Positions 1 to 64,000 of a DNA stretch of 64,000 bases are shown piece after piece. The stretch is from Planctomycetota bacterium (lineage in GTDB: Bacteria; Planctomycetota; Planctomycetia; Pirellulales; Pirellulaceae): NCBI GenBank assembly GCA_014381825.1, contig JACNKX010000113.1:6159-70158 (forward strand), in the 5' to 3' direction. The position numbers and the translations under genes are program-made. Positions within the stretch are counted from its first letter, which is position 1. Each line of letters opens with the position of its first letter. A model generated the notes under the pieces. The model was not told the DNA's origin, ran no database searches, and was given only the letters and a program-made list of their open reading frames with translations.

Positions 1-60
1 CGCGGCCACTTCACACAAAGATGGCAAGTCAAAGAAACACGCCGGCCTCGGAGTCACACC

Positions 61-963
61 ATGAAACCACTCACACTTCTGCTCCTAACGACTGTTGCTA
101 CGTGTACGTTCCTGTCTAACCTACGAGCCGAAGAGGACGGCAAGCTGCGGATCATCGCCTTCGGTGCGCATCCCGATGACTGTGAGTTCAAGATGGCGGG
201 AACGGCCGTCAAATGGGCGCAGCAAGGTCACCATGTCAAGTTAGTTTCGGTCACCAACGGAGACATCGGCCACTGGCGAATGGCGGGCGGACCGCTTGCA
301 AAGCGACGGACTGCGGAGGTTCATGAAGCAGCGAGGCGCATTGGCACAACGGCCGAAGTACTCGACATTCACGACGGCGAACTGCTACCAACGCTCGACA
401 ACCGCCAGAAGATCACGCGACTGATTCGCGAATGGAATGCCGACATCGTGATCGCGCATCGCCCGAACGACTATCATCCCGATCATCGCTACACGGGAAT
501 TTTGATCCAAGATTCAGCCTATATGGTCGCCGTTCCCTTCTTTTGCCCGGACGTTCCGCCACTGAAGAGCAATCCTGTCTTCATGTACTACTCAGACGGT
601 TTTCAAAAGCCGAATCCGTTTCATCCCGACGTGATTGTTGCGATTGATGATGTCTTCGAGAAGAAGATGGACGCCGTGGATGCGTTGGTCTCGCAAGTCT
701 ACGAAGGCGGAGCACTAGGTTCCGAAGAGACATTGCGCCAACGCCACGCCGACAATCCGATTGCCCGTCGCGAATGGGCCACCGCAAGCTGGCAGAGGCG
801 ACAAGGTAGAATCGCAGACAAGTATCGCGAAGCCTTGATCGAATGGTACGGCGATGAAGCTGGCAAAGCGGTCAAGTACGCTGAAGCATTCGAAGTCTGC
901 GAGTACGGACGCCGACCGACTCACGAAGAGTTGAAGAAATTGTTTCCGTTCTTTAGCGAATGA
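61..963 (+). CDS. PIG-L (LmbE-like) family deacetylase, probably secreted
   Basis: 300-aa ORF with ATG start and a hydrophobic N-terminal signal-like segment. 'GAHPDDCE' and 'HRPNDYHPDHR' motifs are typical of PIG-L/LmbE zinc deacetylases. Confidence 0.8.
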   Translation: MKPLTLLLLTTVATCTFLSNLRAEEDGKLRIIAFGAHPDDCEFKMAGTAVKWAQQGHHVKLVSVTNGDIGHWRMAGGPLAKRRTAEVHEAARRIGTTAEVLDIHDGELLPTLDNRQKITRLIREWNADIVIAHRPNDYHPDHRYTGILIQDSAYMVAVPFFCPDVPPLKSNPVFMYYSDGFQKPNPFHPDVIVAIDDVFEKKMDAVDALVSQVYEGGALGSEETLRQRHADNPIARREWATASWQRRQGRIADKYREALIEWYGDEAGKAVKYAEAFEVCEYGRRPTHEELKKLFPFFSE

Positions 964-1029
964 CGCAGCGCGGGCGACACAAAAGATAGGCCCTGGAACC
1001 AAATTACTCAGATTCCAGGGCCCCGTCGC

Positions 1030-2136
1030 TTACAACAAGTTCACGACTCGATCCGCCAAACCCTTCTCGCCAAGTACGACGTTCAGGTTGCCGGTCGATG
1101 CGATCTTTTCCAGAACCTCCAGCTCGCGCAATCGCATGAGCGTCGGGTTGCTGTCCAGGACCTTGGCCGTGTTGGCTTGACTGCGCATGGCAGCCGTTTC
1201 CTCACGACGCACGATCAAGTTGGCCTCGGCAGCCTTCTTGGCTTCCGTCACCTTGTTCATCAAGTCCTTCATGTCGCCCGGTAGGATCACATCGCGGATT
1301 CCGATCGAGACAACTTCCAGACCCAAATGCGTCGCGCGGTCGCGAACCATCTTCTCCAGCTCACGAGCCACTTCATCCTTGGCTGCCAAAAACGAATCCA
1401 GCTCGCTCGCACCGACAACAGCTCGCAATGCCAACTGCACATCGCGGTACAGCGCCTGTTGCGCGCCTTCGGACACCGTGACCGCTTGTCGAGCATCGAC
1501 GATGCGAAAGGTTACGACCGCGTTCATACGCAGCGTCACCTTGTCGGCCGTCATGATCTCTTGACCACCGACGTCCAACATCGTCTCACGCATATCGACC
1601 TCAACAACCTTGGCCACAGCAACGTCACGCCAGAACGCGTACAAGCCCGGCGACAGCGTGTCGATGTACTTGCCGTCCTGAAACAAGACGCCAACGTGTT
1701 CTCGCTCAATTCGGCAGATCTCAAGCAAGCGAGCCGCATGCGCCGATTTTGCCATCACCGAAAGCTCGGCGTGCTGGAAACGCACTTGGCGCGCGTCGAG
1801 AATCTCGACGCGCACGTCACGCGTGTTCTTCCAGTAGGCGTACAGACCAGGTGACAGAACGACGCTGAATCGACCATCGATCCAGACCAATGCTCGCTCG
1901 TGATCCTTCAGGTCAAGCACCTCTGCGCGCTCGGCGAGCGCACCTGACTTGACGATCGTGTCGAGCTTGTCGTGAACCAACCACGGGTCACGCTGCGAAA
2001 CGATGCGCACTCGCACCTTGTACAGCGGATCGAACAACCAGTGTCGGCCTTCCGTTAGCAAGCCCTTGAACTCTCGGTCGCGGAACAGCAGACCGATCTC
2101 GTCGCTGCGGATCTTGATTCGCCTAAATAGGATCAT
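1030..2136 (-). CDS. SPFH/band-7 (slipin-like) family protein
   Basis: The long ORF has SPFH-type sequence ('IRDVILPGDMKDLMNKVTEAKKAAEANLI'). I moved the start to the ATG at 2136 ('MILFRR') because GGAGG lies 5 nt upstream. The track's longer 5' extension runs into a palindromic repeat. Confidence 0.8.
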   Translation of the reverse strand: MILFRRIKIRSDEIGLLFRDREFKGLLTEGRHWLFDPLYKVRVRIVSQRDPWLVHDKLDTIVKSGALAERAEVLDLKDHERALVWIDGRFSVVLSPGLYAYWKNTRDVRVEILDARQVRFQHAELSVMAKSAHAARLLEICRIEREHVGVLFQDGKYIDTLSPGLYAFWRDVAVAKVVEVDMRETMLDVGGQEIMTADKVTLRMNAVVTFRIVDARQAVTVSEGAQQALYRDVQLALRAVVGASELDSFLAAKDEVARELEKMVRDRATHLGLEVVSIGIRDVILPGDMKDLMNKVTEAKKAAEANLIVRREETAAMRSQANTAKVLDSNPTLMRLRELEVLEKIASTGNLNVVLGEKGLADRVVNLL

Positions 2137-2149
2137 CTTCTCCTCCAAA

Positions 2150-2310
2150 GTAGCCATCACTCTCCGAGTGATGAGCGCTGTAAATTGTCGTTCTAAAACT
2201 CTAAGTCGTTTCGATCTCGAAGCTGCTCTACGCGTCATCGTTTGCCGTAACAATCAACCGTTGTTTGTCCTCAACTCGAACGGGCTCATCACTCGGAGAG
2301 CGATGGCTAC
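2150..2310. repeat. Paired palindromic repeat, copy 1 (arms 2150-2178 and 2282-2310, inverted, ~103-bp spacer)
   Basis: Arm consensus is GTAGCCATCACTCTCCGAGTGATGAGC. It contains an 8-bp stem (CATCACTC/GAGTGATG) with a 3-nt loop. The second arm is the reverse complement of the first. Confidence 0.85.
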
Positions 2311-2691
2311 GACGCCTTCGGCCGGCGAAACGTACTTCGAGTCACGTTTGTGAACGCGGAGTGTCGCTTGAGTGATTGATTTGCTTTGCAGGCTGGTACG
2401 TGATCAATGCGTTTGTTGACAAGCCAAACTCATCAATCCTCACATCTCCCAATCGCATCGTCCTACAAAACTCATCCAACACCGCTACGCACTACAAGGC
2501 TTTCGCTTACGCTGCTGCGATTTGACTCTCGCGGACAGTCGCTCGATGTCTTACACCAGCCAATTGGCCGATGATCAAATCACCTCACGTCGCCGGAGCT
2601 GGCAAACAGCAGCCGACTCATCAATACGCTCGCCGTCCTCCAGCTTCCTGTTGCGTTTTCCAACGCTGGTCGGAGACAGGTTTTGAGCCTG

Positions 2692-2764
2692 TTTTTGGTA
2701 CGGGAATCGAACCCGTGACAGCCAGATTAGTGGTCTGGTGCTCTAACCTCTGAGCTAACCGTGG
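2692..2764 (-). pseudogene. tRNA-like unit at the distal end of the array (possible pseudogene)
   Basis: The minus strand shows a good D arm (GCTC-AGAGGTTA-GAGC), anticodon arm (CCAGA-CCACTAA-TCTGG) and T arm (ACGGG-TTCGATT-CCCGT). Only 3 of 7 acceptor pairs form (CCACGGT vs ACCAAAA), and the loop has C at position 33. Confidence 0.4.
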
Positions 2765-2888
2765 TGGATCACAATGCCTTTGTCATAATCATCACAGAAC
2801 ACACATCACCAACTGGTCAATCGCGACACGCGGCGAATGAGCTGCTAGTCCCAGCACTTCTAACCCTTGCTTAAAACTTCATACAAAG

Positions 2889-2960
2889 AGACGCCGGTGG
2901 GAGTCGAACCCACTTGAAGCTGCTTTGCAGGCAGCCGCCTTACCGTCTGGCTCCAGCGTC
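2889..2960 (-). tRNA. tRNA-Cys (GCA)
   Basis: 72-nt cloverleaf folded by eye. Acceptor is GACGCTG/CGGCGTC, anticodon arm GCTGC-CTGCAAA-GCAGC, T arm GTGGG-TTCGACT-CCCAC, discriminator U. No CCA is encoded. Confidence 0.8.
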
Positions 2961-3018
2961 ATACGAAGGATGAACAGAATGTTTCAGCCTTCCACCTTCA
3001 TACTTCAACCTTCTCCAG

Positions 3019-3090
3019 CACCCCACCGAGGAATCGAACCCCGTCTGACAGATTCGAAGTCTGCCGTGCCGTCCATCACACTCGTAGGGC
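3019..3090 (-). tRNA. tRNA-Arg (TCG)
   Basis: 72-nt cloverleaf. Anticodon arm is GCAGA-CTTCGAA-TCTGT and T arm CGGGG-TTCGATT-CCTCG. The acceptor GCCCTAC/GTGGGGT has G-U pairs. Confidence 0.7.
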
Positions 3091-3094
3091 AAAA

Positions 3095-3180
3095 TGGCGG
3101 AGTGACTAGAGCCGAGTGACTAGAGCCGGAGCATGCTTCCGGCTCTTGACGCTTCCCACTCGACTCTCGACCTTCAAAAG
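3095..3180 (-). other. Structured ~86-nt spacer with a 14-bp tandem duplication; not foldable as a tRNA
   Basis: 'gagtgactagagcc' occurs twice in tandem (3100-3127). A near-perfect hairpin AGAGCCGGAGC-AT-GCTTCCGGCTCT follows at 3121-3146. An outer ~10-bp pairing is also possible (GAGTCGAGTG/CACTCGGCTC on the minus strand). The unit ends in ...CTCCGCCA, but no T-loop or matching 5' acceptor exists. Confidence 0.5.
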
Positions 3181-3250
3181 CAGGAGTGCAAGGATTCGAA
3201 CCCTGTCTGGCAGTTTTGGAGGCTGCCTGCTCTCCCAGGAGCACACTCCT
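3181..3250 (-). tRNA. tRNA-Trp (CCA)
   Basis: Acceptor AGGAGTG/CACTCCT is perfect. Anticodon loop is CTCCAAA, T arm CAGGG-TTCGAAT-CCTTG, discriminator G. The D region is slightly short, giving 70 nt. Confidence 0.7.
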
Positions 3251-3324
3251 ATAAGGAAGGAGGAAGTGAGACGGCTGAAGGGTGAATTACCATTCTGCCA
3301 TTCTCATCCTTCATCCTTCCGACT

Positions 3325-3918
3325 TCATCCTTTCAGCTCCGCGTTCCAGTACGCTTCGCTGAGAAACTTCGTCCAACTTTTGATCGGTACGCTGTCTGTT
3401 GCGTATACCGGCTTCCAAGTCGGACGTACCGGTTGCTTCCGCAGCCGGATGCGTGCTTGCTCGGGCGTGCGATCCGCCTTGCGGTGGTTGCACGCTAGAC
3501 ACGCCAGCACACAGTTGTCCCACGTCGACTGGCCGCCGTGGGCTCGCGGAACTACGTGATCAATCGTCAACTCGTCCGTGCCCGGTTGCACTCCACAGTA
3601 CACACACGTGAACTTGTCACGCTTGAAAATGTTCCGGCGGCTGAAGGCGACTTGCGCCGACGGCACCGCGTCATATTCCGTCAGCGTCACAACTTCCGGA
3701 ACACGAATCTGTCGCGATACGCCTTGGACGAACGCGTCGTCATCCGTCGGACGAAGTTGCGCCCAATCGCCCCAGTCGTACGTCTGGTAGTCACGCGGGT
3801 CGACCGCACGAGCCGTACCGCGATACAACTTGACCAAAGCGCGTGCTACCGTCGCGATGTGGACAGCTTGCCAGTTGCGGTTCAGCACCAGCGTCGGGCG
3901 TTGCAATACGTGCGTCAT
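3325..3918 (-). CDS. HNH endonuclease
   Basis: 197-aa ORF with ATG start and AAGGAG upstream. It has a Cys pair 'CVYCG', 'LTIDHVVPRAHGG' and 'NCVLACLACNHRK', the ββα-Me HNH signature. It lies on the same strand as the tRNA array and inside it. Confidence 0.85.
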   Translation of the reverse strand: MTHVLQRPTLVLNRNWQAVHIATVARALVKLYRGTARAVDPRDYQTYDWGDWAQLRPTDDDAFVQGVSRQIRVPEVVTLTEYDAVPSAQVAFSRRNIFKRDKFTCVYCGVQPGTDELTIDHVVPRAHGGQSTWDNCVLACLACNHRKADRTPEQARIRLRKQPVRPTWKPVYATDSVPIKSWTKFLSEAYWNAELKG

Positions 3919-3980
3919 GGCCTTTGCGTTCCGCTCCTTTACTTGGTCATTGTGATTTGGAAATTGGAATTTACATTAAG

Positions 3981-4055
3981 GGTGTCCGGGGGGAGTTGAA
4001 CCCACCACCTCGACTTTCACAAAGTCGCGTGCGAAGCCGCTACACTACGAACACC
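3981..4055 (-). tRNA. tRNA-His (GTG)
   Basis: Anticodon arm is CGACT-TTGTGAA-AGTCG. An encoded extra 5' G(-1) pairs with C73, the bacterial tRNA-His hallmark. T loop is TTCAACT. Confidence 0.8.
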
Positions 4056-4144
4056 ATATTGAACATCGAACGCTGGACGTCGAACTTCCAACATCGAAGT
4101 AATTCAGCATTCGACGTTGGAAGTTCGATGTTCAACGTTCACAG

Positions 4145-4217
4145 CGCCCCGACCAGGATTCGAACCCGGAACTTCTCGTTAGAAGCGAGAGATGATTATC
4201 CATTTCACCATCGAGGC
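4145..4217 (-). tRNA. tRNA-Arg (TCT)
   Basis: 73-nt cloverleaf. Acceptor is GCCTCGA/TCGGGGC, anticodon arm TCTCG-CTTCTAA-CGAGA, T arm CCGGG-TTCGAAT-CCTGG. Confidence 0.8.
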
Positions 4218-4278
4218 ATCTTCGTGGCGACGAGCATCTTGCTTGTCGATTCGCAAGCTGGAAGCTTACGCCACATAG

Positions 4279-4364
4279 CGGAAGGCATGGGATTCGAACC
4301 CACATCTCCTGACGGAGGCACTCATTAGCAGTGAGGCCCGGCGAACCGTATCCGGCTACCTTCC
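4279..4364 (-). tRNA. tRNA-Ser (GCT), class II
   Basis: 86 nt with anticodon loop CTGCTAA and a long variable arm (GCCTCCGTCAGGAGAT). T arm is GTGGG-TTCGAAT-CCCAT, acceptor GGAAGGT/GCCTTCC, discriminator G. Confidence 0.8.
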
Positions 4365-4438
4365 GAGTTTGGAGAAGTCAGAGTTCGGTAGTCAGATTCT
4401 GTTGCTGACCGCTGACTCCTGACTTCTTTTCTTCAAGT

Positions 4439-4505
4439 GGCGGGCATGGGGGTCGCACCCATCCGTCCAGGCTTATGAGGCCCGGTTGAGCACTGGCTCG
4501 CCCGC
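4439..4505 (-). tRNA. Atypical short tRNA-like gene with CAT anticodon (Met/Ile2-type; function uncertain)
   Basis: Acceptor GCGGGCG/TGCCCGC and anticodon arm CGGGC-CTCATAA-GCCTG are good. The unit is only 67 nt, with a truncated D region and a non-canonical T loop (ATGGG-TGCGACC-CCCAT). Confidence 0.45.
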
Positions 4506-4588
4506 GATGTTTCTTGAGAGGTCAGGGATCAGAAGTCAGATTCTCTAACTGACCTCTGACTTCCGATCTCTGACGTCTTTCTTCCCAG

Positions 4589-4661
4589 TGGCGCGGACGG
4601 GAATCGAACCCGCGTCGGCGAGATTGAAAGTCTCGCTGCAAAACCAACATCGCACCGCGTC
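4589..4661 (-). tRNA. tRNA-Glu (TTC)
   Basis: 73 nt with anticodon arm CGAGA-CTTTCAA-TCTCG and T arm GCGGG-TTCGATT-CCCGT. The acceptor GACGCGG/CCGCGCC has one A-C mismatch. Confidence 0.7.
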
Positions 4662-4681
4662 AAATGTTTTCAGCATCACAG

Positions 4682-4766
4682 TGGGTTGTGAAGGAATCGA
4701 ACCTCTCGTCGCCACCTCACAGTTTTCTGACAACGGGGCTACAACCCGCCGCGAGGAGCACAACCC
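4682..4766 (-). pseudogene. Degenerate tRNA-like unit with a duplicated 5' acceptor segment
   Basis: T arm (AGAGG-TTCGATT-CCTTC) and 3' acceptor ACAACCC are present. The complementary GGGTTGT occurs twice (4741-4747 and 4760-4766). Neither the 66-nt nor the 85-nt version gives a normal D arm. CAG or GTA anticodon loops are both only weakly supported. Confidence 0.35.
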
Positions 4767-4807
4767 GTTGGCACATGACCAAATGCGAATGGCCAGTGAT
4801 CAACAAG

Positions 4808-4887
4808 TAGCACGGGTGGGAGTCGAACCCACAAACAACATCACGAAGGTTTGAACTTCGTCGCTTTGCCAGTTTGCGTACCGCGCC
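4808..4887 (-). tRNA. tRNA-Leu (CAA)
   Basis: 80 nt with acceptor GGCGCGG/CCGTGCT (two G-U pairs) and D arm CGC-AAACTGGCAAA-GCG. Anticodon arm is CGAAG-TTCAAAC-CTTCG, the variable region is 11 nt, and the T arm is GTGGG-TTCGACT-CCCAC. Discriminator is A. Confidence 0.75.
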
Positions 4888-4974
4888 GAATTTGAAGGTT
4901 GAAGGAGGAAGGCAGAAGGAAGAAACGCCTCTATCATTCATCCTTCTAACTTCAAACTTCTTCCTTCTCAGAAG

Positions 4975-5049
4975 CGTCCCCGGTGGGATTTGAACCCACG
5001 ACCTCCACCGTGACAGGGTGGCGAGCACTCCAGACTGCTCTACGAGGAC
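4975..5049 (-). tRNA. tRNA-Asp (GTC)
   Basis: 75 nt with acceptor GTCCTCG/CGGGGAC and D arm GAGC-AGTCTGGAGT-GCTC. Anticodon arm is CCACC-CTGTCAC-GGTGG, T arm GTGGG-TTCAAAT-CCCAC, discriminator G. Confidence 0.85.
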
Positions 5050-5130
5050 AGGAACGAAGGTGGAAGGATGAGGGATGAAATTGATTGGGCTTCTTCATCC
5101 TTCGGCCTTCATACTTCATCCCTCAATGAG

Positions 5131-5204
5131 TAGCTCGAGTGGGATTCGAACCCACAGCATCTCTGGTTCTAAGCCAAAGTGGTCTGCCAATTGCCTACCG
5201 AGCC
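5131..5204 (-). tRNA. tRNA with TAG anticodon (Leu by anticodon) but a short variable region
   Basis: 74 nt with acceptor GGCTCGG/TCGAGCT and a Leu-like D loop 'AATTGGCAGA'. Anticodon arm is TTTGG-CTTAGAA-CCAGA, and only ~5-6 nt separate it from the T arm GTGGG-TTCGAAT-CCCAC. Discriminator is A. Confidence 0.65.
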
Positions 5205-5218
5205 GTATATGCCGTCAG

Positions 5219-5293
5219 TGCCCAGAGCAGGAGTCGAACCTGCAATCATCTGGGTTTAAGCCAGACCGCTCTGCCGGGTTGGCGTACCTGGGC
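5219..5293 (-). tRNA. tRNA with TAA anticodon (Leu by anticodon) but a short variable region
   Basis: 75 nt with acceptor GCCCAGG/TCTGGGC and a D loop containing 'CCCGGCAGA'. Anticodon arm is TCTGG-CTTAAAC-CCAGA, the variable region is 5 nt (TGATT), and the T arm is GCAGG-TTCGACT-CCTGC. Discriminator is A. Confidence 0.65.
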
Positions 5294-5370
5294 ATCCGTC
5301 GCCATCACACTCCGAAGGACGAGCACCTGTCGTTAAGGGCTCGTCTCTTGGAAAGTGACGGCTACTTAAG

Positions 5371-5443
5371 TAGTCCTGGAGGGACTCGAACCCCCGATCG
5401 TCTCCTTGTAAGAGAGCTGCCGTTGCCGCTGGGCCACAGGACT
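5371..5443 (-). tRNA. tRNA-Val (TAC)
   Basis: 73 nt with a perfect acceptor AGTCCTG/CAGGACT, anticodon loop CTTACAA, T arm GGGGG-TTCGAGT-CCCTC and discriminator A. Confidence 0.75.
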
Positions 5444-5527
5444 GAAATAGTTTTCAGTTGATAGTGTTCAGTATTCAGTCAGCTTGTACTGAACACTGAA
5501 AACTCGAAACTGAACACTTACTTCAAG

Positions 5528-5612
5528 CGGAAGCCGTGAGACTCGAACTCACAAGCGGTTGTTGCCGCCACCTGTTTTCAAGACAGGGCCCTCATCCAGC
5601 CGGATGACTTCC
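5528..5612 (-). tRNA. tRNA-Ser (TGA), class II
   Basis: 85 nt with anticodon arm CCTGT-CTTGAAA-ACAGG and a long variable arm TGGCGGCAACAACCGCTT. T arm is GTGAG-TTCGAGT-CTCAC, acceptor GGAAGTC/GGCTTCC, discriminator G. Confidence 0.8.
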
Positions 5613-5694
5613 GTATGTCGTCATGGCACACCACGACGCACGCTCCTCTCAGTTCGTTAAGAGTCCACCTAACGGAGTGAGGCGACTACACTAG

Positions 5695-5766
5695 CTCGGG
5701 GAGAAGGACTCGAACCTTCACCTCCTGCTTCAAAGGCAGGCCGCCTAGCCATTAGCAGATCCCCGA
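5695..5766 (-). tRNA. tRNA-Gln (TTG)
   Basis: 72 nt with acceptor TCGGGGA/TCCCCGA (U1-A72, as in bacterial tRNA-Gln). Anticodon arm is CCTGC-CTTTGAA-GCAGG, T arm GAAGG-TTCGAGT-CCTTC, discriminator G. Confidence 0.8.
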
Positions 5767-5774
5767 TCGAAGAG

Positions 5775-5846
5775 AGTGCCCTGCGGGAGTCGAACCCGCC
5801 TCGCCAGGTTGGAAGCCTGGAACCTTTGCCGCTCGGCCAAGGGCAC
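5775..5846 (-). tRNA. tRNA-Gly (TCC)
   Basis: 72 nt with a perfect acceptor GTGCCCT/AGGGCAC. Anticodon arm is CCAGG-CTTCCAA-CCTGG, T arm GCGGG-TTCGACT-CCCGC, discriminator U. Confidence 0.8.
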
Positions 5847-5860
5847 ATTTCAATAACAAG

Positions 5861-5932
5861 CTGCGGTGGAAGGACTCGAACCTTCAATCGTTGGCTTAAC
5901 AGGCCACCGCCTTACCGTTTGGCCACACCGCA
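5861..5932 (-). tRNA. tRNA-Asn (GTT)
   Basis: 72 nt with acceptor TGCGGTG/CACCGCA, anticodon loop CTGTTAA, T arm GAAGG-TTCGAGT-CCTTC and discriminator G. Confidence 0.8.
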
Positions 5933-5945
5933 GTAGATGAATCAG

Positions 5946-6019
5946 TCACGATGGTCGGATTTGAACCGACGGTCCCCAGTTCCCGAAACTGGTGCGATGC
6001 CAGACTTCGCCACATCGTG
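5946..6019 (-). tRNA. tRNA-Pro (CGG)
   Basis: 74 nt with acceptor CACGATG/CATCGTG. Anticodon arm is CCAGT-TTCGGGA-ACTGG with G37, T arm GTCGG-TTCAAAT-CCGAC, discriminator A. Confidence 0.8.
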
Positions 6020-6026
6020 AGACCAG

Positions 6027-6116
6027 AGCGCCCAGCGGGAGTTGAACCCGCACTTCCGCCATGGCAAGGCAGTAGGCTACCGCCGACCAACCTTCGGTCG
6101 GTGCCCGCATGGGCGT
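6027..6116 (-). tRNA. tRNA-Gly (GCC)-like, 90 nt, with an extra 19-nt hairpin in the D-loop region
   Basis: Anticodon arm CTGCC-TTGCCAT-GGCGG, T arm GCGGG-TTCAACT-CCCGC and discriminator U are Gly-like. The acceptor ACGCCCA/TGGGCGC has an A1-C72 mismatch. The D region contains a perfect hairpin CCGACC-GAAGGTT-GGTCGG (6083-6101). Confidence 0.5.
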
Positions 6117-6148
6117 TTGGTGCTGAACCGAATTGTCAAAGATCAGAA

Positions 6149-6266
6149 TAGCCATCACTCTCCGAGTGATGAGCCCACCCCCCAATCGCTCGGCTGCCAA
6201 TGAAGTCGGCTTGCAATTTAGCCATTAGCACTTCAACGGGCTGATCACTCGGAGCGTGATTGCTAC
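6149..6266. repeat. Paired palindromic repeat, copy 2 (arms 6149-6174 and 6238-6266), inside the tRNA array
   Basis: Same consensus as copy 1: 'tagccatcactctccgagtgatgagc' and, inverted, 'gggctgatcactcggagcgtgattgctac'. The second arm is more diverged. Confidence 0.8.
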
Positions 6267-6273
6267 TTTCAAG

Positions 6274-6345
6274 AGCACCGGGTGGGACTCGAACCCACGT
6301 AACCGCTTTACGGGAGCGGTGTCTTGGCCGCTAGACGACCAGTGC
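6274..6345 (-). tRNA. tRNA with CGT anticodon (Thr by anticodon), atypical C32/C33 loop, Glu-like body
   Basis: 72 nt with acceptor GCACTGG/CCGGTGC and D arm GTC-TAGCGGCCAA-GAC. Anticodon arm is CCGCT-CCCGTAA-AGCGG, T arm GTGGG-TTCGAGT-CCCAC, discriminator U. Position 33 is C rather than the near-universal U. Confidence 0.6.
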
Positions 6346-6429
6346 TTGCTTCGTTTTCAGCAATCAGTGTTCAGTTTTCAGTCTCTTTGGCTGAACACCA
6401 AAAACTTCTTACTGAAAACTTCGACTCAG

Positions 6430-6501
6430 TGGGGCCGGAGGGATTCGAACCCACGCCGTGCGGTTTAAAAGACCGCTGTGCGACCACTACACCACAACCC
6501 C
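6430..6501 (-). tRNA. tRNA-Lys (TTT)
   Basis: 72 nt with acceptor GGGGTTG/CGGCCCC (G-U pairs). Anticodon arm is GCGGT-CTTTTAA-ACCGC, T loop TTCGAAT, discriminator A. Confidence 0.75.
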
Positions 6502-6587
6502 AGATTGATGTGGGGCTGCGTTTGAATCGTTGCCGGACAGTCATTTCCTCTGGCTCCTGAATTCTGTTCTCAGACGTCTTCCGCGAG

Positions 6588-6659
6588 TGGATCGGGAGGC
6601 GCTCGAATCCTCGTCTGCAGCTCTTCAGACTGCCGCTAAACCTTCTCAGCTACCGATCC
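6588..6659 (-). tRNA. tRNA-Phe (GAA); first gene of the array in transcription order
   Basis: 72 nt with a perfect acceptor GGATCGG/CCGATCC and anticodon arm GCAGT-CTGAAGA-GCTGC. The T arm GAGGA-TTCGAGC-GCCTC has an A53-G61 mismatch. Discriminator is A. Confidence 0.7.
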
Positions 6660-6746
6660 GTAATTGCGCACGTTGAGCGCAAGATTCGTCACTCTCTGTT
6701 TTGCATTGGGGATTGTCGCGTTGCCCGCGCTTCGACCAGGCGCATG

Positions 6747-6782
6747 AAAAAAGGCCTGATGTCTTTGTGACACTAGGCCTTT
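6747..6782 (-). terminator. Candidate intrinsic terminator downstream of the glycosyltransferase gene
   Basis: The minus strand reads AAAGGCCT-(17-nt loop)-AGGCCTTTTTT. This is a GC-core stem followed by a T-run, lying between the stop at 7023 and the tRNA array. The loop is rather large. Confidence 0.4.
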
Positions 6783-7022
6783 GGTTGCCTTACCCTAAGG
6801 GGCGAGTGTCACATGCGCAGCGCGAGTGGACTTTGTTCATTATCCACACTGATATTCCTACCCGCGTTGTATGTTGAGCTTATGAGACTCGACTGTAAAA
6901 ACATCATCTGTTGAATCCTCCGACGAACAAGACGCGCTCGTCGCATCTTTTATTTCCTTCGTACAGAGAAATAGACGAACTTCTTCCTAGATGGTTCGCG
7001 ATTCGTCGAAAAGAAAGTTTGT

Positions 7023-7973
7023 TTAATCGAGTTCGTCTATTAGACGATTCCACAACTCGCGTTCATGACGGGGCTCAACAAGAGGGAGCAGCCGACGGCA
7101 ACATCGCTCAAGCTTGGCATAGAACTGTTGATCTTGTTCAGCTCGTTGCAACATCACACGCAATTCGCTTGCATCGCCAACTTCGAAATAACCAGGATAG
7201 TCGTCACCGAGCAAACCGATCGATCCAGAAATTCGTGATGCAATGATTGGTGTGCCAGCTGCGACCGCTTCGGAGACAACATTAGCACCGCCTTCGAGTC
7301 GCGAACTCAACACCAACAAGCGCGCCCGAGCGAGTCTTCGCTTCGTCTGCGACGGAGACAACTCGCCGATCCATTGATAACGTGAGTTGCGATCCATCTC
7401 GTCACGCGCCCGCTGGGCCATCGATTTGCTGAGTGCAGCGCCGATGTGTACGATGCGGATGCGAGACGACTCAGGCAAACCTCTCGCCGCAATCGCCGTT
7501 CGAAACGGATCTTTCACTGGTCGCAAGTGCCCTACAACCGCGATCTCAAACACGGAACTCAATGGAGTCGGTGGCTTGGACAATCCGGTCGCGGATTGTT
7601 GAATGACTCGAGCCTTCGCTTGAAGCGGCTTTGGCAACGCAATCACACCTGCTGGCTGCAACAATACCAGACGGTCGGCCAGTTCAAGAGACTGCTGAGC
7701 CACACGGCTCGTCTTGATGTCACGATAGAGGTCCGTCCCCGTTAACGTGAGAAGCAGCGGGGCCTCCGAGCGCGCCTCGTGAAATCGGCGGACGGATTGC
7801 GCGCTACGCCTGGCGTGCAGAGCGATCATCAAATCGCACGGTTGCTGAACGAAGGACTCCGCCAAGGCAACTCGATGTCCCAAGTCGCGCAGCAAACTGG
7901 CCCACCGTAGCGCGGTGATGCGGTTGCCCTTGCGAGATCGCGGTGGCGCGGGAGTAACAATCAGAATCCGCAT
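7023..7973 (-). CDS. GT-B fold glycosyltransferase (GT4-like; N-terminus resembles the TIGR04348/SenB-type family)
   Basis: 316-aa ORF with ATG start. 'MRILIVTPAPPRSRKGNRITALRWASLLRDLGH' and the C-terminal 'EGGANVVSEAVAAGTPIIAS' are typical of retaining GT4-like enzymes. The family assignment is from memory only. Confidence 0.65.
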   Translation of the reverse strand: MRILIVTPAPPRSRKGNRITALRWASLLRDLGHRVALAESFVQQPCDLMIALHARRSAQSVRRFHEARSEAPLLLTLTGTDLYRDIKTSRVAQQSLELADRLVLLQPAGVIALPKPLQAKARVIQQSATGLSKPPTPLSSVFEIAVVGHLRPVKDPFRTAIAARGLPESSRIRIVHIGAALSKSMAQRARDEMDRNSRYQWIGELSPSQTKRRLARARLLVLSSRLEGGANVVSEAVAAGTPIIASRISGSIGLLGDDYPGYFEVGDASELRVMLQRAEQDQQFYAKLERCCRRLLPLVEPRHERELWNRLIDELD

Positions 7974-7984
7974 GCACTCGCTTT

Positions 7985-9427
7985 TTAGCCAAACAGCTCG
8001 AGAACTGGCTTGCCTCCGTCGACAATCGGAACGGGACGGCGCTGCGCGTCAATGATGCGGGCTTCCGGATCGATGCCGAGCGCGTGATAGATCGTCGCGG
8101 CAAGGTCTTCGGGCGAGACTGGATTGCTGACCGCGTAAGCCGCATCCTTGTCGGTCTCGCCATAAATCATGCCACCACGGATTCCCGCGCCGGCCAGAAC
8201 AGCCGGAAACAGCGTACTCCAGTGATTGCGTCCCCACTTTGCGTTCGCCTTGGGCGTTCGGCCCATCTCGCCCATCGCAACGACCAGCGTCTCGTCGAGC
8301 AAGCCGCGATCATCAAGATCAACAAGCAACGAGGACAGCGCTTGATCTAACCCAGGCAGCAAGTGCTTCTGGACATCGTCGCTATGCTGATGCGAATCCC
8401 AACTGTAACCATCGACACAATCGTAATGCACAGTCACGAAGCGAGCGCCCGCTTCGACCAGTCGCCGCGCGACCAGCGTCGATTGTCCAAACAAATTGCG
8501 ACCGTATTGATCGCGAAGTTTGCCAGGTTCCTTGCGGATGTCAAAAGCGTTGCGAGTCTTTTCAGACGTAACCAGCTCCAGTGCCTGCTGTCTGAATTTG
8601 TCGTACGCCTGAACAGAACCATACTCTTCAGCCAAACGACGCTGGTCATCAAGCTGTTGCAACAACGACTTGCGTTGGTCGAGCCGGTCGAGCGTCACGT
8701 CCGCTCGCGCCTCAAGTCCCTGAATTTGATAATTCAACTCGTCGTCGGCACAATCTCGCCAGTACGGGTTATCTTTTGCATCCTTCTTATCAATGCGAGT
8801 GTTGAGCGGATCGAAAGCCCGGCCAAGCCAACCTGCCGTCTCTCCAGGGCGTCGGAGTTGGACTCGGTAGTCTTGCAGTCGACCAAGAAAGTTCGGAACG
8901 ACAACGTAGGGCGACATCTCCCGCGTCGAGTCGTTGGGAACTTGCTGCGAGAAGTGCTTGACGACTGATCCCATCGCGGGCCAATCGTTCGGTGTCACAT
9001 TAAATCCGCCACCGATCGGAATCTGCCAGCGATGTCCCGTCTGGATATAATGCCCGCCACCACTGTGATCGTTGAAGTCATGCGTCATTGTCTTGATGAC
9101 CGCAAACTTGTCTGAGACTGCGGCGCACCGCGAAAGAGGTTCGCTGATCAAGAGGCCCGGCGTTCGACACGCGACTGGTTTGAACGGCCCTCGAATTTCT
9201 TCGGGCGCGTCGGGCTTCATATCAAACGTCTCAAGCTGACTCGGCCCGCCAAAGCAGAACAGAAAGATCACTGACTTTGCGCGGGCATTTCGAAACGGCA
9301 GCTCTTCTTCCGCTTGCAACAACTTTGGCACGGACAACCCGAGAAGCCCTGCGCCTCCAGCCTGAAGAACCTGTCGGCGAGTCGTCCCGTCGCAAACGCG
9401 AGCTGGTCTTCCTAGTACATTCAGCAC
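7985..9427 (-). CDS. DUF1501 domain protein (sulfatase-fold) with Tat-type signal
   Basis: 480-aa ORF with GTG start. It has a 'TRRQVLQAGGAGLLGL' twin-arginine leader and 'FGGPSQLETFDMKPDAP', typical of planctomycete DUF1501 proteins. Confidence 0.85.
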   Translation of the reverse strand: MLNVLGRPARVCDGTTRRQVLQAGGAGLLGLSVPKLLQAEEELPFRNARAKSVIFLFCFGGPSQLETFDMKPDAPEEIRGPFKPVACRTPGLLISEPLSRCAAVSDKFAVIKTMTHDFNDHSGGGHYIQTGHRWQIPIGGGFNVTPNDWPAMGSVVKHFSQQVPNDSTREMSPYVVVPNFLGRLQDYRVQLRRPGETAGWLGRAFDPLNTRIDKKDAKDNPYWRDCADDELNYQIQGLEARADVTLDRLDQRKSLLQQLDDQRRLAEEYGSVQAYDKFRQQALELVTSEKTRNAFDIRKEPGKLRDQYGRNLFGQSTLVARRLVEAGARFVTVHYDCVDGYSWDSHQHSDDVQKHLLPGLDQALSSLLVDLDDRGLLDETLVVAMGEMGRTPKANAKWGRNHWSTLFPAVLAGAGIRGGMIYGETDKDAAYAVSNPVSPEDLAATIYHALGIDPEARIIDAQRRPVPIVDGGKPVLELFG

Positions 9428-9692
9428 TGCTTCGCTCCTACGCCGTCGCCGGTTTGAAATGTCTGTTGGAGTACAGCCTTTTAGGCTTCCACAACAGGCT
9501 AAAGCCTGGACTCCAGCAATCGGCTCCTACAAATTCATCCTGCTGCCAAGGTACTCGTTCGCGAGCTAGCAGGCAACCTAAATACACTTGCTAGCGACAC
9601 CCTGACGATCCGAACGATCTTGTTACGCAACGCCAGATCGTTTACAAGCCGCCACCCCTCAGTAGGCTAATCGCGACGGAAGAGTTTAAAAA

Positions 9693-10019
9693 ATGCAAAA
9701 GATCCTTCTTGTAGTTCTTATCGGTTCCTTGCTTGTCCCAGCATTGGCTGCTCAAGAACCAATCGAAGCACCAACCATCGAAGCGAACGTAGCTGGCCTC
9801 AAGACTCAACTTGAATCTGGCCTCAAGGCGCGTCGACCAGAAGAGTTCGCGTTTATCACAAAAGTGGTAACAATGGTCGGCAACGATCAACTTTCGCTCA
9901 AACTCGTAAAGAGCACGTTCCAGTGGACGCGGCAGAATCCCGCCGCCAAAAAATACCCGTTCTTTTACTTCCAACGGGCACTCCGCGAGCGAGCAAAGAA
10001 GCTTGGGATCACCGTGTAG
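9693..10019 (+). CDS. Small secreted hypothetical protein
   Basis: 108-aa ORF with ATG start and a clear signal peptide, 'MQKILLVVLIGSLLVPALAAQ'. I recognise no family. Confidence 0.45.
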   Translation: MQKILLVVLIGSLLVPALAAQEPIEAPTIEANVAGLKTQLESGLKARRPEEFAFITKVVTMVGNDQLSLKLVKSTFQWTRQNPAAKKYPFFYFQRALRERAKKLGITV

Positions 10020-10089
10020 CCGTCACGCTCCGAGTGACGAACGACACTGTCCAACGTTACGTGATCACCACACGGAGAGTGATGGCTAC
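10016..10089. repeat. Paired palindromic repeat, copy 3 (arms 10016-10042 and 10061-10089)
   Basis: 'gtagccgtcacgctccgagtgacgaac' and, inverted, 'gtgatcaccacacggagagtgatggctac'. The copy sits between two convergent gene ends. Confidence 0.8.
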
Positions 10090-11417
10090 TATCGAGTCGC
10101 CCAGTAGCCGCCACGAGCATGATCGTAATTTGCTTCGCTGCCACGACGCGACTCGTCAAACGCTCCGTCGCGGAATACTTCGTGCCCCATTACCCATGTC
10201 CGCACGGGCCAACCTGTCAGCGATTCACCATGCCAGGGGCTCCACTTGCTCTTCGTTTCTTGCTCTTCGTTGCGAACGACAGCGGTCTTGTCGAGATCAA
10301 CAAGTACAAGGTCCGCGTCGTATCCGACGGCGATGCGCCCTTTATCGACAATATCCCACACACGCGCCGGCGCGTCGCACATCCATTGCACTACTTGCTC
10401 AATCGTACAGCGGCCTTGATGGACTTGGTTGAGCATCAACGCGAGTGAGTTTTCGACCGCGGGTAACCCAGATGGTGACTTTGGATACGGCTGACGTTTC
10501 TCTTCCAAAGTATGCGGAGCATGATCGGTTGCGACGACCTGAATCAGTCCGTCGAGCAACGCCTGCCAGAGCTGTACATTGTCTTCCTTGTTCTTGATCG
10601 AAGGATTCATCTGTACGAATGAGCCTAGCCTCGCGTAATCATCGACGTTGAAAAAAAGATGATGCGGACAAACCTCTGCCGTGATCAAGTTGTCGTGGTC
10701 AGCGAGTAAAGGAGTCTCGGCGCCGGTCGATACGTGCAACACGTGAAAGCGATGTTGATGCCGCTTCGCGAGGTCGATAGCGCGTCGGGTCGCGATTATC
10801 GCGGCTTCGTGGTCACGGATTCGTGAATGGTCGGTGATATCGGTCGTGCCGGCAAACCGTTCGGTGTTTGCTCGAACAGTTGTTTCGTCTTCACAGTGAG
10901 CACACACGGGGAGAGTTGACTCGGCGAAGATGCGTTCGAGTGCTTCCTGTTCATCGACAAGCAAGTTGCCGGTACTCGAGCCGATGAAGATCTTGATGCC
11001 TGGAGTCCGATGTGCCTGTTTGAGTACATTGGTGTTGTCGGGAGTCGCCCCGATGTAGAAGCCATAGTTGACGAGGCTCTTCCCTGCGGCCAGCTCCAAC
11101 TTACTCTCTAACGCTTCTTGCGTGATCGTATTTGGATTCGTGTTTGGCATCTCCAGAAAAGTCGTGACCCCACCTTTCGCACACGCACGACTCGCCGTGT
11201 AAATGTCTTCCTTGTGAGTCAGGCCCGGGTCGCGAAAGTGAACTTGATCGTCGATCACGCCTGGCAGCAGGTGAAGCCCTTCTGCATCGACGATGTTATC
11301 TGCGGCGATTTGAGCCGCTGGATCGATGTCGACGATTTTTGTCCCTTCGATCAAGACGGATAGGCGCGACGTCGAATCGGGGAGCATTACGATGGCATTC
11401 TTGATGAGCGTTTTCAT
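10089..11417 (-). CDS. pyrC: Dihydroorotase (cyclic amidohydrolase)
   Basis: 442 aa with ATG start. '[16 protein letters not shown]', '[14 protein letters not shown]' and 'VATDHAPH' are dihydroorotase/allantoinase metal-ligand motifs. Confidence 0.8.
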
Positions 11418-11585
11418 CTCCGAACGCTACACAACATCAAGCACTTCATCAATCGCCCATCGCGAAGAACGCTTCTAACTTACGATCAACAGCTGGAAGC
11501 TTATCCCAGGGACGCTGGCGGATACGGCGTATTCGTGAAATAATGACGGAAATAGTTGCTTGGGACACAGAATCAGAGTTTACCA

Positions 11586-13304
11586 ATGGGCAAACATTCA
11601 GAACCTTCCCTCGGAATCGATCTAGGCACGACGTACTCCGTCGTCGCGCATCTGGATCGCGATGGCAAACCAATGACACTTGCAAACGACGAGGGCGAGT
11701 TGACGACGCCCAGCGTCGTCTTCTTCGATAAAAGTGGCACGGTTGTCGGTCGCGAAGCGATCAAGGCGGCCGAGTTCGAACCGCAGCGAGTTGCTCGGTT
11801 CGCGAAACGAGACATGGGAGAAGGGTTTTATCACAGGTCGATTCTCGGAAATCAACTTCCACCGGAAGTCATTCAAGCATTGATTCTCAGGAAGCTCAAG
11901 CAAGACACCGAGCTGCGAATCGGCGCTTTCACCAAAGCGGTCGTCACGGTGCCGGCCTACTTCAACGAGCCTCGTCGTAAAGCAACTCAAGACGCAGGAC
12001 GGCTGTCAGGCATCGATGTCCTCGACATTATCAACGAGCCGACCGCTGCTGCGATTGCTTACGGCGTGCAGCAGGGTTTTCTGTCGACGAGCGGCGAAGC
12101 TCACGAACGAGAACTCGTGTTGGTCTACGATCTTGGTGGCGGGACATTTGATGTCACGTTGATGGAGATCGTTGGTCGCAAATTCAACGCGATCGCGACC
12201 GCTGGCGATGTGCATCTGGGTGGCATCGACTGGGATCAAAGCATTGCCGAAATGGTGAACGACCGATTCAAGGACGAGCATGGCGCCGACCTGCGGAAAG
12301 ACACGACCGCTTCGGAAACGCTGATCGACGAGTCGATTCGCGTTAAGCATGCACTGACGGCTCGTGACGAAGCCACGATTCGATTCGTACATAATGAGAA
12401 ACGATTGCAGCTTGATTTAACCCGCGCGGAGTTCGAACTGCGCACCGCCGGTTTGCTCGATCGGACTCGAATGACAGTCAAGCGTCTGCTGAAAGACGCG
12501 CAGGTCACTTGGTCGGATCTAACGCGATTGCTGCTCGTCGGTGGTTCGACAAGGATGCCAATGGTACAGACGATGCTCGAACAGGAGTCCGGTTTGAAAG
12601 TTGATCGCTCGCTCTCGCCGGACGAAGCCGTCGCACAGGGCGCGGCAATCTATGCGGGCATGTTGCTGGCGGGTGGCAAAGGCGTCAAGCAATCGTTCGA
12701 TGTTCAAAATGTCAGTTCGCACGACCTCGGTGTAATGGGAGTCGATCCAACGACCGGCCGCCCTCGTCGTCATGTCATGATCCCTAGAAACTCGCCATTG
12801 CCATGCAAGCGAGCAAGCCTCTTTAAGACGGCAAAACGGGACCAAAAGAGTGTCGTGGTTCACGTTGTCGAGGGTGGTACGGATGCCGGGCAAGGCGCGA
12901 CAGCCATTGGCAAGTGTGTCGTGCAAGGACTTCCCAAAGAGCTCCCCCAAGGTGAACCAGTGAAGGTCATCTTCAAGTACGGAAGCGATGGCCGTTTAGC
13001 CGTTCGTGCCGAACTGCCCGATACTTCTTGTGATGCACAATCGATTATCGAACGAGCAGTCGGTATGTCGGGCGACCAGATCAACGCGTGGAGTGAACGG
13101 CTTTCAGGGGGCTTAGTACTCGAACCGGAGCAAGTGCCCGACGAACCGGCCGATGTAGGTGAAATTGAAAGTTTGCTCGAGGATGACGAGGGCGAGCTGG
13201 AGTTTTCCGACGACGATTCGGAGATGAAAGAAGAGCCAGAATCCCAGTCAGACCAAGGAACTGGCGACGATGCGCTGGATGATTTCCTGAAGGGAATCGG
13301 TTAG
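11586..13304 (+). CDS. Hsp70 family protein (non-canonical DnaK paralogue with acidic tail)
   Basis: 'GIDLGTTYSVVA', 'DLGGGTFDVTL' and 'LVGGSTRMP' actin-like ATPase motifs are present. The C-terminal ~50 aa are D/E-rich and lack EEVD. The start is uncertain: ATG at 11586 (MGKHSEP) or the alternative start at 11556 given by the track. Confidence 0.85.
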   Translation: MGKHSEPSLGIDLGTTYSVVAHLDRDGKPMTLANDEGELTTPSVVFFDKSGTVVGREAIKAAEFEPQRVARFAKRDMGEGFYHRSILGNQLPPEVIQALILRKLKQDTELRIGAFTKAVVTVPAYFNEPRRKATQDAGRLSGIDVLDIINEPTAAAIAYGVQQGFLSTSGEAHERELVLVYDLGGGTFDVTLMEIVGRKFNAIATAGDVHLGGIDWDQSIAEMVNDRFKDEHGADLRKDTTASETLIDESIRVKHALTARDEATIRFVHNEKRLQLDLTRAEFELRTAGLLDRTRMTVKRLLKDAQVTWSDLTRLLLVGGSTRMPMVQTMLEQESGLKVDRSLSPDEAVAQGAAIYAGMLLAGGKGVKQSFDVQNVSSHDLGVMGVDPTTGRPRRHVMIPRNSPLPCKRASLFKTAKRDQKSVVVHVVEGGTDAGQGATAIGKCVVQGLPKELPQGEPVKVIFKYGSDGRLAVRAELPDTSCDAQSIIERAVGMSGDQINAWSERLSGGLVLEPEQVPDEPADVGEIESLLEDDEGELEFSDDDSEMKEEPESQSDQGTGDDALDDFLKGIG

Positions 13305-13353
13305 GCTGGCTGAATCCAACGCTATGCCTCGATTCGCGCAATAAATAAAGTTC

Positions 13354-14103
13354 ATGTCTGACTTCGATCCGTACCACAAGTGGCTCGGCATTTCGCCGCA
13401 GCATCAGCCACCCAATCACTATCGACTTCTCTCGCTCGACTTGTATGAGTCTGATCCCGACGTCATCGAAGCTTCGGTTGATCGAATCGCCTCCTTTCTC
13501 CAAGACGTCGCGGCCGGCCCGCAGGCGAAAGAGTCGCAAAAGCTACTGAATGAGATCGCTGCGGCGCGACTTTGCTTGCTCGCCGAATCGCAAAAGTCAG
13601 CTTACGACGAAGTATTGAAGGCTGAATTGGCACAAGCGATTTGGCCTCCGGAGGACGAAGGCGAGCGCACACCGCCGCCACCAGTTGCGCCAGCCTTCGC
13701 AATCGATACGAACGCTAGTACCACCGCGAAGCCACCGCCTGCTCGCAAAGCAAACCCGAAACGACCAACCGTCGCTGCATCTCCGAAGCGGTCATCCAGC
13801 GCACCAGCAGCGAAGAAACCGAAGCAACAGAAGCAGCAAGCATCGCCGCTGCTGCTGCTCAGTTTCGCTTCCGGTGGCGTCCTTTTGATCTGTGCGATTG
13901 CCTTCGCCATGTTCGGAAGCGACAGTGAGGCGAAGCGCCGAGCTGCCGAAGAAGCGAGAGTCCGGGAACGCCAAGAAAGCTTCGCCGAGATGGGACGCCA
14001 GGCCGAGTCGATGATTCCTGACTTCGAAGCGAACTTCGAGTCCAACACGGCTGCGCCAGCAAGTTCGAGACCGAAGAAGAAACGGAAAAAGAACAAGAAG
14101 TAA
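13354..14103 (+). CDS. J-domain-like ('DPYHKWLGI') membrane-anchored protein lacking HPD
   Basis: 249 aa with ATG start, 50 bp downstream of the Hsp70 gene. The N-terminal ~90 aa resemble a J domain, but no HPD tripeptide is present. A Pro/Ala/Lys linker, a TM segment 'LLLLSFASGGVLLICAIAFAMF' and a basic tail follow. Confidence 0.6.
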   Translation: MSDFDPYHKWLGISPQHQPPNHYRLLSLDLYESDPDVIEASVDRIASFLQDVAAGPQAKESQKLLNEIAAARLCLLAESQKSAYDEVLKAELAQAIWPPEDEGERTPPPPVAPAFAIDTNASTTAKPPPARKANPKRPTVAASPKRSSSAPAAKKPKQQKQQASPLLLLSFASGGVLLICAIAFAMFGSDSEAKRRAAEEARVRERQESFAEMGRQAESMIPDFEANFESNTAAPASSRPKKKRKKNKK

Positions 14104-14134
14104 CCGCTGCTCGCTCGTCAAGGAATTGTGGCCG

Positions 14135-15583
14135 ATGTTTTATCGATTGATCGACAATGTTCGCTGTCCCTTCGTCTTCGCATGCCTATGCTTGATTGGG
14201 GGTGGACTTCAGGCTGCTACCGGCGCCAACAGCAAGCAACCCAATATCATCTTTTTGATCGCCGATGATCTTGGTTATGGCGAATTGGGCTGCCAGGGAA
14301 ACGCCGAAATCCCGACGCCGCACATCGACTCGATCGCCACGAACGGAACTCGTTTCACGCAAGGCTATGTCACGGCGCCGAATTGCAGCCCGTCGCGAGC
14401 GGGTTTCCTGACCGGACGCATCCCAACTCGATTTGGTTACGAGTTCAATCCGATCGGTGCTCGAAACGAAGATCCGGGAACAGGGTTGCCGAAAGCAGAA
14501 ACGACGATCGCCGAGTTGCTGCACGAACAGGGGTATACGACCGGCTTAATCGGTAAGTGGCATCTTGGCGGTGCCGCCGACTATCATCCCCATCGTCACG
14601 GCTTCGATGAATTCTTTGGCTTTATGCACGAGGGACACTACTTCGTGCCACCTCCTTATCGTGGCGTAACGACAATGTTACGGCGGCGAACGCTTCCCGG
14701 CGGCGGCCAAGGGCGGTGGTTAAGTGACCGGCTGATCTATACGACTCACATGGGTGGCAACGAACCCGATTACGACGCGAATAATCCAATCGTTCGCAGT
14801 GGGCAACCTGTTGTCGAGAACGAATACTTGACCGACGCTTTCACTCGCGAAGCCGTTGACTTTGTTGATCGACATGCCGACAAGCCCTTCTTTCTGTATC
14901 TCGCGTACAACGCCGTGCACAGTCCCCTCCAAGGCGCAGACAAGTACATGGATCGGTTTTCGCACATCGAAGACATCCACCGACGAATCTTTGCCGCGAT
15001 GCTTGCCAATCTCGACGATAGCGTCGGTGCAGTACTCGCCAAAGTCCACGAGAAGCAACTCGAAGAGAATACACTCATCTTCTTCATGAGCGACAACGGC
15101 GGACCGACTCGCGAACTGACGTCAAGTAATCTTCCCCTTCGTGGCGAGAAGGGAACGATGTATGAAGGTGGATTGCGAGTGCCGTTTATGGTTCAGTGGA
15201 AAGGAAAGGTCCCCGCCGGGAAAGTCTTCGACAAGCCTGTTGTTTCCGTCGATATGTTTGCAACCGCAGCACAACTTTCCGGTGCGAAGATACCGCAGAA
15301 TCTTGACGGCATAGATCTCATGCCCTATTTGACCGGCAAGCAATCCGACATTCCTCACGAGACTTTTTACTGGCGTCAGGGGGCGAAGATGGCATTGCGG
15401 CACGGCGATTGGAAGCTCGTAAATATGCAACGCAATCGCAGCCGACCGAAGTGGGAACTTTATAACATCGCGAACGATCTTAGTGAGAACAATGACCGAG
15501 CCGGAGAGAAGCCTGCAATGCTCAAGGAATTGCAAAACATATGGCGTCGCATGAATAATGAAATGAAAGAACCACTTTTCTAA
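14135..15583 (+). CDS. Arylsulfatase (formylglycine-dependent)
   Basis: 'NCSPSRAGFLTGR' CxPxR motif and 'FLIADDLGYG' are present, plus a signal-like N-terminus. The ATG at 14135 is preferred to the TTG at 14126. Confidence 0.9.
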   Translation: MFYRLIDNVRCPFVFACLCLIGGGLQAATGANSKQPNIIFLIADDLGYGELGCQGNAEIPTPHIDSIATNGTRFTQGYVTAPNCSPSRAGFLTGRIPTRFGYEFNPIGARNEDPGTGLPKAETTIAELLHEQGYTTGLIGKWHLGGAADYHPHRHGFDEFFGFMHEGHYFVPPPYRGVTTMLRRRTLPGGGQGRWLSDRLIYTTHMGGNEPDYDANNPIVRSGQPVVENEYLTDAFTREAVDFVDRHADKPFFLYLAYNAVHSPLQGADKYMDRFSHIEDIHRRIFAAMLANLDDSVGAVLAKVHEKQLEENTLIFFMSDNGGPTRELTSSNLPLRGEKGTMYEGGLRVPFMVQWKGKVPAGKVFDKPVVSVDMFATAAQLSGAKIPQNLDGIDLMPYLTGKQSDIPHETFYWRQGAKMALRHGDWKLVNMQRNRSRPKWELYNIANDLSENNDRAGEKPAMLKELQNIWRRMNNEMKEPLF

Positions 15584-16732
15584 TTAGTCGTCGGTAAGCG
15601 ACTCGTATGCGATGTTAAACACTTCCGGGGCGTAATACGTTCGAGGCTGGGCACCCGGTAATTCTTGCAGTATTCCAGCTGAAGCGAGTCGCTCCAAATC
15701 CGACTTCGCAGTCGGGTAAGTGACGCTAAGTTTCTTGGCAAGATCTGCGACTTGTACAAATGGCGAATGAAATATCGATTCGACGATCTGATTCAACCGC
15801 ACGTTACCCCCAACTTTCACAAGCCGCGCGCTAAAATCCTCTCGGATCGCCAACATTCTCTCACATCGCTCGATGGTCTCTTTCGCCTGCGTGATCGTTG
15901 CATTAAGACAAAACTCAACCCATGCCGACCAATTAGCGTGCGTGCTGACGTGGAAGAGATGTTGAACATACTCATCGCGGTAGCGATCGAAGTACTCGCT
16001 CAAGTACAGCCAAGGCTTCGACATTTCACAGCGTTGTTGAAGCATGAGCGCGAGTAAGAGTCGACCGACGCGTCCATTCCCATCGTTGAATGGATGAATC
16101 GTCTCGAACTGATAGTGAACCAAGAAGCACTCCACTAATGCGTCAAACTTCGGTTCAGCTTGATGGAAATACTTCTCTAACGCGTCGAGACAAGTCATCA
16201 CTTGCTCTGGCGGGGGCGGAACAAACCGACGCGTCGAACCAATCGCAACTTGGATCTTCCTAAATTCGCCCGGAGCGCGATCCTTCCCCCGAACGCCCCT
16301 CAACAGTATCTCGTGCATTTCCTTCAGGAGCCGCAGAGACAACGGAAGGCTACTTTGCGTCCCATGATGAAAGGCGAGGCGATAATTGAACACTTCACGT
16401 TGATCGTTGGCAGGATCACCTTCCGAGAGAGACTCGCGTGGAGCCAGTTCGAACAGTAAGAGTTCCTTTGGCGTGGCGTAGGTACCTTCCAGGCTTGACG
16501 AACGAATTGCTTCGCGATCTTCCAGTGGTCGCAGCAGGATCCCAGGGTTTGGCAAATTACGCCCCAGTCCCTCGAGGATTCCAATTTGATGCTTAGCTTC
16601 TGCCAGCAGCGGCCACAGCCCATTGGGGAACTCCCAGTCGGGCGGAAGCTGATCCGGAACAAATGCGTGCTCATCGCCCATGATAGGGATGATACGTCCA
16701 GGTCTTGCCTCAGCAAATTGCTCGACTTTCAT
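15584..16732 (-). CDS. Fic family protein (AMPylase-type) with C-terminal wHTH
   Basis: The 'HPFNDGNGRVGRLL' Fic motif is present. An N-terminal 'SSSLEG' matches the (S/T)xxxE(G/N) inhibitory helix. The C-terminal 'LSVTYPTAKSDLERLASAGIL' is wHTH-like. Confidence 0.85.
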   Translation of the reverse strand: MKVEQFAEARPGRIIPIMGDEHAFVPDQLPPDWEFPNGLWPLLAEAKHQIGILEGLGRNLPNPGILLRPLEDREAIRSSSLEGTYATPKELLLFELAPRESLSEGDPANDQREVFNYRLAFHHGTQSSLPLSLRLLKEMHEILLRGVRGKDRAPGEFRKIQVAIGSTRRFVPPPPEQVMTCLDALEKYFHQAEPKFDALVECFLVHYQFETIHPFNDGNGRVGRLLLALMLQQRCEMSKPWLYLSEYFDRYRDEYVQHLFHVSTHANWSAWVEFCLNATITQAKETIERCERMLAIREDFSARLVKVGGNVRLNQIVESIFHSPFVQVADLAKKLSVTYPTAKSDLERLASAGILQELPGAQPRTYYAPEVFNIAYESLTDD

Positions 16733-16795
16733 TGGGACATGCTCTTGCGGCTCACGAATCGGACCGTGACAAGATTTTAACGACTTTTCTAGTGA

Positions 16796-16821
16796 TTAAA
16801 ATATATGGCTATATATTTTAA
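16796..16821. promoter_or_regulatory. AT-rich perfect 11-bp inverted repeat upstream of fic (candidate operator/promoter)
   Basis: TTAAAATATAT-ggct-ATATATTTTAA lies 64 bp upstream of the fic ATG. A direct repeat 'TGATTAAAATA' occurs at 16793 and 16832. This is a local AT-rich island in a GC-richer genome. Confidence 0.45.
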
Positions 16822-17001
16822 TGCTATTTCGTTGATTAAAATAGCTCCTAACGTGTTGTAGTTACACATGTTAACAACGATACTTAGCGACTTTTCCGGG
16901 GAAAGAGTGGGCTGGCATTGCTAGGACCAGTGACTGGCATCGTCCGCCTGTCCCAGTTAATTTGACAAAATTCGATTCCGATCATCGCCGAGAACAAGCA
17001 G

Positions 17002-18507
17002 ATGTTGAGCCCCCACGAAACACGAATAGTCCAGTTACAAGCCCGTCGACTCAATTGGACGGGCCAGCTCGTTTGCACCCTGACAATTGCTTTCTCGCTC
17101 GCCAACGCAACACCGTCGCTGGCTGAAATTGATAGCGACCTATATCCAAACATTGTCGTTATCATGGCGGACGATATGGGATTCGGCGATCCTGGTTGCA
17201 ACAATTCCGAATCAAAGATCGAGACCCCGAATATCAACCGGATTGCAAACGAAGGGTTGCGATTCACCGACGCGCATTCGCCAGCTTCGTGGTGTACGCC
17301 AACACGTTACGGTTTATTGACCGGTCGGTATCCGTTTCGAACATCGCTCGGCTGGCGCCATCGCCCAGTGATCGAAGAGAATCGACTCACGTTGCCCGCG
17401 ATGCTGTCCGCACATGGTTATCGCACGGCGATGGTCGGAAAATGGCATCTCGGATTCACGGTCGAGGATCTGGCCGAGGTGCATCAAGGCGGGCCGGTCG
17501 ATCGAGGATTTTCGAGTTGGTTTGGCATTCCCGCGTCACTCGACATTCCGCCATACTACTACATCGAAGGCAAGCGTGCCGTTGCGCCTCCGACCGATTC
17601 GATTGGCGACATGAACACCAAAGGCTGGAGCCCGATTCAAGGCGAGTTCTGGCGGGCAGGTGGATTGGCACCTGGCTTCAAACACGTTGATGTTCTGCCG
17701 ACACTGACCGCGCGTGCCGAGAAGGAGATTCTGGCTCATGGCAAGTCGAACGCGGACAAACCATTGTTCCTTTATCTCGCGTTGCCAGCGCCACACACAC
17801 CGTGGGTGCCTACGAAGGAATTCGCTGGGCGTAGCAAAGTGCCACTTTACGGCGACTTTGTCATGCAGGTCGACGCGACAGTCGGTCGAGTCCTCGCGGC
17901 ACTCGATGAAGCGAAGATGACCGAAGATACGCTGGTTGTCTTCACATCAGACAACGGCCCGGTGTGGTACGAGGAAGATGAAGTTAAGTACGGCCATCGC
18001 GCGACGAGCATCTATCGCGGGATGAAGGGCGACGCATGGGAAGGCGGTCATCGCATGCCGTTCGTCGTGCGCTGGCCAGCTCGCATCAACGCTGGTCGCG
18101 TCACCAATCAACTCGCTTGCCACACCGACTTGTTTTCTACGTGTGCATCCATCGTGGGGCATGACCTCCCCGAAGATGCCGCCGAAGACAGTATTGATCT
18201 ATCGGGCGTACTCACAGGAGAGGCAGATGAATCCAAACGTTTGCGTGAAACACTGATCGTCAATTCGACGGGAGCTTTTCTGACGGTGCGCAGCGGCTCG
18301 TGGAAGCTGATCCCATTTCGCGGTTCGGGTGGCTTCAGCAAGCCGAGGGTCATCCGCGACGTTCCGCGAGGTGAACCCAAGGGCCAGCTCTACGACCTCG
18401 CCGCTGACCCAGCAGAAACGAAGAACTTGTACGACGAGCATCCGGAGATCGTTAAGGAACTCACGACGCTGACTAACGAATCTCGGAAGTCAGGACGTAC
18501 GAGATAG
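17002..18507 (+). CDS. Arylsulfatase
   Basis: 'WCTPTRYGLLTGR' CxPxR motif and 'IMADDMGFGD' are present in a 501-aa ORF. Confidence 0.9.
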   Translation: MLSPHETRIVQLQARRLNWTGQLVCTLTIAFSLANATPSLAEIDSDLYPNIVVIMADDMGFGDPGCNNSESKIETPNINRIANEGLRFTDAHSPASWCTPTRYGLLTGRYPFRTSLGWRHRPVIEENRLTLPAMLSAHGYRTAMVGKWHLGFTVEDLAEVHQGGPVDRGFSSWFGIPASLDIPPYYYIEGKRAVAPPTDSIGDMNTKGWSPIQGEFWRAGGLAPGFKHVDVLPTLTARAEKEILAHGKSNADKPLFLYLALPAPHTPWVPTKEFAGRSKVPLYGDFVMQVDATVGRVLAALDEAKMTEDTLVVFTSDNGPVWYEEDEVKYGHRATSIYRGMKGDAWEGGHRMPFVVRWPARINAGRVTNQLACHTDLFSTCASIVGHDLPEDAAEDSIDLSGVLTGEADESKRLRETLIVNSTGAFLTVRSGSWKLIPFRGSGGFSKPRVIRDVPRGEPKGQLYDLAADPAETKNLYDEHPEIVKELTTLTNESRKSGRTR

Positions 18508-18546
18508 ATCGGCTTTGCGTTCCACCGTCGACGTGTTTTCATCAAA

Positions 18547-18613
18547 GTAGCCATCACTCTCCGAGTGACGAGCGCCAATTGCGTGGGCTTATCACTCGGA
18601 GAGTGATGGCCAC
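18547..18613. repeat. Paired palindromic repeat, copy 4 (arms 18547-18575 and 18585-18613, 9-bp spacer)
   Basis: 'gtagccatcactctccgagtgacgagcgc' and, inverted, 'gggcttatcactcggagagtgatggccac'. The copy sits between two convergent gene ends. Confidence 0.85.
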
Positions 18614-18625
18614 TGTAGATGCAGC

Positions 18626-19540
18626 CTACTTGATCAGCCCCGAGGCACGCATCCATTGCTCGCACCGTTCGGGCCAGTGTGTCACGGGCAAGTCGGTTTT
18701 ACGCAACCCGTAACCGTGACCGCCTGTTGAATAAACATGTAACTCGCCGCCGACCCCCGCCTTCTTCAATTCGGTAAACAGGAGGATGCTGCTCAACGGT
18801 GTTACCCGGTCGTCGGCGGCATGAGCGAAGAACATCGGCGGCGTGTCTTCGGTAACGTGGATGTACTCACGCAACTTTGACTCGTCCTTCTCGGCGAGAT
18901 AAGCCGGATAAACCAAGATCGCAAAATCCGGTCGACAGGAGACCTCGTCCGTCTTATCAATTGGATCGTACGTTCGGTCATTTCCAAATAACGCCGTCAA
19001 TGCAGCCGCTTCGCCACCAGCCGAGAATCCGCAAATGCCGATGCGAGCGGGATCAATTCCCCAATCATCAGCTTGACTCCGCAGAAGACTCATCGCTCGC
19101 TGTGCATCCTGGACCGCAGCTCGCCATCGCTTTTCCGGCTCGCGCGCCGGCACTCGGTACTTCAAGACAACGCCAGTCACTCCGATTGATGTTAGCCACT
19201 CGGCGACCTCGGTTCCCTCCAGGTCGTACGCCAGGATGTGATGCCCGCCACCAGGACACACGATCACAGCGGCTCCCGTATCAATCTCGGCCTTCGGGCG
19301 ATACACCGTCATCGTCGGGGTTGAAACATTTCCGAGTCGGATCACTCGACGACCCGCAACTAAATTGGCATCGGGCTTGGTAGTATCCGCTTCCGGTGGC
19401 AGTTCTTTCGTCTCGCCCGGAGGCTTTGCTGGCCAGAGGTTGGCGGTGGCGGGCCTCTCGGCCTGCGTCGGAATCGATACGCAACAAGCAAACAGCGACA
19501 ACAAGACGATGAAAATACGTGGCATTAGCTCAACTCGCAT
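18626..19540 (-). CDS. Secreted alpha/beta hydrolase (esterase/lipase-like)
   Basis: Signal peptide 'MPRIFIVLLSLFACCVSIPTQA', oxyanion-type 'CPGGGHH' and the nucleophile elbow 'GFSAGG' are present. Confidence 0.8.
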   Translation of the reverse strand: MRVELMPRIFIVLLSLFACCVSIPTQAERPATANLWPAKPPGETKELPPEADTTKPDANLVAGRRVIRLGNVSTPTMTVYRPKAEIDTGAAVIVCPGGGHHILAYDLEGTEVAEWLTSIGVTGVVLKYRVPAREPEKRWRAAVQDAQRAMSLLRSQADDWGIDPARIGICGFSAGGEAAALTALFGNDRTYDPIDKTDEVSCRPDFAILVYPAYLAEKDESKLREYIHVTEDTPPMFFAHAADDRVTPLSSILLFTELKKAGVGGELHVYSTGGHGYGLRKTDLPVTHWPERCEQWMRASGLIK

Positions 19541-19949
19541 CTAGGGGTTCGACATGAAGTCAGAGTCACAACGGATTGGATGTATCTGGGGTACAAGTAC
19601 AGGTATCGTACAAGATCGAAGTGCATAACGGTTGTCAAGATCGCGAGCGTTCCATGAGACCGTGTTGGAGCCTCTGACGAACTGGATATCGCAAGTTGGC
19701 CCTGATCCCACGCGCGTGATCAGTGTTCTACTCGATCGTCGCCTCGCTGAATCTAAGCCAACAAGAAAGTCGGGCACGTAAAAGATCTGAATATTTTCTC
19801 TGGATTTTTCTTGCAAACAGATTTGAGATCAAATAGGTTGCTCCCCAAGTGAACCGCGGATCGGGTGCATTCCTGGGCAGGGAGACCGCGGTAACGAATG
19901 GTTTGTGTCTTTATCGAATCGAACTTTGGCAGACAACTAGGGTGGAACT

Positions 19950-22900
19950 ATGGCAGATCTCAGCATCCTCGCGCGTCGATGCGCGAAGAGAAGTCGGCGC
20001 AGGCAAAACACAAGGCGACGAAAATTCGGCAATGCGATAGGTCTCCGCCTAGAGTTACTCGAGAGCCGACAGCTTCTGGCAGTTCTCGGAGATCCGATCG
20101 TCGACAGCGATCCAACGAGCGATGACAGCATCACGCTCTTGCAATCTCCCATTGAGGCTGATGAAGGAGGCACTGCCGCAGAGTCAGACTACGAAGGGGC
20201 TGACTATTCGTACTCGACGGATATGGCGACAGAATCTGGAATCGTCGCTGAAACTCTAAGTTATCAGGACGACGTGCCCGCTGGTCTGGAAGGTTCGGCG
20301 GCAGAGGATGCAGCGGCGTACTTTGATACGCTGCGAGAGTATTACGACGAGGCAACCGTTACGTTCGGCGTCGATGATGACACGGATTGGAGCGAAGTTG
20401 CGCTGGCGCTCGACGAACAAGCCACTGATATTGAGATGCCCGACGATGACTCGTTCATTGTGTTTAACTCGTTGGCGACGATTGATGATAGCTCGCTTGG
20501 GACGGATCTAAATGCGTTGGGGGATTCTTCGTGGGCCTTTGGCGACGATCCGTTGTCAACCATCGCTACGACGGATGCGGTCGACGTCGGCTCGATCGCA
20601 AATTGGGAAATCGTGGATGCGCTTCCCGACTCGCTCGACGCAAGTTCATTGCCAGAAACTCCTGATGACATTTACGTGTCGATACTCGATGGTCCCACAG
20701 AATCCAATGCGGAAAACGAGGAACAGCAAAACACGAGTGCCGGGGTTAGTGAACCTCTTGGGGCGAGTCTTGTATCCGGCGTGTTCGCTAGTCCCCAATA
20801 TGGCGCGACTGGCGGAACTCGCGTGTCGGTCAGTGATACGACGTTCGGCATCCTCGCAGGAATTCAAGATCGTTGGGACGCGGCTCGCAATGGCGATGCA
20901 AGCCAAGACAATGACGAAAGTGATTCACCACTCGCAGCGGATTCGGAAAACAGTGTCGAGCCACAGACCGAACCAAATGGGACGCTCGAATCGAGCGGCG
21001 AGTCGAATCTGGTATCACCCGTTGTACCCGGAGAAGTTGCACCCAGTGAAGTTGCAACTGGAGAATCAGCGGGCGACCCGGCGGAAGGGGAAGGTCCTCC
21101 CGTCGTAACGAACACGACGGGCGAGTTTGCTATCGATGCGCAGAATCTCTCGTTGCCCAAACTGCCCGACTTCAGCGCAACGGACCCACACCTACCTGGA
21201 CTTGCGCATTCTGGAGACCTGACCACATTTCAACCGCCCTCAGGAAACATCCCGCGCACTACGAACACGAGCAACAACACAACCACCACGTCATTCACCG
21301 ACGATCTCGGCGGCAACTGTACAGCGACGATCGACCGCACCACAACCGTCACGCAGGAAGCGTCCGAACTGCCCGCGTGGTATCTCGAAATCCTGCGAAC
21401 GGAATACTTGGTAGTTACTGACTGCGCTTACCCTGACGGAACGGCGCGGACAACCGATCAATCGGGTTCGAGCTTCTATCAGCTTCAGATCTCTGGAGAA
21501 TGGCCTCACATCGATTCGATCTACCTTGAGGACAACACACGCGACGCCTTTGTAGATACGGTGACACAGCGCTGGAGTGGCACGGGCGCGAGCGGCACGG
21601 GCGCGAGTGGCACGGGCGCGAGTGGGGCCGTGAACTCTGGAGCAACGGTCACTCGCCGCGACGGTTGGATCGAGAAAACTTCCCAGTACGACCGCGACTT
21701 CACGCTCGCTGCGGATGGCGTTACGAAGCTGGAATCCTTCTCCAAGTCAAAAGAGATCCGGTTGGATGAGGTCAGCACAGTTGATTCCAATGCCAACTAC
21801 GACCGCTCCGACCCGACGCCTGGAGTCGTCAACTTCGATAAGGGTTACGCGTTCGTCAGCACGCGAGACCACGTCTACTTCTCAACCGGCGAGGCCGAAG
21901 GGCGTGCGTTTGATGGCACGATGACTTATATCAGCCAGCCGATGAGAATGCTCGCGGATGGGACCGGTCATTCAGGTGTGTTTCTGAATGGAGCGGAGTA
22001 CACCGGCGAGACGATTCCTAATGGCACAACCTGGAACGAGTACAACTATTCGATTGTCAATAGCGACGATTACGGCTATGACCGAGGCATCGAGGGCAAA
22101 CGCGCTAACGACGGTAGCGGTTGGAAAGATGTTCCATCCAAGAGTTGGAGCTATCAGAGCAACTCGACCAAGACCGAATTCAAGGTCTGGATCGACGCCG
22201 GGAGCAAGGAAGACATCGCGGGACCTCCTGCGGACATTCACCACGAAGACATCGTTCACTATGAAGTGTGGTCGAAAGACGAGTCGTCGTTGGATACGAA
22301 TCGAGACGTGCTGTACGATGCTTCGGGGGGCGAGACCGTCAGAGGTTCCGGAGGTGCCAGCGGCAACAGCAGCGGCGGAAGCGAAGTTCGGTACGAAGGA
22401 AAGTTTACCTATGATGCCGTTGAAGGTTCGCTAGCGACCGGTGGCGATGGGGCTGACGATCACCAATGGGCCGATTACAAAGTCCACGACATCAACACGT
22501 ACTCGTCGTACTACGGTGTCGGCACAACGACTACGACCAATGGCGCAACCGGCGAGGTCGAGACGGCCGGTGGCGGCAGTGGTGGTAGCTCCATGAACGG
22601 CGACTCCGGCGCTCGCTTCACCGGTGGAGCGACTTACGACTTCGTCGACACGACTGGCAGCAGCACGGAAGTCGCAAACACGTTCGTCAGCTATGCAACG
22701 AATTCGTTCGACAAGTATTCGCGCGACGACACCTACACGATCACGCTCCAAGCCGACGGTGAAGTTGCCACAACGACCCATCCACCACTTGCGAAAACGT
22801 GGGGCGGCAGCAAGTCAGAACTCGACGCATGGGGCAAGTACGCATTCGACGATGTCGTGGGGAAGCTGCCGCTGGGCGATGGCGAAACGACGCACGACCA

Positions 22901-25900
22901 CAGCGGCTACTTCGTCAACGTAGACGACGAATACAACTACGAATTCCGCTTCGACACGCCCGGTACCTTGGCCTCGCTGGGAGTCATTTCCAACACCTAC
23001 AGCCATATCGATGGCAAGGGCGCATCGAACTTCAAGGCATGGGGCACGTACGATTACGACTATCGCAAAGACACCAAAGAGGTCCACGATTTCATTGGCA
23101 TCGATGTCAGCGACGATGCGTCCTATGAGTACGACTTTACGTACGGCGCGCAAGTGAAAGATGACGGCGCGTTGTCGGTCGGTGGTGGCGGCTACGACAA
23201 CTCGAAGGAAGATGGCGAATCAAAGTTCTATGGCTACGGCAGCTACGACGACAGCCTGGAGACGGGCAGCTTCGCGAGCGGCGGTGATGGCAGCCGCTTT
23301 GCTGAAAACCACGGCTACGAGTTTGAGTTTACCGACGAGTATTTGTACGAGAGTAAGACGAGCGCTCAAGCCAAGACGACCGGCGTGGCAATTGATGAGC
23401 GCGGTGGCTATTTGAATTCAATCACGGAGAAGAGTGAGTCCAGCTACAAAGTCTGGGGGTCTGTCGAAGAAGAGACCAAACAAGACAAGGATAATACCTA
23501 CGCTCGCATCGATTACGAGTCGTGGGGCAAGAGTGAATACAAAGCTAATGACTTTGAGATCGGCACGCCGATTGCGCACGACTTCCTTCAGATCGAGGGG
23601 AAGGGGACCGTCTTTTCTGTCAGCGAAGGCGGCACCAAAATCGATGGCCACGGCCACGCGGACTACTACACCGATCACGGCAGCTACTCCGCCGGGGATG
23701 GTTGGGAGGCCACGTCGAAGAACACCTGGTTGGTCGATGTCGACGACAAGTATTACTTCACCACCAGCTTGAACAACGACCGGAACAACTTCCAGTTCTC
23801 TGGTCCGTACAGCCGTACGACCGGAAACGACTTTGGCAATGTGCAATACGATGCCAAATACGTGTCCCTGACCGACAGCACCTATGACGAGAAACGCGAT
23901 GCGGCTGCCTACGAATCGCACAGCACGACCACTCGCGAAGTGAAAGCGAACGACGAGTATCGGCACTTCTTCGACTTCAATCACTCGATGTACGCGGACA
24001 CGAATAATTTCACAAAGGGCACATCAATGCCCGTTGGCAAAGCTTACGAACGCGCAAGTTCTCAAGGCCACGACAAATCGTTTACGATCTCCGACGGAAA
24101 GGAATACTGGACGACGAACTGGAGTTCCGGCAACAGCTTTGATAACTATACGCACGACTCGACGTGGAACAGCTACAACGATACCGGATCAAGCTACGAT
24201 TCAGAATTCGAAGTCGAAACAACAAAGGCTCCGCTGTCGGGATGGCGAACGAGTAAGTCGCATGACAAGGGGCAGTCGTGGGCGATCGGAGAAAGTAAAT
24301 ACGAAACGAAGGACGATCATATTTATTCATACTACGATCCCTATTACTCTTCCGGTGGTGAAGAGAAACTCCACTCGACGGACGAATCGAAATACCAATA
24401 CGATTCGAAGTACGAAAACAAAAGCGAAACCCAAGCGGATGGCACCGTAACGAACTCGAAAGATTCGTCGACGAGCGATTCGTCCGAACAGACGTACTCG
24501 TGGAACAACACCTACACAAATTGGTATACCGATCCTCTCATGGGCGTGACGACCATGAGTTGGGTCGACGCGGATTCCAATACCTACAGTTACGTGTTCT
24601 CGGACGCGTCCTCAAGCAGCGAGACAATTCCCGGAAGTGGTACTTCAGGTGACAGCAAGGAAGCCGATCTCAAGGACCCATGGCTTGGCCTCTTCCAAGC
24701 CGGCCTTGGATCGCCCGGAAGTTCCTCCGGACGATGGTGGAGTCCTTGGCGCTGGATGTGGACCGGCGATGGCCATGCGTCGGACGAAATGATGAATGTA
24801 TCGCTCGTCGCGGCAGGCAATTCCGTGAAGGACAATCAGGCTCGCAGCGCCCTGAAAGTCATGGCAACGGTCGACCCCACGCCTCTGTCCGGTTGCGTCG
24901 AAGCAACGCTCAGCGGCGTCGAGAACGGAGACAGCGTAACACGCATCGCGGCCAATTGCGCGATCGAAGCCGTTCCGATCCCTGGGTTCGCTGAAGCCAA
25001 GAAAGCAGCCAAAGCGGGGAAGAATTTAGTCAAAGAAGGTGCCCAGAAAGCGACGAAATACTCCGACGAGATCGTGACAAAACTTCGCAAAGGAAAGTCG
25101 ACGGCAAAGATCAACTGCTTTGTTGCGGGTACACCAACCCATGTCGTGCAAGAAGGGCAGTCACATGCAGTTGGCAACGTCGTGATGGCGATCAGCTTTG
25201 GCGTTTTCGTCACAAGCGAGTATGTTGATCGCAAGCGGCGCAAAAAACACGGCCCTTGGTCGCCCCAAGATCTTGACGATTGCGGAATCGGCTCAGCCAT
25301 GGACGAACTCGAACGGGATGACAGCTTCAATGGCATGAGTAGCGACGAACACGACTTGTTCCGCGACACGGTTGATGTGTTATTCGGCGAGTCCTACGAA
25401 CAGGAAGCATTGGAAACAAGCATAGCCACACTCGTTCGACCGTCCCGTTGTCGATCGACCGCACCGTACGACGGATCTCCGAATCCGTCGATCCAGTCCA
25501 GGTTAGCAGTTTCGACGGTCTCGGAGGGCTATCGTACTTTTGCCAGCAGGCCCACAACTCGCTCAGATTCGAAGCCGTCTGACGACATCACGTGGACACG
25601 CACTCTCGGCATCATGGCTCTGTGCGCGGGCCTCCTCTTCGGCTTGTTCTCGATCGTCCCCAGTGGTCGAGGCCCAGCGGTCACGACCAAGCCGATCGAG
25701 CAGGTGCGCGTCGGACAACGGGTGCTGGTCGATGCACCAGAGGAAGCTCTAGCCGCTGACTTCGCGCGGCTGACCAGTACGGCATTGTTCTGGGACCAAG
25801 GTGATGGAAGCTGGAAACTCGAAGCAGACGCCGATCCGCTACGCGAAATCCAACAAGCCACGTCGCAACAAATCACCAAAGCCGATTACCGCCTGGTCAA

Positions 25901-26852
25901 GCTTAAAGCCCATTCCGTTTGGGAAGACGGCACGGTCGACACGATCAACGTCGAGACGCTGCAACCGTGGCAGTGGATTCACCATCACGAAGCCCACATC
26001 GGTGCATTCGCCCCGCTTCCCATTGATGCCCTCGAAATGGGCTTACCCGAAGATCTAACCGGCAAGGTACTCGACATCTTGCCATGTCCGCCGTTGCGAG
26101 CTGGTCCCGGTCGAGTCGTTCTGACAACCGTTAATCACCTGAACAAAGACGTCGTCGAACTAACACTGCGCAATGCGGATGGCGAGACTGAGACACTTCG
26201 TCCAACCGGGACTCACAAGTTCTACAGCGTCACGCACGGCGAGTGGCTCTCCGCGTCGCAGCTTACCAAGGGCGAACACTTAGACGGCATCAACGGCAAA
26301 GTCACGGTCGTCGATCTCCAGCATCTCCCCGGCACCCACCGCGTCTACAACATGTCGGTGCAAGGCGAGCATTTGTATCGCGTCGCCGAATGCGGAGTGT
26401 TGGTGCATAACGAAGGCTGCAGTGACATCGTTTCAGAGAATGGCATCTCCGGTAGCGGAAGGAAGATTGATGTTGCAGCGTCAAAGGGGAAACTTGGTCC
26501 AAGAGGTGGGAGGCATGGTGACATGCCGTCGCCAAGACCGGTTGACGCACAGTCTCACCACCTGATTGCCAACAGAGCAACAAGAGTATCGCGTTCAGAT
26601 GGCGCGGCAGTGTTAATGAGAAAGAAGGACCACGCTCTCACCAGTAGTTACAAGAATGCCAGGGCAGTCGCGCACGAACGCAAAATGCTGGCAGAGGGGC
26701 GTGCCGCTGAGTTATTTGAGCAGAATATCGACGAGATCATGGAAATTGCGAAAAGGCAAACTGATATCCCAAATGACTACTACGATGATGCGATTTTGGA
26801 GGCCTGGGAATACTTTCTAAAACACGGCCCAGAAAAGTATGGAGCCAATTGA
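19950..26852 (+). CDS. Giant secreted polymorphic-toxin-like protein
   Basis: 2300-aa ORF. The N-terminus carries 'LRLELLESRQLLAV', resembling the planctomycete extracellular N-terminal motif. The centre is D/S/T/G/Y-rich and repetitive. Hint motifs are 'CFVAGTP' (nt 25116) and 'HRVYNMSVQGEHLYRV..GVLVHN' (ending nt 26411). The 146-aa tail contains 'QSHHLIANR'. Confidence 0.85.
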   Translation: MADLSILARRCAKRSRRRQNTRRRKFGNAIGLRLELLESRQLLAVLGDPIVDSDPTSDDSITLLQSPIEADEGGTAAESDYEGADYSYSTDMATESGIVAETLSYQDDVPAGLEGSAAEDAAAYFDTLREYYDEATVTFGVDDDTDWSEVALALDEQATDIEMPDDDSFIVFNSLATIDDSSLGTDLNALGDSSWAFGDDPLSTIATTDAVDVGSIANWEIVDALPDSLDASSLPETPDDIYVSILDGPTESNAENEEQQNTSAGVSEPLGASLVSGVFASPQYGATGGTRVSVSDTTFGILAGIQDRWDAARNGDASQDNDESDSPLAADSENSVEPQTEPNGTLESSGESNLVSPVVPGEVAPSEVATGESAGDPAEGEGPPVVTNTTGEFAIDAQNLSLPKLPDFSATDPHLPGLAHSGDLTTFQPPSGNIPRTTNTSNNTTTTSFTDDLGGNCTATIDRTTTVTQEASELPAWYLEILRTEYLVVTDCAYPDGTARTTDQSGSSFYQLQISGEWPHIDSIYLEDNTRDAFVDTVTQRWSGTGASGTGASGTGASGAVNSGATVTRRDGWIEKTSQYDRDFTLAADGVTKLESFSKSKEIRLDEVSTVDSNANYDRSDPTPGVVNFDKGYAFVSTRDHVYFSTGEAEGRAFDGTMTYISQPMRMLADGTGHSGVFLNGAEYTGETIPNGTTWNEYNYSIVNSDDYGYDRGIEGKRANDGSGWKDVPSKSWSYQSNSTKTEFKVWIDAGSKEDIAGPPADIHHEDIVHYEVWSKDESSLDTNRDVLYDASGGETVRGSGGASGNSSGGSEVRYEGKFTYDAVEGSLATGGDGADDHQWADYKVHDINTYSSYYGVGTTTTTNGATGEVETAGGGSGGSSMNGDSGARFTGGATYDFVDTTGSSTEVANTFVSYATNSFDKYSRDDTYTITLQADGEVATTTHPPLAKTWGGSKSELDAWGKYAFDDVVGKLPLGDGETTHDHSGYFVNVDDEYNYEFRFDTPGTLASLGVISNTYSHIDGKGASNFKAWGTYDYDYRKDTKEVHDFIGIDVSDDASYEYDFTYGAQVKDDGALSVGGGGYDNSKEDGESKFYGYGSYDDSLETGSFASGGDGSRFAENHGYEFEFTDEYLYESKTSAQAKTTGVAIDERGGYLNSITEKSESSYKVWGSVEEETKQDKDNTYARIDYESWGKSEYKANDFEIGTPIAHDFLQIEGKGTVFSVSEGGTKIDGHGHADYYTDHGSYSAGDGWEATSKNTWLVDVDDKYYFTTSLNNDRNNFQFSGPYSRTTGNDFGNVQYDAKYVSLTDSTYDEKRDAAAYESHSTTTREVKANDEYRHFFDFNHSMYADTNNFTKGTSMPVGKAYERASSQGHDKSFTISDGKEYWTTNWSSGNSFDNYTHDSTWNSYNDTGSSYDSEFEVETTKAPLSGWRTSKSHDKGQSWAIGESKYETKDDHIYSYYDPYYSSGGEEKLHSTDESKYQYDSKYENKSETQADGTVTNSKDSSTSDSSEQTYSWNNTYTNWYTDPLMGVTTMSWVDADSNTYSYVFSDASSSSETIPGSGTSGDSKEADLKDPWLGLFQAGLGSPGSSSGRWWSPWRWMWTGDGHASDEMMNVSLVAAGNSVKDNQARSALKVMATVDPTPLSGCVEATLSGVENGDSVTRIAANCAIEAVPIPGFAEAKKAAKAGKNLVKEGAQKATKYSDEIVTKLRKGKSTAKINCFVAGTPTHVVQEGQSHAVGNVVMAISFGVFVTSEYVDRKRRKKHGPWSPQDLDDCGIGSAMDELERDDSFNGMSSDEHDLFRDTVDVLFGESYEQEALETSIATLVRPSRCRSTAPYDGSPNPSIQSRLAVSTVSEGYRTFASRPTTRSDSKPSDDITWTRTLGIMALCAGLLFGLFSIVPSGRGPAVTTKPIEQVRVGQRVLVDAPEEALAADFARLTSTALFWDQGDGSWKLEADADPLREIQQATSQQITKADYRLVKLKAHSVWEDGTVDTINVETLQPWQWIHHHEAHIGAFAPLPIDALEMGLPEDLTGKVLDILPCPPLRAGPGRVVLTTVNHLNKDVVELTLRNADGETETLRPTGTHKFYSVTHGEWLSASQLTKGEHLDGINGKVTVVDLQHLPGTHRVYNMSVQGEHLYRVAECGVLVHNEGCSDIVSENGISGSGRKIDVAASKGKLGPRGGRHGDMPSPRPVDAQSHHLIANRATRVSRSDGAAVLMRKKDHALTSSYKNARAVAHERKMLAEGRAAELFEQNIDEIMEIAKRQTDIPNDYYDDAILEAWEYFLKHGPEKYGAN
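21579..21623 (+). repeat. 3 x 15-bp in-frame tandem repeat (GTGAS)x3 inside the giant gene
   Basis: ggcacgggcgcgagc / ggcacgggcgcgagt / ggcacgggcgcgagt. Confidence 0.9.
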
Positions 26853-26853
26853 T

Positions 26854-27435
26854 ATGCCTCGCTTAGACGTTCGGCGGTTGCAGCGAAGTTATCCCGACGG
26901 GCAACTTCCGTGGGCGATTAAAAAGCTCTGTGAATATCAAGAGAACTATCAGCATTACGAGTATGCCGGAGAATTCATCCTCGATGAAGGTGCCGTGGAT
27001 TTTTTGGACGATCTTCCCCACAAAGATGCGTTTGCAGGATTTGGAACTGACGCGACAGGTTCAGTGTTTGCTCATTGGTCCGGTAGCATAGAGTCATTGA
27101 CAGCTCAATCGATCGAGCGGTGTCCCATCGTATACTTGGACTCTGAAGCCGTGTTTAGTTCCGTGATTGCCAGTGACTTTGGCGATTTCATCGAGTTGCT
27201 GCTCTTGGCGACTGACGATCTCGGAAATCTAGCGGCCGAGGACGAGGAACTGCGCGCCGAAGAAAGCACCGACCAAGTCACGCACTTTAGGCAATGGGTA
27301 CTCGACACATTTGGCATTTCAGTGCCCACGGAGCCCCGTAATATAGTCCGGAAGGCAAAGTCAGTTCACCAGCACGCATTTATTGACTGGTATCGATTGT
27401 GGCAAGGTGAGAATCCTTGGACTCCTATGGTTTGA
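26854..27435 (+). CDS. Putative cognate immunity protein (SMI1/KNR4, SUKH-like)
   Basis: The ORF starts 1 nt after the toxin stop (TGAtATG), or overlaps it by 14 nt from the ATG at 26839. It is acidic and ~193 aa long. '...GFGTDATGSVFAHW...PIVYLDSE...IASDFGDFIELL' matches the SUKH pattern from memory. Confidence 0.6.
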   Translation: MPRLDVRRLQRSYPDGQLPWAIKKLCEYQENYQHYEYAGEFILDEGAVDFLDDLPHKDAFAGFGTDATGSVFAHWSGSIESLTAQSIERCPIVYLDSEAVFSSVIASDFGDFIELLLLATDDLGNLAAEDEELRAEESTDQVTHFRQWVLDTFGISVPTEPRNIVRKAKSVHQHAFIDWYRLWQGENPWTPMV

Positions 27436-27715
27436 TGCGAGCCGCGCGGGATGCGTGAAAGGGGGGATAAGATCGAATGGCATTATGGATTTCGATAAGG
27501 TGCATGCAAAAGTGAAATGCAACAACTGCATGTCCGTTCATTCAAATCGACGACGTTTCTAAAAAACGCAATTCATTTTCCAGTTTCATTGGTGTTGATT
27601 AGGTCCGATTGGTTGTGCAATAAAACGTAAGATGCCGGCGACGACGGGTGAGAACGATTTCACGGCGGCTCAAGAGGTAGTGGCAGAACTCGAATAAACG
27701 AAGGAGATTAAAACA

Positions 27716-28024
27716 ATGACAGACAATTTAGCTAACCAGAACGATGAAGGCGAAACGGCTGGCGTCGGCGGCAAAGAGGCCTACAACATAGTGAGCGATA
27801 CGGTAACAGGAGCGAATGTCCGCTGGAAAGACAACCTGTTTCAGGCGCTGTCGATCTTGGTCTGTATCCTCTTGGGAGCTGGGATCGGAGCTTTGTCGAT
27901 CGAAGAACGGATTGGCGGAGCGTTAGTTGGTGGATTCGCTGGGATGATCATTGGGGTACTCGGCAGCGGCACTTTCCTGATGGTGTTTCGAGCCATTATG
28001 CACATGCGCGGACGCCATCGTTAA
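27716..28024 (+). CDS. Small two-TM membrane protein, hypothetical
   Basis: AAGGAG lies 8 nt upstream of the ATG. Two hydrophobic helices are rich in small-xxx-small glycine motifs, and the tail is basic. Confidence 0.6.
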   Translation: MTDNLANQNDEGETAGVGGKEAYNIVSDTVTGANVRWKDNLFQALSILVCILLGAGIGALSIEERIGGALVGGFAGMIIGVLGSGTFLMVFRAIMHMRGRHR

Positions 28025-28206
28025 CAAACCTGACGTTAGCGGCTCTCGTGAGTATCGCTGACGAATTGTCGGGCAGATCAATCGTGGCAGCTGTCGCGTT
28101 TGTGCCCGAACGAGCCTGAGATGGTGGGTAATACGGATTCGGTAGGGCATCGCCTTGGGCAGTTGCCGCACCGTCGGACTTTCTGAGATCTTAACGAGGC
28201 AGACGA

Positions 28207-29916
28207 ATGGCGAACTCAACTACTGATGAACGAACTTCCTACGACGAAGTCCCCTACGACAGCTTTCCATTTCCGCAGTCGCATCCCAATCGACTGGCAA
28301 CGATCGCAACGTTGCTCGGCATGAGTCCGACTCCCTTGGCGGCCTGCCGGGTGTTGGAACTCGGTTGCGCTTCGGGTGGGAATCTGATTCCGATGGCCAC
28401 GGCCATGCCGCAAGCACACTTCACGGGAATCGATGCTTCGAGCCGACAGATCGAACAGGGCATACAAACCGTCACGGAACTCGGGCTTCAGAATATTGAT
28501 TTGCTTCATCTCGATATTCTGAACTTCGAGCAGCGCGTTCCGAGATCACGGGGCGGTGCAACAAACGATCTCACCACCGAGTTCGATTACATCATCTGTC
28601 ATGGAGTTTATTCGTGGGTGCCAGATTCCGTTCAGGAGAAGATTCTTGAGATCTGCGCCGAATACCTAAGTCCGCAAGGCGTCGCTTACATCAGTTACAA
28701 CACGAATCCAGGCTGGCGGATGCGTGGCATGATTCGAGACTTGATGTCGTACCGCGCGGACTTCTTCGAGACGCCCGATGCGAAGACCCAAGAGGCGCGA
28801 GCCTTGCTGGACTTTCTCGCGGCCGCAGTTCCCACTGAACAGAATCCTTACGGCTTGCTCTTGAACAACGAATTGGAAATGCTCCGCACCAAGGCCGATC
28901 ACTATCTGTTCCACGAGCACCTCGAAGAACACAACGAGCCGCTCTACTTTCATCAGTTTATGGAGCGAGCCGCAGGGAAGCAGTTACAGTATCTTGGCGA
29001 AGCCGAATTCAGCATGATGGCCGCCAGCAACTTCCCTCCCAAGGTGGAAGCCATGGTGCGACGATTGGCGAGTAGCAGGATGAACGACTCCGCGACAACC
29101 GAACGTTCAGGCAAGCCTCGCGTCTCGCGGGACCAATCGCAATGCGAAGAGCTAGACACTATTCAACTCGAACAGTACATGGACTTCGTGCGAAATCGAA
29201 TGTTTCGCCAGACATTGCTATGTCGCAGTGATGTCCAGGTTCACCGGGCAACGGCACCCGAGCGATTGCTCGGCATGCATGTTGCTTCTTCGGCCGAACC
29301 AGTGCAGCCGATCCAAGATCTTAACACGCGAGAGTCTGCCGTCTTCCGACGCCCCGGTTCCTCGCTCGCCACGGCTGATCCACTCGTCAAGGCGGCGATG
29401 ATTTCGTTGCGAGAAGCCTGGCCGGCATCAGTGCTCTTTGAAGACCTAGTCACGCAAGCGATCGAGAAACTCTGTCCGGGCCCTCTGCTTGTCGACACAG
29501 ATCAATTTCATCGTGACGCCATGCGAATGGCTCAACCGCTGCTGAACTGCTACGCAACGGGACACATCGACGTCTACGTTGAACCTCTTTCTTTTGCGTT
29601 GAGCATTGCCGAGTACCCAGTGGCGAGCGCGCTTGCCAGACTCCAGGCGGGGCAAGTCGACTCGGTGACCACTCTGTCCCACAACATGACACGACTGAAC
29701 GATTTGGAACGCAGGTTACTCCCGCTGTTGGATGGTCAACACAATCGAGCCGCCCTCGTTGATGCACTTCGAGAAGACGTTGTGTCGGGAAAGCTCGTCC
29801 TGCGAGACAAAGGCGGACCCGTGAAGAGCGACGATCGTGTCTCCGAGATCCTCGAAGACATGATCGACAAACAACTCGCCGCAATCGCAAAGCGAGGTCT
29901 GCTTGTTGCCAACTAG
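28207..29916 (+). CDS. Class I SAM-dependent methyltransferase with C-terminal methyltransferase-regulatory domain
   Basis: 'SYDEVPYDSFPFPQSHP' N-terminus and the 'VLELGCASGGNL' SAM motif I are present. The ~570-aa architecture matches PF10119-type proteins. Confidence 0.75.
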   Translation: MANSTTDERTSYDEVPYDSFPFPQSHPNRLATIATLLGMSPTPLAACRVLELGCASGGNLIPMATAMPQAHFTGIDASSRQIEQGIQTVTELGLQNIDLLHLDILNFEQRVPRSRGGATNDLTTEFDYIICHGVYSWVPDSVQEKILEICAEYLSPQGVAYISYNTNPGWRMRGMIRDLMSYRADFFETPDAKTQEARALLDFLAAAVPTEQNPYGLLLNNELEMLRTKADHYLFHEHLEEHNEPLYFHQFMERAAGKQLQYLGEAEFSMMAASNFPPKVEAMVRRLASSRMNDSATTERSGKPRVSRDQSQCEELDTIQLEQYMDFVRNRMFRQTLLCRSDVQVHRATAPERLLGMHVASSAEPVQPIQDLNTRESAVFRRPGSSLATADPLVKAAMISLREAWPASVLFEDLVTQAIEKLCPGPLLVDTDQFHRDAMRMAQPLLNCYATGHIDVYVEPLSFALSIAEYPVASALARLQAGQVDSVTTLSHNMTRLNDLERRLLPLLDGQHNRAALVDALREDVVSGKLVLRDKGGPVKSDDRVSEILEDMIDKQLAAIAKRGLLVAN

Positions 29917-29935
29917 CGACTCCAGCCGCGAACGA

Positions 29936-31432
29936 CTACTCGTACTTCCATTTGATCGACCACGGATCGTTCGTGCGATCTTGGAAGGCCTTCAACTCCT
30001 TGATCATTTCGGCAAGCAATTCTTTGTGTTGCGAATCGGCGGCGAGATTGTGGCCTTCATGCGGATCGGCCTTTAGGTCGAATAGCTCGAACTTGGGACG
30101 GTGCATGTACGAGTCGACAGTCTTTGCACCGTAAGGAGCATCTGGGCCGATCTTGTATTGGGCTTGCCACGTCGGCGCGGCCCAAAGGTCAGATGCAAAG
30201 GGAAACGAGAGCGGATGAGCGATGTTCCAAATCAGTTTATACTGCCGCTGTCGAACGACTCGCATCGGGTAGTACATCTGAATCTCGTGGAAGGTATGAG
30301 AGGCGTAAACGGTGTCCCAACCTTCGGAATGTTGTTGCTCGAGCGTTGAGAGGATCGAACGACCGTGAAACGTGCCGCGTTTCGTCTTAGGCGTCTGCTG
30401 TGTGCCTCGTTCCGGCTGATCAAGCATCGCAAGAATCGACCGCTTCACAGTTCCGCTCTGTTCGTTCAAGATGCCGGCAAAATCCAGGATCGTCGGCGTG
30501 ATGTCAGTCCAACTGACCATCGCGTTGCTCACGACACCTCGTTTCTTGTTATCAGGATTCCTGACAAGGCATGGCGAGCGCATGCCGCCTTCGTAGACGG
30601 TCGTCTTGGCACCGGGCATCGCGATGCCGTGGTCCGAGATGTAGATGAACAGCGTGTCGTCCCATTTGCCTGCATCGTTCAAGATCTCGATCAAGCGGCC
30701 GAGCCCCTGATCGATTCGCGAGACGGATTGATAGTACTGGGCGATCTCGGCACGACAGGTTGGCGTGTCCGGCAAGAATCCGGGAACGAGGACCTCGGCG
30801 GGATCGTAGATTACTTCTTCGATGCCAGGATATCCCTTCGAATCTGGCTTGGGATTACCAAAGCGATTCGGCTGATGCGGAAGCTCCGTGGCTTCCCCGC
30901 CGCCGCGATGCGGATCAGACGTGCAAAAGTACAGAAAGAACGGCTGATCGCTGTCTGCTGCGATCAATCTTTTGCAGTTGTTCGCCATCTCGACCGGGCT
31001 GCGCGAATTGCCTTTGATGAACTCGTCGAAGGCGTAGACCGATTCCGGCGCGACATGGTACTTGCCGCAACTGGCCGTTCGATAGCCGGCTTTGCTCAAG
31101 TAAACCGGCAGACCAACGATGTTCGTATACGCATTAAACTTGTGGTACGAATGCTGATGGCCATAGTGTCCGTTGGCGTGATTGTGCAGACCGCTAAGGA
31201 TTACAGAACGACTGGCCGAGCAACTGGCTGTCGTACAGAAGGCGTGCGTAAAGCGTGTACCGTCTTTCGCCAATGCATCCATGTTGGGAGTCTGGATGAC
31301 AGAGTTCCCGTAGCACCCCATGTCTTGGCTTTGATCATCGGTCACAAAGAGAACGACGTTGCGCGGGGCTGCATTGACGAGCGATTGAATAAGCCCAATC
31401 AACAGGGCGACGAGTAGCAGGCGACGGCGCAT
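29936..31432 (-). CDS. Sulfatase (N-sulfoglucosamine sulfohydrolase-like)
   Basis: A signal peptide, 'LFVTDDQSQDMGCYG' and a 'CSASRSVILSG' CxAxR motif are present. Confidence 0.85.
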   Translation of the reverse strand: MRRRLLLVALLIGLIQSLVNAAPRNVVLFVTDDQSQDMGCYGNSVIQTPNMDALAKDGTRFTHAFCTTASCSASRSVILSGLHNHANGHYGHQHSYHKFNAYTNIVGLPVYLSKAGYRTASCGKYHVAPESVYAFDEFIKGNSRSPVEMANNCKRLIAADSDQPFFLYFCTSDPHRGGGEATELPHQPNRFGNPKPDSKGYPGIEEVIYDPAEVLVPGFLPDTPTCRAEIAQYYQSVSRIDQGLGRLIEILNDAGKWDDTLFIYISDHGIAMPGAKTTVYEGGMRSPCLVRNPDNKKRGVVSNAMVSWTDITPTILDFAGILNEQSGTVKRSILAMLDQPERGTQQTPKTKRGTFHGRSILSTLEQQHSEGWDTVYASHTFHEIQMYYPMRVVRQRQYKLIWNIAHPLSFPFASDLWAAPTWQAQYKIGPDAPYGAKTVDSYMHRPKFELFDLKADPHEGHNLAADSQHKELLAEMIKELKAFQDRTNDPWSIKWKYE

Positions 31433-31545
31433 GTATTTGCTCCAGGAACTCAGTTGGGCTTCATTCGATATGCGAACGATGCAGAGTAACTGGAATCGTG
31501 TGACAAATCAACGAACGGGGATCGACAGTTCAAGTGTCAAACGAG

Positions 31546-32256
31546 CTAAGACGTCGTCCGGTAGCAGTGCAATTGAACTTGATCCCACGTGCCTGTTGGC
31601 AAATCGCAATCCCAATACAACCAATCGCATTTGGCCAATACGTTTGGCTCGTCGCGCGGCTGAAGATAGAAGATACTAATCTCGCGTCGTGCAGTCGCGA
31701 GCGAATCGCGTATCCTTTCGAGGACTGCGTCCATCACGTGCTCGCTGAATGGGTTGAACAGAAACAGCACGTTGACATCTTCGGGAACAATATAGTTCAT
31801 CGCATTTTCGGTCACGATTTCAACGTCGCGACACCGAAGATGCCGCTCGGCTCGGCGAAGGTTCGTTCGAGCGATGTCGGCAAGCGACGGTGCGAACTCG
31901 ATGCCGATCACTCGTCGAAACGAGTGCGTTGCCGCGACAACCACCGCGCGACCCTTGCCACATCCGTAGTCAAGGAACACATCGTGGATCGGATCGATCG
32001 AAAGATAACCGAATACTGAGTCGAGTGACGAGTAATTCACGACCTGATAGCAATGGCACGCCGGATCCGAACTTAGTTCTCGTCCCGGAACGTCCCCCTG
32101 TGTGTTGATTCCAAGCCGTCGTTCTCGAACTTCCTCGGCAATCCGCTCCCCATAGATCGCTACGGCTCGTCGGACGCCAATCGTGCGGAAGTTATCAACG
32201 ACTCGCAACGGCAGCCTTAGGGCTTTCAACACGAAACGAGACAGTTTTGGCATCAT
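31546..32256 (-). CDS. Class I SAM-dependent methyltransferase
   Basis: 'VFLDYGCGKGRAVVVAA' is SAM motif I. The ATG at 32256 is preferred to the GTG at 32280. Confidence 0.7.
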   Translation of the reverse strand: MMPKLSRFVLKALRLPLRVVDNFRTIGVRRAVAIYGERIAEEVRERRLGINTQGDVPGRELSSDPACHCYQVVNYSSLDSVFGYLSIDPIHDVFLDYGCGKGRAVVVAATHSFRRVIGIEFAPSLADIARTNLRRAERHLRCRDVEIVTENAMNYIVPEDVNVLFLFNPFSEHVMDAVLERIRDSLATARREISIFYLQPRDEPNVLAKCDWLYWDCDLPTGTWDQVQLHCYRTTS

Positions 32257-32414
32257 CAACCCTTCGCACGAATCGACCACGAGGAGTTCAACTCTAGAAT
32301 TTTGCGGAAACTCGTGCTGCGGCCACTCGGCAGCAGAGGCTAAAACCGACGAATTAGCGCCGTACTCACACGCGCAATCGTTTCAGTTGGCAGAATTGTT
32401 GCCTCGGTTCCCAG

Positions 32415-33215
32415 CTAGCGCTGGCCACCGCCTTCCGGAATCGGCCAATTCCAGCCAGCCGTATATCCGCCGTCGACGTAGAGTGTCTGACCGGTCATGA
32501 ATGAAGCTGCTGGCGAAGCCAGAAATATCGCGGTGCCTACCATATCTTCGGGAACACCAAGGCGTTGTTGCGGCGTATTTGTCTTGCCCCATTCTTGCAT
32601 CGTTTCGTCCGACCAAAGCTTCTGCGTGAGATCGGTCAGAATGAAACCTGGCGCGATCCCATTCACTCGCACACCGCTCGGCCCCCATTCCAAAGCAAGA
32701 CCGCGTGTCATGTGAGCGATGCCAGCTTTACTCATCGCGTACGGCAAGACGTCTTTCAGTGGCCGATCGGTGTTGAGCGATGCGATGTTGATTTGACACC
32801 CTGAGCCGCGTTCGACCATGTGTCGGCCAACGGCTTGTGAGAGCAAGAATGCTCCCTTCAGGTTGATGTCGAGAATGAAATCGTAATCGTCTTCGGAAAC
32901 ATCGAGCGCTGGTTTACGGCGATTAACTCCGGCTACGTTTACAAGCGTATCGATGTGTCCAAAGTCCTCGATGACCTGGGCGACGAGTTGTTCGATATCG
33001 TCGGGCTTTGCCACGTCGCAGACAACTGGCGTGACGCTTCCGCCACACGTGCCGATCTCTTCGACAGCGACAGCCAGCGACGACTCGTCGCGACCCGTGA
33101 TAACAACTTTTGAGTCGCGTTCGGCGAATCCCTTAGCGATTGCTCGCCCAATTCCGCGACTGCCGCCCGACACGATGACAACTTGATCGCTGACGGAGAA
33201 AAGAGTGTCATTCAT
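32415..33215 (-). CDS. SDR family oxidoreductase (KduD/gluconate-5-dehydrogenase-like)
   Basis: 'VSGGSRGIG' cofactor motif, 'NVAG' and 'YAMSKAG' catalytic YxxxK are present. The ATG at 33215 is preferred to the TTG at 33236. Confidence 0.85.
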   Translation of the reverse strand: MNDTLFSVSDQVVIVSGGSRGIGRAIAKGFAERDSKVVITGRDESSLAVAVEEIGTCGGSVTPVVCDVAKPDDIEQLVAQVIEDFGHIDTLVNVAGVNRRKPALDVSEDDYDFILDINLKGAFLLSQAVGRHMVERGSGCQINIASLNTDRPLKDVLPYAMSKAGIAHMTRGLALEWGPSGVRVNGIAPGFILTDLTQKLWSDETMQEWGKTNTPQQRLGVPEDMVGTAIFLASPAASFMTGQTLYVDGGYTAGWNWPIPEGGGQR

Positions 33216-33388
33216 AACAATATCGGACCAGGACAACGGAAGCGAACAGCGACGTGGGTAGCATTCTGCGGCTCGGCGAGTGCTTCGTCAACCTGCGCGA
33301 GCGACGGCGAGTGACGGCAACCCCAATCGGCACACGAAATGCAACGAAAACAGCTGGTGATGAGATTTCAACTCGAAGGAGTGCAACG

Positions 33389-33601
33389 ATGGCAAGTCCC
33401 ATGTTTCCTGTGCCTTCGGGCACCGAAGATAAAGGTGCGACGGATGTGAAATGGTTCGCAGGGCTGGCGATGCAAGCCATCATCAGCAAACAAGGGCTCC
33501 CGGAATCAGAATCTGCGCGTGACGAATTTGCTCTTTGGGCGTACCGAATGGCTCAAGCGATGGTCCGCGCCGAGCAAGCGCTTCATGCTTCCGAAGACTG
33601 A
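33389..33601 (+). CDS. Small hypothetical protein (70 aa)
   Basis: AAGGAG lies 7 nt upstream of the ATG at 33389. I recognise no family. Confidence 0.4.
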   Translation: MASPMFPVPSGTEDKGATDVKWFAGLAMQAIISKQGLPESESARDEFALWAYRMAQAMVRAEQALHASED

Positions 33602-33867
33602 GCATTCGGCTACGAAGAAGGCTGACCGCACTGTGTGCGTGACGCTTGCCGACCGTCGCCTCGTGCGTATCCGCTCAATTATGTCCTCCAGTCTTCAGAC
33701 TTTGGCGCGTTGAGCATGTCGCTGGCACTTCATCCGTACTCCCTCGTCGGCAATTCCCCCGCCACGTTTCACACCGTCGGTGCTGGCCGAATGAACACGA
33801 TTCGATAGACTGCGAGCTGGCTGGTATTCGTTCCACCTCAGAAGTCCAAGCTCATAGAAAGACGCAC

Positions 33868-34251
33868 ATGCCACTCGCCCATGTAACGCTTGCAGTTCGC
33901 AATGTGCCGCAGACAGTCCAATTCTTCGAGAACGTATTCGGCTGGCAACCAATTCATCGGCCCGATAACATCGCTGGCACGGCAGGTTGGTTAGACATTG
34001 GGAACGACAATCAGATCCACTTATTACAGTTTCCCGACTTCGAGCCGTCGGTATTCGAGGCCGAATATGGCCGCCACATCGCCGTCTTCTTTCCAGGCAG
34101 CAGGTTCGGCGAACTCAAACAGCGGTTGGCCGATGCGGGTGCTGAGTTGATCAACGCGAAACGTCCGACACCGTTCGAGCGGTTCTTCTTCCGAGAACCA
34201 AACGGATATGTTTTCGAAGTGATCGATCAAGACGGCTATAACGCAAAATAG
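33868..34251 (+). CDS. VOC (glyoxalase/bleomycin-resistance/dioxygenase) family protein
   Basis: 'MPLAHVTLAVRNVPQTVQFFENVFGW' and 'HIAVFF...FFFREPNGYVFEV' fit the βαβββ module pattern. The internal ATG is chosen because the upstream part of the track ORF looks non-coding. Confidence 0.7.
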   Translation: MPLAHVTLAVRNVPQTVQFFENVFGWQPIHRPDNIAGTAGWLDIGNDNQIHLLQFPDFEPSVFEAEYGRHIAVFFPGSRFGELKQRLADAGAELINAKRPTPFERFFFREPNGYVFEVIDQDGYNAK

Positions 34252-34295
34252 CGAAACGTGGCGGTTGTGTCGGAGCAATATGCTCCCGCCACTCG

Positions 34296-35393
34296 CTAAG
34301 CGATCACGGGTTCAGCGTCGATGTGTACGCGTCGCGTGGGATACGTCAGCCATCGGAGCGAATCGAGCAGTTCGAGGGCCTCGGATTCGCTCTCGTGGGA
34401 TTGCAACTTGTGGGTCAACAGTTTGAACATCAACCGACCAGTCGGCCAACGAACTTGCATTACTTCCCCACAAGTTTCTAGTAGCTGGTAGATGCGGGCG
34501 CGCGTGACGCCTAACTCTGACGCCTGATCGCGAACACCTTCTGGAAACGCTTCGACACCCAATCGCCCCGCTGCCAAACGATGAACCGTTTCGCCAGCGT
34601 CGCGTTCAATCTGATTTAGAACGGGCAATACAAGATGCTGGCGGATGTCTTGCACCGATGGAACGTCTTCGCTTGCGAGGGCGCTATGCAGCCATTGTTC
34701 GATAGGCGGAATGAAAGCCGGTGTCAACTGAGCCACGACGCGAGTCGCTGCTTGCGAGCTGCCGAGCAACGTGTGGACGACATGAAACACTTCGAGCACC
34801 GCATTCACGCGTTTGTTACCGTGAGTCTTCAGCAAACGCAATTCGTCGATCGTGTATTGCAAATACTCGCCCAGCGTCTTGTTCCAAATCACCGTCTGCA
34901 GAGACTGAAGCGAGGGAGCGAGGCGGCCGAGCGTTTCGTCGTGAAGTCGATGACGCCGGACTGTCTCTTGCCACTCAGCCCACATCAACTGCGATACATT
35001 CTCGGGATCGAAGACCTCTTGTTGCAGCGAGATCGAGTCAACCGCCGATGGATCAACTTCCTCACGCGATGATACTTCGGCTGTTAGCGATCGCTGCATT
35101 AGCGTCACGAGCGAAGCGAATTTCTTGTGTCCAACACCAGGTGTCGCGAGCAGGTGATCATAGGATGCGGTGGTAAGTTGCCGAACGGTCAGATCCATCA
35201 ACGCATACGGTAAGCGACGATCGGAAGCCACCGCCCAATGAGCAATCGGTCGATCGAAGTGGCTCGCAGGCGCTGCGGCTAGCCGAGTCACAAGATCCTC
35301 GAACTGAGCCTTCAGGGCGAAATCTTCTGTCGAAACCGTTCGCCGAGGCGGCGAAGATGGTGAGCTTGTTGCGTACATCCGTGTTGCATCCAT
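34296..35393 (-). CDS. Hypothetical protein with C-terminal sigma-70 region-4-like HTH
   Basis: 365 aa with ATG start. 'ASELGVTRARIYQLLETC' resembles a sigma region 4.2 HTH. Confidence 0.55.
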   Translation of the reverse strand: MDATRMYATSSPSSPPRRTVSTEDFALKAQFEDLVTRLAAAPASHFDRPIAHWAVASDRRLPYALMDLTVRQLTTASYDHLLATPGVGHKKFASLVTLMQRSLTAEVSSREEVDPSAVDSISLQQEVFDPENVSQLMWAEWQETVRRHRLHDETLGRLAPSLQSLQTVIWNKTLGEYLQYTIDELRLLKTHGNKRVNAVLEVFHVVHTLLGSSQAATRVVAQLTPAFIPPIEQWLHSALASEDVPSVQDIRQHLVLPVLNQIERDAGETVHRLAAGRLGVEAFPEGVRDQASELGVTRARIYQLLETCGEVMQVRWPTGRLMFKLLTHKLQSHESESEALELLDSLRWLTYPTRRVHIDAEPVIA

Positions 35394-35719
35394 GCGGTGA
35401 TTTTGTGGCAGTTGAGGCGGCCAGTATCTAGGTAGGTACCTTGCGGCGGATACTAACTAACGAGGCTGCTTCGTCAAATCTAGGTGGGATAGGCAAAATG
35501 GTGTCTGCTCCCCAACCATCGCCACCGTTATTCTGGAGGTGAAGCGAACAAGCGTCAAGGAGGTGATGGCATCCGGACGCAAAACAAGTCGTCTCAATCA
35601 GTTGCGCCACTTGGTGCGAGTCGAATCCTGATAGTCCGGATGGGTTGTGGGCCGAAGTCCGGTCGGCGTTTATATTCAATCCTCCTACCTAGATCTGTCG
35701 CTGGCCCATCAAGGAACCA

Positions 35720-36787
35720 ATGCGGATGAGCACCAATCGAATCGCAGTCTATTCTGGCGACGGGATCGGTCCCGGGGTCATCGCCCAGGCGTTGCGAGTC
35801 CTAAACGCGGTTCAACACGATTGCGCGGAACTAACGTTGGAATTCGAGCCGCTTGATTGGGGAGTTCAGCGTTGGGAACGGACAGGAAGTGTCGTGCCCG
35901 ATGATTTTCTCGATATCCTTCGACCGTTCGATGCGATCCTGCTGGGAGCTGTCGGCTGGCCCGACAAGATTCCCGATCACGTGACGTTGGCTCCGCTAGT
36001 TGCCATCCGACAAACGTTCGATCAATACGCTTGCGTTCGTCCCGCGCGATTGTACCCGGGTGTTCGAAGTGTCCTCGCGGACAAGGGCACTGATGATATC
36101 GACTTTGTCGTGATTCGAGAAAACTCAGAGGGCGAGTACGTCAACAACGGCGGTCGATTACGTCGTGGGCAGCCCGATGAAGTCACCATTCAAACAGCGT
36201 TGCACACGCGGCGCGGCGTCGATCGAATCCTGCGATACGGATTCGCGATGGCCCGCACAAGGCGTTCCAAGCTGACGATGATTACGAAGTCCAATGCGCA
36301 GGCTTATGCCTACGTATTGTGGGACGAGATTCTTGAGGAGTTATCCGCGGAGTTTACTGATGTCGAGACCGATCGCCAACACTGTGATGCGGCAGCGATG
36401 AATCTGGTTCGCCGCCCAGAGAGCTTTGATGTGATCGTGGCATCCAATTTGTTCGGCGACTTGCTGACGGATCTGGGCGGAGTTATCGGTGGCGGATTGG
36501 GACTAGCGGCCAGCACAAACACGAATCCAGAGCGAAACTTTCCATCTATGTTCGAACCAGTACACGGCTCCGCTCCCGATATCGCCGGACAAGGAATCGC
36601 GAACCCGGTCGCAGCGATCCTCAGCAGCGCGATGATGCTCGATCATCTCGGTGCTGCATCAAGCGCGCAGCAAGTACGTCGTGCGGTCGAGAAGACGCTG
36701 GCCGAGGGATGCCATACACCGGACCTTGGCGGGACTTTGACGACGGAGCAAGTCGGAGATGCCGTCTTGGAGCGATTGGATGCGTAG
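35720..36787 (+). CDS. Isocitrate/isopropylmalate dehydrogenase family (tartrate dehydrogenase-like)
   Basis: 'IAVYSGDGIGPGV', 'VVIRENSEGEY', 'ASNLFGDLLTDLG' and 'EPVHGSAPDIAG' family motifs are present. Confidence 0.85.
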   Translation: MRMSTNRIAVYSGDGIGPGVIAQALRVLNAVQHDCAELTLEFEPLDWGVQRWERTGSVVPDDFLDILRPFDAILLGAVGWPDKIPDHVTLAPLVAIRQTFDQYACVRPARLYPGVRSVLADKGTDDIDFVVIRENSEGEYVNNGGRLRRGQPDEVTIQTALHTRRGVDRILRYGFAMARTRRSKLTMITKSNAQAYAYVLWDEILEELSAEFTDVETDRQHCDAAAMNLVRRPESFDVIVASNLFGDLLTDLGGVIGGGLGLAASTNTNPERNFPSMFEPVHGSAPDIAGQGIANPVAAILSSAMMLDHLGAASSAQQVRRAVEKTLAEGCHTPDLGGTLTTEQVGDAVLERLDA

Positions 36788-36837
36788 ATGGGTGTTGTGG
36801 TGCGGCTGAGGCCGGCACCCTTACATGTTCGCGGCTA

Positions 36838-37800
36838 CTATTCGCCTTTACTCTGCAGCCACGTCACGCCGCGGATCAGCCAGATGATCGCGATTCCGCC
36901 AACTGCGGCCAACAAAGTACCGGCTCGAAACACAGCTTGTGCGGCGTTCGCTGGCTGGTTCCGTGAAAACATGAACAAGCTCACCGCGAGTCCGATCCAG
37001 CAAAACATCTCGATTCCCTGGTACCGCTGTTTCGCCTTTGGCTTCGGCACATCCGGTGTTGCGACCGCCAGTCGCTGTAACCGCACGAGTTCACCATCGC
37101 TGACAGGAACGTAAACGCCACGCTCCACGTTAAACGCAAAGTTCTCCTTCTCGTACTCGCGGAGCATTTCTTCAAGTTGATTCGCGTCGTACACCGTGAC
37201 GACGGACGACGACGACGAATTCAATCGCGCCAAATGCCGCTCTTGGACTTCCGGCATCGGCTTTCCAGCGTGAATTTCTCCTAGAATGTGCGGCGGTGAA
37301 TCGAGATCTCCTTTCGATCCGGTTGTCACCAAAGCCGTGCCATCGGTAAGACGGCTCATGAATGCAAAGACGACTTTCTCATCCACAACAACCTGTGTCC
37401 AAGTCCTGGCGTAAACGATCAGTAAAACACTACGACCGTCTTCGCTAAAGAATGTTGCCGCCGCCCCTTCGATGGTACCGACCGTCGGAAGCCAGTAAGA
37501 AAATGCGTACTTTAGATTCAGAGCCAACGCTTGGTCAGCGACGGGCTTGATGCACTCTCTTGCTCGAACCGAAAGATCTTGCGGCGCGATGCGCTGAAAG
37601 TGACGTGTGTCGGCAAAGGCGAACGACATCGGCAGTCGGATTCGCAGGGTCTTGAGACAAAGGCCAATCACAAGCTCGATGAAGTTCTTCGAGATGCGGC
37701 GATACTCGTTCAGGCTCAGCTTAGTGCTAAGCGGTTGGTAATACGTCAGCGAAGAAAGCGATGCTTCATATCGAGGAGTTTCATAAGGATTCTGACTCAT
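36838..37800 (-). CDS. Hypothetical membrane-anchored protein
   Basis: 320-aa ORF with ATG start. It has two C-terminal TM helices and no recognised domain. Confidence 0.5.
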   Translation of the reverse strand: MSQNPYETPRYEASLSSLTYYQPLSTKLSLNEYRRISKNFIELVIGLCLKTLRIRLPMSFAFADTRHFQRIAPQDLSVRARECIKPVADQALALNLKYAFSYWLPTVGTIEGAAATFFSEDGRSVLLIVYARTWTQVVVDEKVVFAFMSRLTDGTALVTTGSKGDLDSPPHILGEIHAGKPMPEVQERHLARLNSSSSSVVTVYDANQLEEMLREYEKENFAFNVERGVYVPVSDGELVRLQRLAVATPDVPKPKAKQRYQGIEMFCWIGLAVSLFMFSRNQPANAAQAVFRAGTLLAAVGGIAIIWLIRGVTWLQSKGE

Positions 37801-37953
37801 GACGGCGACTCCGGCTTTCGACTTGAACGTCTCTCAGGCACGCGCTCGTATTCTGTCAGATGCATTTGCGATTGCAACGCTAGGTTCTGACGCTTCAGTC
37901 GATTACTATATCCCTATTCGTTCAGGCCACTCATTCAGATTGCGGAGTTCGTT

Positions 37954-38958
37954 ATGGGTTTGCATCGTCGAGACTTCATGAAACATGCGTCAGTCGGAAC
38001 GCTGACGGCTGGAACGTTTGCTGGTTTAGGATCGCAACCAACCCGCGCCGCAGAAGCAACAAAGGAATCCACCGGATTACCGATTATCGACACCCATCAA
38101 CATCTGTGGGATCTGTCCAAGTTTCAACCTCCTTGGTTGAGCGGTGCGCCCGAAGTACTTTCTAAGAGTTATGTCACGAAGGACTACTTAGCGGCGACGG
38201 CCGGATTGAATGTCGTAAAGGCCGTCTATATGGAAGTCGATGTTGCGCCGAAGCAACAAGTCGAAGAAGCCGAACATGTCATCGCTCTTTCGAAGAGCAA
38301 AGATCATCCGACGGTCGGTGCTGTCATCTCGGGTCGCCCCAACTCGGCAAGCTTCAAATCTTACATCACGCAATTCAAGGACAGCCCTTACATCAAAGGT
38401 GTGCGACAAGTGCTTCATGCGCCGAGCGCGGCGCGAGGATTGTGTAACGAGAAGCAATTCGTCGCTTCGATGCGTCTGCTCGGCGAACTAGGGATGAGCT
38501 ACGACCTTTGCATGCGCCCGACGGAACTCGCGGACGGTGCCAAACTGGCGAAGCAATGTCCCGATACACGCTTCGTCGTCGATCATTGCGGCAACGCAGA
38601 CCCCAATGCATTTATGCCTGACTCAGCAGAAGAACCCTCCCACGAAGTCGATCAATGGAAACGAGACTTGGCCAAGCTCGCCAATCAGCCGAATGTCATC
38701 TGCAAGATCTCGGGCATCATCGCTCGCGCCCCGAAGGGCGAATGGAAGTCAGACATCCTCGCACCCGCGATCAACTTCTGCCTAGACGAGTTCGGCCCGG
38801 ATCGAGTTGTCTTCGGCGGCGACTGGCCAGTGTGTTTACTCGGCGGCAGTTATCGACGCTGGGTAGAATCGCTGAAAGAAGTGATCAGTAATCGCAGCGA
38901 AGCCGATCAACGAAAGCTACTGCACGACAATGCCGAGAAGTTCTATCGGTTGACGTAG
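37954..38958 (+). CDS. Amidohydrolase-2 family (PF04909-like) with Tat signal
   Basis: 'RRDFMKHASVGTLTAGTFAG' twin-arginine leader and the 'IIDTHQHLWD' metal motif are present. Confidence 0.8.
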   Translation: MGLHRRDFMKHASVGTLTAGTFAGLGSQPTRAAEATKESTGLPIIDTHQHLWDLSKFQPPWLSGAPEVLSKSYVTKDYLAATAGLNVVKAVYMEVDVAPKQQVEEAEHVIALSKSKDHPTVGAVISGRPNSASFKSYITQFKDSPYIKGVRQVLHAPSAARGLCNEKQFVASMRLLGELGMSYDLCMRPTELADGAKLAKQCPDTRFVVDHCGNADPNAFMPDSAEEPSHEVDQWKRDLAKLANQPNVICKISGIIARAPKGEWKSDILAPAINFCLDEFGPDRVVFGGDWPVCLLGGSYRRWVESLKEVISNRSEADQRKLLHDNAEKFYRLT

Positions 38959-38961
38959 TCG

Positions 38962-40077
38962 CTAGCGGCTGAATCGCTGCAATGCATCTCGATTTAACTC
39001 GATCCCAAGTCCCGGCTTATCCGGAATTGTGAGACAACCTTGCTCGTCAAGTTGAAAGGGTTCGACGAGTATCTCATCAATGTAGGGAGCCGGCGTTAGG
39101 AACTCGACGTAACGAGCGACGGGAATAGCAGCAGCGAGATGCAAGTCGGCGGCAAGGCCTACGGCGGTGTTCCAGCCATGGCTGACGAATTGGATGTTGT
39201 GATCATACGCGTGCCAAGCGATGCGTCTTGCTTCCGTCAAGCCACCGCACTTGGTTGCGTCGGGCTGGACGATGTCGAACGCTCCGCGCTCGATCCACGA
39301 TTGAAAAGACTGCCGCCGCGTTAGCACTTCGCCACCAGCAATCGGCAGCGGAGCATTGTTGCGAAGTCGAATGAACCCTTCGATATCGTCGGGCGGCAGC
39401 GGCTCTTCGAACCAGCCAACGTCGTACTCAGCCAGCATCTGCGCCGTTCGCAAGGCCCATTTGTATCCGTGCGGCCAAAACTGTTCGCTGCCGCCTGCGT
39501 CGACCAAGATGTCAATTTCTGGTCCAACGGTCTCGCGAGCCGTACGAACAAGCAACTCGTCGAATTTTGCATTTCGTCGTCCAAACGGTCGCCAGCCCAA
39601 CTTAATCGCGCGAAACCCTCGCGACGAAACGCTCTTCAATCGTTCGGCCAATACGTCAGGTTCGTCGAACAACATCGAGGCGTACGGTTTGATTTTGCGT
39701 CGGTAATATCCCCCCAGCAGTCGAGCGACGGGCTGGTTGCATGCCTTGCCAAACAGATCCCACAACGCGATATCGATTCCGGAGATCACATGCTCGAGCG
39801 TGCCGCCGCGTCCCTGCCAGAAGCTGCTTTGACGCAACTTCTCGCTGACGCGTTCTGGTTCTAATGCCGACTCGCCTTCCCAAAATCCCCGCAAGGTTTC
39901 CACGCCAGCATAAGTCAGGGCGGAGTTTGTAAAGACACTTCCAACTCCCGTTAGTCCTTCGTCGGTTTCGACTTCAACAAGGGTATGAAGGTCATCTTCC
40001 GGTTCATGCCCTTCCGGCCAGCCGCCGTCAACGGTGCCACCGATCAGCTGATGAATCTTGATGTCGCGAATTTGCAT
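38962..40077 (-). CDS. Enolase-superfamily enzyme (mandelate racemase/acid-sugar dehydratase-like)
   Basis: 'LVEVETDEGLTGVGS', 'DAGG', 'WFEEP' and 'DIVQPD' are the typical metal-ligand and barrel motifs. Confidence 0.8.
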   Translation of the reverse strand: MQIRDIKIHQLIGGTVDGGWPEGHEPEDDLHTLVEVETDEGLTGVGSVFTNSALTYAGVETLRGFWEGESALEPERVSEKLRQSSFWQGRGGTLEHVISGIDIALWDLFGKACNQPVARLLGGYYRRKIKPYASMLFDEPDVLAERLKSVSSRGFRAIKLGWRPFGRRNAKFDELLVRTARETVGPEIDILVDAGGSEQFWPHGYKWALRTAQMLAEYDVGWFEEPLPPDDIEGFIRLRNNAPLPIAGGEVLTRRQSFQSWIERGAFDIVQPDATKCGGLTEARRIAWHAYDHNIQFVSHGWNTAVGLAADLHLAAAIPVARYVEFLTPAPYIDEILVEPFQLDEQGCLTIPDKPGLGIELNRDALQRFSR

Positions 40078-40154
40078 TGATGTATTAACTTTCTGACCGA
40101 CGAGGCTGATCGATTTAACGTGAATCGGAATTTACTGGCTGCGCCGCTTTCGTA

Positions 40155-41084
40155 CTATGCAAGTTTCAACAGCTGCCTTGCATTGTCGCGAAAGATTTTG
40201 GCTTGGACCTCTTCTGGCAGTTCAAGGTTTTTCTCGAAGAGCTCAAACTGTGGAACAGCTTGCCCGGGCGACAAGAAGTCCGTACCGAACATGATGCGGT
40301 CCTGTCGACGGATCAAGAACTCGCGACCGAATTCGAGATTGCGACGGATTGAATTCGCACCACTTCCGGCAGACAGTTCGCCGTAGATATTCGGGTAACT
40401 CTCCATCAGGCGGTCAATCGCTCCGCCCTCCACGGTCTTACCTTTCGGATAGCCACCAAGATCGGCTTGCGTCGCATCACCAGAAATGGATCCCCACCAC
40501 CCTGGACCATGCCCAATGAAAGTCGTTTCGGGATTCGCCTTCAACACACGTTCGAGACCGGGCAATCCAGGCACGTCGGTATTCCGTTGGTTGTCCAAGT
40601 GAAACAGCACGGGCAAACCGGCTTCACCACATCCAGCGAAGATCGCCATATTTCGCGGATCATCGAAGGCAATGCCGGGCTTGTGTTCGCCAAAGCCTTT
40701 CGCGCCTGCATCGATATACAGCTTCAGCATGTCGACCAATCCCTTATGCCCGCCACGATAGGACGTGCGAGGATCGATCGAACAGAAAGGAATGAGGCGA
40801 TCGCGATAAGGCTTCGTTTCCGATAGCACAAAGTTCGGGGTCAGCGGGTAACTCGACGACTCCGGATTGATCAACGGAAGGACAACGGCCTGTGCGATGT
40901 CGTTCGCATCCATCCAACGCAACAACACCTCGGCGGTAAGCACTTGCGTGCTGTTCCAAGTCTGGCCGAGATGTGTGTGCATGTCGAAGTATCGCCCCTT
41001 GGGAAACTTCGAATTGGCGGCAAGCAGCGGAGACGCTACGGCAGCTACTGAAACGCCGGACAAAAACGTTCTACGAGTTAACAT
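40155..41084 (-). CDS. Amidohydrolase-2 family with Tat signal
   Basis: 'MLTRRTFLSGVSVAAVASPLLA' leader and 'YFDMHTHLG' are present. The ATG at 41084 is preferred to the TTG at 41090. Confidence 0.8.
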   Translation of the reverse strand: MLTRRTFLSGVSVAAVASPLLAANSKFPKGRYFDMHTHLGQTWNSTQVLTAEVLLRWMDANDIAQAVVLPLINPESSSYPLTPNFVLSETKPYRDRLIPFCSIDPRTSYRGGHKGLVDMLKLYIDAGAKGFGEHKPGIAFDDPRNMAIFAGCGEAGLPVLFHLDNQRNTDVPGLPGLERVLKANPETTFIGHGPGWWGSISGDATQADLGGYPKGKTVEGGAIDRLMESYPNIYGELSAGSGANSIRRNLEFGREFLIRRQDRIMFGTDFLSPGQAVPQFELFEKNLELPEEVQAKIFRDNARQLLKLA

Positions 41085-41328
41085 CGGCAATCCCTCTCAA
41101 TGGTGCAACTGTCGCGCGAGATGGTTACATCGGAATTCGTAAGCGTAGTCTAACGCATCGACTGGCGGTATTCGATCCAAGGGCATTGCCACGGCCTTTC
41201 AAGCGAATTCACCCTTCGGTTGCCTGGAGTGAACATCCTGGTACGATGGTCGCGTCCGCCCCACGACAGAAGATTCACGCGCCGCAGGTGTTTTTGCAGT
41301 CGCGTCAAATAATCCCGAGGTAACGGAA

Positions 41329-42150
41329 ATGAAACTCGCCATCTGTAACGAGACCTTTCAAGAATGGCCCTTTGAAAAAGCGTTCGCCTTCGCACGCGAA
41401 TGTGGTTATACGGGCGTCGAATTCGCTCCGTTCACGATTAATAAAGACGCGTACAAAATCACCGCCGAACAGCGAGCCCAAGTGCGAAAGCAAGCCGAGG
41501 ACGCTGGTCTTGAACCGATCGGCCTGCATTGGTTACTTGCATTTACCGAGGGCTACTACCTGACATCGCCCGACGCGGACGTCCGCCAGAAAACCGGCGA
41601 TTATCTCGCCGAACTGGCACGACTTTGTCGAGATCTCGGTGGCAAGGTATTGGTACTTGGTTCCCCGATGCAGCGAAATCTGTTGCCCGGAGTCGACCAC
41701 GATCAAGCGATGGCAAACGCTACTGAAGTAATTAAACAAGCGATTCCCGTGATGGCTGACTGTGGGGTTACGCTGGCACTCGAACCGCTCGGACCGGAAG
41801 AAGGAGACTTCCTGCGAACAGCCGAATTGGGCATTCAACTCGCGGAGATGGTGGACTCGCCAAACTGTCGACTGCATTTGGATGTAAAGGCGATGTCCTC
41901 TGAGGAAAAACCAATCGTCGACATCATTCGGGACAGCACGAACTGGATCGAGCACTTCCACGCGAACGATGCGAACCGACGAGGCCCGGGCATGGGTGAG
42001 ATTGACTTCGTGCCGATCCTGCAAACGCTTAAAGACCTTGACTACGACGGCTGGGTGTCGGTCGAGGTCTTCGATTACGAGCCGGGAGTTGAATCACTCG
42101 CGAAGGACAGCATCGAGTATCTGAAAGCGTGCTTGGAGAAGCTGGCTTAA
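41329..42150 (+). CDS. Sugar phosphate isomerase/epimerase (xylose-isomerase-like TIM barrel)
   Basis: 273 aa with the typical 'LALEP' and 'HAND' motifs. Confidence 0.8.
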   Translation: MKLAICNETFQEWPFEKAFAFARECGYTGVEFAPFTINKDAYKITAEQRAQVRKQAEDAGLEPIGLHWLLAFTEGYYLTSPDADVRQKTGDYLAELARLCRDLGGKVLVLGSPMQRNLLPGVDHDQAMANATEVIKQAIPVMADCGVTLALEPLGPEEGDFLRTAELGIQLAEMVDSPNCRLHLDVKAMSSEEKPIVDIIRDSTNWIEHFHANDANRRGPGMGEIDFVPILQTLKDLDYDGWVSVEVFDYEPGVESLAKDSIEYLKACLEKLA

Positions 42151-42539
42151 GCTCCCGCTTTCAGCTCGGCGAGATGCTGGGCCGTTCCGACGAGTCGGTC
42201 CCAGTTTTCGTAGATGTACTCGGGAGGTCCGCCGATTTGCGCAACAACTTGAGCGACTTGCTCGGTCGGCACCATCTCGATCGCGTCCCACGGACAAACG
42301 AGCAATTCGTACGGGTTCGATTTCTTCTGAGGGATGTGGACGCAAACTTCACATCCGACACATCGCTCGATATCGATTTCGCACCAGGACTGGTTCCCCT
42401 TGACGCCCCAATTCATCGTCTTCATTTCGATGCAATCGACCGGACAGACCTCGAGGCACGACTCACACCCGGTGCAGTTATCCGCATTGATAACGGCCAA
42501 TTCCTTCGGCAGCTTCTTTCGCGGTCCCTGTTTTGCCAT
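42147..42539 (-). CDS. 4Fe-4S dicluster ferredoxin-like protein
   Basis: Two CxxCxxCxxxCP-type motifs are present ('CTGCESCLEVCP' and 'CVGCEVC...CP'). The start is set at the ATG at 42539 (MAKQG), because the track's 76-aa N-terminal extension overlaps lysA. Confidence 0.75.
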   Translation of the reverse strand: MAKQGPRKKLPKELAVINADNCTGCESCLEVCPVDCIEMKTMNWGVKGNQSWCEIDIERCVGCEVCVHIPQKKSNPYELLVCPWDAIEMVPTEQVAQVVAQIGGPPEYIYENWDRLVGTAQHLAELKAGA

Positions 42540-42741
42540 CGAACGTGTCCTTGGTCGCGTATGTAAGTCCTGATTAGTCAGGATGTTACGAGCCAGTAAG
42601 CTCGTCGCCTGAGAACTTTGAGATTTGCAAGTATAGGTAGTGATCGACCGCCAGCCAACCGGTTCTCCCGGAATTCGAAGGCGACCAAAGCGATGCCATG
42701 ACCAGCTTTCAGACAGATTCATAGACGTCGAATCTCGTCTG

Positions 42742-44016
42742 TCAATCACGCGGCGGAATCGCCTCACCTCGCATCAGGTCGTCGTAGGTTTGCCGTGCGC
42801 GAACTAAGTGAGTTCTTTCGTCTTCGATCATAACCTCGGCGGCCATTGGCTTCGAGTTGTAATTCGACGACATGACAAAGCCGTAAGCTCCGGCACATTC
42901 GATCACCAAGTGGTCGCCGACGCTGGCGACTGGCAGCGACCGCTTCGCAACAAACCCGCCCTCTTCCTGCGTGAAGATGTCGCCAGACTCGCACAGCGGC
43001 CCTCCAACCACAACGTCATGCGACGGGCGGTCCAAGTCATCAGAGGCCGGTGCGATTGAAATCGGATGGTATGAGCCGTACATGATCGGGCGAGCCAAGT
43101 TGTTGAATCCGGCATCGACAACGTAAAATGTATTGTTACCCATCTTCTTGACCGCGCGGATCTCGGCGATCAAATAACCGCTTTCGGCGGCTAGGTAGCG
43201 TCCTGGTTCAATCTCGAGAGAAATCTTGTGGCCAAAGCTCGCTTCAAGCCGCTTGCGAGTTGCATCCCACAAACCGAAGTACTGCTCGATGTCGATGAAC
43301 GATTCGTCATCCTTATACGCGATCGGTAGACCACCGCCGGCGCTAATGTTCGTCACGGTTCGACCGACGGTCAACGCGAGCTTCTCCATCGCGCCACACA
43401 CCTGCGCCAAATGTTCCAGATCGGTTCCTGATCCGATGTGCATGTGCAAACCGGAGACACCAATTCCATATTGGTCCGCTCGCCGCAAGCAATCATCGAT
43501 CTGTTCGTGCCAGATGCCGTGCTTCGACTGCTCGCCACCTGTGTTCGTCTTCTGACTGTGTCCGTGCCCGAATCCAGGATTCACGCGCAACGTGATATTC
43601 CGCCCCGGAGCAACTTCTCCCAGTTGGCTGATCATGTCGGGCGAGCCGCAATTCACGTGAATGTCGTGTTCGACGACCAGCGCGAGCGCGTCGCGATCAA
43701 AGATATCGGCCGTGAAGACGATCGCCGATGGTTCACCACCCGGCTTGTAACCCGCCGCAAAGGCGCGATGAATTTCGCCGGCACTCACGGCATCGACGAG
43801 CCCACCGTGTCGTCGCACGAGATCAACAATCGCGATATTCGAGTTTGCCTTTTGAGCGTAACGCACGGCATCAAAGGCGCTCAAATCATTTAGCCGCTCA
43901 ACGATTTTTGCCGCGTCATAGACATAAGTCGGCGTCCCAAATTGCTTCGCCAATTCGCTGACCGAAATCCCGCCTATTTCCGTCCGTATCGTTGAGAATT
44001 CGCTAACCGCAGGCAT
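42742..44016 (-). CDS. lysA: Diaminopimelate decarboxylase
   Basis: Fold-III PLP decarboxylase motifs are present ('YAQKANSN', 'HMHIGSG', 'GGGLPIAY', 'CESGD'). The ATG at 44016 is preferred to the TTG at 44055. Confidence 0.85.
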   Translation of the reverse strand: MPAVSEFSTIRTEIGGISVSELAKQFGTPTYVYDAAKIVERLNDLSAFDAVRYAQKANSNIAIVDLVRRHGGLVDAVSAGEIHRAFAAGYKPGGEPSAIVFTADIFDRDALALVVEHDIHVNCGSPDMISQLGEVAPGRNITLRVNPGFGHGHSQKTNTGGEQSKHGIWHEQIDDCLRRADQYGIGVSGLHMHIGSGTDLEHLAQVCGAMEKLALTVGRTVTNISAGGGLPIAYKDDESFIDIEQYFGLWDATRKRLEASFGHKISLEIEPGRYLAAESGYLIAEIRAVKKMGNNTFYVVDAGFNNLARPIMYGSYHPISIAPASDDLDRPSHDVVVGGPLCESGDIFTQEEGGFVAKRSLPVASVGDHLVIECAGAYGFVMSSNYNSKPMAAEVMIEDERTHLVRARQTYDDLMRGEAIPPRD

Positions 44017-44133
44017 GATCGTTTGCACCTCTCGTACAGCCCAATTTTTAATCAACTGTTAACTTGCACGGTAGTCAATCGTGACAGCAAAGAGAAGTCC
44101 CCAGCGGCATTCACACTGCTCTCGGTTAGCAAT

Positions 44134-45561
44134 TCACACGATCTGCAACGTAACGGCTTGCGCCCTGATCTCTTGCGTGACGACGTTGCCGAACAGCGTG
44201 TATGCCGTTGCGTCGTAGACAGTAATCGGCAGCGTTTCGCCGATCTGTCGGCGATTGCCGTCAAAGACGACGATCCGATCGCAGTGCGTTCGCCCGGTCA
44301 ATTGAAGGACCGAATCGTCTTCGCTCCCATCTTTCATGGAGCGTTTGCTCGGGCCTTCGATCAAGACGTCGACCGTGCGACCGATGAAGTCTTGATTGTC
44401 TTCGCCGCTGATCGCCGTTTGAATGGCGAGCAAGTCGTTGTTGCGCCGTTGTTTCACTTCAACGGGAATGTCGTCCTTCAAATTCTCCGCGCCTTTCGTC
44501 CCAGGACGCTCGCTGTATTTGAAGATGAAACTGTTCTTGAAGCGACATTCCTTTACCAACTCCACGGTCTGCTCGAAATCCTCATCCGTCTCGCCGCAAA
44601 AGCCAACGATAAAATCGCTTGAGACGGCATAGCCGGGAACGGTCTCGCGAATGCGGTGCATCATGTCGCGGTAGTCTTGAACCGTGTAACCGCGCTTCAT
44701 GCGTTGCAGCACGGTATCGGAGCCGCTTTGTAATGGAACGTGCAAATACGGCGACACCTTTGACAGATCGCGAACCGCTTGCAGCAACTCGTAGCCCATG
44801 TCTTTCGGGTAATTCGTCACAAACTTTAAGCGTTCGATTCCATCAATTTCCTGCAGACCATGCAGCAAGTCGGCAAGCCGAGTTGTTGTGCCGCGATCGA
44901 CATACTTGTAGCTGTTGACGGTCTGTCCAAGGAGCGTGATCTCCTTGCAACCCTGATCGGCCAAGATGCGAGCCTCGTCGTAAATCTGTTGAGGCGACCG
45001 ACCTTGTTCTGGACCACGCGTGGAAGGAACGATGCAGTAGGTGCAAAACTTGTCGCAACCGATTTGGATCCGCAGGTAGGCTTGAAAAGGAGTCGGGCGC
45101 ATCGAGGGATCACGTAGCGGGTCGAACGTCTCGTGGCTCCGTTTGATCTCGTCGACCGAGCCGTCACGTCGGCCAAGACCAACTGCCATCTGGCGCTTCG
45201 CTCCAGCTTCGATCCGCTCGACGAGTTCGGGAATCTGCTGCAATTGGCCGGGGCCGACAACGAGATCGACGTAAGGCGCACGTTCAAAGACCACCTTTTG
45301 GTCTTTCTGCGCCATGCACCCCATTACACCGATGACTTTCTCCGGGTTCTTTGTCTTGAGTTTCTTCAGGTGGCCGAGGGCGCTGTAGGTCTTGTCCTCG
45401 GCATGTTCGCGGACACTACATGTATTGAACAGTAAGGTGTCTGCCTGCTTCGGATCGACCGTCAACTCGTAACCGTGCTTCCGCAAACTCGCCACGACCA
45501 TCTCGCTGTCGAGGACGTTCATCTGACAGCCGACGGTTTCTATGTACAGGCGTTTGGTCAT
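44134..45561 (-). CDS. miaB: tRNA-2-methylthio-N6-dimethylallyladenosine synthase
   Basis: 'ETVGCQMNVLDSE' N-terminal cluster, the radical-SAM 'CDKFCTYCIVP' motif and a C-terminal TRAM domain are present. Confidence 0.9.
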   Translation of the reverse strand: MTKRLYIETVGCQMNVLDSEMVVASLRKHGYELTVDPKQADTLLFNTCSVREHAEDKTYSALGHLKKLKTKNPEKVIGVMGCMAQKDQKVVFERAPYVDLVVGPGQLQQIPELVERIEAGAKRQMAVGLGRRDGSVDEIKRSHETFDPLRDPSMRPTPFQAYLRIQIGCDKFCTYCIVPSTRGPEQGRSPQQIYDEARILADQGCKEITLLGQTVNSYKYVDRGTTTRLADLLHGLQEIDGIERLKFVTNYPKDMGYELLQAVRDLSKVSPYLHVPLQSGSDTVLQRMKRGYTVQDYRDMMHRIRETVPGYAVSSDFIVGFCGETDEDFEQTVELVKECRFKNSFIFKYSERPGTKGAENLKDDIPVEVKQRRNNDLLAIQTAISGEDNQDFIGRTVDVLIEGPSKRSMKDGSEDDSVLQLTGRTHCDRIVVFDGNRRQIGETLPITVYDATAYTLFGNVVTQEIRAQAVTLQIV

Positions 45562-45595
45562 AGCATGTTAGGTGTGAGATAGTCGGCGGGCGAAA

Positions 45596-45826
45596 TCAAG
45601 CAGCTCCACGTCGTCCGCGCTGCTGCTCGATCACTTGCTCGCGGGCCTTTCGTTGTCTTTCTTTTTTGCGTTCCTCTTTTAGTCGTTCCTGCTCTAACTC
45701 GACCTGTTTGGTCAAATCTTCGATGATGTCCTCCCGGCGGCGGCGCATTAGCCGCACCAACGTGATCACCGCCAAATACGTGACGGCGGCGAGCAGTATC
45801 AGGTCCAACGAACTCATTCCGAACAT
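45596..45826 (-). CDS. Small membrane-anchored coiled-coil protein, hypothetical
   Basis: One N-terminal TM helix is followed by a K/E/R-rich helix. The gene lies just upstream of miaB on the same strand. The start is ambiguous (45826 or 45817). Confidence 0.45.
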   Translation of the reverse strand: MFGMSSLDLILLAAVTYLAVITLVRLMRRRREDIIEDLTKQVELEQERLKEERKKERQRKAREQVIEQQRGRRGAA

Positions 45827-45954
45827 AGCGATCCCCTCGTGCAATCCTTTGCTGAGCGCAGGTCCACCATCTTAGCACGCGCCCACGGATCGCCGCGAGG
45901 GGGATTTCCAGGCGGCAGAGCCAAAGAAATGCGCAATTTCGATACACTAGCAGC

Positions 45955-46137
45955 ATGAACGACGAAGCGGCCTACATTTGCGACGCATGCGGCGAAGAGA
46001 TCGTTGTGCCAATCGATCTCACGCAGGGAACCTCACAGGGCTACGTCGAGGATTGCCCCGTTTGCTGTCGCGCGAATGTGATTCATGTTGAACTGGAACG
46101 GGACGGCGATGTTCGTGTATGGGCTGAAGCTGAGTGA
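45955..46137 (+). CDS. CPXCG-motif cysteine-rich small protein (zinc-ribbon-like)
   Basis: 60 aa with 'CDACG' and 'CPVCC' Cys pairs. Confidence 0.65.
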   Translation: MNDEAAYICDACGEEIVVPIDLTQGTSQGYVEDCPVCCRANVIHVELERDGDVRVWAEAE

Positions 46138-46154
46138 GGCGAGCGGTGGATTCT

Positions 46155-47558
46155 TCAGGGACTTCCTTGCTTCATCGAATCCAAAACCATCGCGAGCTTC
46201 TGTCGCACCACTTTCATCTCGGCTGTGTCATCGTTTTCCAGGATCGGTCGTTCTTCGAGCTGATCGATTGGTACGTCAATCAATCGTCCATCGTCGTACA
46301 GCTTGTAACGTTTGTCGCGAGCGAATCGAACCAACCGAAAGCGATCCTTATCCCAACCCGGACGGGGATCGAAATGGCAGAAGACCCATGGTCGTGTGGC
46401 GACGTCTTTGCCGAGCAATTGCGGATAGAAACTCAATCCATCGGTGAACGCATCGCTGGGCAGAGGACTGCCCGCTGCATTTAGAACGGTTGGCAAGAAG
46501 TCGGTCGAGTCGACGAGGTTGTCATTTACTCCAGGTTTGATCGTTCCGGGTTGCCGACAAATTAGGGGCACATGCGTACCAGCGTCGGTGGTCTCGCCCT
46601 TGCCTCCTGCAACGGGGCCTGTGTTCGTCTGTGACGTTACTTTCAAGTGCGTTCCGTTGTCGGCGAAGAAGATGACGAGCGTGTTTTCCGCGATGCCAAG
46701 TTGATCGATTTTGTCAACAACTCGTCCCACGCACTTGTCGGTGTACTCGGCCATGTCTTTGAAGAACCGCACTTCTTCTAGATTTCTTTTTGAAGGCTCC
46801 TTCCATTCGGGACTGTCCGGTGTGGGGACCATCGGCCAATGAGGTAGCGCCATCGGATAGTAAACAAAGAATGGTTCGTCCAAGTTGCGTTCCATGAAAC
46901 CGTTGATGTACTCGACCCAAATGTCGGGGCCGTAGCGTCCTTTCAGATCTTCGCGAAACTTGCCGTTCTCGAGAATCACCGGGTCGGCATAGCGCGACCC
47001 TTTGACTTCTGTGTGGCCGGTGTGCCACAGGCAATACTCGTCGAAGCCTGCATCTTCAACTTTCATTCCAATCCCGCGTCGCTTCGCCGCTCCCGGATAG
47101 TCCGGTGGGTCGTAGCTTTGCAGTTGCCATTTTCCTGCGATGCAAGTTTTATATCCCGCCTCCTGCATCCAGTGCCCGACGGTCTTTGCCGTAGGATCTA
47201 GAATGCCAAACGCGATCCAATTGCGGTGGTTGTACAAGCCGGTCATCAGTTGGAGGCGAGTGTTCGCGCAAAGTGGCTGCGCGTACCCGTGTATAAAACG
47301 AACACCCTCGCGAGCCAGTCGGTCGAGCGCCGGAGTCTTGTAACTCGTACCGCCATAGCTCCCCAATCCTTCCACACCGAGATCATCCGCCATGATCAAA
47401 ACGATGTTCGGGTGCCTGCTCGACTCGGCACGAGTGGCCTGACCCCAAATCAGCTGCGAAGTGAGAAACACAATCGCCAACGCCGTCATTCTGCACAACA
47501 AGTGACACGAGGTGAAGTGATCGCGATTGGAGTGGGTAGCCGTTTGTCGACCGTACAT
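46155..47558 (-). CDS. Sulfatase family protein with a non-canonical active-site motif
   Basis: 'IMADDLGVEG' and the overall sulfatase pattern are present. The formylglycine motif reads 'CANTR', not C-x-(P/A)-x-R. Confidence 0.8.
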   Translation of the reverse strand: MYGRQTATHSNRDHFTSCHLLCRMTALAIVFLTSQLIWGQATRAESSRHPNIVLIMADDLGVEGLGSYGGTSYKTPALDRLAREGVRFIHGYAQPLCANTRLQLMTGLYNHRNWIAFGILDPTAKTVGHWMQEAGYKTCIAGKWQLQSYDPPDYPGAAKRRGIGMKVEDAGFDEYCLWHTGHTEVKGSRYADPVILENGKFREDLKGRYGPDIWVEYINGFMERNLDEPFFVYYPMALPHWPMVPTPDSPEWKEPSKRNLEEVRFFKDMAEYTDKCVGRVVDKIDQLGIAENTLVIFFADNGTHLKVTSQTNTGPVAGGKGETTDAGTHVPLICRQPGTIKPGVNDNLVDSTDFLPTVLNAAGSPLPSDAFTDGLSFYPQLLGKDVATRPWVFCHFDPRPGWDKDRFRLVRFARDKRYKLYDDGRLIDVPIDQLEERPILENDDTAEMKVVRQKLAMVLDSMKQGSP

Positions 47559-47873
47559 GATGAATTATCTCGTTAGACTCGCCCGAATTCGCTAACAGCG
47601 GGCACCTAACGACTAGGAACTGAAACCGCTTACGGCTTCAGTATCTTCACTAGAATTTGCTGGGTCAATTCCCAACCACAACTGGCAAGGAAGCGAAAGT
47701 AACGACCACAGCAGCACGGCTCGCGATGGTAATGAAGGTCTGTGAGTTCAAAGAGAATCGCTTCGTATATGGCTGCAGCAACACACGACACTCAGTGGGC
47801 TGATGAGGACAACGATCCGCTTTGGGAGTCCCTCGGGAAAGAGAAACAAGCAAACGTTGTGATCGAGGCTTTT

Positions 47874-50051
47874 CTAACTTACAAACTCCTGTGGATTCAG
47901 CACAAGCGCCATTCGTCCACCGCCAAGTTGTGCGACACCTGTGAATGCGGTGGTATTTGGTAGCAGATCTTGCAGGCCATTGATTACGACTTTGCGCTGG
48001 CCAATTACGTTATCGACTAACAAGCAGATACTCTTGCCTTTGTGTGTTAACATCACAGCGTTGGTCGGCCCGTCGCCCTGTGTCGTCCGCGAACTCGTCG
48101 CCAACGCCTGGCCCAAGCGGATTGCCGCAAAAGGCTCGCCGCGAATTCTGGCTACTAACGATCCCTGAACCGTCGAAATCTCGCTCGCTTTCAACTCGAA
48201 GATCTCACCAACGTTGCCAAAGGGCACAATGAACGTGTCGCCATCTTGGGCGAGCAACAATCCGTCCACCACGACGACTGCTGCTCGAAGTGGAATCGCT
48301 ATGCGAAACGTCGTTCCTACGTCGACCTGAGAATGGACTTTGATATCGCCTGAGTGATCGCGAATCGTGGTCCGCACAACATCCAACCCAACACCGCGCC
48401 CTGAAACGTCCGAGACCTGTTCCGCGGTGGAAAACCCAGGATGAAAAATCAAGTCGACCGCCTCATCATCCGAAAGTGAATTCGCCTGGGCCGCGGTCAT
48501 AATTCCTTTGTCAATCACCTTCTCTCGCAGACGCTGTGGGTCGATCCCGCGGCCGTCGTCCTGGACAGTGATGATCACATGAGTTTGCGTCAACTCGCAT
48601 TTCAACCACAGGTTACCAGTGTCGCAGACGCCGCGCGAACGCCGCGATTCTGGAGTGTCGATCCCGTGGTCGCATACATTTCGGACCATATGCATCAGCG
48701 GCGAGTCCAAGTCTTCGATAAGCGATTTATCAATCTCGTTCTCTTCACCCACCAAGTGAACGTCCAATTGCTTTCCAAGGTCGGTCGCCAGAGTCCGAGC
48801 GACGCGCGGAAATTTGGAGAACAATCCGCGCGCTGGGACTTTTCGGAGAGCCACAACACTTGATTGAAGTGCCATCGTCTGCCCGGAAAAAGTTGCGTTA
48901 ATCTGCCGCAATTCGTCGACAAGCTCACTCAATTGCATCTCGCGGTCCATGCGTGCCTGCAAGTCCTTCAAACGCTCGCATGTAATGAAGAGCTTTGATA
49001 CGTCGTTCAAGAACGTGTCGACTCGCTCCTCGTTGACTCGCAGAAACCTATTTCTCGGTGGTGCGGTCTCACCTGTCTGCGTTTGGGTTGGTTGGACGTT
49101 TGCCTTGGCTTCCCTCTCCGGAGTGTCCGTCGGTGTCTCTTCCGGGAGCGGTTCGCAAACTCGAAGTTTGTCCAGTTGCCGTGCAAGCGTCGACCAGATG
49201 ATCCCGAGCAAATCGGAGTCGATATCGAGAGGGCTAGAGAAGATCGTTTGAAAGTCGGACGCGGCAGAGTTCAAAGGCTGAATGAGCCAATCAGCCTCCG
49301 ACGTCTCAGCCCAATTGGCGAACTCGCGCGCCGCTTCCAAAAATGACCTGCCGTGTTCTTCCTCGTACTCTCCACAAGCAGTGACACGGAACAACTCCAG
49401 CAACCGGTACACACGCTCCGAAACATCATCATTGGCATACCTAAACCTCGCACCATAGAAAGTGTCGATATCCGGCTCGCCTACCTTGGCCTGCTCTTCA
49501 AACGCATCGTCGTCACTACGATTTGCAACGAGCGCGCGCAACCGATCTGACCAATCCAGTGATTGTGGAAGCCCAGCCGCGGCCATCTCATCTGCCAGCG
49601 ACGACACTTCTTCCAACAATCGCTGTTCTTGCAACACGTCGCTAGAGTAGTCATTTGCTTGTTGCTCGATTCTCGCGAGCAACTGAACGTAGTCGTCTTT
49701 CAGCGTCTTGTCAGTAACGCCATTCAGTGCCTCATTCAACATGACGTCAAGATCGTCGAACGCTTCTATGAGAGATCGCGCGAGATCCTCGCCGAGAGAC
49801 GACTTCCCGTTTCGAATATCATCCAAGGTGTTCTCGACAGAGTGGGCGAACTGCTTGATCGCGCTGAGCCCGAAGAAGCTGGCGCTTCCCTTGATGCTAT
49901 GAACGCTGCGGAAGACGGAATGCACCGCTTCGGCATTCTCCGGGTTGGCGCGGTACGCCTGAAGTTGCGCTGGTAACTCGCGCAACGACTCCAGCGACTC
50001 GTCGACAAAGTCGCCCAACAGACCTTCGCTTTGTGAGATTGACTCGCTCAT
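47874..50051 (-). CDS. cheA: CheA-like histidine kinase (Hpt - dimerisation - HATPase - CheW-like)
   Basis: The Hpt motif 'FRSVHSIKGSASFFG', 'DDGRGID' and 'GRGVGLDVV' ATP-lid motifs and a C-terminal CheW-like domain are present. The ATG at 50051 is preferred to the GTG at 50063. Confidence 0.8.
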   Translation of the reverse strand: MSESISQSEGLLGDFVDESLESLRELPAQLQAYRANPENAEAVHSVFRSVHSIKGSASFFGLSAIKQFAHSVENTLDDIRNGKSSLGEDLARSLIEAFDDLDVMLNEALNGVTDKTLKDDYVQLLARIEQQANDYSSDVLQEQRLLEEVSSLADEMAAAGLPQSLDWSDRLRALVANRSDDDAFEEQAKVGEPDIDTFYGARFRYANDDVSERVYRLLELFRVTACGEYEEEHGRSFLEAAREFANWAETSEADWLIQPLNSAASDFQTIFSSPLDIDSDLLGIIWSTLARQLDKLRVCEPLPEETPTDTPEREAKANVQPTQTQTGETAPPRNRFLRVNEERVDTFLNDVSKLFITCERLKDLQARMDREMQLSELVDELRQINATFSGQTMALQSSVVALRKVPARGLFSKFPRVARTLATDLGKQLDVHLVGEENEIDKSLIEDLDSPLMHMVRNVCDHGIDTPESRRSRGVCDTGNLWLKCELTQTHVIITVQDDGRGIDPQRLREKVIDKGIMTAAQANSLSDDEAVDLIFHPGFSTAEQVSDVSGRGVGLDVVRTTIRDHSGDIKVHSQVDVGTTFRIAIPLRAAVVVVDGLLLAQDGDTFIVPFGNVGEIFELKASEISTVQGSLVARIRGEPFAAIRLGQALATSSRTTQGDGPTNAVMLTHKGKSICLLVDNVIGQRKVVINGLQDLLPNTTAFTGVAQLGGGRMALVLNPQEFVS

Positions 50052-50085
50052 GGTGGAAATCACTAGGTATTGCTACTTGGCTTGG

Positions 50086-50544
50086 TTACGACTGGCTTTC
50101 CTCAAGACAGCTAGTTGCAAGACGTTTACGATTCGTCAGGTCTCGTAGTGTTTCCCACCAACGATCTAGTTTCGCAAAAGCTTCCTCGACTGCGGAAGCG
50201 AGTGGCTTAACGTCCGTCAAAGGCTTAAAGAAACACGCTTCCGCACCCCATCGCAAGGATTGCAGTACCACGGTCATCGAGACAAAACCGGTGAGCATGA
50301 TCACCTGGATTCCGCCATCCTGTTTCTTGATTTGTCGCAGCACATCCAATCCGTTATATCCGGGCATGTCGATATCCAAGATGACAACGCGGTATTCATT
50401 TTTCAGCAGCATACCGACTGCCTTCGACGGATTGTCCAATGAGACAACTTCGTATCCAAGACCCTTCAATTGGTGTCGGATCATCCGTAATACTTGTGGG
50501 TCGTCATCAATGTGCAGCACGGTTCGGCTGGTTGAATTCGTCAT
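50086..50544 (-). CDS. Single-domain response regulator (CheY-like) with a short C-terminal extension
   Basis: 'VLHIDDD', 'VVILDIDMPG' and 'MLTG' REC motifs are present. Confidence 0.8.
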   Translation of the reverse strand: MTNSTSRTVLHIDDDPQVLRMIRHQLKGLGYEVVSLDNPSKAVGMLLKNEYRVVILDIDMPGYNGLDVLRQIKKQDGGIQVIMLTGFVSMTVVLQSLRWGAEACFFKPLTDVKPLASAVEEAFAKLDRWWETLRDLTNRKRLATSCLEESQS

Positions 50545-50548
50545 TGTT

Positions 50549-52243
50549 CTAACTCAGGCTGAGAATAATGCTGTTTTTGAAGCGGTCGCATGTATGTCTT
50601 TCAATAACCGACAAGAGCTGCTCACGGTCGAATGGTTTGGACATGTATTCGTCACATCCGGCATCAAGACATTTTTGCTGATACTCCTGTAGCGCGTGTG
50701 CTGAGAGAGCAACAATCGGACCACGATATCCTTCCGCTCGTAGCTTCTGTGTCGCATCGTAACCATCCAACACTGGCATCTGCATATCCATCAGCACGAG
50801 ATCAAAAGGCTGATTACTCACTTCAGCAGCTAACACAGCCTCGACGGCAAGGAGTCCATTTCCGACGGTGGTCACATCAGCGCCGGCTTTTTTAAGCAAG
50901 AACGAGATCAGCCGCTGATTGTCAGGATTGTCTTCTGCCAACAAGACGCGACAGTCGAGTCTCGGCGGCGTTGAGGCCGCTGGTTGGATTATTTGTGCAA
51001 CTCGCGAGTGGTCGTCGGGCGAATTCGCCAGAAGCTTGCCCTCATCGAGACACTTCGCAGGAATTGTGACGCGAAATGTCGAACCGTGTCCCGCCTTGCT
51101 GTTGACGGTGATCGTGCCGCCCAACAACTCGACGAGTCGCTTCGAGATGGTCAGTCCCAAGCCGGTACCACCGTACTTGCGCGTGGTGGAAGCGTCTCCC
51201 TGGACGAACGGCTTGAACAATTGCTCCATTTGCTCTGCAGTCATTCCGATTCCCGTGTCGATAACGTCGAACTGCAATTTCGAGTTATTGTCATCGGAGT
51301 GAACCAGTCGTGTGATAAGTCGCACGCTCCCTTGCTCGGTGAACTTAATTGCGTTGCCAATCAAATTGACGAGAATCTGCCGGAGCCGAGTTGGATCGGA
51401 CTGGATTGTTTGAGGCAGCGGCGAATCGCATTCCGTTACCAACTCAATGCCTTTCGCTCTAGCCCGATTCCCCATGAGCGAGACGGTATCCTCGATAATC
51501 TGAAGCGGTACAAATGGGACTAGTTCCACATCAATCTTGCCGGCCTCAATCTTCGAGAGGTCAAGAATGTCGTTGATCAATTCGAGAAGATAATTGCCGT
51601 TTCTTGCGATCGTTTCGATCGCTTCGATGTTCTCGGCCTTTTCAAGATTGTCCAGCAAGACTTCTGCAAAACCCAGAATGGCCGCCATGGGAGTGCGGAT
51701 TTCGTGGCTCATGCTTGCAAGAAAGCGACTCTTGGCTCGATTGCCTTCCTCGGCAAGGTTCTTGGCCACTTCCAGGTCCTGAAGGGCTGATCGCAAGCGA
51801 CATTCATAATCGTGCATGGCAACTTCAAGTCGCTTGCGTTCGATTGCCTGCAGAATCAGACGCATCAGCGGCATCGGTTTCAGTTGACCTTTGACAACGT
51901 AGTCAGTAGCACCCGCCTGAATAGCATTGACTGCATCCGACATGTGGTCGTTTGCCGATAGCACGACGATGGGACGCGTTGGCGCGGCAGCACTCGTTCG
52001 GCGCACTGTATCGATACCGAGGCTGTCGGGAAGGTGTAGATCCAGCAGGATGAAATCGAAATCGCAGCTAGAAAGCTTCCGACAACCGTCCGCGAGATTG
52101 GTGACATGCGTGATGTCAAGACGCAGGTCCATTTCCGGCGCGACTGCCGACAGCCCATCTTGAATCACCGCGCTGCTAACGAGATCGTCTTCGACCAGCA
52201 GCGCCGAGATCGACTGTTTCGTCGCGAGTTTACTTCTTACCAT
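50549..52243 (-). CDS. Hybrid histidine kinase (REC-HisKA-HATPase-REC)
   Basis: The N-terminal REC has 'LLVEDD' and 'FILLDLHLPD'. The H-box is 'FLASMSHEIRTPM', and G-boxes are 'DTGIGM' and 'GGTGLGL'. The C-terminal REC has 'LLAEDN' and 'LVLMDMQMP'. Confidence 0.85.
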   Translation of the reverse strand: MVRSKLATKQSISALLVEDDLVSSAVIQDGLSAVAPEMDLRLDITHVTNLADGCRKLSSCDFDFILLDLHLPDSLGIDTVRRTSAAAPTRPIVVLSANDHMSDAVNAIQAGATDYVVKGQLKPMPLMRLILQAIERKRLEVAMHDYECRLRSALQDLEVAKNLAEEGNRAKSRFLASMSHEIRTPMAAILGFAEVLLDNLEKAENIEAIETIARNGNYLLELINDILDLSKIEAGKIDVELVPFVPLQIIEDTVSLMGNRARAKGIELVTECDSPLPQTIQSDPTRLRQILVNLIGNAIKFTEQGSVRLITRLVHSDDNNSKLQFDVIDTGIGMTAEQMEQLFKPFVQGDASTTRKYGGTGLGLTISKRLVELLGGTITVNSKAGHGSTFRVTIPAKCLDEGKLLANSPDDHSRVAQIIQPAASTPPRLDCRVLLAEDNPDNQRLISFLLKKAGADVTTVGNGLLAVEAVLAAEVSNQPFDLVLMDMQMPVLDGYDATQKLRAEGYRGPIVALSAHALQEYQQKCLDAGCDEYMSKPFDREQLLSVIERHTCDRFKNSIILSLS

Positions 52244-52300
52244 TCGTTCTGCCCACCTGCCAGAATTGGAGTACTTCGATCATCCAAGATCGAGTGCGTT

Positions 52301-53440
52301 CTATTGAGTGCAACGGTTAGCCGTTTGAGGACTTACCGCCATATCCGTCGATAACAGTCGGGCATCTGATTCCTGTTGGCTCGCCATTGGCAACCGGAAA
52401 ATGAATCGCGTTCCGCCGGTGCTGCAATTTTCAACATCGATGGTCCCCTGGTGGTGTATCACGATTTCCCGTGCGAGTGCTAGGCTCAATCCTTGCCCTT
52501 CGGTGTGATGGTCAACGTCGACCGCGCCGAACTCGTCGAAGATGTAAGGAAGCCGGTCGGGCTCGATTCCCGGTCCTTGATCTGTGACACTTAAGCAGAC
52601 AGTATCATTACGATCCTCCACGTCGACTGCGACAACGCCTCCACTCGGACTAAAGCGAATTGCGTTGCCGATTACTGACTTGATGGCAGTAGAGATTCGC
52701 TGTTCGTCGAGCATCACCGATGCCATGCTAGCGCTACGAACATCAACGCCGACGTTCTTTTCAGTTGCGAGTCCTTCCAGCGCAGAGACCGCTTCTCGTA
52801 CTACGCGACCAAGCTCTGTCGGCACGAATTCTAATTCGTATAGGCCTGACTTAATGGCACATAGATCAGTGACCTTTTCAAACAATTGATGAATGCGTTG
52901 CGCATTTCGATGGACCATTTCTGCCAGCATCTTACGGTGGCCTTCGTCCACGCTCTCGTCAGATGCAAGCATCTCGGCCGGTGAAATCAAGCCGCTCAAA
53001 GGCGTACAGATCTCATGGCCAATTAGTGTCAAGAAGCTCGTTTTTAGTTGATCCATCTCCTCAACTGACTTGAGGCGAAGATAGACGCCAACTTTAGCCA
53101 GAAGCTCGTCGTGATCAAACGGTTTAGAGACGTAGTCATCGGCACCCGCCTCGTATCCTTCTAGCCGTTCCTCGACCATCGCTTTGGCCGAGACCATAAT
53201 GATTTTGGTCTCACGCGATGCCAGGTTGTCTTTAACCCGCCGACACACTTCGTACCCGCTCATGCCTGGCATCATGATGTCCAGTAAAATCAGGTCCGGT
53301 CGGAATTCGTCGACGAGAACTAACGCTTGGTCTCCAGACTCTGCCGTTCGCAGGTCATAGTTGTCGCGCAGTAGTGTTTCCAGAATCACGAGATTCGTCG
53401 GATTGTCGTCGACGGCCAGGATTCGATTTTGTAGCGACAT
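52301..53440 (-). CDS. REC-HisKA-HATPase histidine kinase
   Basis: REC motifs are 'ILAVDDNP' and 'LILLDIMMPG'. An H-box-like 'LIGHEICTPL' and 'DQGPGI'/'GQGLSL' G-boxes are present. Confidence 0.8.
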   Translation of the reverse strand: MSLQNRILAVDDNPTNLVILETLLRDNYDLRTAESGDQALVLVDEFRPDLILLDIMMPGMSGYEVCRRVKDNLASRETKIIMVSAKAMVEERLEGYEAGADDYVSKPFDHDELLAKVGVYLRLKSVEEMDQLKTSFLTLIGHEICTPLSGLISPAEMLASDESVDEGHRKMLAEMVHRNAQRIHQLFEKVTDLCAIKSGLYELEFVPTELGRVVREAVSALEGLATEKNVGVDVRSASMASVMLDEQRISTAIKSVIGNAIRFSPSGGVVAVDVEDRNDTVCLSVTDQGPGIEPDRLPYIFDEFGAVDVDHHTEGQGLSLALAREIVIHHQGTIDVENCSTGGTRFIFRLPMASQQESDARLLSTDMAVSPQTANRCTQ

Positions 53441-53454
53441 GGGCTGATCTCTTA

Positions 53455-53949
53455 CTATGTTTTGATTGTCGTGGCGCGAGTCTCGTCATCGTTGTTCTTC
53501 TCAAGAGTGTTGGGCGCTGTTTGGTTGTTATCACCACGACCTGCAAAGCTGTAGTACCACGCTATTAACTCGATTAGCGGTCGTTGCTGGACTGGTTTCG
53601 GAAGATAAGCGTCGCAGCCTGCGTCGATGCACTTCTCGCGGTCGCCAGGCATTGTCTTGGCCGTGACGGCAACGATCGGTCGGTCGTAGCCCGCGGCACG
53701 AAGCTTGCGAGTCGCCTCATAGCCATCGAGTACGGGCATCTGGATGTCCATCAAGATGATGTCAATCGGCTTCGCGCTGTCGCGAGCCTTTATCGCTTCG
53801 TCAAATGCAAGTTGGCCGTTCTCAGCGATCACAACCTCAGCACCCACCCTGCGCAGAATGAACGAAACCAGACGCTGGTTGTCCGGACCATCCTCAGCAA
53901 ACAAGATGCGGCAGCCTGATAGGGCGAAATTTTCAGTCGGATTAGTCAT
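53455..53949 (-). CDS. Single-domain response regulator
   Basis: '[11 protein letters not shown]', 'IILMDIQMP' and 'AVTAK' REC motifs are present. Confidence 0.8.
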
Positions 53950-54236
53950 GCTGAGATACGATTTTTCCGTGAAAGGTCTTGACGAATTCCCACGCCGCGC
54001 AGGTCATCGTTCACCTTGCGATCTTCGCACGCTGAAAGTGCGTGAGAAAACATACAAGCAGAAGGGCCAAGGCAAGGATCTAGAACTCATATTTTGCGGG
54101 AAACCACGGGCGGAACGGTAGTTGGCGCAAGAACTGGCACGCTGGCCGGAAATCTGTGATTTGTATATTCACCAGACAACGTTCTGACTTAGGCTTGCAT
54201 GGTTCACAGTTATCCGCCGGGGAAGCACCTCAGGCC

Positions 54237-54485
54237 GAAGGGCCAGGAATTCCTGAGGACGATCTAGAAACGATCTTTGAGAAATTCAGACAGTCGAGCG
54301 CGACGAAGACTGGGGCGGAAGGAACGGGTTTGGGATTGGCTATTTGCCGCGAAATTATCGACGCACGCAATGGTCGGCTGTGGGTCGAGAATATCGCGAC
54401 CGGCGGAAGTGTGTTCATCTTGGAATTGCCGGTGCGATGCGGCGATGAAGTTAGCGTCTGCCATGAAATCGTCGTGGAAGTTTGA
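54237..54485 (+). pseudogene. 3' remnant of a histidine kinase gene (paralogue of 58739..60289)
   Basis: The remnant encodes only the G1 box to the C-terminus ('EGPGIPEDDLETIFEKFRQSS...[21 protein letters not shown]'). By eye it is roughly 85-90% identical in DNA to 60041-60289. No HisKA or sensor region lies upstream. Confidence 0.8.
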
Positions 54486-54517
54486 AGAGCGAGTTGTTTC
54501 TAGAATCGGAGCAGAAC

Positions 54518-55660
54518 ATGAAGTCGAAAGGCAGAATACTGATCGTCGACGACAAGCCGATCAATATTAGTATCCTTTGCGCGCTATTGGAGCCGGAATT
54601 TACGTTGGAAACGGCGGGGAATGGGGAAGAATGTCTCGAGAAATGTCGTCGGTTCGAACCGGACCTAGTCCTCCTCGATATCGTGATGCCGGGCATCAAC
54701 GGATACGAAGTATGTCATCGTATCAAATCGAGTCCCGTCGGAGGCTTTACGCAAGTGATACTCGTCTCCGGGAGGGCATCGCCCGAGGAGCGTCTCCAAG
54801 GCTACGAATCCCAAGCGGACGACTACATCGTCAAGCCATTCGATCACGACGAGTTGTTATGGAAAGTTCGCGTACAGTTTCGACTACGGGATGCCCATGC
54901 CAGACTCTTCAAATTGTACGGGCAGATCGAAGCGAACAACGCCGAGTTGGAACAACGCGTGGCCGAAAGAACAGCTGAGGTTACAGCAGTACAGGATCTG
55001 GTGGTCTTCTCGCTGGCGAAGCTGGCTGATTCGCGTGATCCTGATACTGGCGAACACTTGGTTCGAATACGTGCTTACTCACAAATCCTCGCCAAACAAC
55101 TGAGCCGCAAGGGACCCTATGTCGACGAAATTGACGATCGGTTCTTGAACGATCTGTATCGCGCTAGCCCGCTGCATGACATTGGGAAGGTAGGGATTCC
55201 TGACGCGATTCTTCAAAAACCAGGCCGGCTCACAAACTGCGAATTCGAGTTGATGAAACAGCACGTAATCATTGGGGCCGAAGCGTTGGAGAAGGGGTTG
55301 AAGCAAAGCTCGGCGGCGCAGTTCCTGCAGATGGCTGTCGATGTTACCCGTTACCACCACGAACGATTTGACGGAACCGGGTATTGTGCAGGGCTATCGG
55401 GTTGCCAAATACCTCTTTCTGCCAGAATCGTTGCCTTGGCTGACGTCTACGATGCCCTAACTTCAAAACGCACCTACAAGCCGGCATTCCAGCTGGACAC
55501 TGCTTGGGAAATTATCGTAGAGGCTTCCGGCTCGCATTTCGATCCGGCCATCGTTGACGGATTTCGAGTGTGCTATGACGAGTTTCTGCAGTTCGCCAGC
55601 CAGGATGTGGCGGAAGACCTACAAGTACAAAAAGAAATTGCGTGTCTCGTTGGCGCGTGA
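54518..55660 (+). CDS. Response regulator with HD-GYP domain (RpfG-type c-di-GMP phosphodiesterase)
   Basis: REC motifs are 'ILIVDDKP' and 'LVLLDIVMPG'. HD-GYP motifs are 'PLHDIGKVGIPD' and 'HHERFDGTGY'. GGAG lies 6 nt upstream of the ATG at 54518. Confidence 0.85.
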   Translation: MKSKGRILIVDDKPINISILCALLEPEFTLETAGNGEECLEKCRRFEPDLVLLDIVMPGINGYEVCHRIKSSPVGGFTQVILVSGRASPEERLQGYESQADDYIVKPFDHDELLWKVRVQFRLRDAHARLFKLYGQIEANNAELEQRVAERTAEVTAVQDLVVFSLAKLADSRDPDTGEHLVRIRAYSQILAKQLSRKGPYVDEIDDRFLNDLYRASPLHDIGKVGIPDAILQKPGRLTNCEFELMKQHVIIGAEALEKGLKQSSAAQFLQMAVDVTRYHHERFDGTGYCAGLSGCQIPLSARIVALADVYDALTSKRTYKPAFQLDTAWEIIVEASGSHFDPAIVDGFRVCYDEFLQFASQDVAEDLQVQKEIACLVGA

Positions 55661-55963
55661 TGCTGCCTGACCTATCAGAGAGCGAATTGGATTGCTCCAC
55701 TCGATGACAGGCGACAAGCATAGGAAGTGATTGAGCCGACATATCGTTCACAGGAATCCGCATAATCCCTACACGTCAACTTAATCACTAACCTCAGTTA
55801 GGGCACCGACGTGGTTTGCCACTAGACCGTGTATTAGTCCGCGATCTCTTTTCGTTTCTCGGACGATGTACGATCAAACGATGGCGTTTGATGGGACTAC
55901 TCGATAATAGCACCGAATGATATTGCAAATTTTGTCATAGACGAATGTTGAGAGGAGGCCGTG

Positions 55964-58069
55964 ATGAGAGAAGGATCTTTCGTGTGCCGGAGTCTGATGT
56001 GCTTCGCTCCGTTGCTATTCATAGCTTGTTGGGCAAGTGAATCGCCGGTGCTAGGCCAGTTCACGGACGAGTTAGAACAAAGCGGTGCTGGAGCATTCAT
56101 CGACCCGAGCGACCTCGATAGTTTGCTTGACGCTGTCGAGCAAGATATCGGTCAGTTGACTAATGTCAGCGTCCTCGCGCCGGCCCTGCAAACCGAAGTT
56201 ACCACGGTGAGCCGGCAAACGAGTACGGTCGGTCGATCGCCCGCGGCGGTGTTCGTGCTCACGAACGAGATGATTCGCCGGAGCGGGGCGCGCAGCGTCC
56301 CCGAAGCTTTGCGGATGGTACCAGGGATACATGTCGCGCGTGTGAATGCGAATCAGTGGGCGATCAGCATTCGTGGATTTAACCACCAGTTCGCCAACAA
56401 ACTGCTCGTACAAATCGATGGTAGGACCGTATATACTCCGCTGTTTTCCGGTGTTTTCTGGGACGAGCAGCAGGTAATGCTGGAGGATGTTGACAGAATC
56501 GAAATCATCCGCGGGCCCGGCGCGACCGTGTGGGGTGCCAACGCAGTCAATGGAATCATCAGCATCATCACCAAAAGGGCTCGTGATACGCACGGAGCCG
56601 TTGTCCAAGGTGGCGGCGGAACCGAACAACGTGGCTTTGGAGCGGCACGCCTTGGTGGAACAATTGGTGATTCGCTTCATTACCGCGTGTACGGCCAGGG
56701 CTTTAGCCGAGACAGCGCCTTCAATCCGCGCGATGCTCAAGATGAGTGGCACCAGGGACGTGTGGGAGCCCGAGCAGACTGGGACCTGTGCGAACATACA
56801 ACTTTGACAGTCCAAGGCGATTACTACGAAGGAACGTCTGGCGCAAAGGTTGATGAGCAGATCCCCACACCTCCCTTCTTTGCGATCGGCTCGAATCGAG
56901 ATGATGAGATTTCCGGGGGGAACGTCATCGCCCGCCTTTCACGAACGCTCAGCGAAGACTCGGATTGGCAAGTTCAAGTCTATTACGATCGCACGGAACG
57001 AACGGCCGATAACGTCAGCTTTTCACAGAGCATGGAGACGTTTGACCTGGACGCCCAGCATCGCTTCGCACTGACCGACCACCAGTCTTTGATATGGGGT
57101 TTCGGATACCGAAATCAAAAGAGTGTCACCGATGGCAACTTTGTCATCTCTTGGGATCCTCCGGTGCGAACGTTCGATCGGATCAGTTACTTTGTCCAAG
57201 ACGAGCTTGCGTTTCGTGATGATCTCGTCTTCACGGTGGGATCGAAATTCGAGCATGGTGACCTAGGTGGCTTTCAGTACCAACCCACAGGTCGTTTACT
57301 GTGGCTTCCAACGGAGCGACACGTCGTCTGGGGCTCCGTTTCTCGTGCAGTACGTACACCTTCACGAACCGACATGGATCTCCAAGTTATTGGGGCTCCG
57401 GTTGCCTTTTCGTTTGCCCCCCCTCCCCCAAAAGTCACTTTCATGCAAGTCCTGGGTAATGACGCCATCAAGGCGGAAGAAGTCATGGCCTACGAAGCAG
57501 GTATCCGCGCACAGCCGCACGACGATTTCTGGTGGGACGCCACCGTCTTCTTCAACAAGTACCGCAATCTCGTGGCCACCGTGCCAACGACTCCCTTTCC
57601 GCCAGCACCGAGTTTCCCTCCCGCGTTTTGGGACCAGACATTTGCGAACGTAATGGATGGCGAAACCTATGGGTTCGAATTGGACGCAACGTATCAGGTC
57701 AATCCGTCCTGGAAACTCCGAGCCGCATATACATACCTGCAAATGCAACTGCACGGGTTTACGGACGAGGCTGAAGAGCTGGAAGGAGAGAGTCCGCACA
57801 ATCTCGTTTATGCGCAGTCAAGTTGGGACATTGGCGCAAACATTCAGTTCGATGTCATGGGCCGTTATGTCGACTCCGTCCCGCAGTACCAGATTCCGAG
57901 CTACGTCGCGATGGACATCCGACTCGCCTGGCTTCCCACGGACAACCTGGAAATGGAGGTCGTTGGCCGGAACCTACTCGATTCTCACCATCCAGAATTC
58001 TCTGAACGGTCGTTCTATCCCTCGGAGATTCAAAGTGAAGTTTATGGCATGGTGACATGGCGCCGCTAA
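55964..58069 (+). CDS. TonB-dependent receptor
   Basis: A signal peptide, the plug motif 'IEIIRGPGATVWGANAVNGIISIITK' and a long β-barrel region are present. GAGGAGG lies upstream of the ATG. Confidence 0.8.
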   Translation: MREGSFVCRSLMCFAPLLFIACWASESPVLGQFTDELEQSGAGAFIDPSDLDSLLDAVEQDIGQLTNVSVLAPALQTEVTTVSRQTSTVGRSPAAVFVLTNEMIRRSGARSVPEALRMVPGIHVARVNANQWAISIRGFNHQFANKLLVQIDGRTVYTPLFSGVFWDEQQVMLEDVDRIEIIRGPGATVWGANAVNGIISIITKRARDTHGAVVQGGGGTEQRGFGAARLGGTIGDSLHYRVYGQGFSRDSAFNPRDAQDEWHQGRVGARADWDLCEHTTLTVQGDYYEGTSGAKVDEQIPTPPFFAIGSNRDDEISGGNVIARLSRTLSEDSDWQVQVYYDRTERTADNVSFSQSMETFDLDAQHRFALTDHQSLIWGFGYRNQKSVTDGNFVISWDPPVRTFDRISYFVQDELAFRDDLVFTVGSKFEHGDLGGFQYQPTGRLLWLPTERHVVWGSVSRAVRTPSRTDMDLQVIGAPVAFSFAPPPPKVTFMQVLGNDAIKAEEVMAYEAGIRAQPHDDFWWDATVFFNKYRNLVATVPTTPFPPAPSFPPAFWDQTFANVMDGETYGFELDATYQVNPSWKLRAAYTYLQMQLHGFTDEAEELEGESPHNLVYAQSSWDIGANIQFDVMGRYVDSVPQYQIPSYVAMDIRLAWLPTDNLEMEVVGRNLLDSHHPEFSERSFYPSEIQSEVYGMVTWRR

Positions 58070-58097
58070 GCGGGGCATCACGGTACGCACAAGACTC

Positions 58098-58742
58098 ATG
58101 CTTCAAGATCCCATCGTACAACTCGAATCAAGCAGCCGGGGGCCGCGCCGTTCCAAAGCGCGCGCCCGCCGTTCGATGTTGTATGGTCGGATGGCTCGTA
58201 TCCTGAGCGCGCTATTGTTGTTTTGTGCCATCACGGACAACGGTCAGGCCCAAGCACCAACCGTCGTGGATCCAGGTTACGAGTACAACGTAAAAGCTGC
58301 GTATCTCTACAGCTTTGGGCGATACGTGAAGTGGCATGCACAAGCACTCGCGCGGCACCACAACGAGTTTGTCATTGGAGTTCTCGGCGAGAACCAATTT
58401 GACGGGGCGCTCGAGAAGATTGCAGAAGCAAAGCAAATTCAGCAGCGGCCAATCAGAATTCGCTACTGGAACTCGTTCGACGAGTATGAGCCTTGTCACA
58501 TTCTGTTTGTGACGAACACAATCGACTTCGAACAGCAGCTAGAAGTGATTCGGAAGCTGGCAACCGACGGAGTGCTGCTGGTGGGTGAAACCGAAGGCTT
58601 CGCCAGCCAAGGTGGCACGGTAAATTTCTACGTCACCCAGGGAAAGGTGCGTTTCGAGGTCAACAAGAACTCCGTTCAACGTGAGGCGCTGACAATCGAT
58701 GCCAGGCTATTGCGTCTAGCGACGCCGGTGGATGGCCAATGA
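58098..58742 (+). CDS. YfiR/DUF4154 family periplasmic protein
   Basis: '[18 protein letters not shown]' and 'CHILFV' are typical of DUF4154. A signal-like segment is present. Confidence 0.75.
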
Positions 58743-60289
58743 TCACTAGAATTACACGATTCTTGCCCAGGCTCTATGACGGGATCTCGATTCGCGCCAA
58801 GCTGATGCTACTGGCCACTGTCTCCGCGAGTGTTGCACTCCTGTTGTGTTGTGCTGGGTTCGCCTTTAGCCACGTCGAGGAGATGAAGTCCGCTCGACTC
58901 AAGAACTTGGAATTGCAAGCAGGACTTCTGGCCTTCAACGCGACTGCCGCATTAACTTTCGACGACCCGCAGTCAGCGGAATTGCTCTTGTCATCGCTAC
59001 GGCTACAACCCTCAGTAGACCAAGCGCGTTTGTACGATAAGGAAGGACACATAATGGCCTCCTATGTCAGAGAGGGTTGCCTGGAATTGGCGCACTCCTT
59101 GTCGAATCGCGATGCTCACAGTTGGACTACATCCGGCGAGATCGAACTGAATCGGATTGTGTTAGACGACGGCGAGTTGGTGGGCACTTTGTATGTACTG
59201 GCAAACGTAGAAGAACTAGAGAAACAGTTGTGGGAATACACACGACTAGCCATCGTTCTATTGTTGTTCTCACTGGTTGTGGCAATGCTCCTGTCGTTTG
59301 CTTTGCAGAAAAGGATTTCGGCACCCATCTTAACCCTAGCGGACGCAACCAGAAAAATTGCGGCGGCAGGTGACTATTCGATCCGAGTGAATCCAACATC
59401 TCAGGATGAACTAGGTGACTTGTGTCTCGCTTTCAATCGCATGGTGAATCAAATCGAAGTGTCCGAGAATGCGTTACAGCAATCCAACGAGCAACTCGAA
59501 ATACGCGTTGCCAAACGTACTACTGAACTGAAGGCCGCAAAGGACTTTGCAGAAAACGCCAACCGAGCCAAGAGCGAGTTTCTGGCAAATATGTCACACG
59601 AGCTACGAACACCGCTGCACGGGATTCTCAGTTTTTCTCGCTTCGGCAATGATCGGTACGCCAAGGCCAAACCGGGACAGGTGCGAGAGTACTTTGCGCG
59701 AATTACCGAAAGTGGCGAAACGCTTCTTGATCTGGTGAATAGTCTCCTCGATCTCGCCAAGCTTGAAGCGGGAAAAGTGATCTTCGAGTTCAAGACGGTG
59801 CAGCCAAGCCTCATTGCTGCCTCCGTCAACGATCAATTCCAAGCGATCTGTTCGGAACGACAACTAAACCTTGTGCTAGAGGATTCAGAGGACGTCGGCG
59901 AACTCCTGCTGGATGCGGAAAAAATCAAACAAGTGTTGCGAAACCTTGTCAGCAACGCCGTCAAATTCTCACCTGATGGCGGAACGATTCGCATGGTCAT
60001 CTCGCAAAGAGACGAGCAATTGCGGATCTCAGTTCAGGACGAAGGGCCAGGCGTTCCCGAGGACGAACTAGAAGCGATCTTTGAAAAATTCAAACAGTCG
60101 AGCACGACGAAAACTGGGGCGGGAGGAACGGGTTTGGGATTGGCTATTTGCCGAGAGATTGTCGACGCGCACAATGGTCGGCTGTGGGTCGAGAATGTCG
60201 CGACCGGCGGAAGTGTGTTCATCTTGGACTTGCCGGTGCGATGCGACGCTGAAGTTAGCGTCTGTCATGAAGTCGCTGTAGAAGCTTGA
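58739..60289 (+). CDS. Sensor histidine kinase (two TM helices flanking a sensor region, HAMP, HisKA, HATPase)
   Basis: The gene overlaps the yfiR-like stop in an ATGA arrangement. It has a HAMP-like '[18 protein letters not shown]', the H-box '[13 protein letters not shown]' and G-boxes. The N-terminal sensor region may be CHASE8-like, which is inference from gene context. Confidence 0.85.
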
Positions 60290-60428
60290 AAAGCGAGTTG
60301 TCTCTGGCTTCAGGGAAGAAAGTGAAGTCGCTATAAACGGCGATCCAACCGCGAACACGAGCCCCTTCGCTTTGAGTTATCATAGGAACGTCGTGCCAAC
60401 GTAGTTTCGATGGTGAAGGAACAGCCGC

Positions 60429-63400
60429 ATGTCGGAATTGTTAATCGGGTTCCTCCTGCTGGTCGCCGCTCCCGCGTTGATTGCGATTGGGATGCTCCTG
60501 GGCCGGCTCTTGTTCGGAAGAAACGAATCGCATCCAACGCGACTGAGTGACGCGGCCACAACATCGAGGACCATTCAGCGGCTGGCGAATGACGGTGCGA
60601 TCGACGAGGAGACGCGAGCGAAGCTAGTCAACGTACTTCGCGAATCGTACGCCCAAGGACTCGATGTTCCTGCTCCACCCTTGCGAACTGTAGAGCCACC
60701 GCACGCAGAACTCGTCCAAGATGGATCAGTGCCGCTCCGGACGACCGAAGCGCATGAGCCGCCTGAGTCCGTGAACGACGACGCGGAAGTTCCTATCGAA
60801 GCTGAGATCGTCGAGGAAGCTCCGTCACCGCCGGTCGTTCATCCGCTCGACGCTCCCGAACCTGTCGCGGAACTGGGCCCCACTCGTCCGCAGCAACATC
60901 GACGAGCATTTGCCGATGTGCTTTACGCGTTCATGCAGGATAAGAACATTCGCTGGGGCGAATTGGTCAGCGGTTTACTCATTGTCGGTTGTTCGATTGC
61001 GTTGGTCATCAGTCTGCGCAGCGAGATCGAGAGCCTCAGCGAACGCTTCATCTATTTGCCAGCGCTATTGTTTATGCTGGCAACGGCGGCGATTCACGCG
61101 GCGGGAAACTACACGCTGCGACAGTGGAACTTACAAGCGACCAGCCGCGGGGTACTGATCATCGCGACGCTGTTGATCCCGATCAACTTCCTCGCCGCCA
61201 TCATTGTTACCGGCCCGGAATCGCAACAGCTTCCTCCGTTTCATCCTCTCTACCTGTCGGCGGTTGCCGTAGGCATTCTCGCTTTCGGCACGATGGCGTA
61301 CTTTGCTAGTCAGGCGTTAATGCGTGAAGGGTCGTGGCGATTGTGGGTCGGCGTGATGGGCACGTCCGCCGGACAACTGCTGATCAACCGTCTTGCGGAT
61401 CGCGGAGCCACAGCGATCACGGCCAGTCTACTCGTCAGTTTGCCATTGATCGCCTATTTGGTTGCGATGATCGCCCAACTGCGAGTTGCTTCGCGGCGTC
61501 CTCGCATTGGAATGACCCTCGCCACCGAGACGCTCCTCTTGCTTGGCATCACGAGTTTTGCTCTGGCATCGTCGGTCGGGCTGCTGCTTTCAAAGTCCGA
61601 TTCCGTGCGAACCGCGCTCGCTTGGCTATCGACGCCGTTAAGTTTGCCCGCCGTCGTGATACTCGCGACAGGCCTAGCGTTACACCGACGGCTGCTGTCG
61701 CGGCGATTGACGACGCTAAAAACGGTCGGCACATCACTGACGATGACCGGCGGAGTGATGATGTTGGTCGCGGTCTTGCTGGCTTGGCCAGAACCACAGC
61801 TTCTGATCGCGGTCGGAGTGTTTACGTTCACTTCGCTCACCTTGCTTGCAGGCGTTGGCCGGCTGCCCGCGTTACATGTGCCGGCAATCGCGTGCGGTTC
61901 GTTAGCGTTGCTCGTCGCGTTCCACGCGGCGCAGAGTTCGTTTGTTGGCTACGAAGGCAACTTGTCTCGCCGCATGTACGAACTCTTCTTCTTGGGGCGC
62001 AGCGGCGTCATTTTGACGGTCATCGCAGTCGTCATTGCCGGCGCGGCGGCAGTGTTGCTTCGACAAGGTCGCCGTGCTAGCGCGTTCAGTTACCTCGTGG
62101 GTTGTGCCACGATCGCGGGATTGAGTGTTTTGCTCGCGGTCAGCGTCGGCTTCTTTGGTGCCGAAGCCCAGGAATCGAATCTCGCCTCGCCGGTGCTGCT
62201 CTTTTATGCGGTCGCGTTGTTCGTCGCAAGTTACTTCGTACCAACGACAGCGCTGACATGGACCGGTTCGACACTTTTACTGATAAGCTTCGTCCACATG
62301 GGAGGCTGGAACACGGCAGTTGAAGGTTGGCTAACTACTGCCTCGCTTTCGCCGACGCGCCCGGTACTGCTGGCTACGATACTACACGGGCTTGTGGCTG
62401 CGACCATCGCATGTGTACTGGCCAAGCGCAAAGCATCACCTTCGATCGACGAGCCTGCGCTCCGCTGGCGACAACTCGTCACTCCGCTCACGCAGTCTGC
62501 GTTACTTTCATCGGCGTTGGCTTTGCCGTGGTCAGCGCTAGTATTCGACCAGCAATTTGGTGAACACGCTTGGTATATGGCGGCGTTGTCGTTGATATTT
62601 TTGGCAGCTACTGTGATTCAGCGATCCTCGTTGAACTTTTCTATCTTCCAGACGCTGGCAACGGTCGCCGTCATCTTCACGACGACCTCGATCTGTCAAC
62701 GACAAAGTTGGTGGAGTGAACAGCTTCTTTCGCCACAGCATCTGCAATCGCAGTTTGGCTCGCTCGCCGTGTGGTGTTTGGCGTGGAGCGCCGGTCGGCG
62801 ACTAATACGCCGTCGGTGGCCGGGCGTCGCGCGGCTGATGCGATCGAATGAACAGACGGTGGACGAATTCGTCTTAGCAGCAACCGTCGTCGCGATGATC
62901 GTGATGTGCGTCATCGGATGCGCGTCAGGCGCTGCTGTCGAACTCGGCATTGGAGCGGCTACCAACTTCGAGAGCTCACAATCGTGGCAACTCGTCTTCG
63001 GAACCAGTTCTTGGGTCGCATCGGCACTGCTGCTCGCGGCAGCCATTGGTTCGCTAGTCGAACGATTTTCGCTACAGGCGTTCTGCACGTTATTCTTGAT
63101 CGCTGCGACTGGCGCCTCGCTGGCGGGAGGCCGCGCGTACGAATCGATTGCCGTAGCGTCCGGGCTCCGTTGGTCGTTCGCCTCCATTGGCGTTTTATTG
63201 ACGATCGCGGTTTGTATGAGTTTACGAATCGAAGCAACGATCCGACGACTGGCATGGCTCGAATGGGACGAATTGCCTAAACACCTCAACCGCGTCGCGC
63301 GCTGTTGGACCATCGGGATCAGCGCGATCCCAATTCTTGGACTCACAACCGCAAGTCTCGTTCAAGCAGCAACCGGCGTCGCGCCCAGCGGACCAACCGC

Positions 63401-64000
63401 TGACTCGTTCTTCACTCGAATCGGCTCGGAGCTTTCCTACGGCGTGCCGTTGGCACTGCTTTCCGCCATGCTGATCGCCCATGCTGTACGCGAGAAGAAG
63501 ACAACTCTGATGCTCGCGGCCTCCGGAGTGTTTCAATACCTTGTTAATCTCGCGTACCTCCTGCCCATTCTGAAAGACCCCGGCGCGAAGCTCGACTGGT
63601 CCGTCGTCATTGGTTGTTTGCAATGGAACGCGTTAGGTCTCGCAGTGTTTGCGCTGGCTTGGTTGAGTGTACGACCGTGGCTTGACACTCGGCATAGGGT
63701 CACTTCACCGGGGGCCACTTTACCAGACACGTTTGATCGCTGTTTGGTAATACAAGTCGTCGCCGCACTCGTGGCGGTCACAGCGACAACCGGTCTTGCG
63801 ACGGCGGTCGTTGTTGCGTCGCCACAAAACCTGACTCGCTTTGGCGATCTGGGTAGCTGGCTCAGTTACCTCGTCTGCGTACTCGGCTTTGGAGCGGCGA
63901 CATGGCTGACTCGATCTCGCCAGGAAAGATTTGGCATTTCGCTGCTGCTTGGTTTCTTATTCGCAATCGGCGGACCCGTTGCCGTATCACTCGAAGGCCG
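60429..64000 (+). CDS. Very large polytopic membrane protein, partial (continues past the window end)
   Basis: The ATG is at 60429. My manual translation of this frame gave no stop codon to 64000 (>1190 aa), and it is the only + frame with no closed ORF listed in the track here. About 140 aa of acidic/Pro-rich linker follow the first TM helix. After that the sequence is almost continuously hydrophobic helices, more than 25 by eye. The ORF is missing from the track, presumably because it has no stop in the window. Confidence 0.75.
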   Translation, partial: MSELLIGFLLLVAAPALIAIGMLLGRLLFGRNESHPTRLSDAATTSRTIQRLANDGAIDEETRAKLVNVLRESYAQGLDVPAPPLRTVEPPHAELVQDGSVPLRTTEAHEPPESVNDDAEVPIEAEIVEEAPSPPVVHPLDAPEPVAELGPTRPQQHRRAFADVLYAFMQDKNIRWGELVSGLLIVGCSIALVISLRSEIESLSERFIYLPALLFMLATAAIHAAGNYTLRQWNLQATSRGVLIIATLLIPINFLAAIIVTGPESQQLPPFHPLYLSAVAVGILAFGTMAYFASQALMREGSWRLWVGVMGTSAGQLLINRLADRGATAITASLLVSLPLIAYLVAMIAQLRVASRRPRIGMTLATETLLLLGITSFALASSVGLLLSKSDSVRTALAWLSTPLSLPAVVILATGLALHRRLLSRRLTTLKTVGTSLTMTGGVMMLVAVLLAWPEPQLLIAVGVFTFTSLTLLAGVGRLPALHVPAIACGSLALLVAFHAAQSSFVGYEGNLSRRMYELFFLGRSGVILTVIAVVIAGAAAVLLRQGRRASAFSYLVGCATIAGLSVLLAVSVGFFGAEAQESNLASPVLLFYAVALFVASYFVPTTALTWTGSTLLLISFVHMGGWNTAVEGWLTTASLSPTRPVLLATILHGLVAATIACVLAKRKASPSIDEPALRWRQLVTPLTQSALLSSALALPWSALVFDQQFGEHAWYMAALSLIFLAATVIQRSSLNFSIFQTLATVAVIFTTTSICQRQSWWSEQLLSPQHLQSQFGSLAVWCLAWSAGRRLIRRRWPGVARLMRSNEQTVDEFVLAATVVAMIVMCVIGCASGAAVELGIGAATNFESSQSWQLVFGTSSWVASALLLAAAIGSLVERFSLQAFCTLFLIAATGASLAGGRAYESIAVASGLRWSFASIGVLLTIAVCMSLRIEATIRRLAWLEWDELPKHLNRVARCWTIGISAIPILGLTTASLVQAATGVAPSGPTADSFFTRIGSELSYGVPLALLSAMLIAHAVREKKTTLMLAASGVFQYLVNLAYLLPILKDPGAKLDWSVVIGCLQWNALGLAVFALAWLSVRPWLDTRHRVTSPGATLPDTFDRCLVIQVVAALVAVTATTGLATAVVVASPQNLTRFGDLGSWLSYLVCVLGFGAATWLTRSRQERFGISLLLGFLFAIGGPVAVSLEG

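Follow-up and report, generated by a model that had tools for sequence, protein, structure and literature searches.

Long arrays of tRNA genes (L-arrays) with a linked HNH endonuclease gene are an already known type of element in cyanobacteria, mycobacteria and phages. In Anabaena/Nostoc sp. PCC 7120, the trn operon and its HNH gene, all8564, reside on plasmid delta (PMC8421152); the operon is silent until translational stress induces it (PMC8421152, PMC10272220), and the RHH repressor TrcR binds 9-nt repeats in its promoter (PMC10272220). Mycobacterial and mycobacteriophage array units carry HNH genes (PMC5966550), some of these arrays also holding translation-related cargo genes, while the tRNA region of T4 encodes the homing endonuclease SegB (PMC2330249). 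Array surveys list the phylum Planctomycetes (PMC4758250, PMC8421152), in which 'degenerate tRNA gene clusters' that include tRNA-Ile-UAU receive a brief mention by Kim et al. 2016, who judged them dispensable (PMC4807772).

Here we describe a related locus in a 64,000-nucleotide stretch of a Planctomycetota genome (the window). The reading we favour, with some confidence but well short of certainty, is that of an accessory tRNA operon, or L-array, located on the chromosome, inherited vertically and by now partly decayed, and headed by a putative stress promoter and a leader-peptide attenuator that appears to sense failing translation and to switch the array on. The features, all on the minus strand, are given below in the direction of transcription.

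6972..6999, minus strand: promoter-like motif, GCGAACC, 16 nt, CGTCTA (ECF-sigma-like -35/-10 boxes)
6809..6907, minus strand: leader ORF of 32 codons, MMFLQSSLISSTYNAGRNISVDNEQSPLALRM and stop (from conservation of frame, start, SD-like run and stop)
6801..6812, minus strand: predicted attenuator region 1, GTGACACTCGCC, the 5' strand of the antiterminator, holding the leader stop (6811-6809)
6747..6779, minus strand: predicted attenuator regions 2 and 3 with T-run, hairpin GGCCTAGTGTCAC-AAA-GACATCAGGCC-TTTTTT
6587..6659, minus strand: tRNA-Phe-GAA, first gene of the array (ARAGORN, Rfam)
6429-6501, minus strand: tRNA-Lys-TTT (ARAGORN, Rfam)
within 6273..6501, minus strand: spacer hairpin between Lys-TTT and Thr-CGT
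6273-6345, minus strand: tRNA-Thr-CGT (ARAGORN, Rfam)
6145..6257, minus strand: inserted species-specific dispersed palindromic repeat (related copies elsewhere in the window)
6028..6100, minus strand: Gly-GCC pseudogene with disrupted 5' end (relaxed ARAGORN, Rfam, orthologues)
within 4807..6019, minus strand: Pro-CGG, Asn-GTT, Gly-TCC, Gln-TTG, Ser-TGA, Val-TAC, Leu-TAA, Leu-TAG, Asp-GTC and Leu-CAA, with hairpin spacers (ARAGORN, Rfam)
4682..4766, minus strand: D-armless Tyr-GTA-like RNA in the Tyr slot (conservation, consensus fold)
4588..4661, minus strand: tRNA-Glu-TTC (ARAGORN, Rfam)
4439..4505, minus strand: non-canonical CAT tRNA-like RNA, D-loop of 4 nt, T-loop TGCGACC (conservation, covariation)
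3980..4364, minus strand: Ser-GCT, Arg-TCT and His-GTG, with hairpin spacers (ARAGORN, Rfam)
3325..3918, minus strand: HNH nuclease gene, 197 aa (Pfam HNH 3.5e-14, HNH_5)
2888..3250, minus strand: Trp-CCA, Arg-TCG and Cys-GCA, with hairpin spacers (ARAGORN, Rfam)
2697..2760, minus strand: terminal truncated tRNA-like element (Rfam 48 bits, model positions 5-66)
1030..2253, minus strand: SPFH/Band-7 gene, co-oriented and directly downstream of the array (Pfam Band_7)

The sequence-only reading had placed a minus-strand tRNA array at 2.7-6.7 kb in a host of Pirellulaceae affinity, and on both points the analysis agrees: some 24 same-strand tRNA genes and the HNH gene are confirmed as a genuine block in a Pirellulaceae chromosome. 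Over the 64 kb, ARAGORN called 20 tRNA genes (not a handful); every one lies on the minus strand within 2888-6659, the rest of the window having none, and 20 genes in 4 kb versus none in the remaining 60 kb is far beyond chance. The Rfam tRNA model recovered 19 of them at gathering score together with the truncated unit, which sets the span at 2697-6659. The anticodons listed earlier match these calls, and that reading also holds for the one gene named differently, since the 'Cys-ACA' of ARAGORN at 5370-5443 is the orthologue of Val-TAC (97% identity to the Val-TAC of a relative), so that TAC was correct. The statements that rRNA is lacking, that one HNH gene alone interrupts the array and that CCA is not encoded were likewise borne out, by an Rfam scan of the window for rRNA, by Pfam for the single interrupting ORF (3325-3918) and by the tRNA genes, none of which encodes CCA. 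Two Ser genes appeared as sub-threshold tRNA-Sec matches in a relaxed Rfam scan. The two short-variable-arm Leu tRNAs were also real: the variable regions of Leu-TAA (76 nt) and Leu-TAG (75 nt) measure 5 nt, compensatory changes occur in 10/18 and 16/22 pairs of this design, and Leu-CAA is 81 nt long.

The locus resembles that of Anabaena in being a long co-oriented operon of supernumerary tRNA genes with a linked, co-oriented HNH gene of one family, in its short-variable-region Leu tRNAs (75-78 nt in Anabaena) and in including some pseudogenes or odd members. It differs in gene order; in the HNH gene, which lies upstream in Anabaena but is embedded in the Pirellulales arrays; in the spacers, which are 3-10 nt there and long hairpins in the Pirellulales clade; in its control, by TrcR there and, as modelled here, by an ECF-like promoter and a leader attenuator; and in its distribution, being chromosomal and order-wide whereas the cyanobacterial arrays are sprinkled among species. 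With mycobacterial and phage systems it shares a dense tRNA array with an endonuclease gene inside or adjoining, although those are plasmid- and phage-borne and clearly spread horizontally, while mobility or homing is not evident here and SegB of T4 is a GIY-YIG enzyme. The sequence-only reading knew of no characterised array in Planctomycetes, which overlooked the surveys cited above and the clusters reported in PMC4807772; the latter belong to this phylum and represent the same phenomenon, but the available portion of that paper does not describe a fixed ~43-slot order, an embedded HNH gene, a leader or attenuator, or conserved non-canonical members.

Several units had been regarded as atypical or degenerate. 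For Gly-GCC this was apt: ARAGORN called it only at relaxed settings, Rfam scored it at 22.4 bits, and it matches its orthologues at 96.5% identity over positions 15-72 but not in the 5' 14 nt, so that it looks like the sole pseudogene. Three other units are conserved, structurally covarying non-canonical tRNA-like RNAs and not debris. The Tyr-GTA-like RNA is kept in 6 relatives at ~81-83% and in a congener (locus L092) at 97.7%, with a consensus fold of 25 pairs and compensatory changes in 5. The CAT unit, which does exist as claimed but is non-canonical, was found in at least 24 relatives with an invariant CAT and compensatory changes in 9/21 pairs. The terminal element, present in at least 19 relatives, has a 3-bp acceptor stem and unconstrained anticodon-loop positions 33-36; compensatory changes back its cloverleaf, and it co-occurs with the downstream SPFH gene. 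The last supposed unit, at 6145-6257, is the palindromic repeat, which has related copies elsewhere in the window (18546-18614 and around 2280-2312) and is missing from the arrays of relatives.

Ahead of tRNA-Phe lies a conserved 5' module, found once per array and consisting of an ECF-like promoter motif, an ORF of 31-33 codons and a terminator abutting the first tRNA. The pattern GAAC-N15-18-CGTCTA has a single match in the 64 kb (6972..6999), and the strict motif stands at a fixed distance upstream of 31/40 leaders versus 0.8% of background segments; from the consensus AAC … CGT we tentatively take it to be of ECF type. The leader frame is open over 31 codons in all 37 leaders, as opposed to 17/37 and 9/37 for the other two frames, and 27 of them have an ATG at -31 to -34 codons (10/37 lack one at the usual distance). 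SD-like purine runs precede the ORFs (in the window, GGAGGA ~8 nt upstream of the first ATG, with an alternative in-frame ATG at 6946), and the stop, an invariant UGA followed by C, falls within the antiterminator strand. The peptide sequence appears only weakly constrained (pooled pN/pS of 0.76 in frame versus ~1.02 off frame, a noisy test), and a run of regulatory codons is not evident in it.

Two mutually exclusive helices can be drawn. The 1:2 helix is 86.8% paired over 24 distinct sequences (22-44% in slid controls) and has 4 pairs changed on both sides, a number reached in 0/500 shuffles, although it keeps a conserved internal mismatch and its covariation stems from few events. The 2:3 helix reaches 98.8% pairing and shows GC/AU and CG/UA compensations. 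In folding calculations the nascent RNA adopts the 1:2 helix in 8/8 of the leaders tested, and the modelled energies fit a kinetic switch. A covariance model of the leader matches the window at 6744-6842 (66.8 bits, the only full-length match) and gives one match per array in ~42 loci, of which 19 had not been used for training; it did not match the Anabaena locus.

Ribosome-mediated attenuators are familiar from the trp, his, leu and pyrBI leaders and from the antibiotic-sensing leaders of ABC-F resistance genes. In the classical cases a short ORF with a ribosome-binding site precedes mutually exclusive antiterminator and terminator helices, the position of the ribosome sets the fold, and a U-tract terminator lies directly before the regulated genes. 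The present leader shares the ORF, the alternative helices and the U-tract terminator, but it lacks an evident regulatory-codon run, its targets are tRNAs and a nuclease instead of biosynthetic or resistance genes, and it has three regions where the classical leaders have four, so that the absence of a ribosome would yield read-through. We did not find this 5' module of a tRNA array, with its promoter motif, ORF and terminator, described in the literature.

In the model that we propose, the ancestral Pirellulales operon would have comprised ~43 tRNA genes in fixed order with the HNH gene between His-GTG and Trp-CCA. Transcription would begin at the ECF-type, stress-responsive promoter (6999-6972) and enter the 32-codon leader with its three-region attenuator, the UGA lying inside region 1. 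During healthy translation, a ribosome at the stop would mask region 1, allowing regions 2 and 3 to pair into a terminator that halts RNA polymerase just ahead of tRNA-Phe and keeps the array off. If ribosomes were scarce or stalled early in the leader (through starvation, damaged or cleaved tRNAs, or translation inhibitors), region 1 would pair with region 2, and transcription would extend over the tRNAs and the HNH gene, probably reaching the SPFH gene as well. RNase P and 3' processing would excise the tRNAs from the polycistronic transcript, with the spacer hairpins as possible processing or stability elements and CCA added post-transcriptionally, and the released tRNAs might supplement or replace the housekeeping pool; as the ancestral set uses Ile-UAU and Arg-GCG, lysidine or inosine modification would not be needed. 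Read-through, translation of the leader ORF and use of the array tRNAs in translation we infer from comparative data. If the attenuator is true, the array and its HNH gene are expressed only when ribosomes fail to complete the leader, and the silence and translational-stress induction of the Anabaena array are what such a leader would predict.

The most serious competitor, which we hold to be possible but rather unlikely, treats the ORF as a small-protein gene in its own right, with the hairpin as its intrinsic terminator, that merely adjoins an array driven, constitutively or under protein control, from another promoter. The hairpin and T-run do make a textbook terminator (the minimum-energy fold at equilibrium in 6/8 leaders), a conserved motif can be recognised at the C-terminus of the peptide, and in the window the gap from the T-run to tRNA-Phe is 87 nt and may house a second promoter; elsewhere, in many loci, it is only ~6 nt, which leaves no space for a promoter. 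The module is moreover always 5' of the array and in its orientation: it moves along with inverted arrays (L050, L080), is retained ahead of shrunken ones and, where no tRNAs are left (L058), directly precedes the HNH gene. Covariation of region 1 with region 2 around the invariant stop also speaks for attenuation, and weak constraint is expected of a leader peptide, not of a functional protein.

Beyond the leader, the array itself is conserved, with anticodon order and HNH position kept over ~43 slots in ~60 loci from dozens of Pirellulales genomes. By this comparison the window array is best seen as a reduced copy from which about half of the ancestral slots are gone, including Ile-TAT (present in 19/32 large arrays). 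The HNH gene, always in its slot between His-GTG and Trp-CCA, has >5,000 homologues (65-94% identity among the 120 matches listed), and solved structures match its core only. Homology searches show it to be a conserved orthologue of the array-linked HNH genes of cyanobacteria and large phages: it is 32.5% identical to the Anabaena gene over 98% of its length, and its homologues occur inside the tRNA arrays of jumbo phages, on cyanobacterial plasmids and, among tblastn matches to the family, in 158 mycobacteriophage records.

Such relatives would suit a recent mobile or phage-derived island whose HNH enzyme is a selfish homing endonuclease spreading the array, as SegB does in T4, and the literature reads array-linked HNH genes and L-arrays in terms of homing and horizontal transfer (PMC8421152, PMC5966550, PMC2330249). 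The sequence-only reading, too, had linked the array to mobile DNA. Upstream flanks vary between distant relatives and some genomes have two arrays, but we found no sign of recent mobility and regard this origin as doubtful. The G+C of the array fits the surrounding genome, the immediate flanks lack an integrase, transposase or att-like duplication, and the 3' trailer (N73-C-T) is of the host-wide type. As the proposed check of synteny revealed, the congener L092 carries its array at the same locus, between the same DUF1501-GT1 and SPFH-PIG-L flanks and with an HNH gene 94% identical; in 22 relatives an SPFH gene of 65-74% identity lies behind the array (in one genome, behind each of its two arrays), and slot order and HNH position are fixed across the order. 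HNH dN/dS is 0.08-0.16, and the gene is kept after tRNA loss. In L097, a 'viral' contig, the usual SPFH flank is present, and a scan of five flanking ORFs turned up no phage hallmark. An ancient phage origin of the array is possible.

That the locus is a silent, decaying relic, mostly of pseudogenes and devoid of current function, is very improbable. The loss of slots, which shows no relation to codon usage, the pseudogene, the repeat insertion and Rfam scores mostly of 33-66 bits (68 bits for one stand-alone tRNA with the same model) are what it would predict. Against this, the retained tRNAs diverge by 6-7% where HNH synonymous sites diverge by 30-41%, thus evolving 4-6 times slower; both they and the HNH gene are under purifying selection. 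The tRNA stems covary, identity elements are retained (encoded G-1 and C73 in the His tRNA, A73 in the Leu tRNAs), and HNH gene and leader are strongly conserved.

Although many relatives keep the array and its fullest versions cover all 20 amino acids, its being the housekeeping set is effectively refuted by the lack of canonical Ala, Ile, Tyr and Met tRNAs and of decoders for many abundant codons in the window copy (Thr and Pro have one isoacceptor each), by the congener, whose array of ~11 tRNAs has lost the Phe, Asp, Trp, Val, Gln and Leu members in clean block deletions, by canonical duplicates outside arrays and by relatives whose HNH gene has no tRNAs nearby. Conservation in relatives had been offered as the mark of a housekeeping set; this criterion fails because wide conservation of the array goes together with its dispensability. 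The accessory, redundant status proposed earlier thus fares well: in relatives, single members prove dispensable and have duplicates at other sites, and for the window genome we deduce the same redundancy by analogy. Published tRNA counts in Pirellulales run from 46 to 96 (PMC4807772). Canonical stand-alone duplicates of array members were seen in two relatives, one (L053) having a canonical 84-nt Leu-CAA besides the short-arm Leu-CAA of its array and the other (L056) two Arg-CCG.

The sequence-only reading had described a minus-strand tRNA gene array and proposed a predictor run across it; ARAGORN recovered 20 tRNA genes, all on the minus strand at 2888–6659 and none elsewhere in the 64-kb window, and the Rfam tRNA model gave 19 matches at gathering score, one of them a truncated tRNA-like unit that closes the array, confirming that the array is real. 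Under relaxed settings ARAGORN also called a Gly-GCC gene at 6028–6100, and both Ser tRNA genes appeared as sub-threshold tRNA-Sec matches in a relaxed Rfam scan. One protein gene, encoding an HNH protein, lies inside the array, and encoded CCA is absent from all array tRNA genes in the window, both as that reading had stated for the well-formed genes; its TAC anticodon also proved correct, because the gene that ARAGORN labels Cys-ACA (5370–5443) is a Val-TAC orthologue.

Features of the array in the window
2697–2760, minus strand: terminal tRNA-like unit, its acceptor stem 3 bp long and its anticodon loop unconstrained; in at least 19 relatives
3325–3918, minus strand: HNH ORF of 197 aa (Pfam HNH, 3.5e-14), the sole ORF interrupting the array
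4439–4505, minus strand: CAT unit with a 4-nt D-loop and the T-loop TGCGACC; in at least 24 relatives
4682–4766, minus strand: D-armless Tyr-GTA-like unit; 97.7% identical in the congener L092 vs ~80% for the DNA around it

The element is one of the long tRNA arrays (L-arrays), a known class defined by 20 or more tRNA genes packed at 2 or more per kb (PMC4758250, PMC8421152). The 20 ARAGORN genes (24 units including the atypical ones) occupy 3.96 kb, a density of 5–6 per kb, and are co-oriented, with operon-like spacers of 7–172 nt, no periodicity and a non-repetitive anticodon order; the linked HNH gene of the all8564 family that accompanies such arrays is present as well. A terminator scan found no terminator-like sites within the array except two inside tRNA bodies. 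The G+C content does not stand out, and the neighbouring genes are of ordinary chromosomal kinds: PIG-L and SPFH at one end of the array, a group-1 glycosyltransferase gene and DUF1501 at the opposite end.

With each species represented by a single genome, a scan identified at least 544 genomes with a relative of the HNH gene, nearly all Pirellulales or Planctomycetia. In most of the best 80 loci the HNH gene is enclosed by a co-oriented array of up to 40 tRNAs, whose anticodon order is conserved across relatives; about 15 of these 80 loci have no tRNAs nearby.

Conserved slot order of the arrays
Start: Phe-GAA, Glu-TTC, Pro-GGG, Pro-TGG, Ile-GAT, Lys-TTT, Ile-TAT, Lys-CTT, Thr-CGT, Gly-GCC, Pro-CGG
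After Pro-CGG: Asn-GTT, Ser-CGA, Gly-TCC, Gln-TTG, Gln-CTG, Ser-TGA, Val-TAC, Leu-TAA, Leu-TAG, Asp-GTC, Leu-CAA
After Leu-CAA: Tyr-GTA, Glu-CTC, Leu-CAG, Met-CAT, Leu-GAG, Val-GAC, Thr-GGT, Ala-TGC, Ala-GGC
After Ala-GGC: Ser-GCT, Arg-TCT, Ser-GGA, His-GTG, [HNH]
After [HNH]: Trp-CCA, Thr-TGT, Arg-CCT, Arg-CCG, Arg-TCG, Arg-GCG, Cys-GCA (end)

The window array is this series minus about half its slots. A sprinkled phylogenetic distribution, taken as a sign of horizontal transfer in an interpretation of L-arrays that lies outside their definition (PMC8421152), does not describe these arrays, which are widespread in Pirellulales and share one order in most of those best loci. The sequence-only reading was not aware of any such array characterised in Planctomycetes, but 'degenerate tRNA gene clusters' with tRNA-Ile-UAU were noted in 2016 (PMC4807772), and this kind of element is already known, in this phylum included. 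A literature search found no account of the fixed slot order, of a leader or attenuator, or of conserved non-canonical members, and the interest lies in an architecture conserved across the order, above all the candidate leader-peptide attenuator.

Some genomes carry two HNH loci (L055 and L067, 48 kb apart on the same contig; L010 and L013; L011 and L012; L041 and L056), and in the first two of these pairs both loci are long arrays of 35–40 tRNAs. The leaders of L055 and L067 are identical and each has its own separate SPFH gene, indicating that the duplicated unit comprises leader, array, HNH gene and SPFH gene. Two MAGs labelled Dechloromonas (L037) and Methanoregulaceae archaeon (L063) carry a Pirellulales-type array with the HNH gene, odd host labels that probably reflect binning contamination in public MAGs. 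Metagenomic contigs with this HNH gene are mostly only ~1 kb long; evidently the conserved tRNA genes on either side of it break short-read assemblies, and the arrays are therefore likely to be under-represented in MAGs.

The array is most probably accessory and not the housekeeping set, in agreement with the sequence-only reading; its missing slots, the losses in L092, the stand-alone duplicates in relatives, the double arrays and published tRNA counts all point this way. The window copy contains no canonical tRNAs for Ala, Ile, Tyr or Met and serves the Thr and Pro four-codon boxes with Thr-CGT and Pro-CGG only, so other tRNA genes must exist elsewhere. The closest relative, L092 (HNH 94% identical), has the same DUF1501–glycosyltransferase and SPFH–PIG-L flanks and only ~11 tRNAs: the flank synteny that was to be checked is there, but the array between the flanks is shrunken rather than absent. 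The two arrays are collinear except for block deletions; Phe, Thr, Gly, Gln, Ser-TGA, Val, three Leu, Asp and Trp are missing from L092, which has retained an Arg-GCG no longer present in the window array. Supernumerary members are seen directly in relatives, where a canonical 84-nt long-arm Leu-CAA lies a few kb from the array's own 75-nt Leu-CAA (L053) and a canonical stand-alone Arg-CCG a few kb from an array whose own copy is odd (L056); for the window lineage they are deduced from the slot loss of its congener. Pirellulales tRNA counts run from 46 to 96 (PMC4807772). Planctomycete tRNA counts and isoacceptor inventories mix two functionally different pools, which annotators should bear in mind.

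Codon usage does not explain which slots are kept, as retained and lost anticodons are alike in cognate-codon frequency and RSCU (p = 0.41 and 0.78). Among 32 arrays with at least 20 tRNAs, Arg-GCG occurs in 22 and Ile-TAT in 19, and the usual bacterial Arg-ACG in 3, so decoding by the array set would require neither inosine nor lysidine modification; one stand-alone Arg-ACG (68 bits) lies outside the array in L048.

Judged by tRNA divergence, covariation, identity elements and the dN/dS of the HNH gene, the array appears functional and not junk. The retained tRNAs are 6–7% divergent from their orthologues, compared with 30–41% at the HNH synonymous sites of the same relatives; compensatory changes affect 10 of 18 and 16 of 22 pairs of the short-arm Leu tRNAs, the His tRNA retains G-1 and C73, and the Leu tRNAs retain A73. 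Several units had been considered odd or degenerate, a description that fits Gly-GCC but not the CAT, Tyr-GTA-like and terminal units, which are conserved, covarying RNAs and represent three conserved non-canonical tRNA-like RNAs. Gly-GCC looks like the sole pseudogene-like unit, its 5' end replaced beside an inserted dispersed palindrome. This repeat (core GCCATCACTCTCCGAGTGATGAGCCC) has at least three copies in the window (6145–6257, 18546–18614 and ~2280–2312), one of them in the array adjoining the disrupted gene; it also occurs in contigs of the same species and is absent from the arrays of relatives. In relatives the SPFH gene nearly always follows the terminal unit. Targeted hypermutation of that unit's anticodon loop was rejected, as related loci differ by single steps, which points to an unconstrained loop. 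The comparison yields a dated decay pattern, namely block deletions from a fixed ancestor of ~43 slots.

Eleven of the 16 window spacers of at least 57 nt fold into one long hairpin (z -2.7 to -8.5), and 7 of the window's 15 long inverted repeats fall in the array, an enrichment visible only by inverted-repeat detection, a plain MFE scan of the window being uninformative. Spacers in relatives are mostly tight (median 13 nt), and 31% of those of 50–130 nt have z below -3, versus 3% of control segments. The hairpins are not intrinsic terminators: none has a U-tract and the terminator scan found none in the spacers, and we therefore take them as processing or stability elements. Immediately after the discriminator base, C then T follows in 20 of 20 window tRNAs and in ~90% of 1,218 tRNAs of relatives (L009–L088), and in those genomes CCA almost never occupies this place in array or stand-alone genes. 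This trailer is not specific to the array, since stand-alone tRNAs of the same genomes carry N73-C-T too, and suggests a lineage-wide 3'-processing signal.

Almost every array is preceded by a conserved hairpin and T-run, which in many loci ends only ~6 nt before tRNA-Phe. A covariance model of this leader gave one full-length match in the window (6744–6842, 66.8 bits) and one match per array in ~42 loci, 19 of them outside its training set, and no match in phage loci, the Anabaena plasmid or unrelated HNH loci. The leader accompanies inverted arrays (L050, L080), is retained before arrays cut to a few genes and, in a locus that has lost all its tRNAs (L058), stands directly before the HNH gene.

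Features upstream of the first tRNA gene in the window
6907–6809, minus strand: leader ORF, in the frame ending at the UGA in region 1
6972–6997, minus strand: promoter-like motif, its sole match in the window

Region 2 of the leader supplies the 5' arm of the terminator and has two alternative partners, region 3 and the upstream region 1. Pairing reaches 98.8% in the terminator helix (2:3), where GC/AU and CG/UA compensations occur, and 86.8% in the antiterminator helix (1:2), versus 22–44% in slid controls; the antiterminator helix has four double-change pairs, a result reached by none of 500 shuffles. The two helices are mutually exclusive, both covary, and the T-run is invariant across leaders. 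In the predicted folding, the 1:2 helix (-18 to -21 kcal/mol) appears in 8 of 8 leaders when the RNA extends as far as region 2, and the terminator would form after region 3 is made, or when a ribosome at the stop codon masks region 1; this modelled behaviour supports a kinetic switch. The position of such a ribosome overlaps a pairing strand, as an invariant UGA makes up positions 2–4 of region 1. The frame ending at this stop stays open for 31 codons in all 37 leaders, compared with 17 and 9 of 37 for the other frames, and 27 of the 37 have an ATG at codon -31 to -34, with SD-like purine runs 8–14 nt upstream. Constraint on the predicted peptide is weak (pN/pS 0.76 in frame vs ~1.02 off frame), as is usual for leader peptides, and it has no Pfam match. 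Together these features, all read from sequence, make the leader a candidate leader-peptide attenuator.

About 60–90 nt upstream of the leader ORF lies a conserved GAACC-N16-17-CGTCTA motif; in the form GAAC-N15-18-CGTCT[AT] it occurs in 31 of 40 leaders versus 0.8% of background segments. Promoters of ECF sigma factors carry AAC in the -35 box and CGT in the -10 box, ~16–17 nt apart, and the motif, which we take to resemble them, has both boxes at this spacing, a likeness of sequence. No sigma-70 promoter was matched at 900–7200 of the window. A 12-nt inverted repeat (AATAGACGAACT at 7030–7041 and AGTTCGTCTATT at 6970–6981) brackets the motif, its 3' arm overlapping CGTCTA; the repeat at the same place in L092 (GACGAAGT and ACTTCGTC) shows a compensatory change. 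The repeat may serve as an operator, or as a terminator for the glycosyltransferase gene that lies upstream.

In the mechanism that we propose, transcription of the array would start at a stress-type promoter and then meet a ribosome-sensing attenuator as its gate. When the leader is translated efficiently, a ribosome would be parked on region 1 and transcription would terminate before tRNA-Phe; where ribosomes are stalled or absent the antiterminator would form, and the polymerase would continue through the tRNAs and the HNH gene and probably into the SPFH gene. The leader architecture thus predicts a silent array induced by translational stress. Tentatively, as a possibility that we hold somewhat short of probable, this amounts to a Pirellulales 'translation-failure alarm', in which an ECF-type promoter and a leader peptide whose stop codon sits in the antiterminator gate a spare tRNA operon together with the HNH gene and tRNA-like RNAs. 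As part of the same reading, the operon would be largely independent of lysidine and inosine (Ile-UAU, Arg-GCG, short-arm Leu), and its tRNA-like RNAs would be the CAT unit with its remodelled D/T-loop pair, the D-armless Tyr unit and the acceptor-less terminal unit.

Silence and induction by translation inhibitors, as proposed here, have been reported for the Anabaena L-array (PMC8421152), although control there is exerted by the repressor TrcR (PMC10272220) rather than a leader attenuator. The HNH protein linked to the Anabaena array is a homologue of the window's (32.5% identity over 98% of the query, E = 2e-20), and that array also has 75–78-nt Leu tRNAs; orthology tRNA by tRNA was rejected, the identities of ~0.6 being background. 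From its position, 200 nt upstream of the trn array, we take the Anabaena HNH gene to be all8564. Linkage of an HNH gene to tRNA arrays has been described for cyanobacteria (PMC8421152) as well as for mycobacteria with their phages (PMC5966550).

More than 5,000 homologues of the HNH protein were found, of which the best 120 have the same length and are 65–94% identical. A homing endonuclease would be marked by frequent degeneration and by sporadic presence among close relatives; the homologues listed are full-length, with dN/dS of 0.08–0.16 and a fixed position in the array. The predicted catalytic core appears intact, D120, H121, N135, N144 and two CxxC pairs being invariant, and the comparison argues for a conserved cellular function of the array-linked protein. 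Its N-terminal domain has no known fold by sequence searches, and an AlphaFold2 model (pLDDT 79) likewise matches PDB entries via the HNH core only. Full-length homologues, 40–45% identical, lie within tRNA arrays of jumbo-phage contigs: in four from IMG/VR (L099–L101 and L103) the gene sits beside or within arrays of 6–37 genes, two of these contigs carrying a tmRNA gene and one a predicted tRNA-Pyl(CTA), and L099, L100 and the Pirellulales arrays have in common the run Arg-CCT, Arg-CCG, Arg-TCG and an Ile-TAT. In phage Tunturi_5 a homologue lies in a tRNA region that also encodes a CCA-adding enzyme and an RtcB-type ligase. The IMG/VR contig L097 was considered as a case of a phage carrying a Pirellulales-type array; this was rejected, as the contig has the usual SPFH flank and the five flanking ORFs scanned include no phage hallmark.

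To our knowledge, long accessory tRNA arrays are widespread and poorly understood, and only for that of Anabaena are a regulator known and a role established (survival under translational stress). The Pirellulales arrays represent an independent natural experiment, the same kind of operon with the same HNH family, apparently wired through a cis-acting leader that directly senses the state of the ribosomes, and would, if this is confirmed, provide a mechanism, both simple and open to test, that sets when spare tRNAs come into use. Were the alarm reading true, it would be the first case of tRNA gene expression controlled in cis through ribosome sensing, and the HNH protein, of a family common to cyanobacterial L-arrays and jumbo-phage tRNA regions, would be a working part of a response to translational stress or tRNases, not a selfish homing enzyme.

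Other genes accompany the arrays in some relatives. EF-Tu genes were found in five (L021, 5940–7442; L035, 10917–12116; L037; L049; L080, 13055–14281, the only copy confirmed by Pfam), inside or adjoining the array in several of them, and an extra elongation-factor copy may travel with the spare tRNAs. A Ro60/TROVE (Rsr) gene lies downstream of the array in seven (L026, L034, L048, L060, L065, L068, L071); a Y-RNA identity for the terminal unit, or a Y RNA beside these genes, was rejected, with no Rfam match at gathering score. In L071, group II intron matches (domains 1–4 and the catalytic domain; Rfam) lie between tRNA genes of the array at 4600–5302.

Follow-up and report, generated by a model that had tools for sequence, protein, structure and literature searches.

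The window, i.e. the whole 64-kb stretch of planctomycete DNA analysed here, carries what we read, with a probability of roughly 0.7, as a marine Pirellulaceae-type toxin/immunity locus, in which a Hint domain would release a nuclease tail and the product of the neighbouring gene would neutralise it. There is strong support for a polymorphic toxin that carries Hint in the pre-toxin position and has its cognate immunity gene downstream: PT-HINT is detected above threshold, six alleles carry unrelated tails, the tail recurs together with the following ORF, and further Hint-tail modules are detected in metagenomes. Such toxins are a known kind of bacterial weapon; systems with HINT before the toxin were reportedly treated by Zhang, Iyer and Aravind in 2011, and are covered by Zhang et al. 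2012 (PMC3482391). The tail family appears uncatalogued in Pfam, and new here is a Hint domain apparently split by an insert of ~175 aa with a predicted transmembrane helix, an unusual interruption. The features of the locus are the following:

19950..26852 (stop codon included), + strand: giant polymorphic-toxin precursor gene, 2300 aa (ORF list and translation)
20046..20081, + strand: N-terminal motif RLELLESRQLLA (aa 33-44) behind an Arg-rich stretch, a candidate for a planctomycete-type export motif (from sequence)
20082..25115, + strand: central stalk, aa 45-1722, acidic, D/S/T/G/Y-rich and almost Cys-free (composition analysis)
25116..25148, + strand: Hint block A 'CFVAGTPTHVV', aa 1723-1733, with candidate N-terminal nucleophile Cys1723; conserved in alleles L008 and L010
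25149..25688, + strand: Hint-splitting insert of ~175-180 aa, with a predicted TM helix inside; conserved in L007, L008 and L010
25689..26411, + strand: Hint main body, aa 1914-2154, with a second insert, the TxxH block 'PTGTHKFY' and the terminal 'GVLVHN'
26412..26498, + strand: conserved linker 'EGCSDIVSENGISGSGRKIDVAASKGKLG', aa 2155-2183, after the predicted Asn cleavage site; common to P0002, L007 and L008
26499..26849, + strand: putative C-terminal toxin domain, aa 2184-2300, about 115 aa (117 relatives, AF2 model)
26854..27435, + strand: candidate cognate immunity gene, 193 aa, translationally coupled to the toxin gene and recurring with the tail

The domain layout is directly supported. 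The 2300-aa ORF of the first-pass annotation was confirmed as real by translation, and a single BLASTP HSP aligns its residues 402-2183, at 68% identity, with a protein of at least 1929 aa from a Pirellulaceae MAG (L008). The Hint domain, which had been recognised by its ending in '...VYNMSVQGEHLYRV...GVLVHN' (last residue aa 2154, nt 26411), was also retrieved by Pfam, PT-HINT (PF07591) matching aa 2057-2155 with 37.5 bits for a cut-off of 27.7. Besides the insert that follows block A, a second one of about 120 aa (aa ~1934-2056) lies in the main body. When both were deleted in silico, the PT-HINT match widened to profile positions 8/9-137 and its score reached 51 bits; on this insert-free construct, weak matches were obtained with Hom_end_hint, aligning from profile position 1 exactly at Cys1723, and with Hint (PF01079), aligning from position 7. 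The Hint blocks of the precursor (Cys1723 in 'CFVAGT', 'PTGTH' and 'VLVHN') are retained by the alleles, autocleavage itself being a prediction. The first insert has no Pfam match. Besides the stretch DRKRRKK and an acidic loop, it contains one segment of moderate hydrophobicity (aa 1741-1759, nt 25170-25226) and another that is strongly predicted as a TM helix (aa 1885-1903, nt 25602-25658); in a Kyte-Doolittle scan of the precursor with a 19-aa window, aa 1884-1906 alone exceed 1.6, with a peak at 2.27.

The exchange of tails, which the first-pass annotation had proposed to look for past the VHN, was directly observed at the VHN/linker boundary. Homologues in other Pirellulaceae or Planctomycetota MAGs are about 68-78% identical to the precursor until roughly 29 aa beyond 'VLVHN', and continue with unrelated tails. 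The six homologous alleles have stalk and Hint in common, and two of their unrelated tails are recognised by Pfam: the L007 tail is a Colicin_D domain (55.7 bits), and that of L010 is AHH (48.7 bits), followed by Imm11 (39.6 bits). Tails of other kinds are present in P0002, L008 and L009, and two paralogues were found within one MAG. A variable tail of 146 aa starting at nt 26412 had been predicted; variable it is, but among the closest alleles divergence begins only about 29 aa past the VHN, near aa 2184 (nt ~26499), after the conserved pattern 'IVSE..GSGRKIDV.A.K', and BLASTP similarity to L008 stops at aa 2183. More distant alleles diverge directly past the VHN. The linker (aa 2155-2183) therefore appears, from these comparisons, to be the recombination boundary, and the alleles differ in their tails in the way by which Zhang et al. 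(2012) define polymorphic toxin systems.

The same signal was found in marine metagenomes. In four runs, the Hint region was 2-5x deeper than its flanks, reaching depths of 1132 (X1) and 1973 (X2) for flanks at about 372-424. The unitigs are interrupted at 25365 and 26295, and contigs of a depth equal to that of the flanks branch at 26383, 26411 and 26473, the last position lying within the linker, where an alternative contig departs from the window; loose ends of the branching contigs translate to 'GTCGVLVHN' and 'GAPNAVVTR'. The excess depth of the Hint region and the branching contigs at flank-equal depth, in all four runs, argue for the presence in the same populations of at least two further modules joining Hint to another tail. 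No such extra module is found in the 64-kb window. Every public contig that carries the immunity gene begins 560-585 nt ahead of that gene.

The downstream ORF starts, as had been described, 1 nt past the stop of the precursor gene: its ATG at 26854, also adopted by public gene calls (P0003), follows the TGA (26850-26852) and has a GGAG 8 nt before it. In the L001 locus, the ORF that follows the homologous tail is 43% identical to it (E 1e-54), and in L014 a partial ORF in the same position is collinear with it (E 0.002 and 6e-4). Tail subtype and homologous ORF are thus co-inherited in all three loci found (window, L001, L014), and an immunity role of the 193-aa protein is therefore well supported, protection being what this association suggests. 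In L013, a homologue of the ORF is located two genes 3' of a tail-family member. A different ORF family lies behind the main-clade tails, and the AHH allele (L010) has Imm11 in the downstream position.

The proposed membership of this protein in the SUKH (SMI1/KNR4) superfamily is tentative. That it is an immunity protein of a family of its own, outside SUKH, is an alternative to which we would give somewhat less than even odds. The window protein has no match in Pfam (E<=10), NCBIfam or PDB, its alignment with a genuine SUKH protein by hhalign gives E 0.068 and a probability below 1%, about 70 C-terminal residues extend beyond any SUKH-like region, and its single-sequence AF2 model is unusable (pLDDT 47.4), with meaningless Foldseek matches. 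Against this, SMI1_KNR4 is the best Pfam match, over an equivalent region, of the L001 homologue (16.1 bits for a cut-off of 25.4, E 0.018; SUKH_6 at E 0.027) and of the L013 homologue (14.1 bits for the same cut-off, E 0.076), all of these being sub-threshold. The motif aligned is 'FG.DG.G...(I)V.LD....VA..F..F', which we take to be the typical SUKH C-terminal pattern. The candidate is like SUKH immunity proteins (PMC3113570) in its place directly downstream of a nuclease-type polymorphic toxin, in its core size, and in the matches of its homologues to SMI1_KNR4 and SUKH_6 over 'FG.DG.G...V.LD...VA..F..F'; it differs in that the window protein itself is not matched, its homologues stay below the gathering score, and the extra ~70 aa form a C-terminal helical region.

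The tail, in the reading that we favour a nuclease, belongs to a large family. Among 1.84 billion representatives, 117 relatives were found at E<=1e-3, so that the family comprises at least 117 clusters, and in nearly all of these relatives the domain lies within about 30 residues of the C-terminus. Their N-terminal parts match, in Pfam, PT-HINT (7 relatives), TPS with Fil_haemagg_2 and DUF637, Tox-PAAR-like, or RHS/TcdB_toxin_midN; source annotations include 'RHS repeat-associated' and 'filamentous hemagglutinin', and gene neighbours include DUF4123, PAAR and TsiV. The family signature is GG...SHH...G.A..M...DH..T.S...Y, with GG, HHMPA, GPAI.M, DH..T.S.G and KYD.AI as further elements. HH and DH are invariant in an alignment of 35 sequences and at least 96% conserved in 118. 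In the window they are part of the 'SHHLIANR' (aa 2202-2209) and 'KDHALT' (aa 2226-2231) that had already been noticed, which makes H2203 and H2204 (nt 26556-26561), D2227 and H2228 (nt 26628-26633) candidate catalytic residues. At other near-invariant positions, the window tail departs from the family (HHMPA to HHLIA, GPAI to GAAV, G to K, A to L, D to E).

An AF2 model of the tail was obtained with a pLDDT of 90.2 and a pTM of 0.83, in which, according to DSSP, HH ends a strand (32-36) that is followed by a second strand (51-56) and by a helix starting at DH. The top Foldseek match is 9j9w_B (prob 0.95, TM 0.56/0.49, E 0.12), a moderate match with an rmsd of 5.1 A over 143 columns and 13% identity. 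From its secondary-structure content, we infer that this chain is the toxin: 9J9W is the complex of the DNase TseN with TsiN, from Acidovorax citrulli, and substitution H254A abolishes both DNase activity and toxicity (PMC12574953). TseN, a His-dependent DNase that acts as a T6SS effector and is neutralised by a downstream immunity protein (PMC12574953), is the best and sole meaningful structural neighbour of the tail model, and both are small domains made of a three-stranded sheet and about seven helices. They differ in that TseN is delivered by the T6SS via VgrG, PAAR and a chaperone, whereas the window tail is carried by a giant Hint-bearing protein; no sequence similarity is detectable between them, profile and single-sequence PDB searches with the tail at E<=10 did not retrieve 9J9W, and no relation is apparent between their immunity proteins. 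Foldseek matches to recognised HNH proteins (ScoMcrA, Cas9) were at noise level, and the viral structure library gave no match to the model.

The tail may also be a toxin of another class, such as an RNase, a non-nucleolytic hydrolase or a nucleotide-modifying enzyme, with a superficial likeness to nucleases. We consider this unlikely, if worth keeping in mind: the tail has no sequence-level link to any characterised enzyme, its single structural neighbour aligns with a TM of only about 0.5, and sites based on His and Asp are common to many hydrolases; but DNase activity has been demonstrated for that neighbour, which relies on a catalytic His, the weak Foldseek matches that recur are HNH-containing proteins, and there is a remote match to the pre-motif of AHH. 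The latter was obtained with hhalign, which aligns, weakly (E 0.008) and over 16 columns, the family pattern 'GG.hGd..dsHHmPA' with 'AGSYGDLGTDAHHIVS' of an AHH tail. For the tail as a metal-dependent nuclease, most likely a DNase, the model makes an HNH-like core plausible.

Whether this makes it a canonical Tox-SHH (PF15652) or AHH (PF14412) member of the HNH/EndoVII toxin nucleases, close to what the first-pass annotation had suggested from the motif, is a further point. The SHH and DH of the tail are family-invariant residues, and the [SG]HH followed by a later His fits the Tox-SHH signature of PMC3482391, which names HINT and Imm-SUKH as Tox-SHH partners and also covers planctomycetes. 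The tail shares with these clades an 'xHH' that closes a strand and a later conserved His that lies on a helix; the strand-strand-helix layout predicted around HH and DH would fit, the Gly-rich pre-motif is the one aligned with the AHH tail, and the sister allele L010 has a true AHH at the same position. However, hmmscan at E<=10 found no Pfam family, Tox-SHH and AHH included, whether the query was the window tail, the family consensus or either of two other members, and none of the 118 members matched an HNH-type toxin model at E<=0.01, with a library that did detect AHH, Colicin_D, Imm11 and Ntox10 elsewhere in the same analysis. Searches of NCBIfam and of PDB sequences with the tail gave no match either. 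The family has a signature of its own. The structural neighbour of the window tail is TseN rather than a recognised HNH protein, none of which was significant in the structure search; canonical membership is improbable, and the SHH/AHH-like reading partly supported.

The N-terminal part of the precursor gives fewer indications. The motif of the planctomycete 'LExLExRxLL' type that had been proposed for export is present, and the sole Pfam match in the first 80 aa, PF07595 (Planc_extracel), is sub-threshold (13.4 bits for a cut-off of 25.5, E 0.064). A hydropathy scan of the precursor found no N-terminal hydrophobic core, i.e. no classical signal peptide, and a Pfam scan found in it no TPS, PAAR, LXG/WXG or other trafficking domain. 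The stalk, conserved with L008 from aa 402 onward, has no match in Pfam or NCBIfam at E<=10 and no recognisable domain. Its earlier description as a long repetitive, filament-like centre is not supported: self-BLASTP of the precursor at E<=1 found no internal repeat, and Tandem Repeats Finder found two short 15-nt arrays, (TGASG)x3 at 21575-21625 and a 3-copy array at 21021-21065, so that the stalk is compositionally biased rather than repetitive. Pfam scans of the precursor and of the 28 neighbouring ORFs of the window found no RHS repeats, TPS/FHA repeats or PAAR/VgrG-linked domains, and no secretion genes among these neighbours, in keeping with the reported absence of T6SS, CdiB and Rhs from the window. 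A Hint-processed cell-surface protein or adhesin, with no part in antagonism and an unrelated downstream ORF, would account for a stalk devoid of toxin-delivery domain and for neighbouring ORFs devoid of secretion system, and giant surface proteins are numerous in Planctomycetes, but this is very improbable given that the alleles exchange the C-terminal tail alone, that some tails are recognised toxins (Colicin_D, and AHH with Imm11), that the tail family is found on Rhs, CdiA-like and PAAR-like carriers, and that the downstream ORF co-varies with the tail.

In the mechanism that we infer for the toxin/immunity locus, from cleavage and nuclease activity to neutralisation, export route and role of the membrane segment, the precursor comprises an Arg-rich N-terminus with the 'LExLExRxLL' motif, the acidic stalk, Hint as the predicted autoprotease, the linker and the putative toxin domain. 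After export, Hint would cleave at its terminal Asn2154 (HN|E) and free the linker and toxin. A nuclease active site would be formed by HH 2203/2204, with which a strand ends, and DH 2227/2228, with which the next helix begins, in an HNH/His-Me-finger-like arrangement within a fold closest to that of the TseN DNase. In the producer, the 193-aa product of the translationally coupled next gene would bind and block the toxin.

The large, presumably exported protein with a central stalk, the PT-HINT just before a variable C-terminal toxin, the immunity gene directly downstream with tails exchanged at a conserved boundary, and probably also the presence of multiple modules per genome are features shared with pre-toxin HINT polymorphic toxins of the signal-dependent 'T2SS' class, and AHH, SHH and other toxin domains are already on record in planctomycetes (PMC3482391). 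Compared to these systems, the window stalk contains no known repeat type (Rhs, FilH, ALF, tail fibre), the precursor has no classical signal peptide, its Hint is interrupted by the TM-helix insert, and its toxin domain has no Pfam model. In prePAAR/Tse6-type T6SS effectors, transmembrane segments adjoin the delivery domain. The likeness is that of hydrophobic helices near the toxin module, which could insert in a membrane and aid crossing; the window helix, by contrast, lies inside the Hint fold, with no PAAR, Eag chaperone or T6SS.

More speculatively, and with a rather low probability, the TM insert may be a built-in membrane-insertion and release device, used with no dedicated T5, T6 or T7 machine. 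It would anchor the Hint-toxin module in, or thread it through, the membrane of the producer or of the target, and Hint self-cleavage would then free the uncatalogued TseN-like or HNH-like nuclease. If true, Planctomycetes would have a delivery route of their own. The insert is conserved in the planctomycete lineage of the precursor. Because the short homologue P0004 (locus L014), which has no Hint block A, begins with an equivalent helix as N-terminal signal or anchor, sequence comparison suggests that the helix, rather than the stalk, may be the essential trafficking element.

Finally, metatranscriptome contigs at 99% identity or more span much of the precursor ORF, the tail being outside their coverage, and the gene is thus transcribed in situ. 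Across the tail and immunity gene, GC falls from 0.578 to about 0.50.

Judged from its sequence, the locus belongs to the class of polymorphic toxins with a pre-toxin HINT described by Zhang et al., in which HINT releases the toxin (PMC3482391), and its general architecture is the textbook one. Planctomycetes have already been named as carriers of AHH, SHH and other toxin domains (PMC3482391). The locus differs from that class as described in that its toxin domain belongs to a sizeable family without Pfam model or annotation, in that the only structural relative of its tail is TseN, in that its Hint is split by a TM-helix-containing insert, and in that its stalk fits none of the known repeat types. 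Bacteria compete to a large extent through polymorphic toxins, of which Planctomycetes examples come only from catalogues. The locus offers a clean, testable candidate toxin-immunity pair from this phylum; toxin activity, Hint cleavage, neutralisation by the immunity ORF and export are predicted here. Its parts are as follows.

19950-26852 (+): toxin gene, an uninterrupted ORF of 2300 codons upon translation, with a TGA stop codon at 26850-26852
aa 33-44: N-terminal motif RLELLESRQLLA
aa 45-1722: stalk
aa 1723-1733 (+): candidate Hint block A, CFVAGTPTHVV, by resemblance to Hint block A
aa 1741-1759 (+): moderately to weakly hydrophobic segment of the first Hint insert
aa 1885-1903 (+): predicted TM helix of the first insert, Kyte-Doolittle 2.27
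aa 1914-1927 (+): candidate next Hint strand, KPIEQVRVGQRVLV, by resemblance
aa 2154 (nt 26411): terminus of the Hint-end string ...VYNMSVQGEHLYRVAECGVLVHN
aa 2155-2183: linker
aa 2184-2300: tail, with SHHLIANR at aa 2202-2209 and KDHALT at aa 2226-2231
26854-27435 (+): candidate immunity ORF of 193 codons

The N-terminal, Hint-end and tail strings quoted in the first-pass annotation were thus all located. The repetitive centre that it described was not borne out, self-BLASTP at E≤1 giving the identity match alone. Tandem Repeats Finder gave two short 15-nt arrays, one at 21575-21625, (TGASG)x3, and one of 3 copies at 21021-21065. The stalk has a biased composition, rich in D, S, T, G and Y and essentially free of Cys, and had no Pfam or NCBIfam match even at E≤10. 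At ≥99% identity, much of the giant ORF and the 3' end of the immunity gene are represented in metatranscriptome contigs, so that the locus is apparently transcribed in the sea, with the caveat that metatranscriptome libraries can contain DNA. A scan for promoters and terminators gave no signal exceeding shuffled expectation.

We compared the toxin with other alleles. A GTDB genome scan with a single Hint sequence returned zero loci; with a two-sequence Hint alignment it returned four, two in the same Pirellulaceae MAG (L007 and L008), one in another Pirellulaceae MAG (L009) and one in a Planctomycetota MAG (L010). An nr fragment (P0002) and a short homologue (P0004) are the fifth and sixth alleles. 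A single HSP, at 68% identity, joins the L008 protein (at least 1929 aa) to the window protein from aa 402 to aa 2183; there the similarity ends, identity per 100 aa dropping from 60-81 to 20. In the alignment of all alleles, conservation extends through GVLVHN, and among the closer alleles also through the linker (IVSE..GSGRKIDV.A.K). Past the conserved region the tails are mutually unrelated: that of L007 is Colicin_D (55.7 bits), that of L010 is AHH (48.7 bits) and is followed by an Imm11 gene (39.6 bits), and those of L008, L009 and P0002 had no Pfam match. Such a conserved Hint joined to unrelated tails is what defines polymorphic toxins.

The same exchange can be seen inside the source population, in the k-mer depth of four marine metagenome runs from three samples. 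Depth of the flanks was about 372-424 (X1/X2), 4.4-4.7 (X4) and 37-38 (X6), and in the four runs the Hint region (25269-26537) reached 2-5x flank depth. Because unitigs break in this deep region, at 25365 and 26295, every public contig with the immunity gene begins 560-585 nt upstream of it. Contigs at a depth equal to that of the flanks depart from the window sequence at three points.

26383: branch point, loose end translating as GTCGVLVHN, a paralogous Hint end
26411: branch point directly after VHN
26473: branch point directly after the linker, loose end GAPNAVVTR, which resembles P0002

Across samples the depth ratio stays roughly 1:1, which, together with the contig branching, argues for at least two further modules of Hint plus another tail in the same genome; they are absent from the 64-kb window. 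GC content falls from 0.578 (25500-26499) to 0.508 and 0.499 over the tail and immunity gene, which fits a mobile cassette. From 26500 to 28000, which includes the tail, the immunity gene and the spacer, it is 0.50-0.51, and in the body of the giant gene 0.55-0.58. At 25444-25570, contigs from X4 (DNA) and X19 (metatranscriptome) lack 125 nt, not a multiple of 3, with 3 mismatches nearby (25409-25412); their probable source is a paralogous copy of Hint whose loop is shorter, not a deletion in the toxin locus.

The Hint domain itself is split. PT-HINT (PF07591) matches aa 2057-2155 with 37.5 bits (gathering score 27.7) at profile positions 35-137 only; its N-terminal third is present in the toxin, but displaced. 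Block A is separated from the next strand by a gap of about 175-180 residues (window 25116-25688), in which the order is hydrophobic stretch, DRKRRKK, acidic loop and strong TM helix, the latter (aa 1885-1903) being the sole strongly hydrophobic 19-mer in the whole 2300-aa protein. When this first insert and a second one (aa ~1934-2056) were deleted in silico and the construct was rescanned, the PT-HINT match widened to profile positions 8/9-137 with a score of 51 bits. Weak matches also appeared: position 1 of Hom_end_hint falls exactly on Cys1723, and Hint (PF01079) aligns from profile position 7. The split arrangement is kept in the homologues L007, L008 and L010; a limited literature search found no description of a Hint split by a TM-containing insert. 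Asn cyclisation is the established cleavage chemistry of inteins and Hint domains. The toxin retains an intact TxxH block (PTGTH) and an intact terminal HN, which makes it chemically plausible that Asn cyclisation at N2154 would cleave the Hint C-terminally.

The short homologue P0004, complete as a 403-aa ORF at L014:798-2009, starts with MTTRTPKLLGWMLVVGLLVAAWLPSS, a helix that resembles a signal peptide or anchor and takes the place of the strong TM helix in the window protein. P0004 has no Hint block A; the Hint body and a tail of the same subtype come next. This layout suggests that the TM helix helps the Hint-toxin module across or into a membrane, that of the producer or that of the target. 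A membrane-split Hint autoprotease could bear on toxin delivery in these bacteria, in which the usual contact-dependent secretion systems are lacking. The gene upstream of P0004 resembles a pentapeptide-repeat protein. At the N-terminus of the window toxin we found an Arg-rich stretch and the motif LExLExRxLL, with a sub-threshold Planc_extracel match as the sole Pfam hit and no hydrophobic signal-peptide core.

What does the tail do? Neither the tail nor its family consensus matched Pfam or NCBIfam, and in a Pfam scan of 118 family sequences the tail region itself remained without any match. An exhaustive phmmer search of 1.84 billion representatives found 117 relatives at E≤1e-3, i.e. at least 117 clusters at 50% identity, and almost all of the matched regions end no more than about 30 residues short of the C-terminus. 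Upstream of the tail, the 118 sequences carry PT-HINT (7 members), TPS, Fil_haemagg_2 and DUF637 (one CdiA-like protein of 2257 aa), a Tox-PAAR-like domain (one member), and also RHS repeats, TcdB_toxin_midN and TEN_YD-shell. A profile search of a 5.8-billion-protein set returned only the names hypothetical protein, RHS repeat-associated and filamentous hemagglutinin, from Neobacillus, Rhizobium, Marivita, Pseudomonas, Inquilinus and Paracoccus. The family spans Firmicutes, Proteobacteria and Planctomycetes, and the tail is an entry to this widespread toxin domain family on Hint, Rhs, CdiA-like and PAAR-like proteins. Genes for DUF4123, PAAR, TsiV and a DUF87 ATPase lie near family members, which would imply T6SS, possibly T7SS-like, delivery in other phyla. 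One metagenome contig (L011:1-5700) holds an array of short PT-HINT-plus-tail genes, one of them with the tail family of the window toxin. Between these genes lie Imm1, SMI1_KNR4, DUF2019 and small ORFs without annotation, and the whole resembles a classic orphan-cassette or poly-immunity locus.

The family signature is GG-x(~15)-[SV]HHMPA-x(~10)-GPAIxM-xxx-DHxxT[AS]SxG ... KYDxAI, and across an alignment of 35 sequences GG, HH, DH and one Tyr never vary. The window tail forms a divergent subclade with P0004 (53% identical) and P0001 (70% identical), which retains GG, SHH, G, M, DH, T, S and Y but has HHLIA and GAAV in place of the HHMPA and GPAI of the family. The AlphaFold2 (AF2) model built from a 78-sequence alignment is confident (pLDDT 90.2, pTM 0.83), with three strands and about seven helical elements; HH ends the strand at 32-36, and DH lies on a short helix after the strand at 51-56. 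Against the PDB, Foldseek gave one meaningful match, 9j9w_B (prob 0.95, TM 0.56/0.49, E 0.12). The remaining PDB matches were noise, in which the HNH-bearing ScoMcrA and Cas9 recur, and only noise was found among BFVD viral structures. Entry 9J9W is the TseN(H254A)-CT/TsiN complex of Acidovorax citrulli (PMC12574953); we infer that the matched chain is the toxin, because the TsiN immunity protein is described with a seven-stranded sheet. TseN, a T6SS DNase, was presented in 2025 as the first of a new class of effectors; a three-stranded sheet, seven helices and a 3-10 helix make up its C-terminal domain, and the H254A mutant loses DNase activity and toxicity (PMC12574953). The model-based link between tail and TseN is moderate; in PDB sequence searches, tail-family profiles gave chance matches or none, and the two families stayed unconnected.

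We estimate the probability that the tail is a nuclease at about 0.5-0.6. It would be a metal-dependent one, probably a DNase, with an HNH-like strand-strand-helix core in a TseN-like fold. The first-pass annotation had read the tail as SHH/AHH-like from its motif. The residues it picked are the right ones, as HH and DH are invariant, but the family is not Pfam Tox-SHH or AHH. Hhalign did pair the family with the AHH tail of L010 (GG.hGd..dsHHmPA with AGSYGDLGTDAHHIVS, E 0.008), a weak match over 16 columns, and more weakly with the tail of L009 (E 0.07); strict membership in Tox-SHH or AHH is improbable. The PT1/PT7 DNases of a systematic toxin screen (2021-22) were rejected, their catalytic residue spacing being different and Foldseek matches to them absent.

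The immunity ORF opens at ATG 26854, with GGAG 8 nt upstream, and ends at 27435; with a further ATG, at 26839, it would begin inside the toxin gene, but the start in public gene calls is 26854 (P0003). L001 has a tail fragment of 70% identity, and the 194-aa ORF that comes 3 nt after it shares 43% identity with the window ORF (E 1e-54). In L014 a partial homologue comes after the tail of P0004 (53% identical), and its 49 residues are collinear with the N-terminus of the window (E 0.002) and L001 (E 6e-4) proteins. L013 holds a more remote homologue (28% identity, E 5e-10), placed two genes downstream of a main-clade tail. Main-clade tails are directly followed by a different, loosely related ORF family of 128-199 aa, as expected if immunity co-evolves with toxin subtype. 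In L012, L013, L015, L016 and L017 these ORFs had no Pfam match and pairwise E values of 1e-3 to 2e-11, and they may form a candidate second immunity family. By context, the assignment of 26854-27435 as the immunity gene is well supported.

Its proposed kinship with SUKH fared less well: the association with the tail subtype stood in L001 and L014, but SUKH scores were below cut-off in homologues and nil in the window protein. The window ORF matched nothing in Pfam, NCBIfam or the PDB, a word-indexed homologue search returned only itself, a search of the PDB sequences with the family profile gave chance matches or none, and in JGI metagenomes neither the degenerate peptide pattern PIVYLDSEAV.SSV nor a hand-made DNA pattern for it matched. 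The L001 homologue reached SMI1_KNR4 at E 0.018 (16.1 bits, cut-off 25.4) and SUKH_6 at E 0.027, both over aa 44-113, and that of L013 reached SMI1_KNR4 at E 0.076 over the equivalent stretch. In hhalign, the motif FG.DG.G ... V.LD ... VA..F..F was aligned with a genuine SUKH protein of L011 (E 0.068). An adjacent L013 ORF with weak SUKH similarity failed to link the two families, and the single-sequence AF2 model (pLDDT 47) was too poor to use. These profile matches are suggestive of membership in the SUKH superfamily.

In L001:1-110, on a contig of 1 kb, the tail copy is apparently truncated or frameshifted and the immunity gene after it is intact; its reading as a decayed orphan (SHH to SRH, with a frameshift upstream of DGAAVLMRK) was not relied on, as it involves 32 nt at a contig edge. 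A 102-aa ORF 3' of the immunity gene (27716-28024) is called in all public contigs with the locus, its only match being a weak one to the predicted membrane protein DUF2157 (E 0.009).

In line with the first-pass annotation, a Pfam scan of 28 other ORFs of the window found no secretion machinery; it returned sulfatases, DUF1501, Hsp70, Fic, methyltransferases, two-component and chemotaxis proteins, a TonB-dependent receptor and metabolic enzymes. A Fic/DOC gene (Fic_N, Fic and a SoFic-like C-terminal HTH; 15584-16732, -) lies about 3 kb upstream of the toxin gene, among sulfatase genes. The four sulfatase genes (14126-18507, 29936-31432 and 46155-47558), the DUF1501 gene (7985-9427) and the GT4 glycosyltransferase gene with a GT4-conflict match (7023-7973) make up a gene content typical of marine Pirellulaceae.
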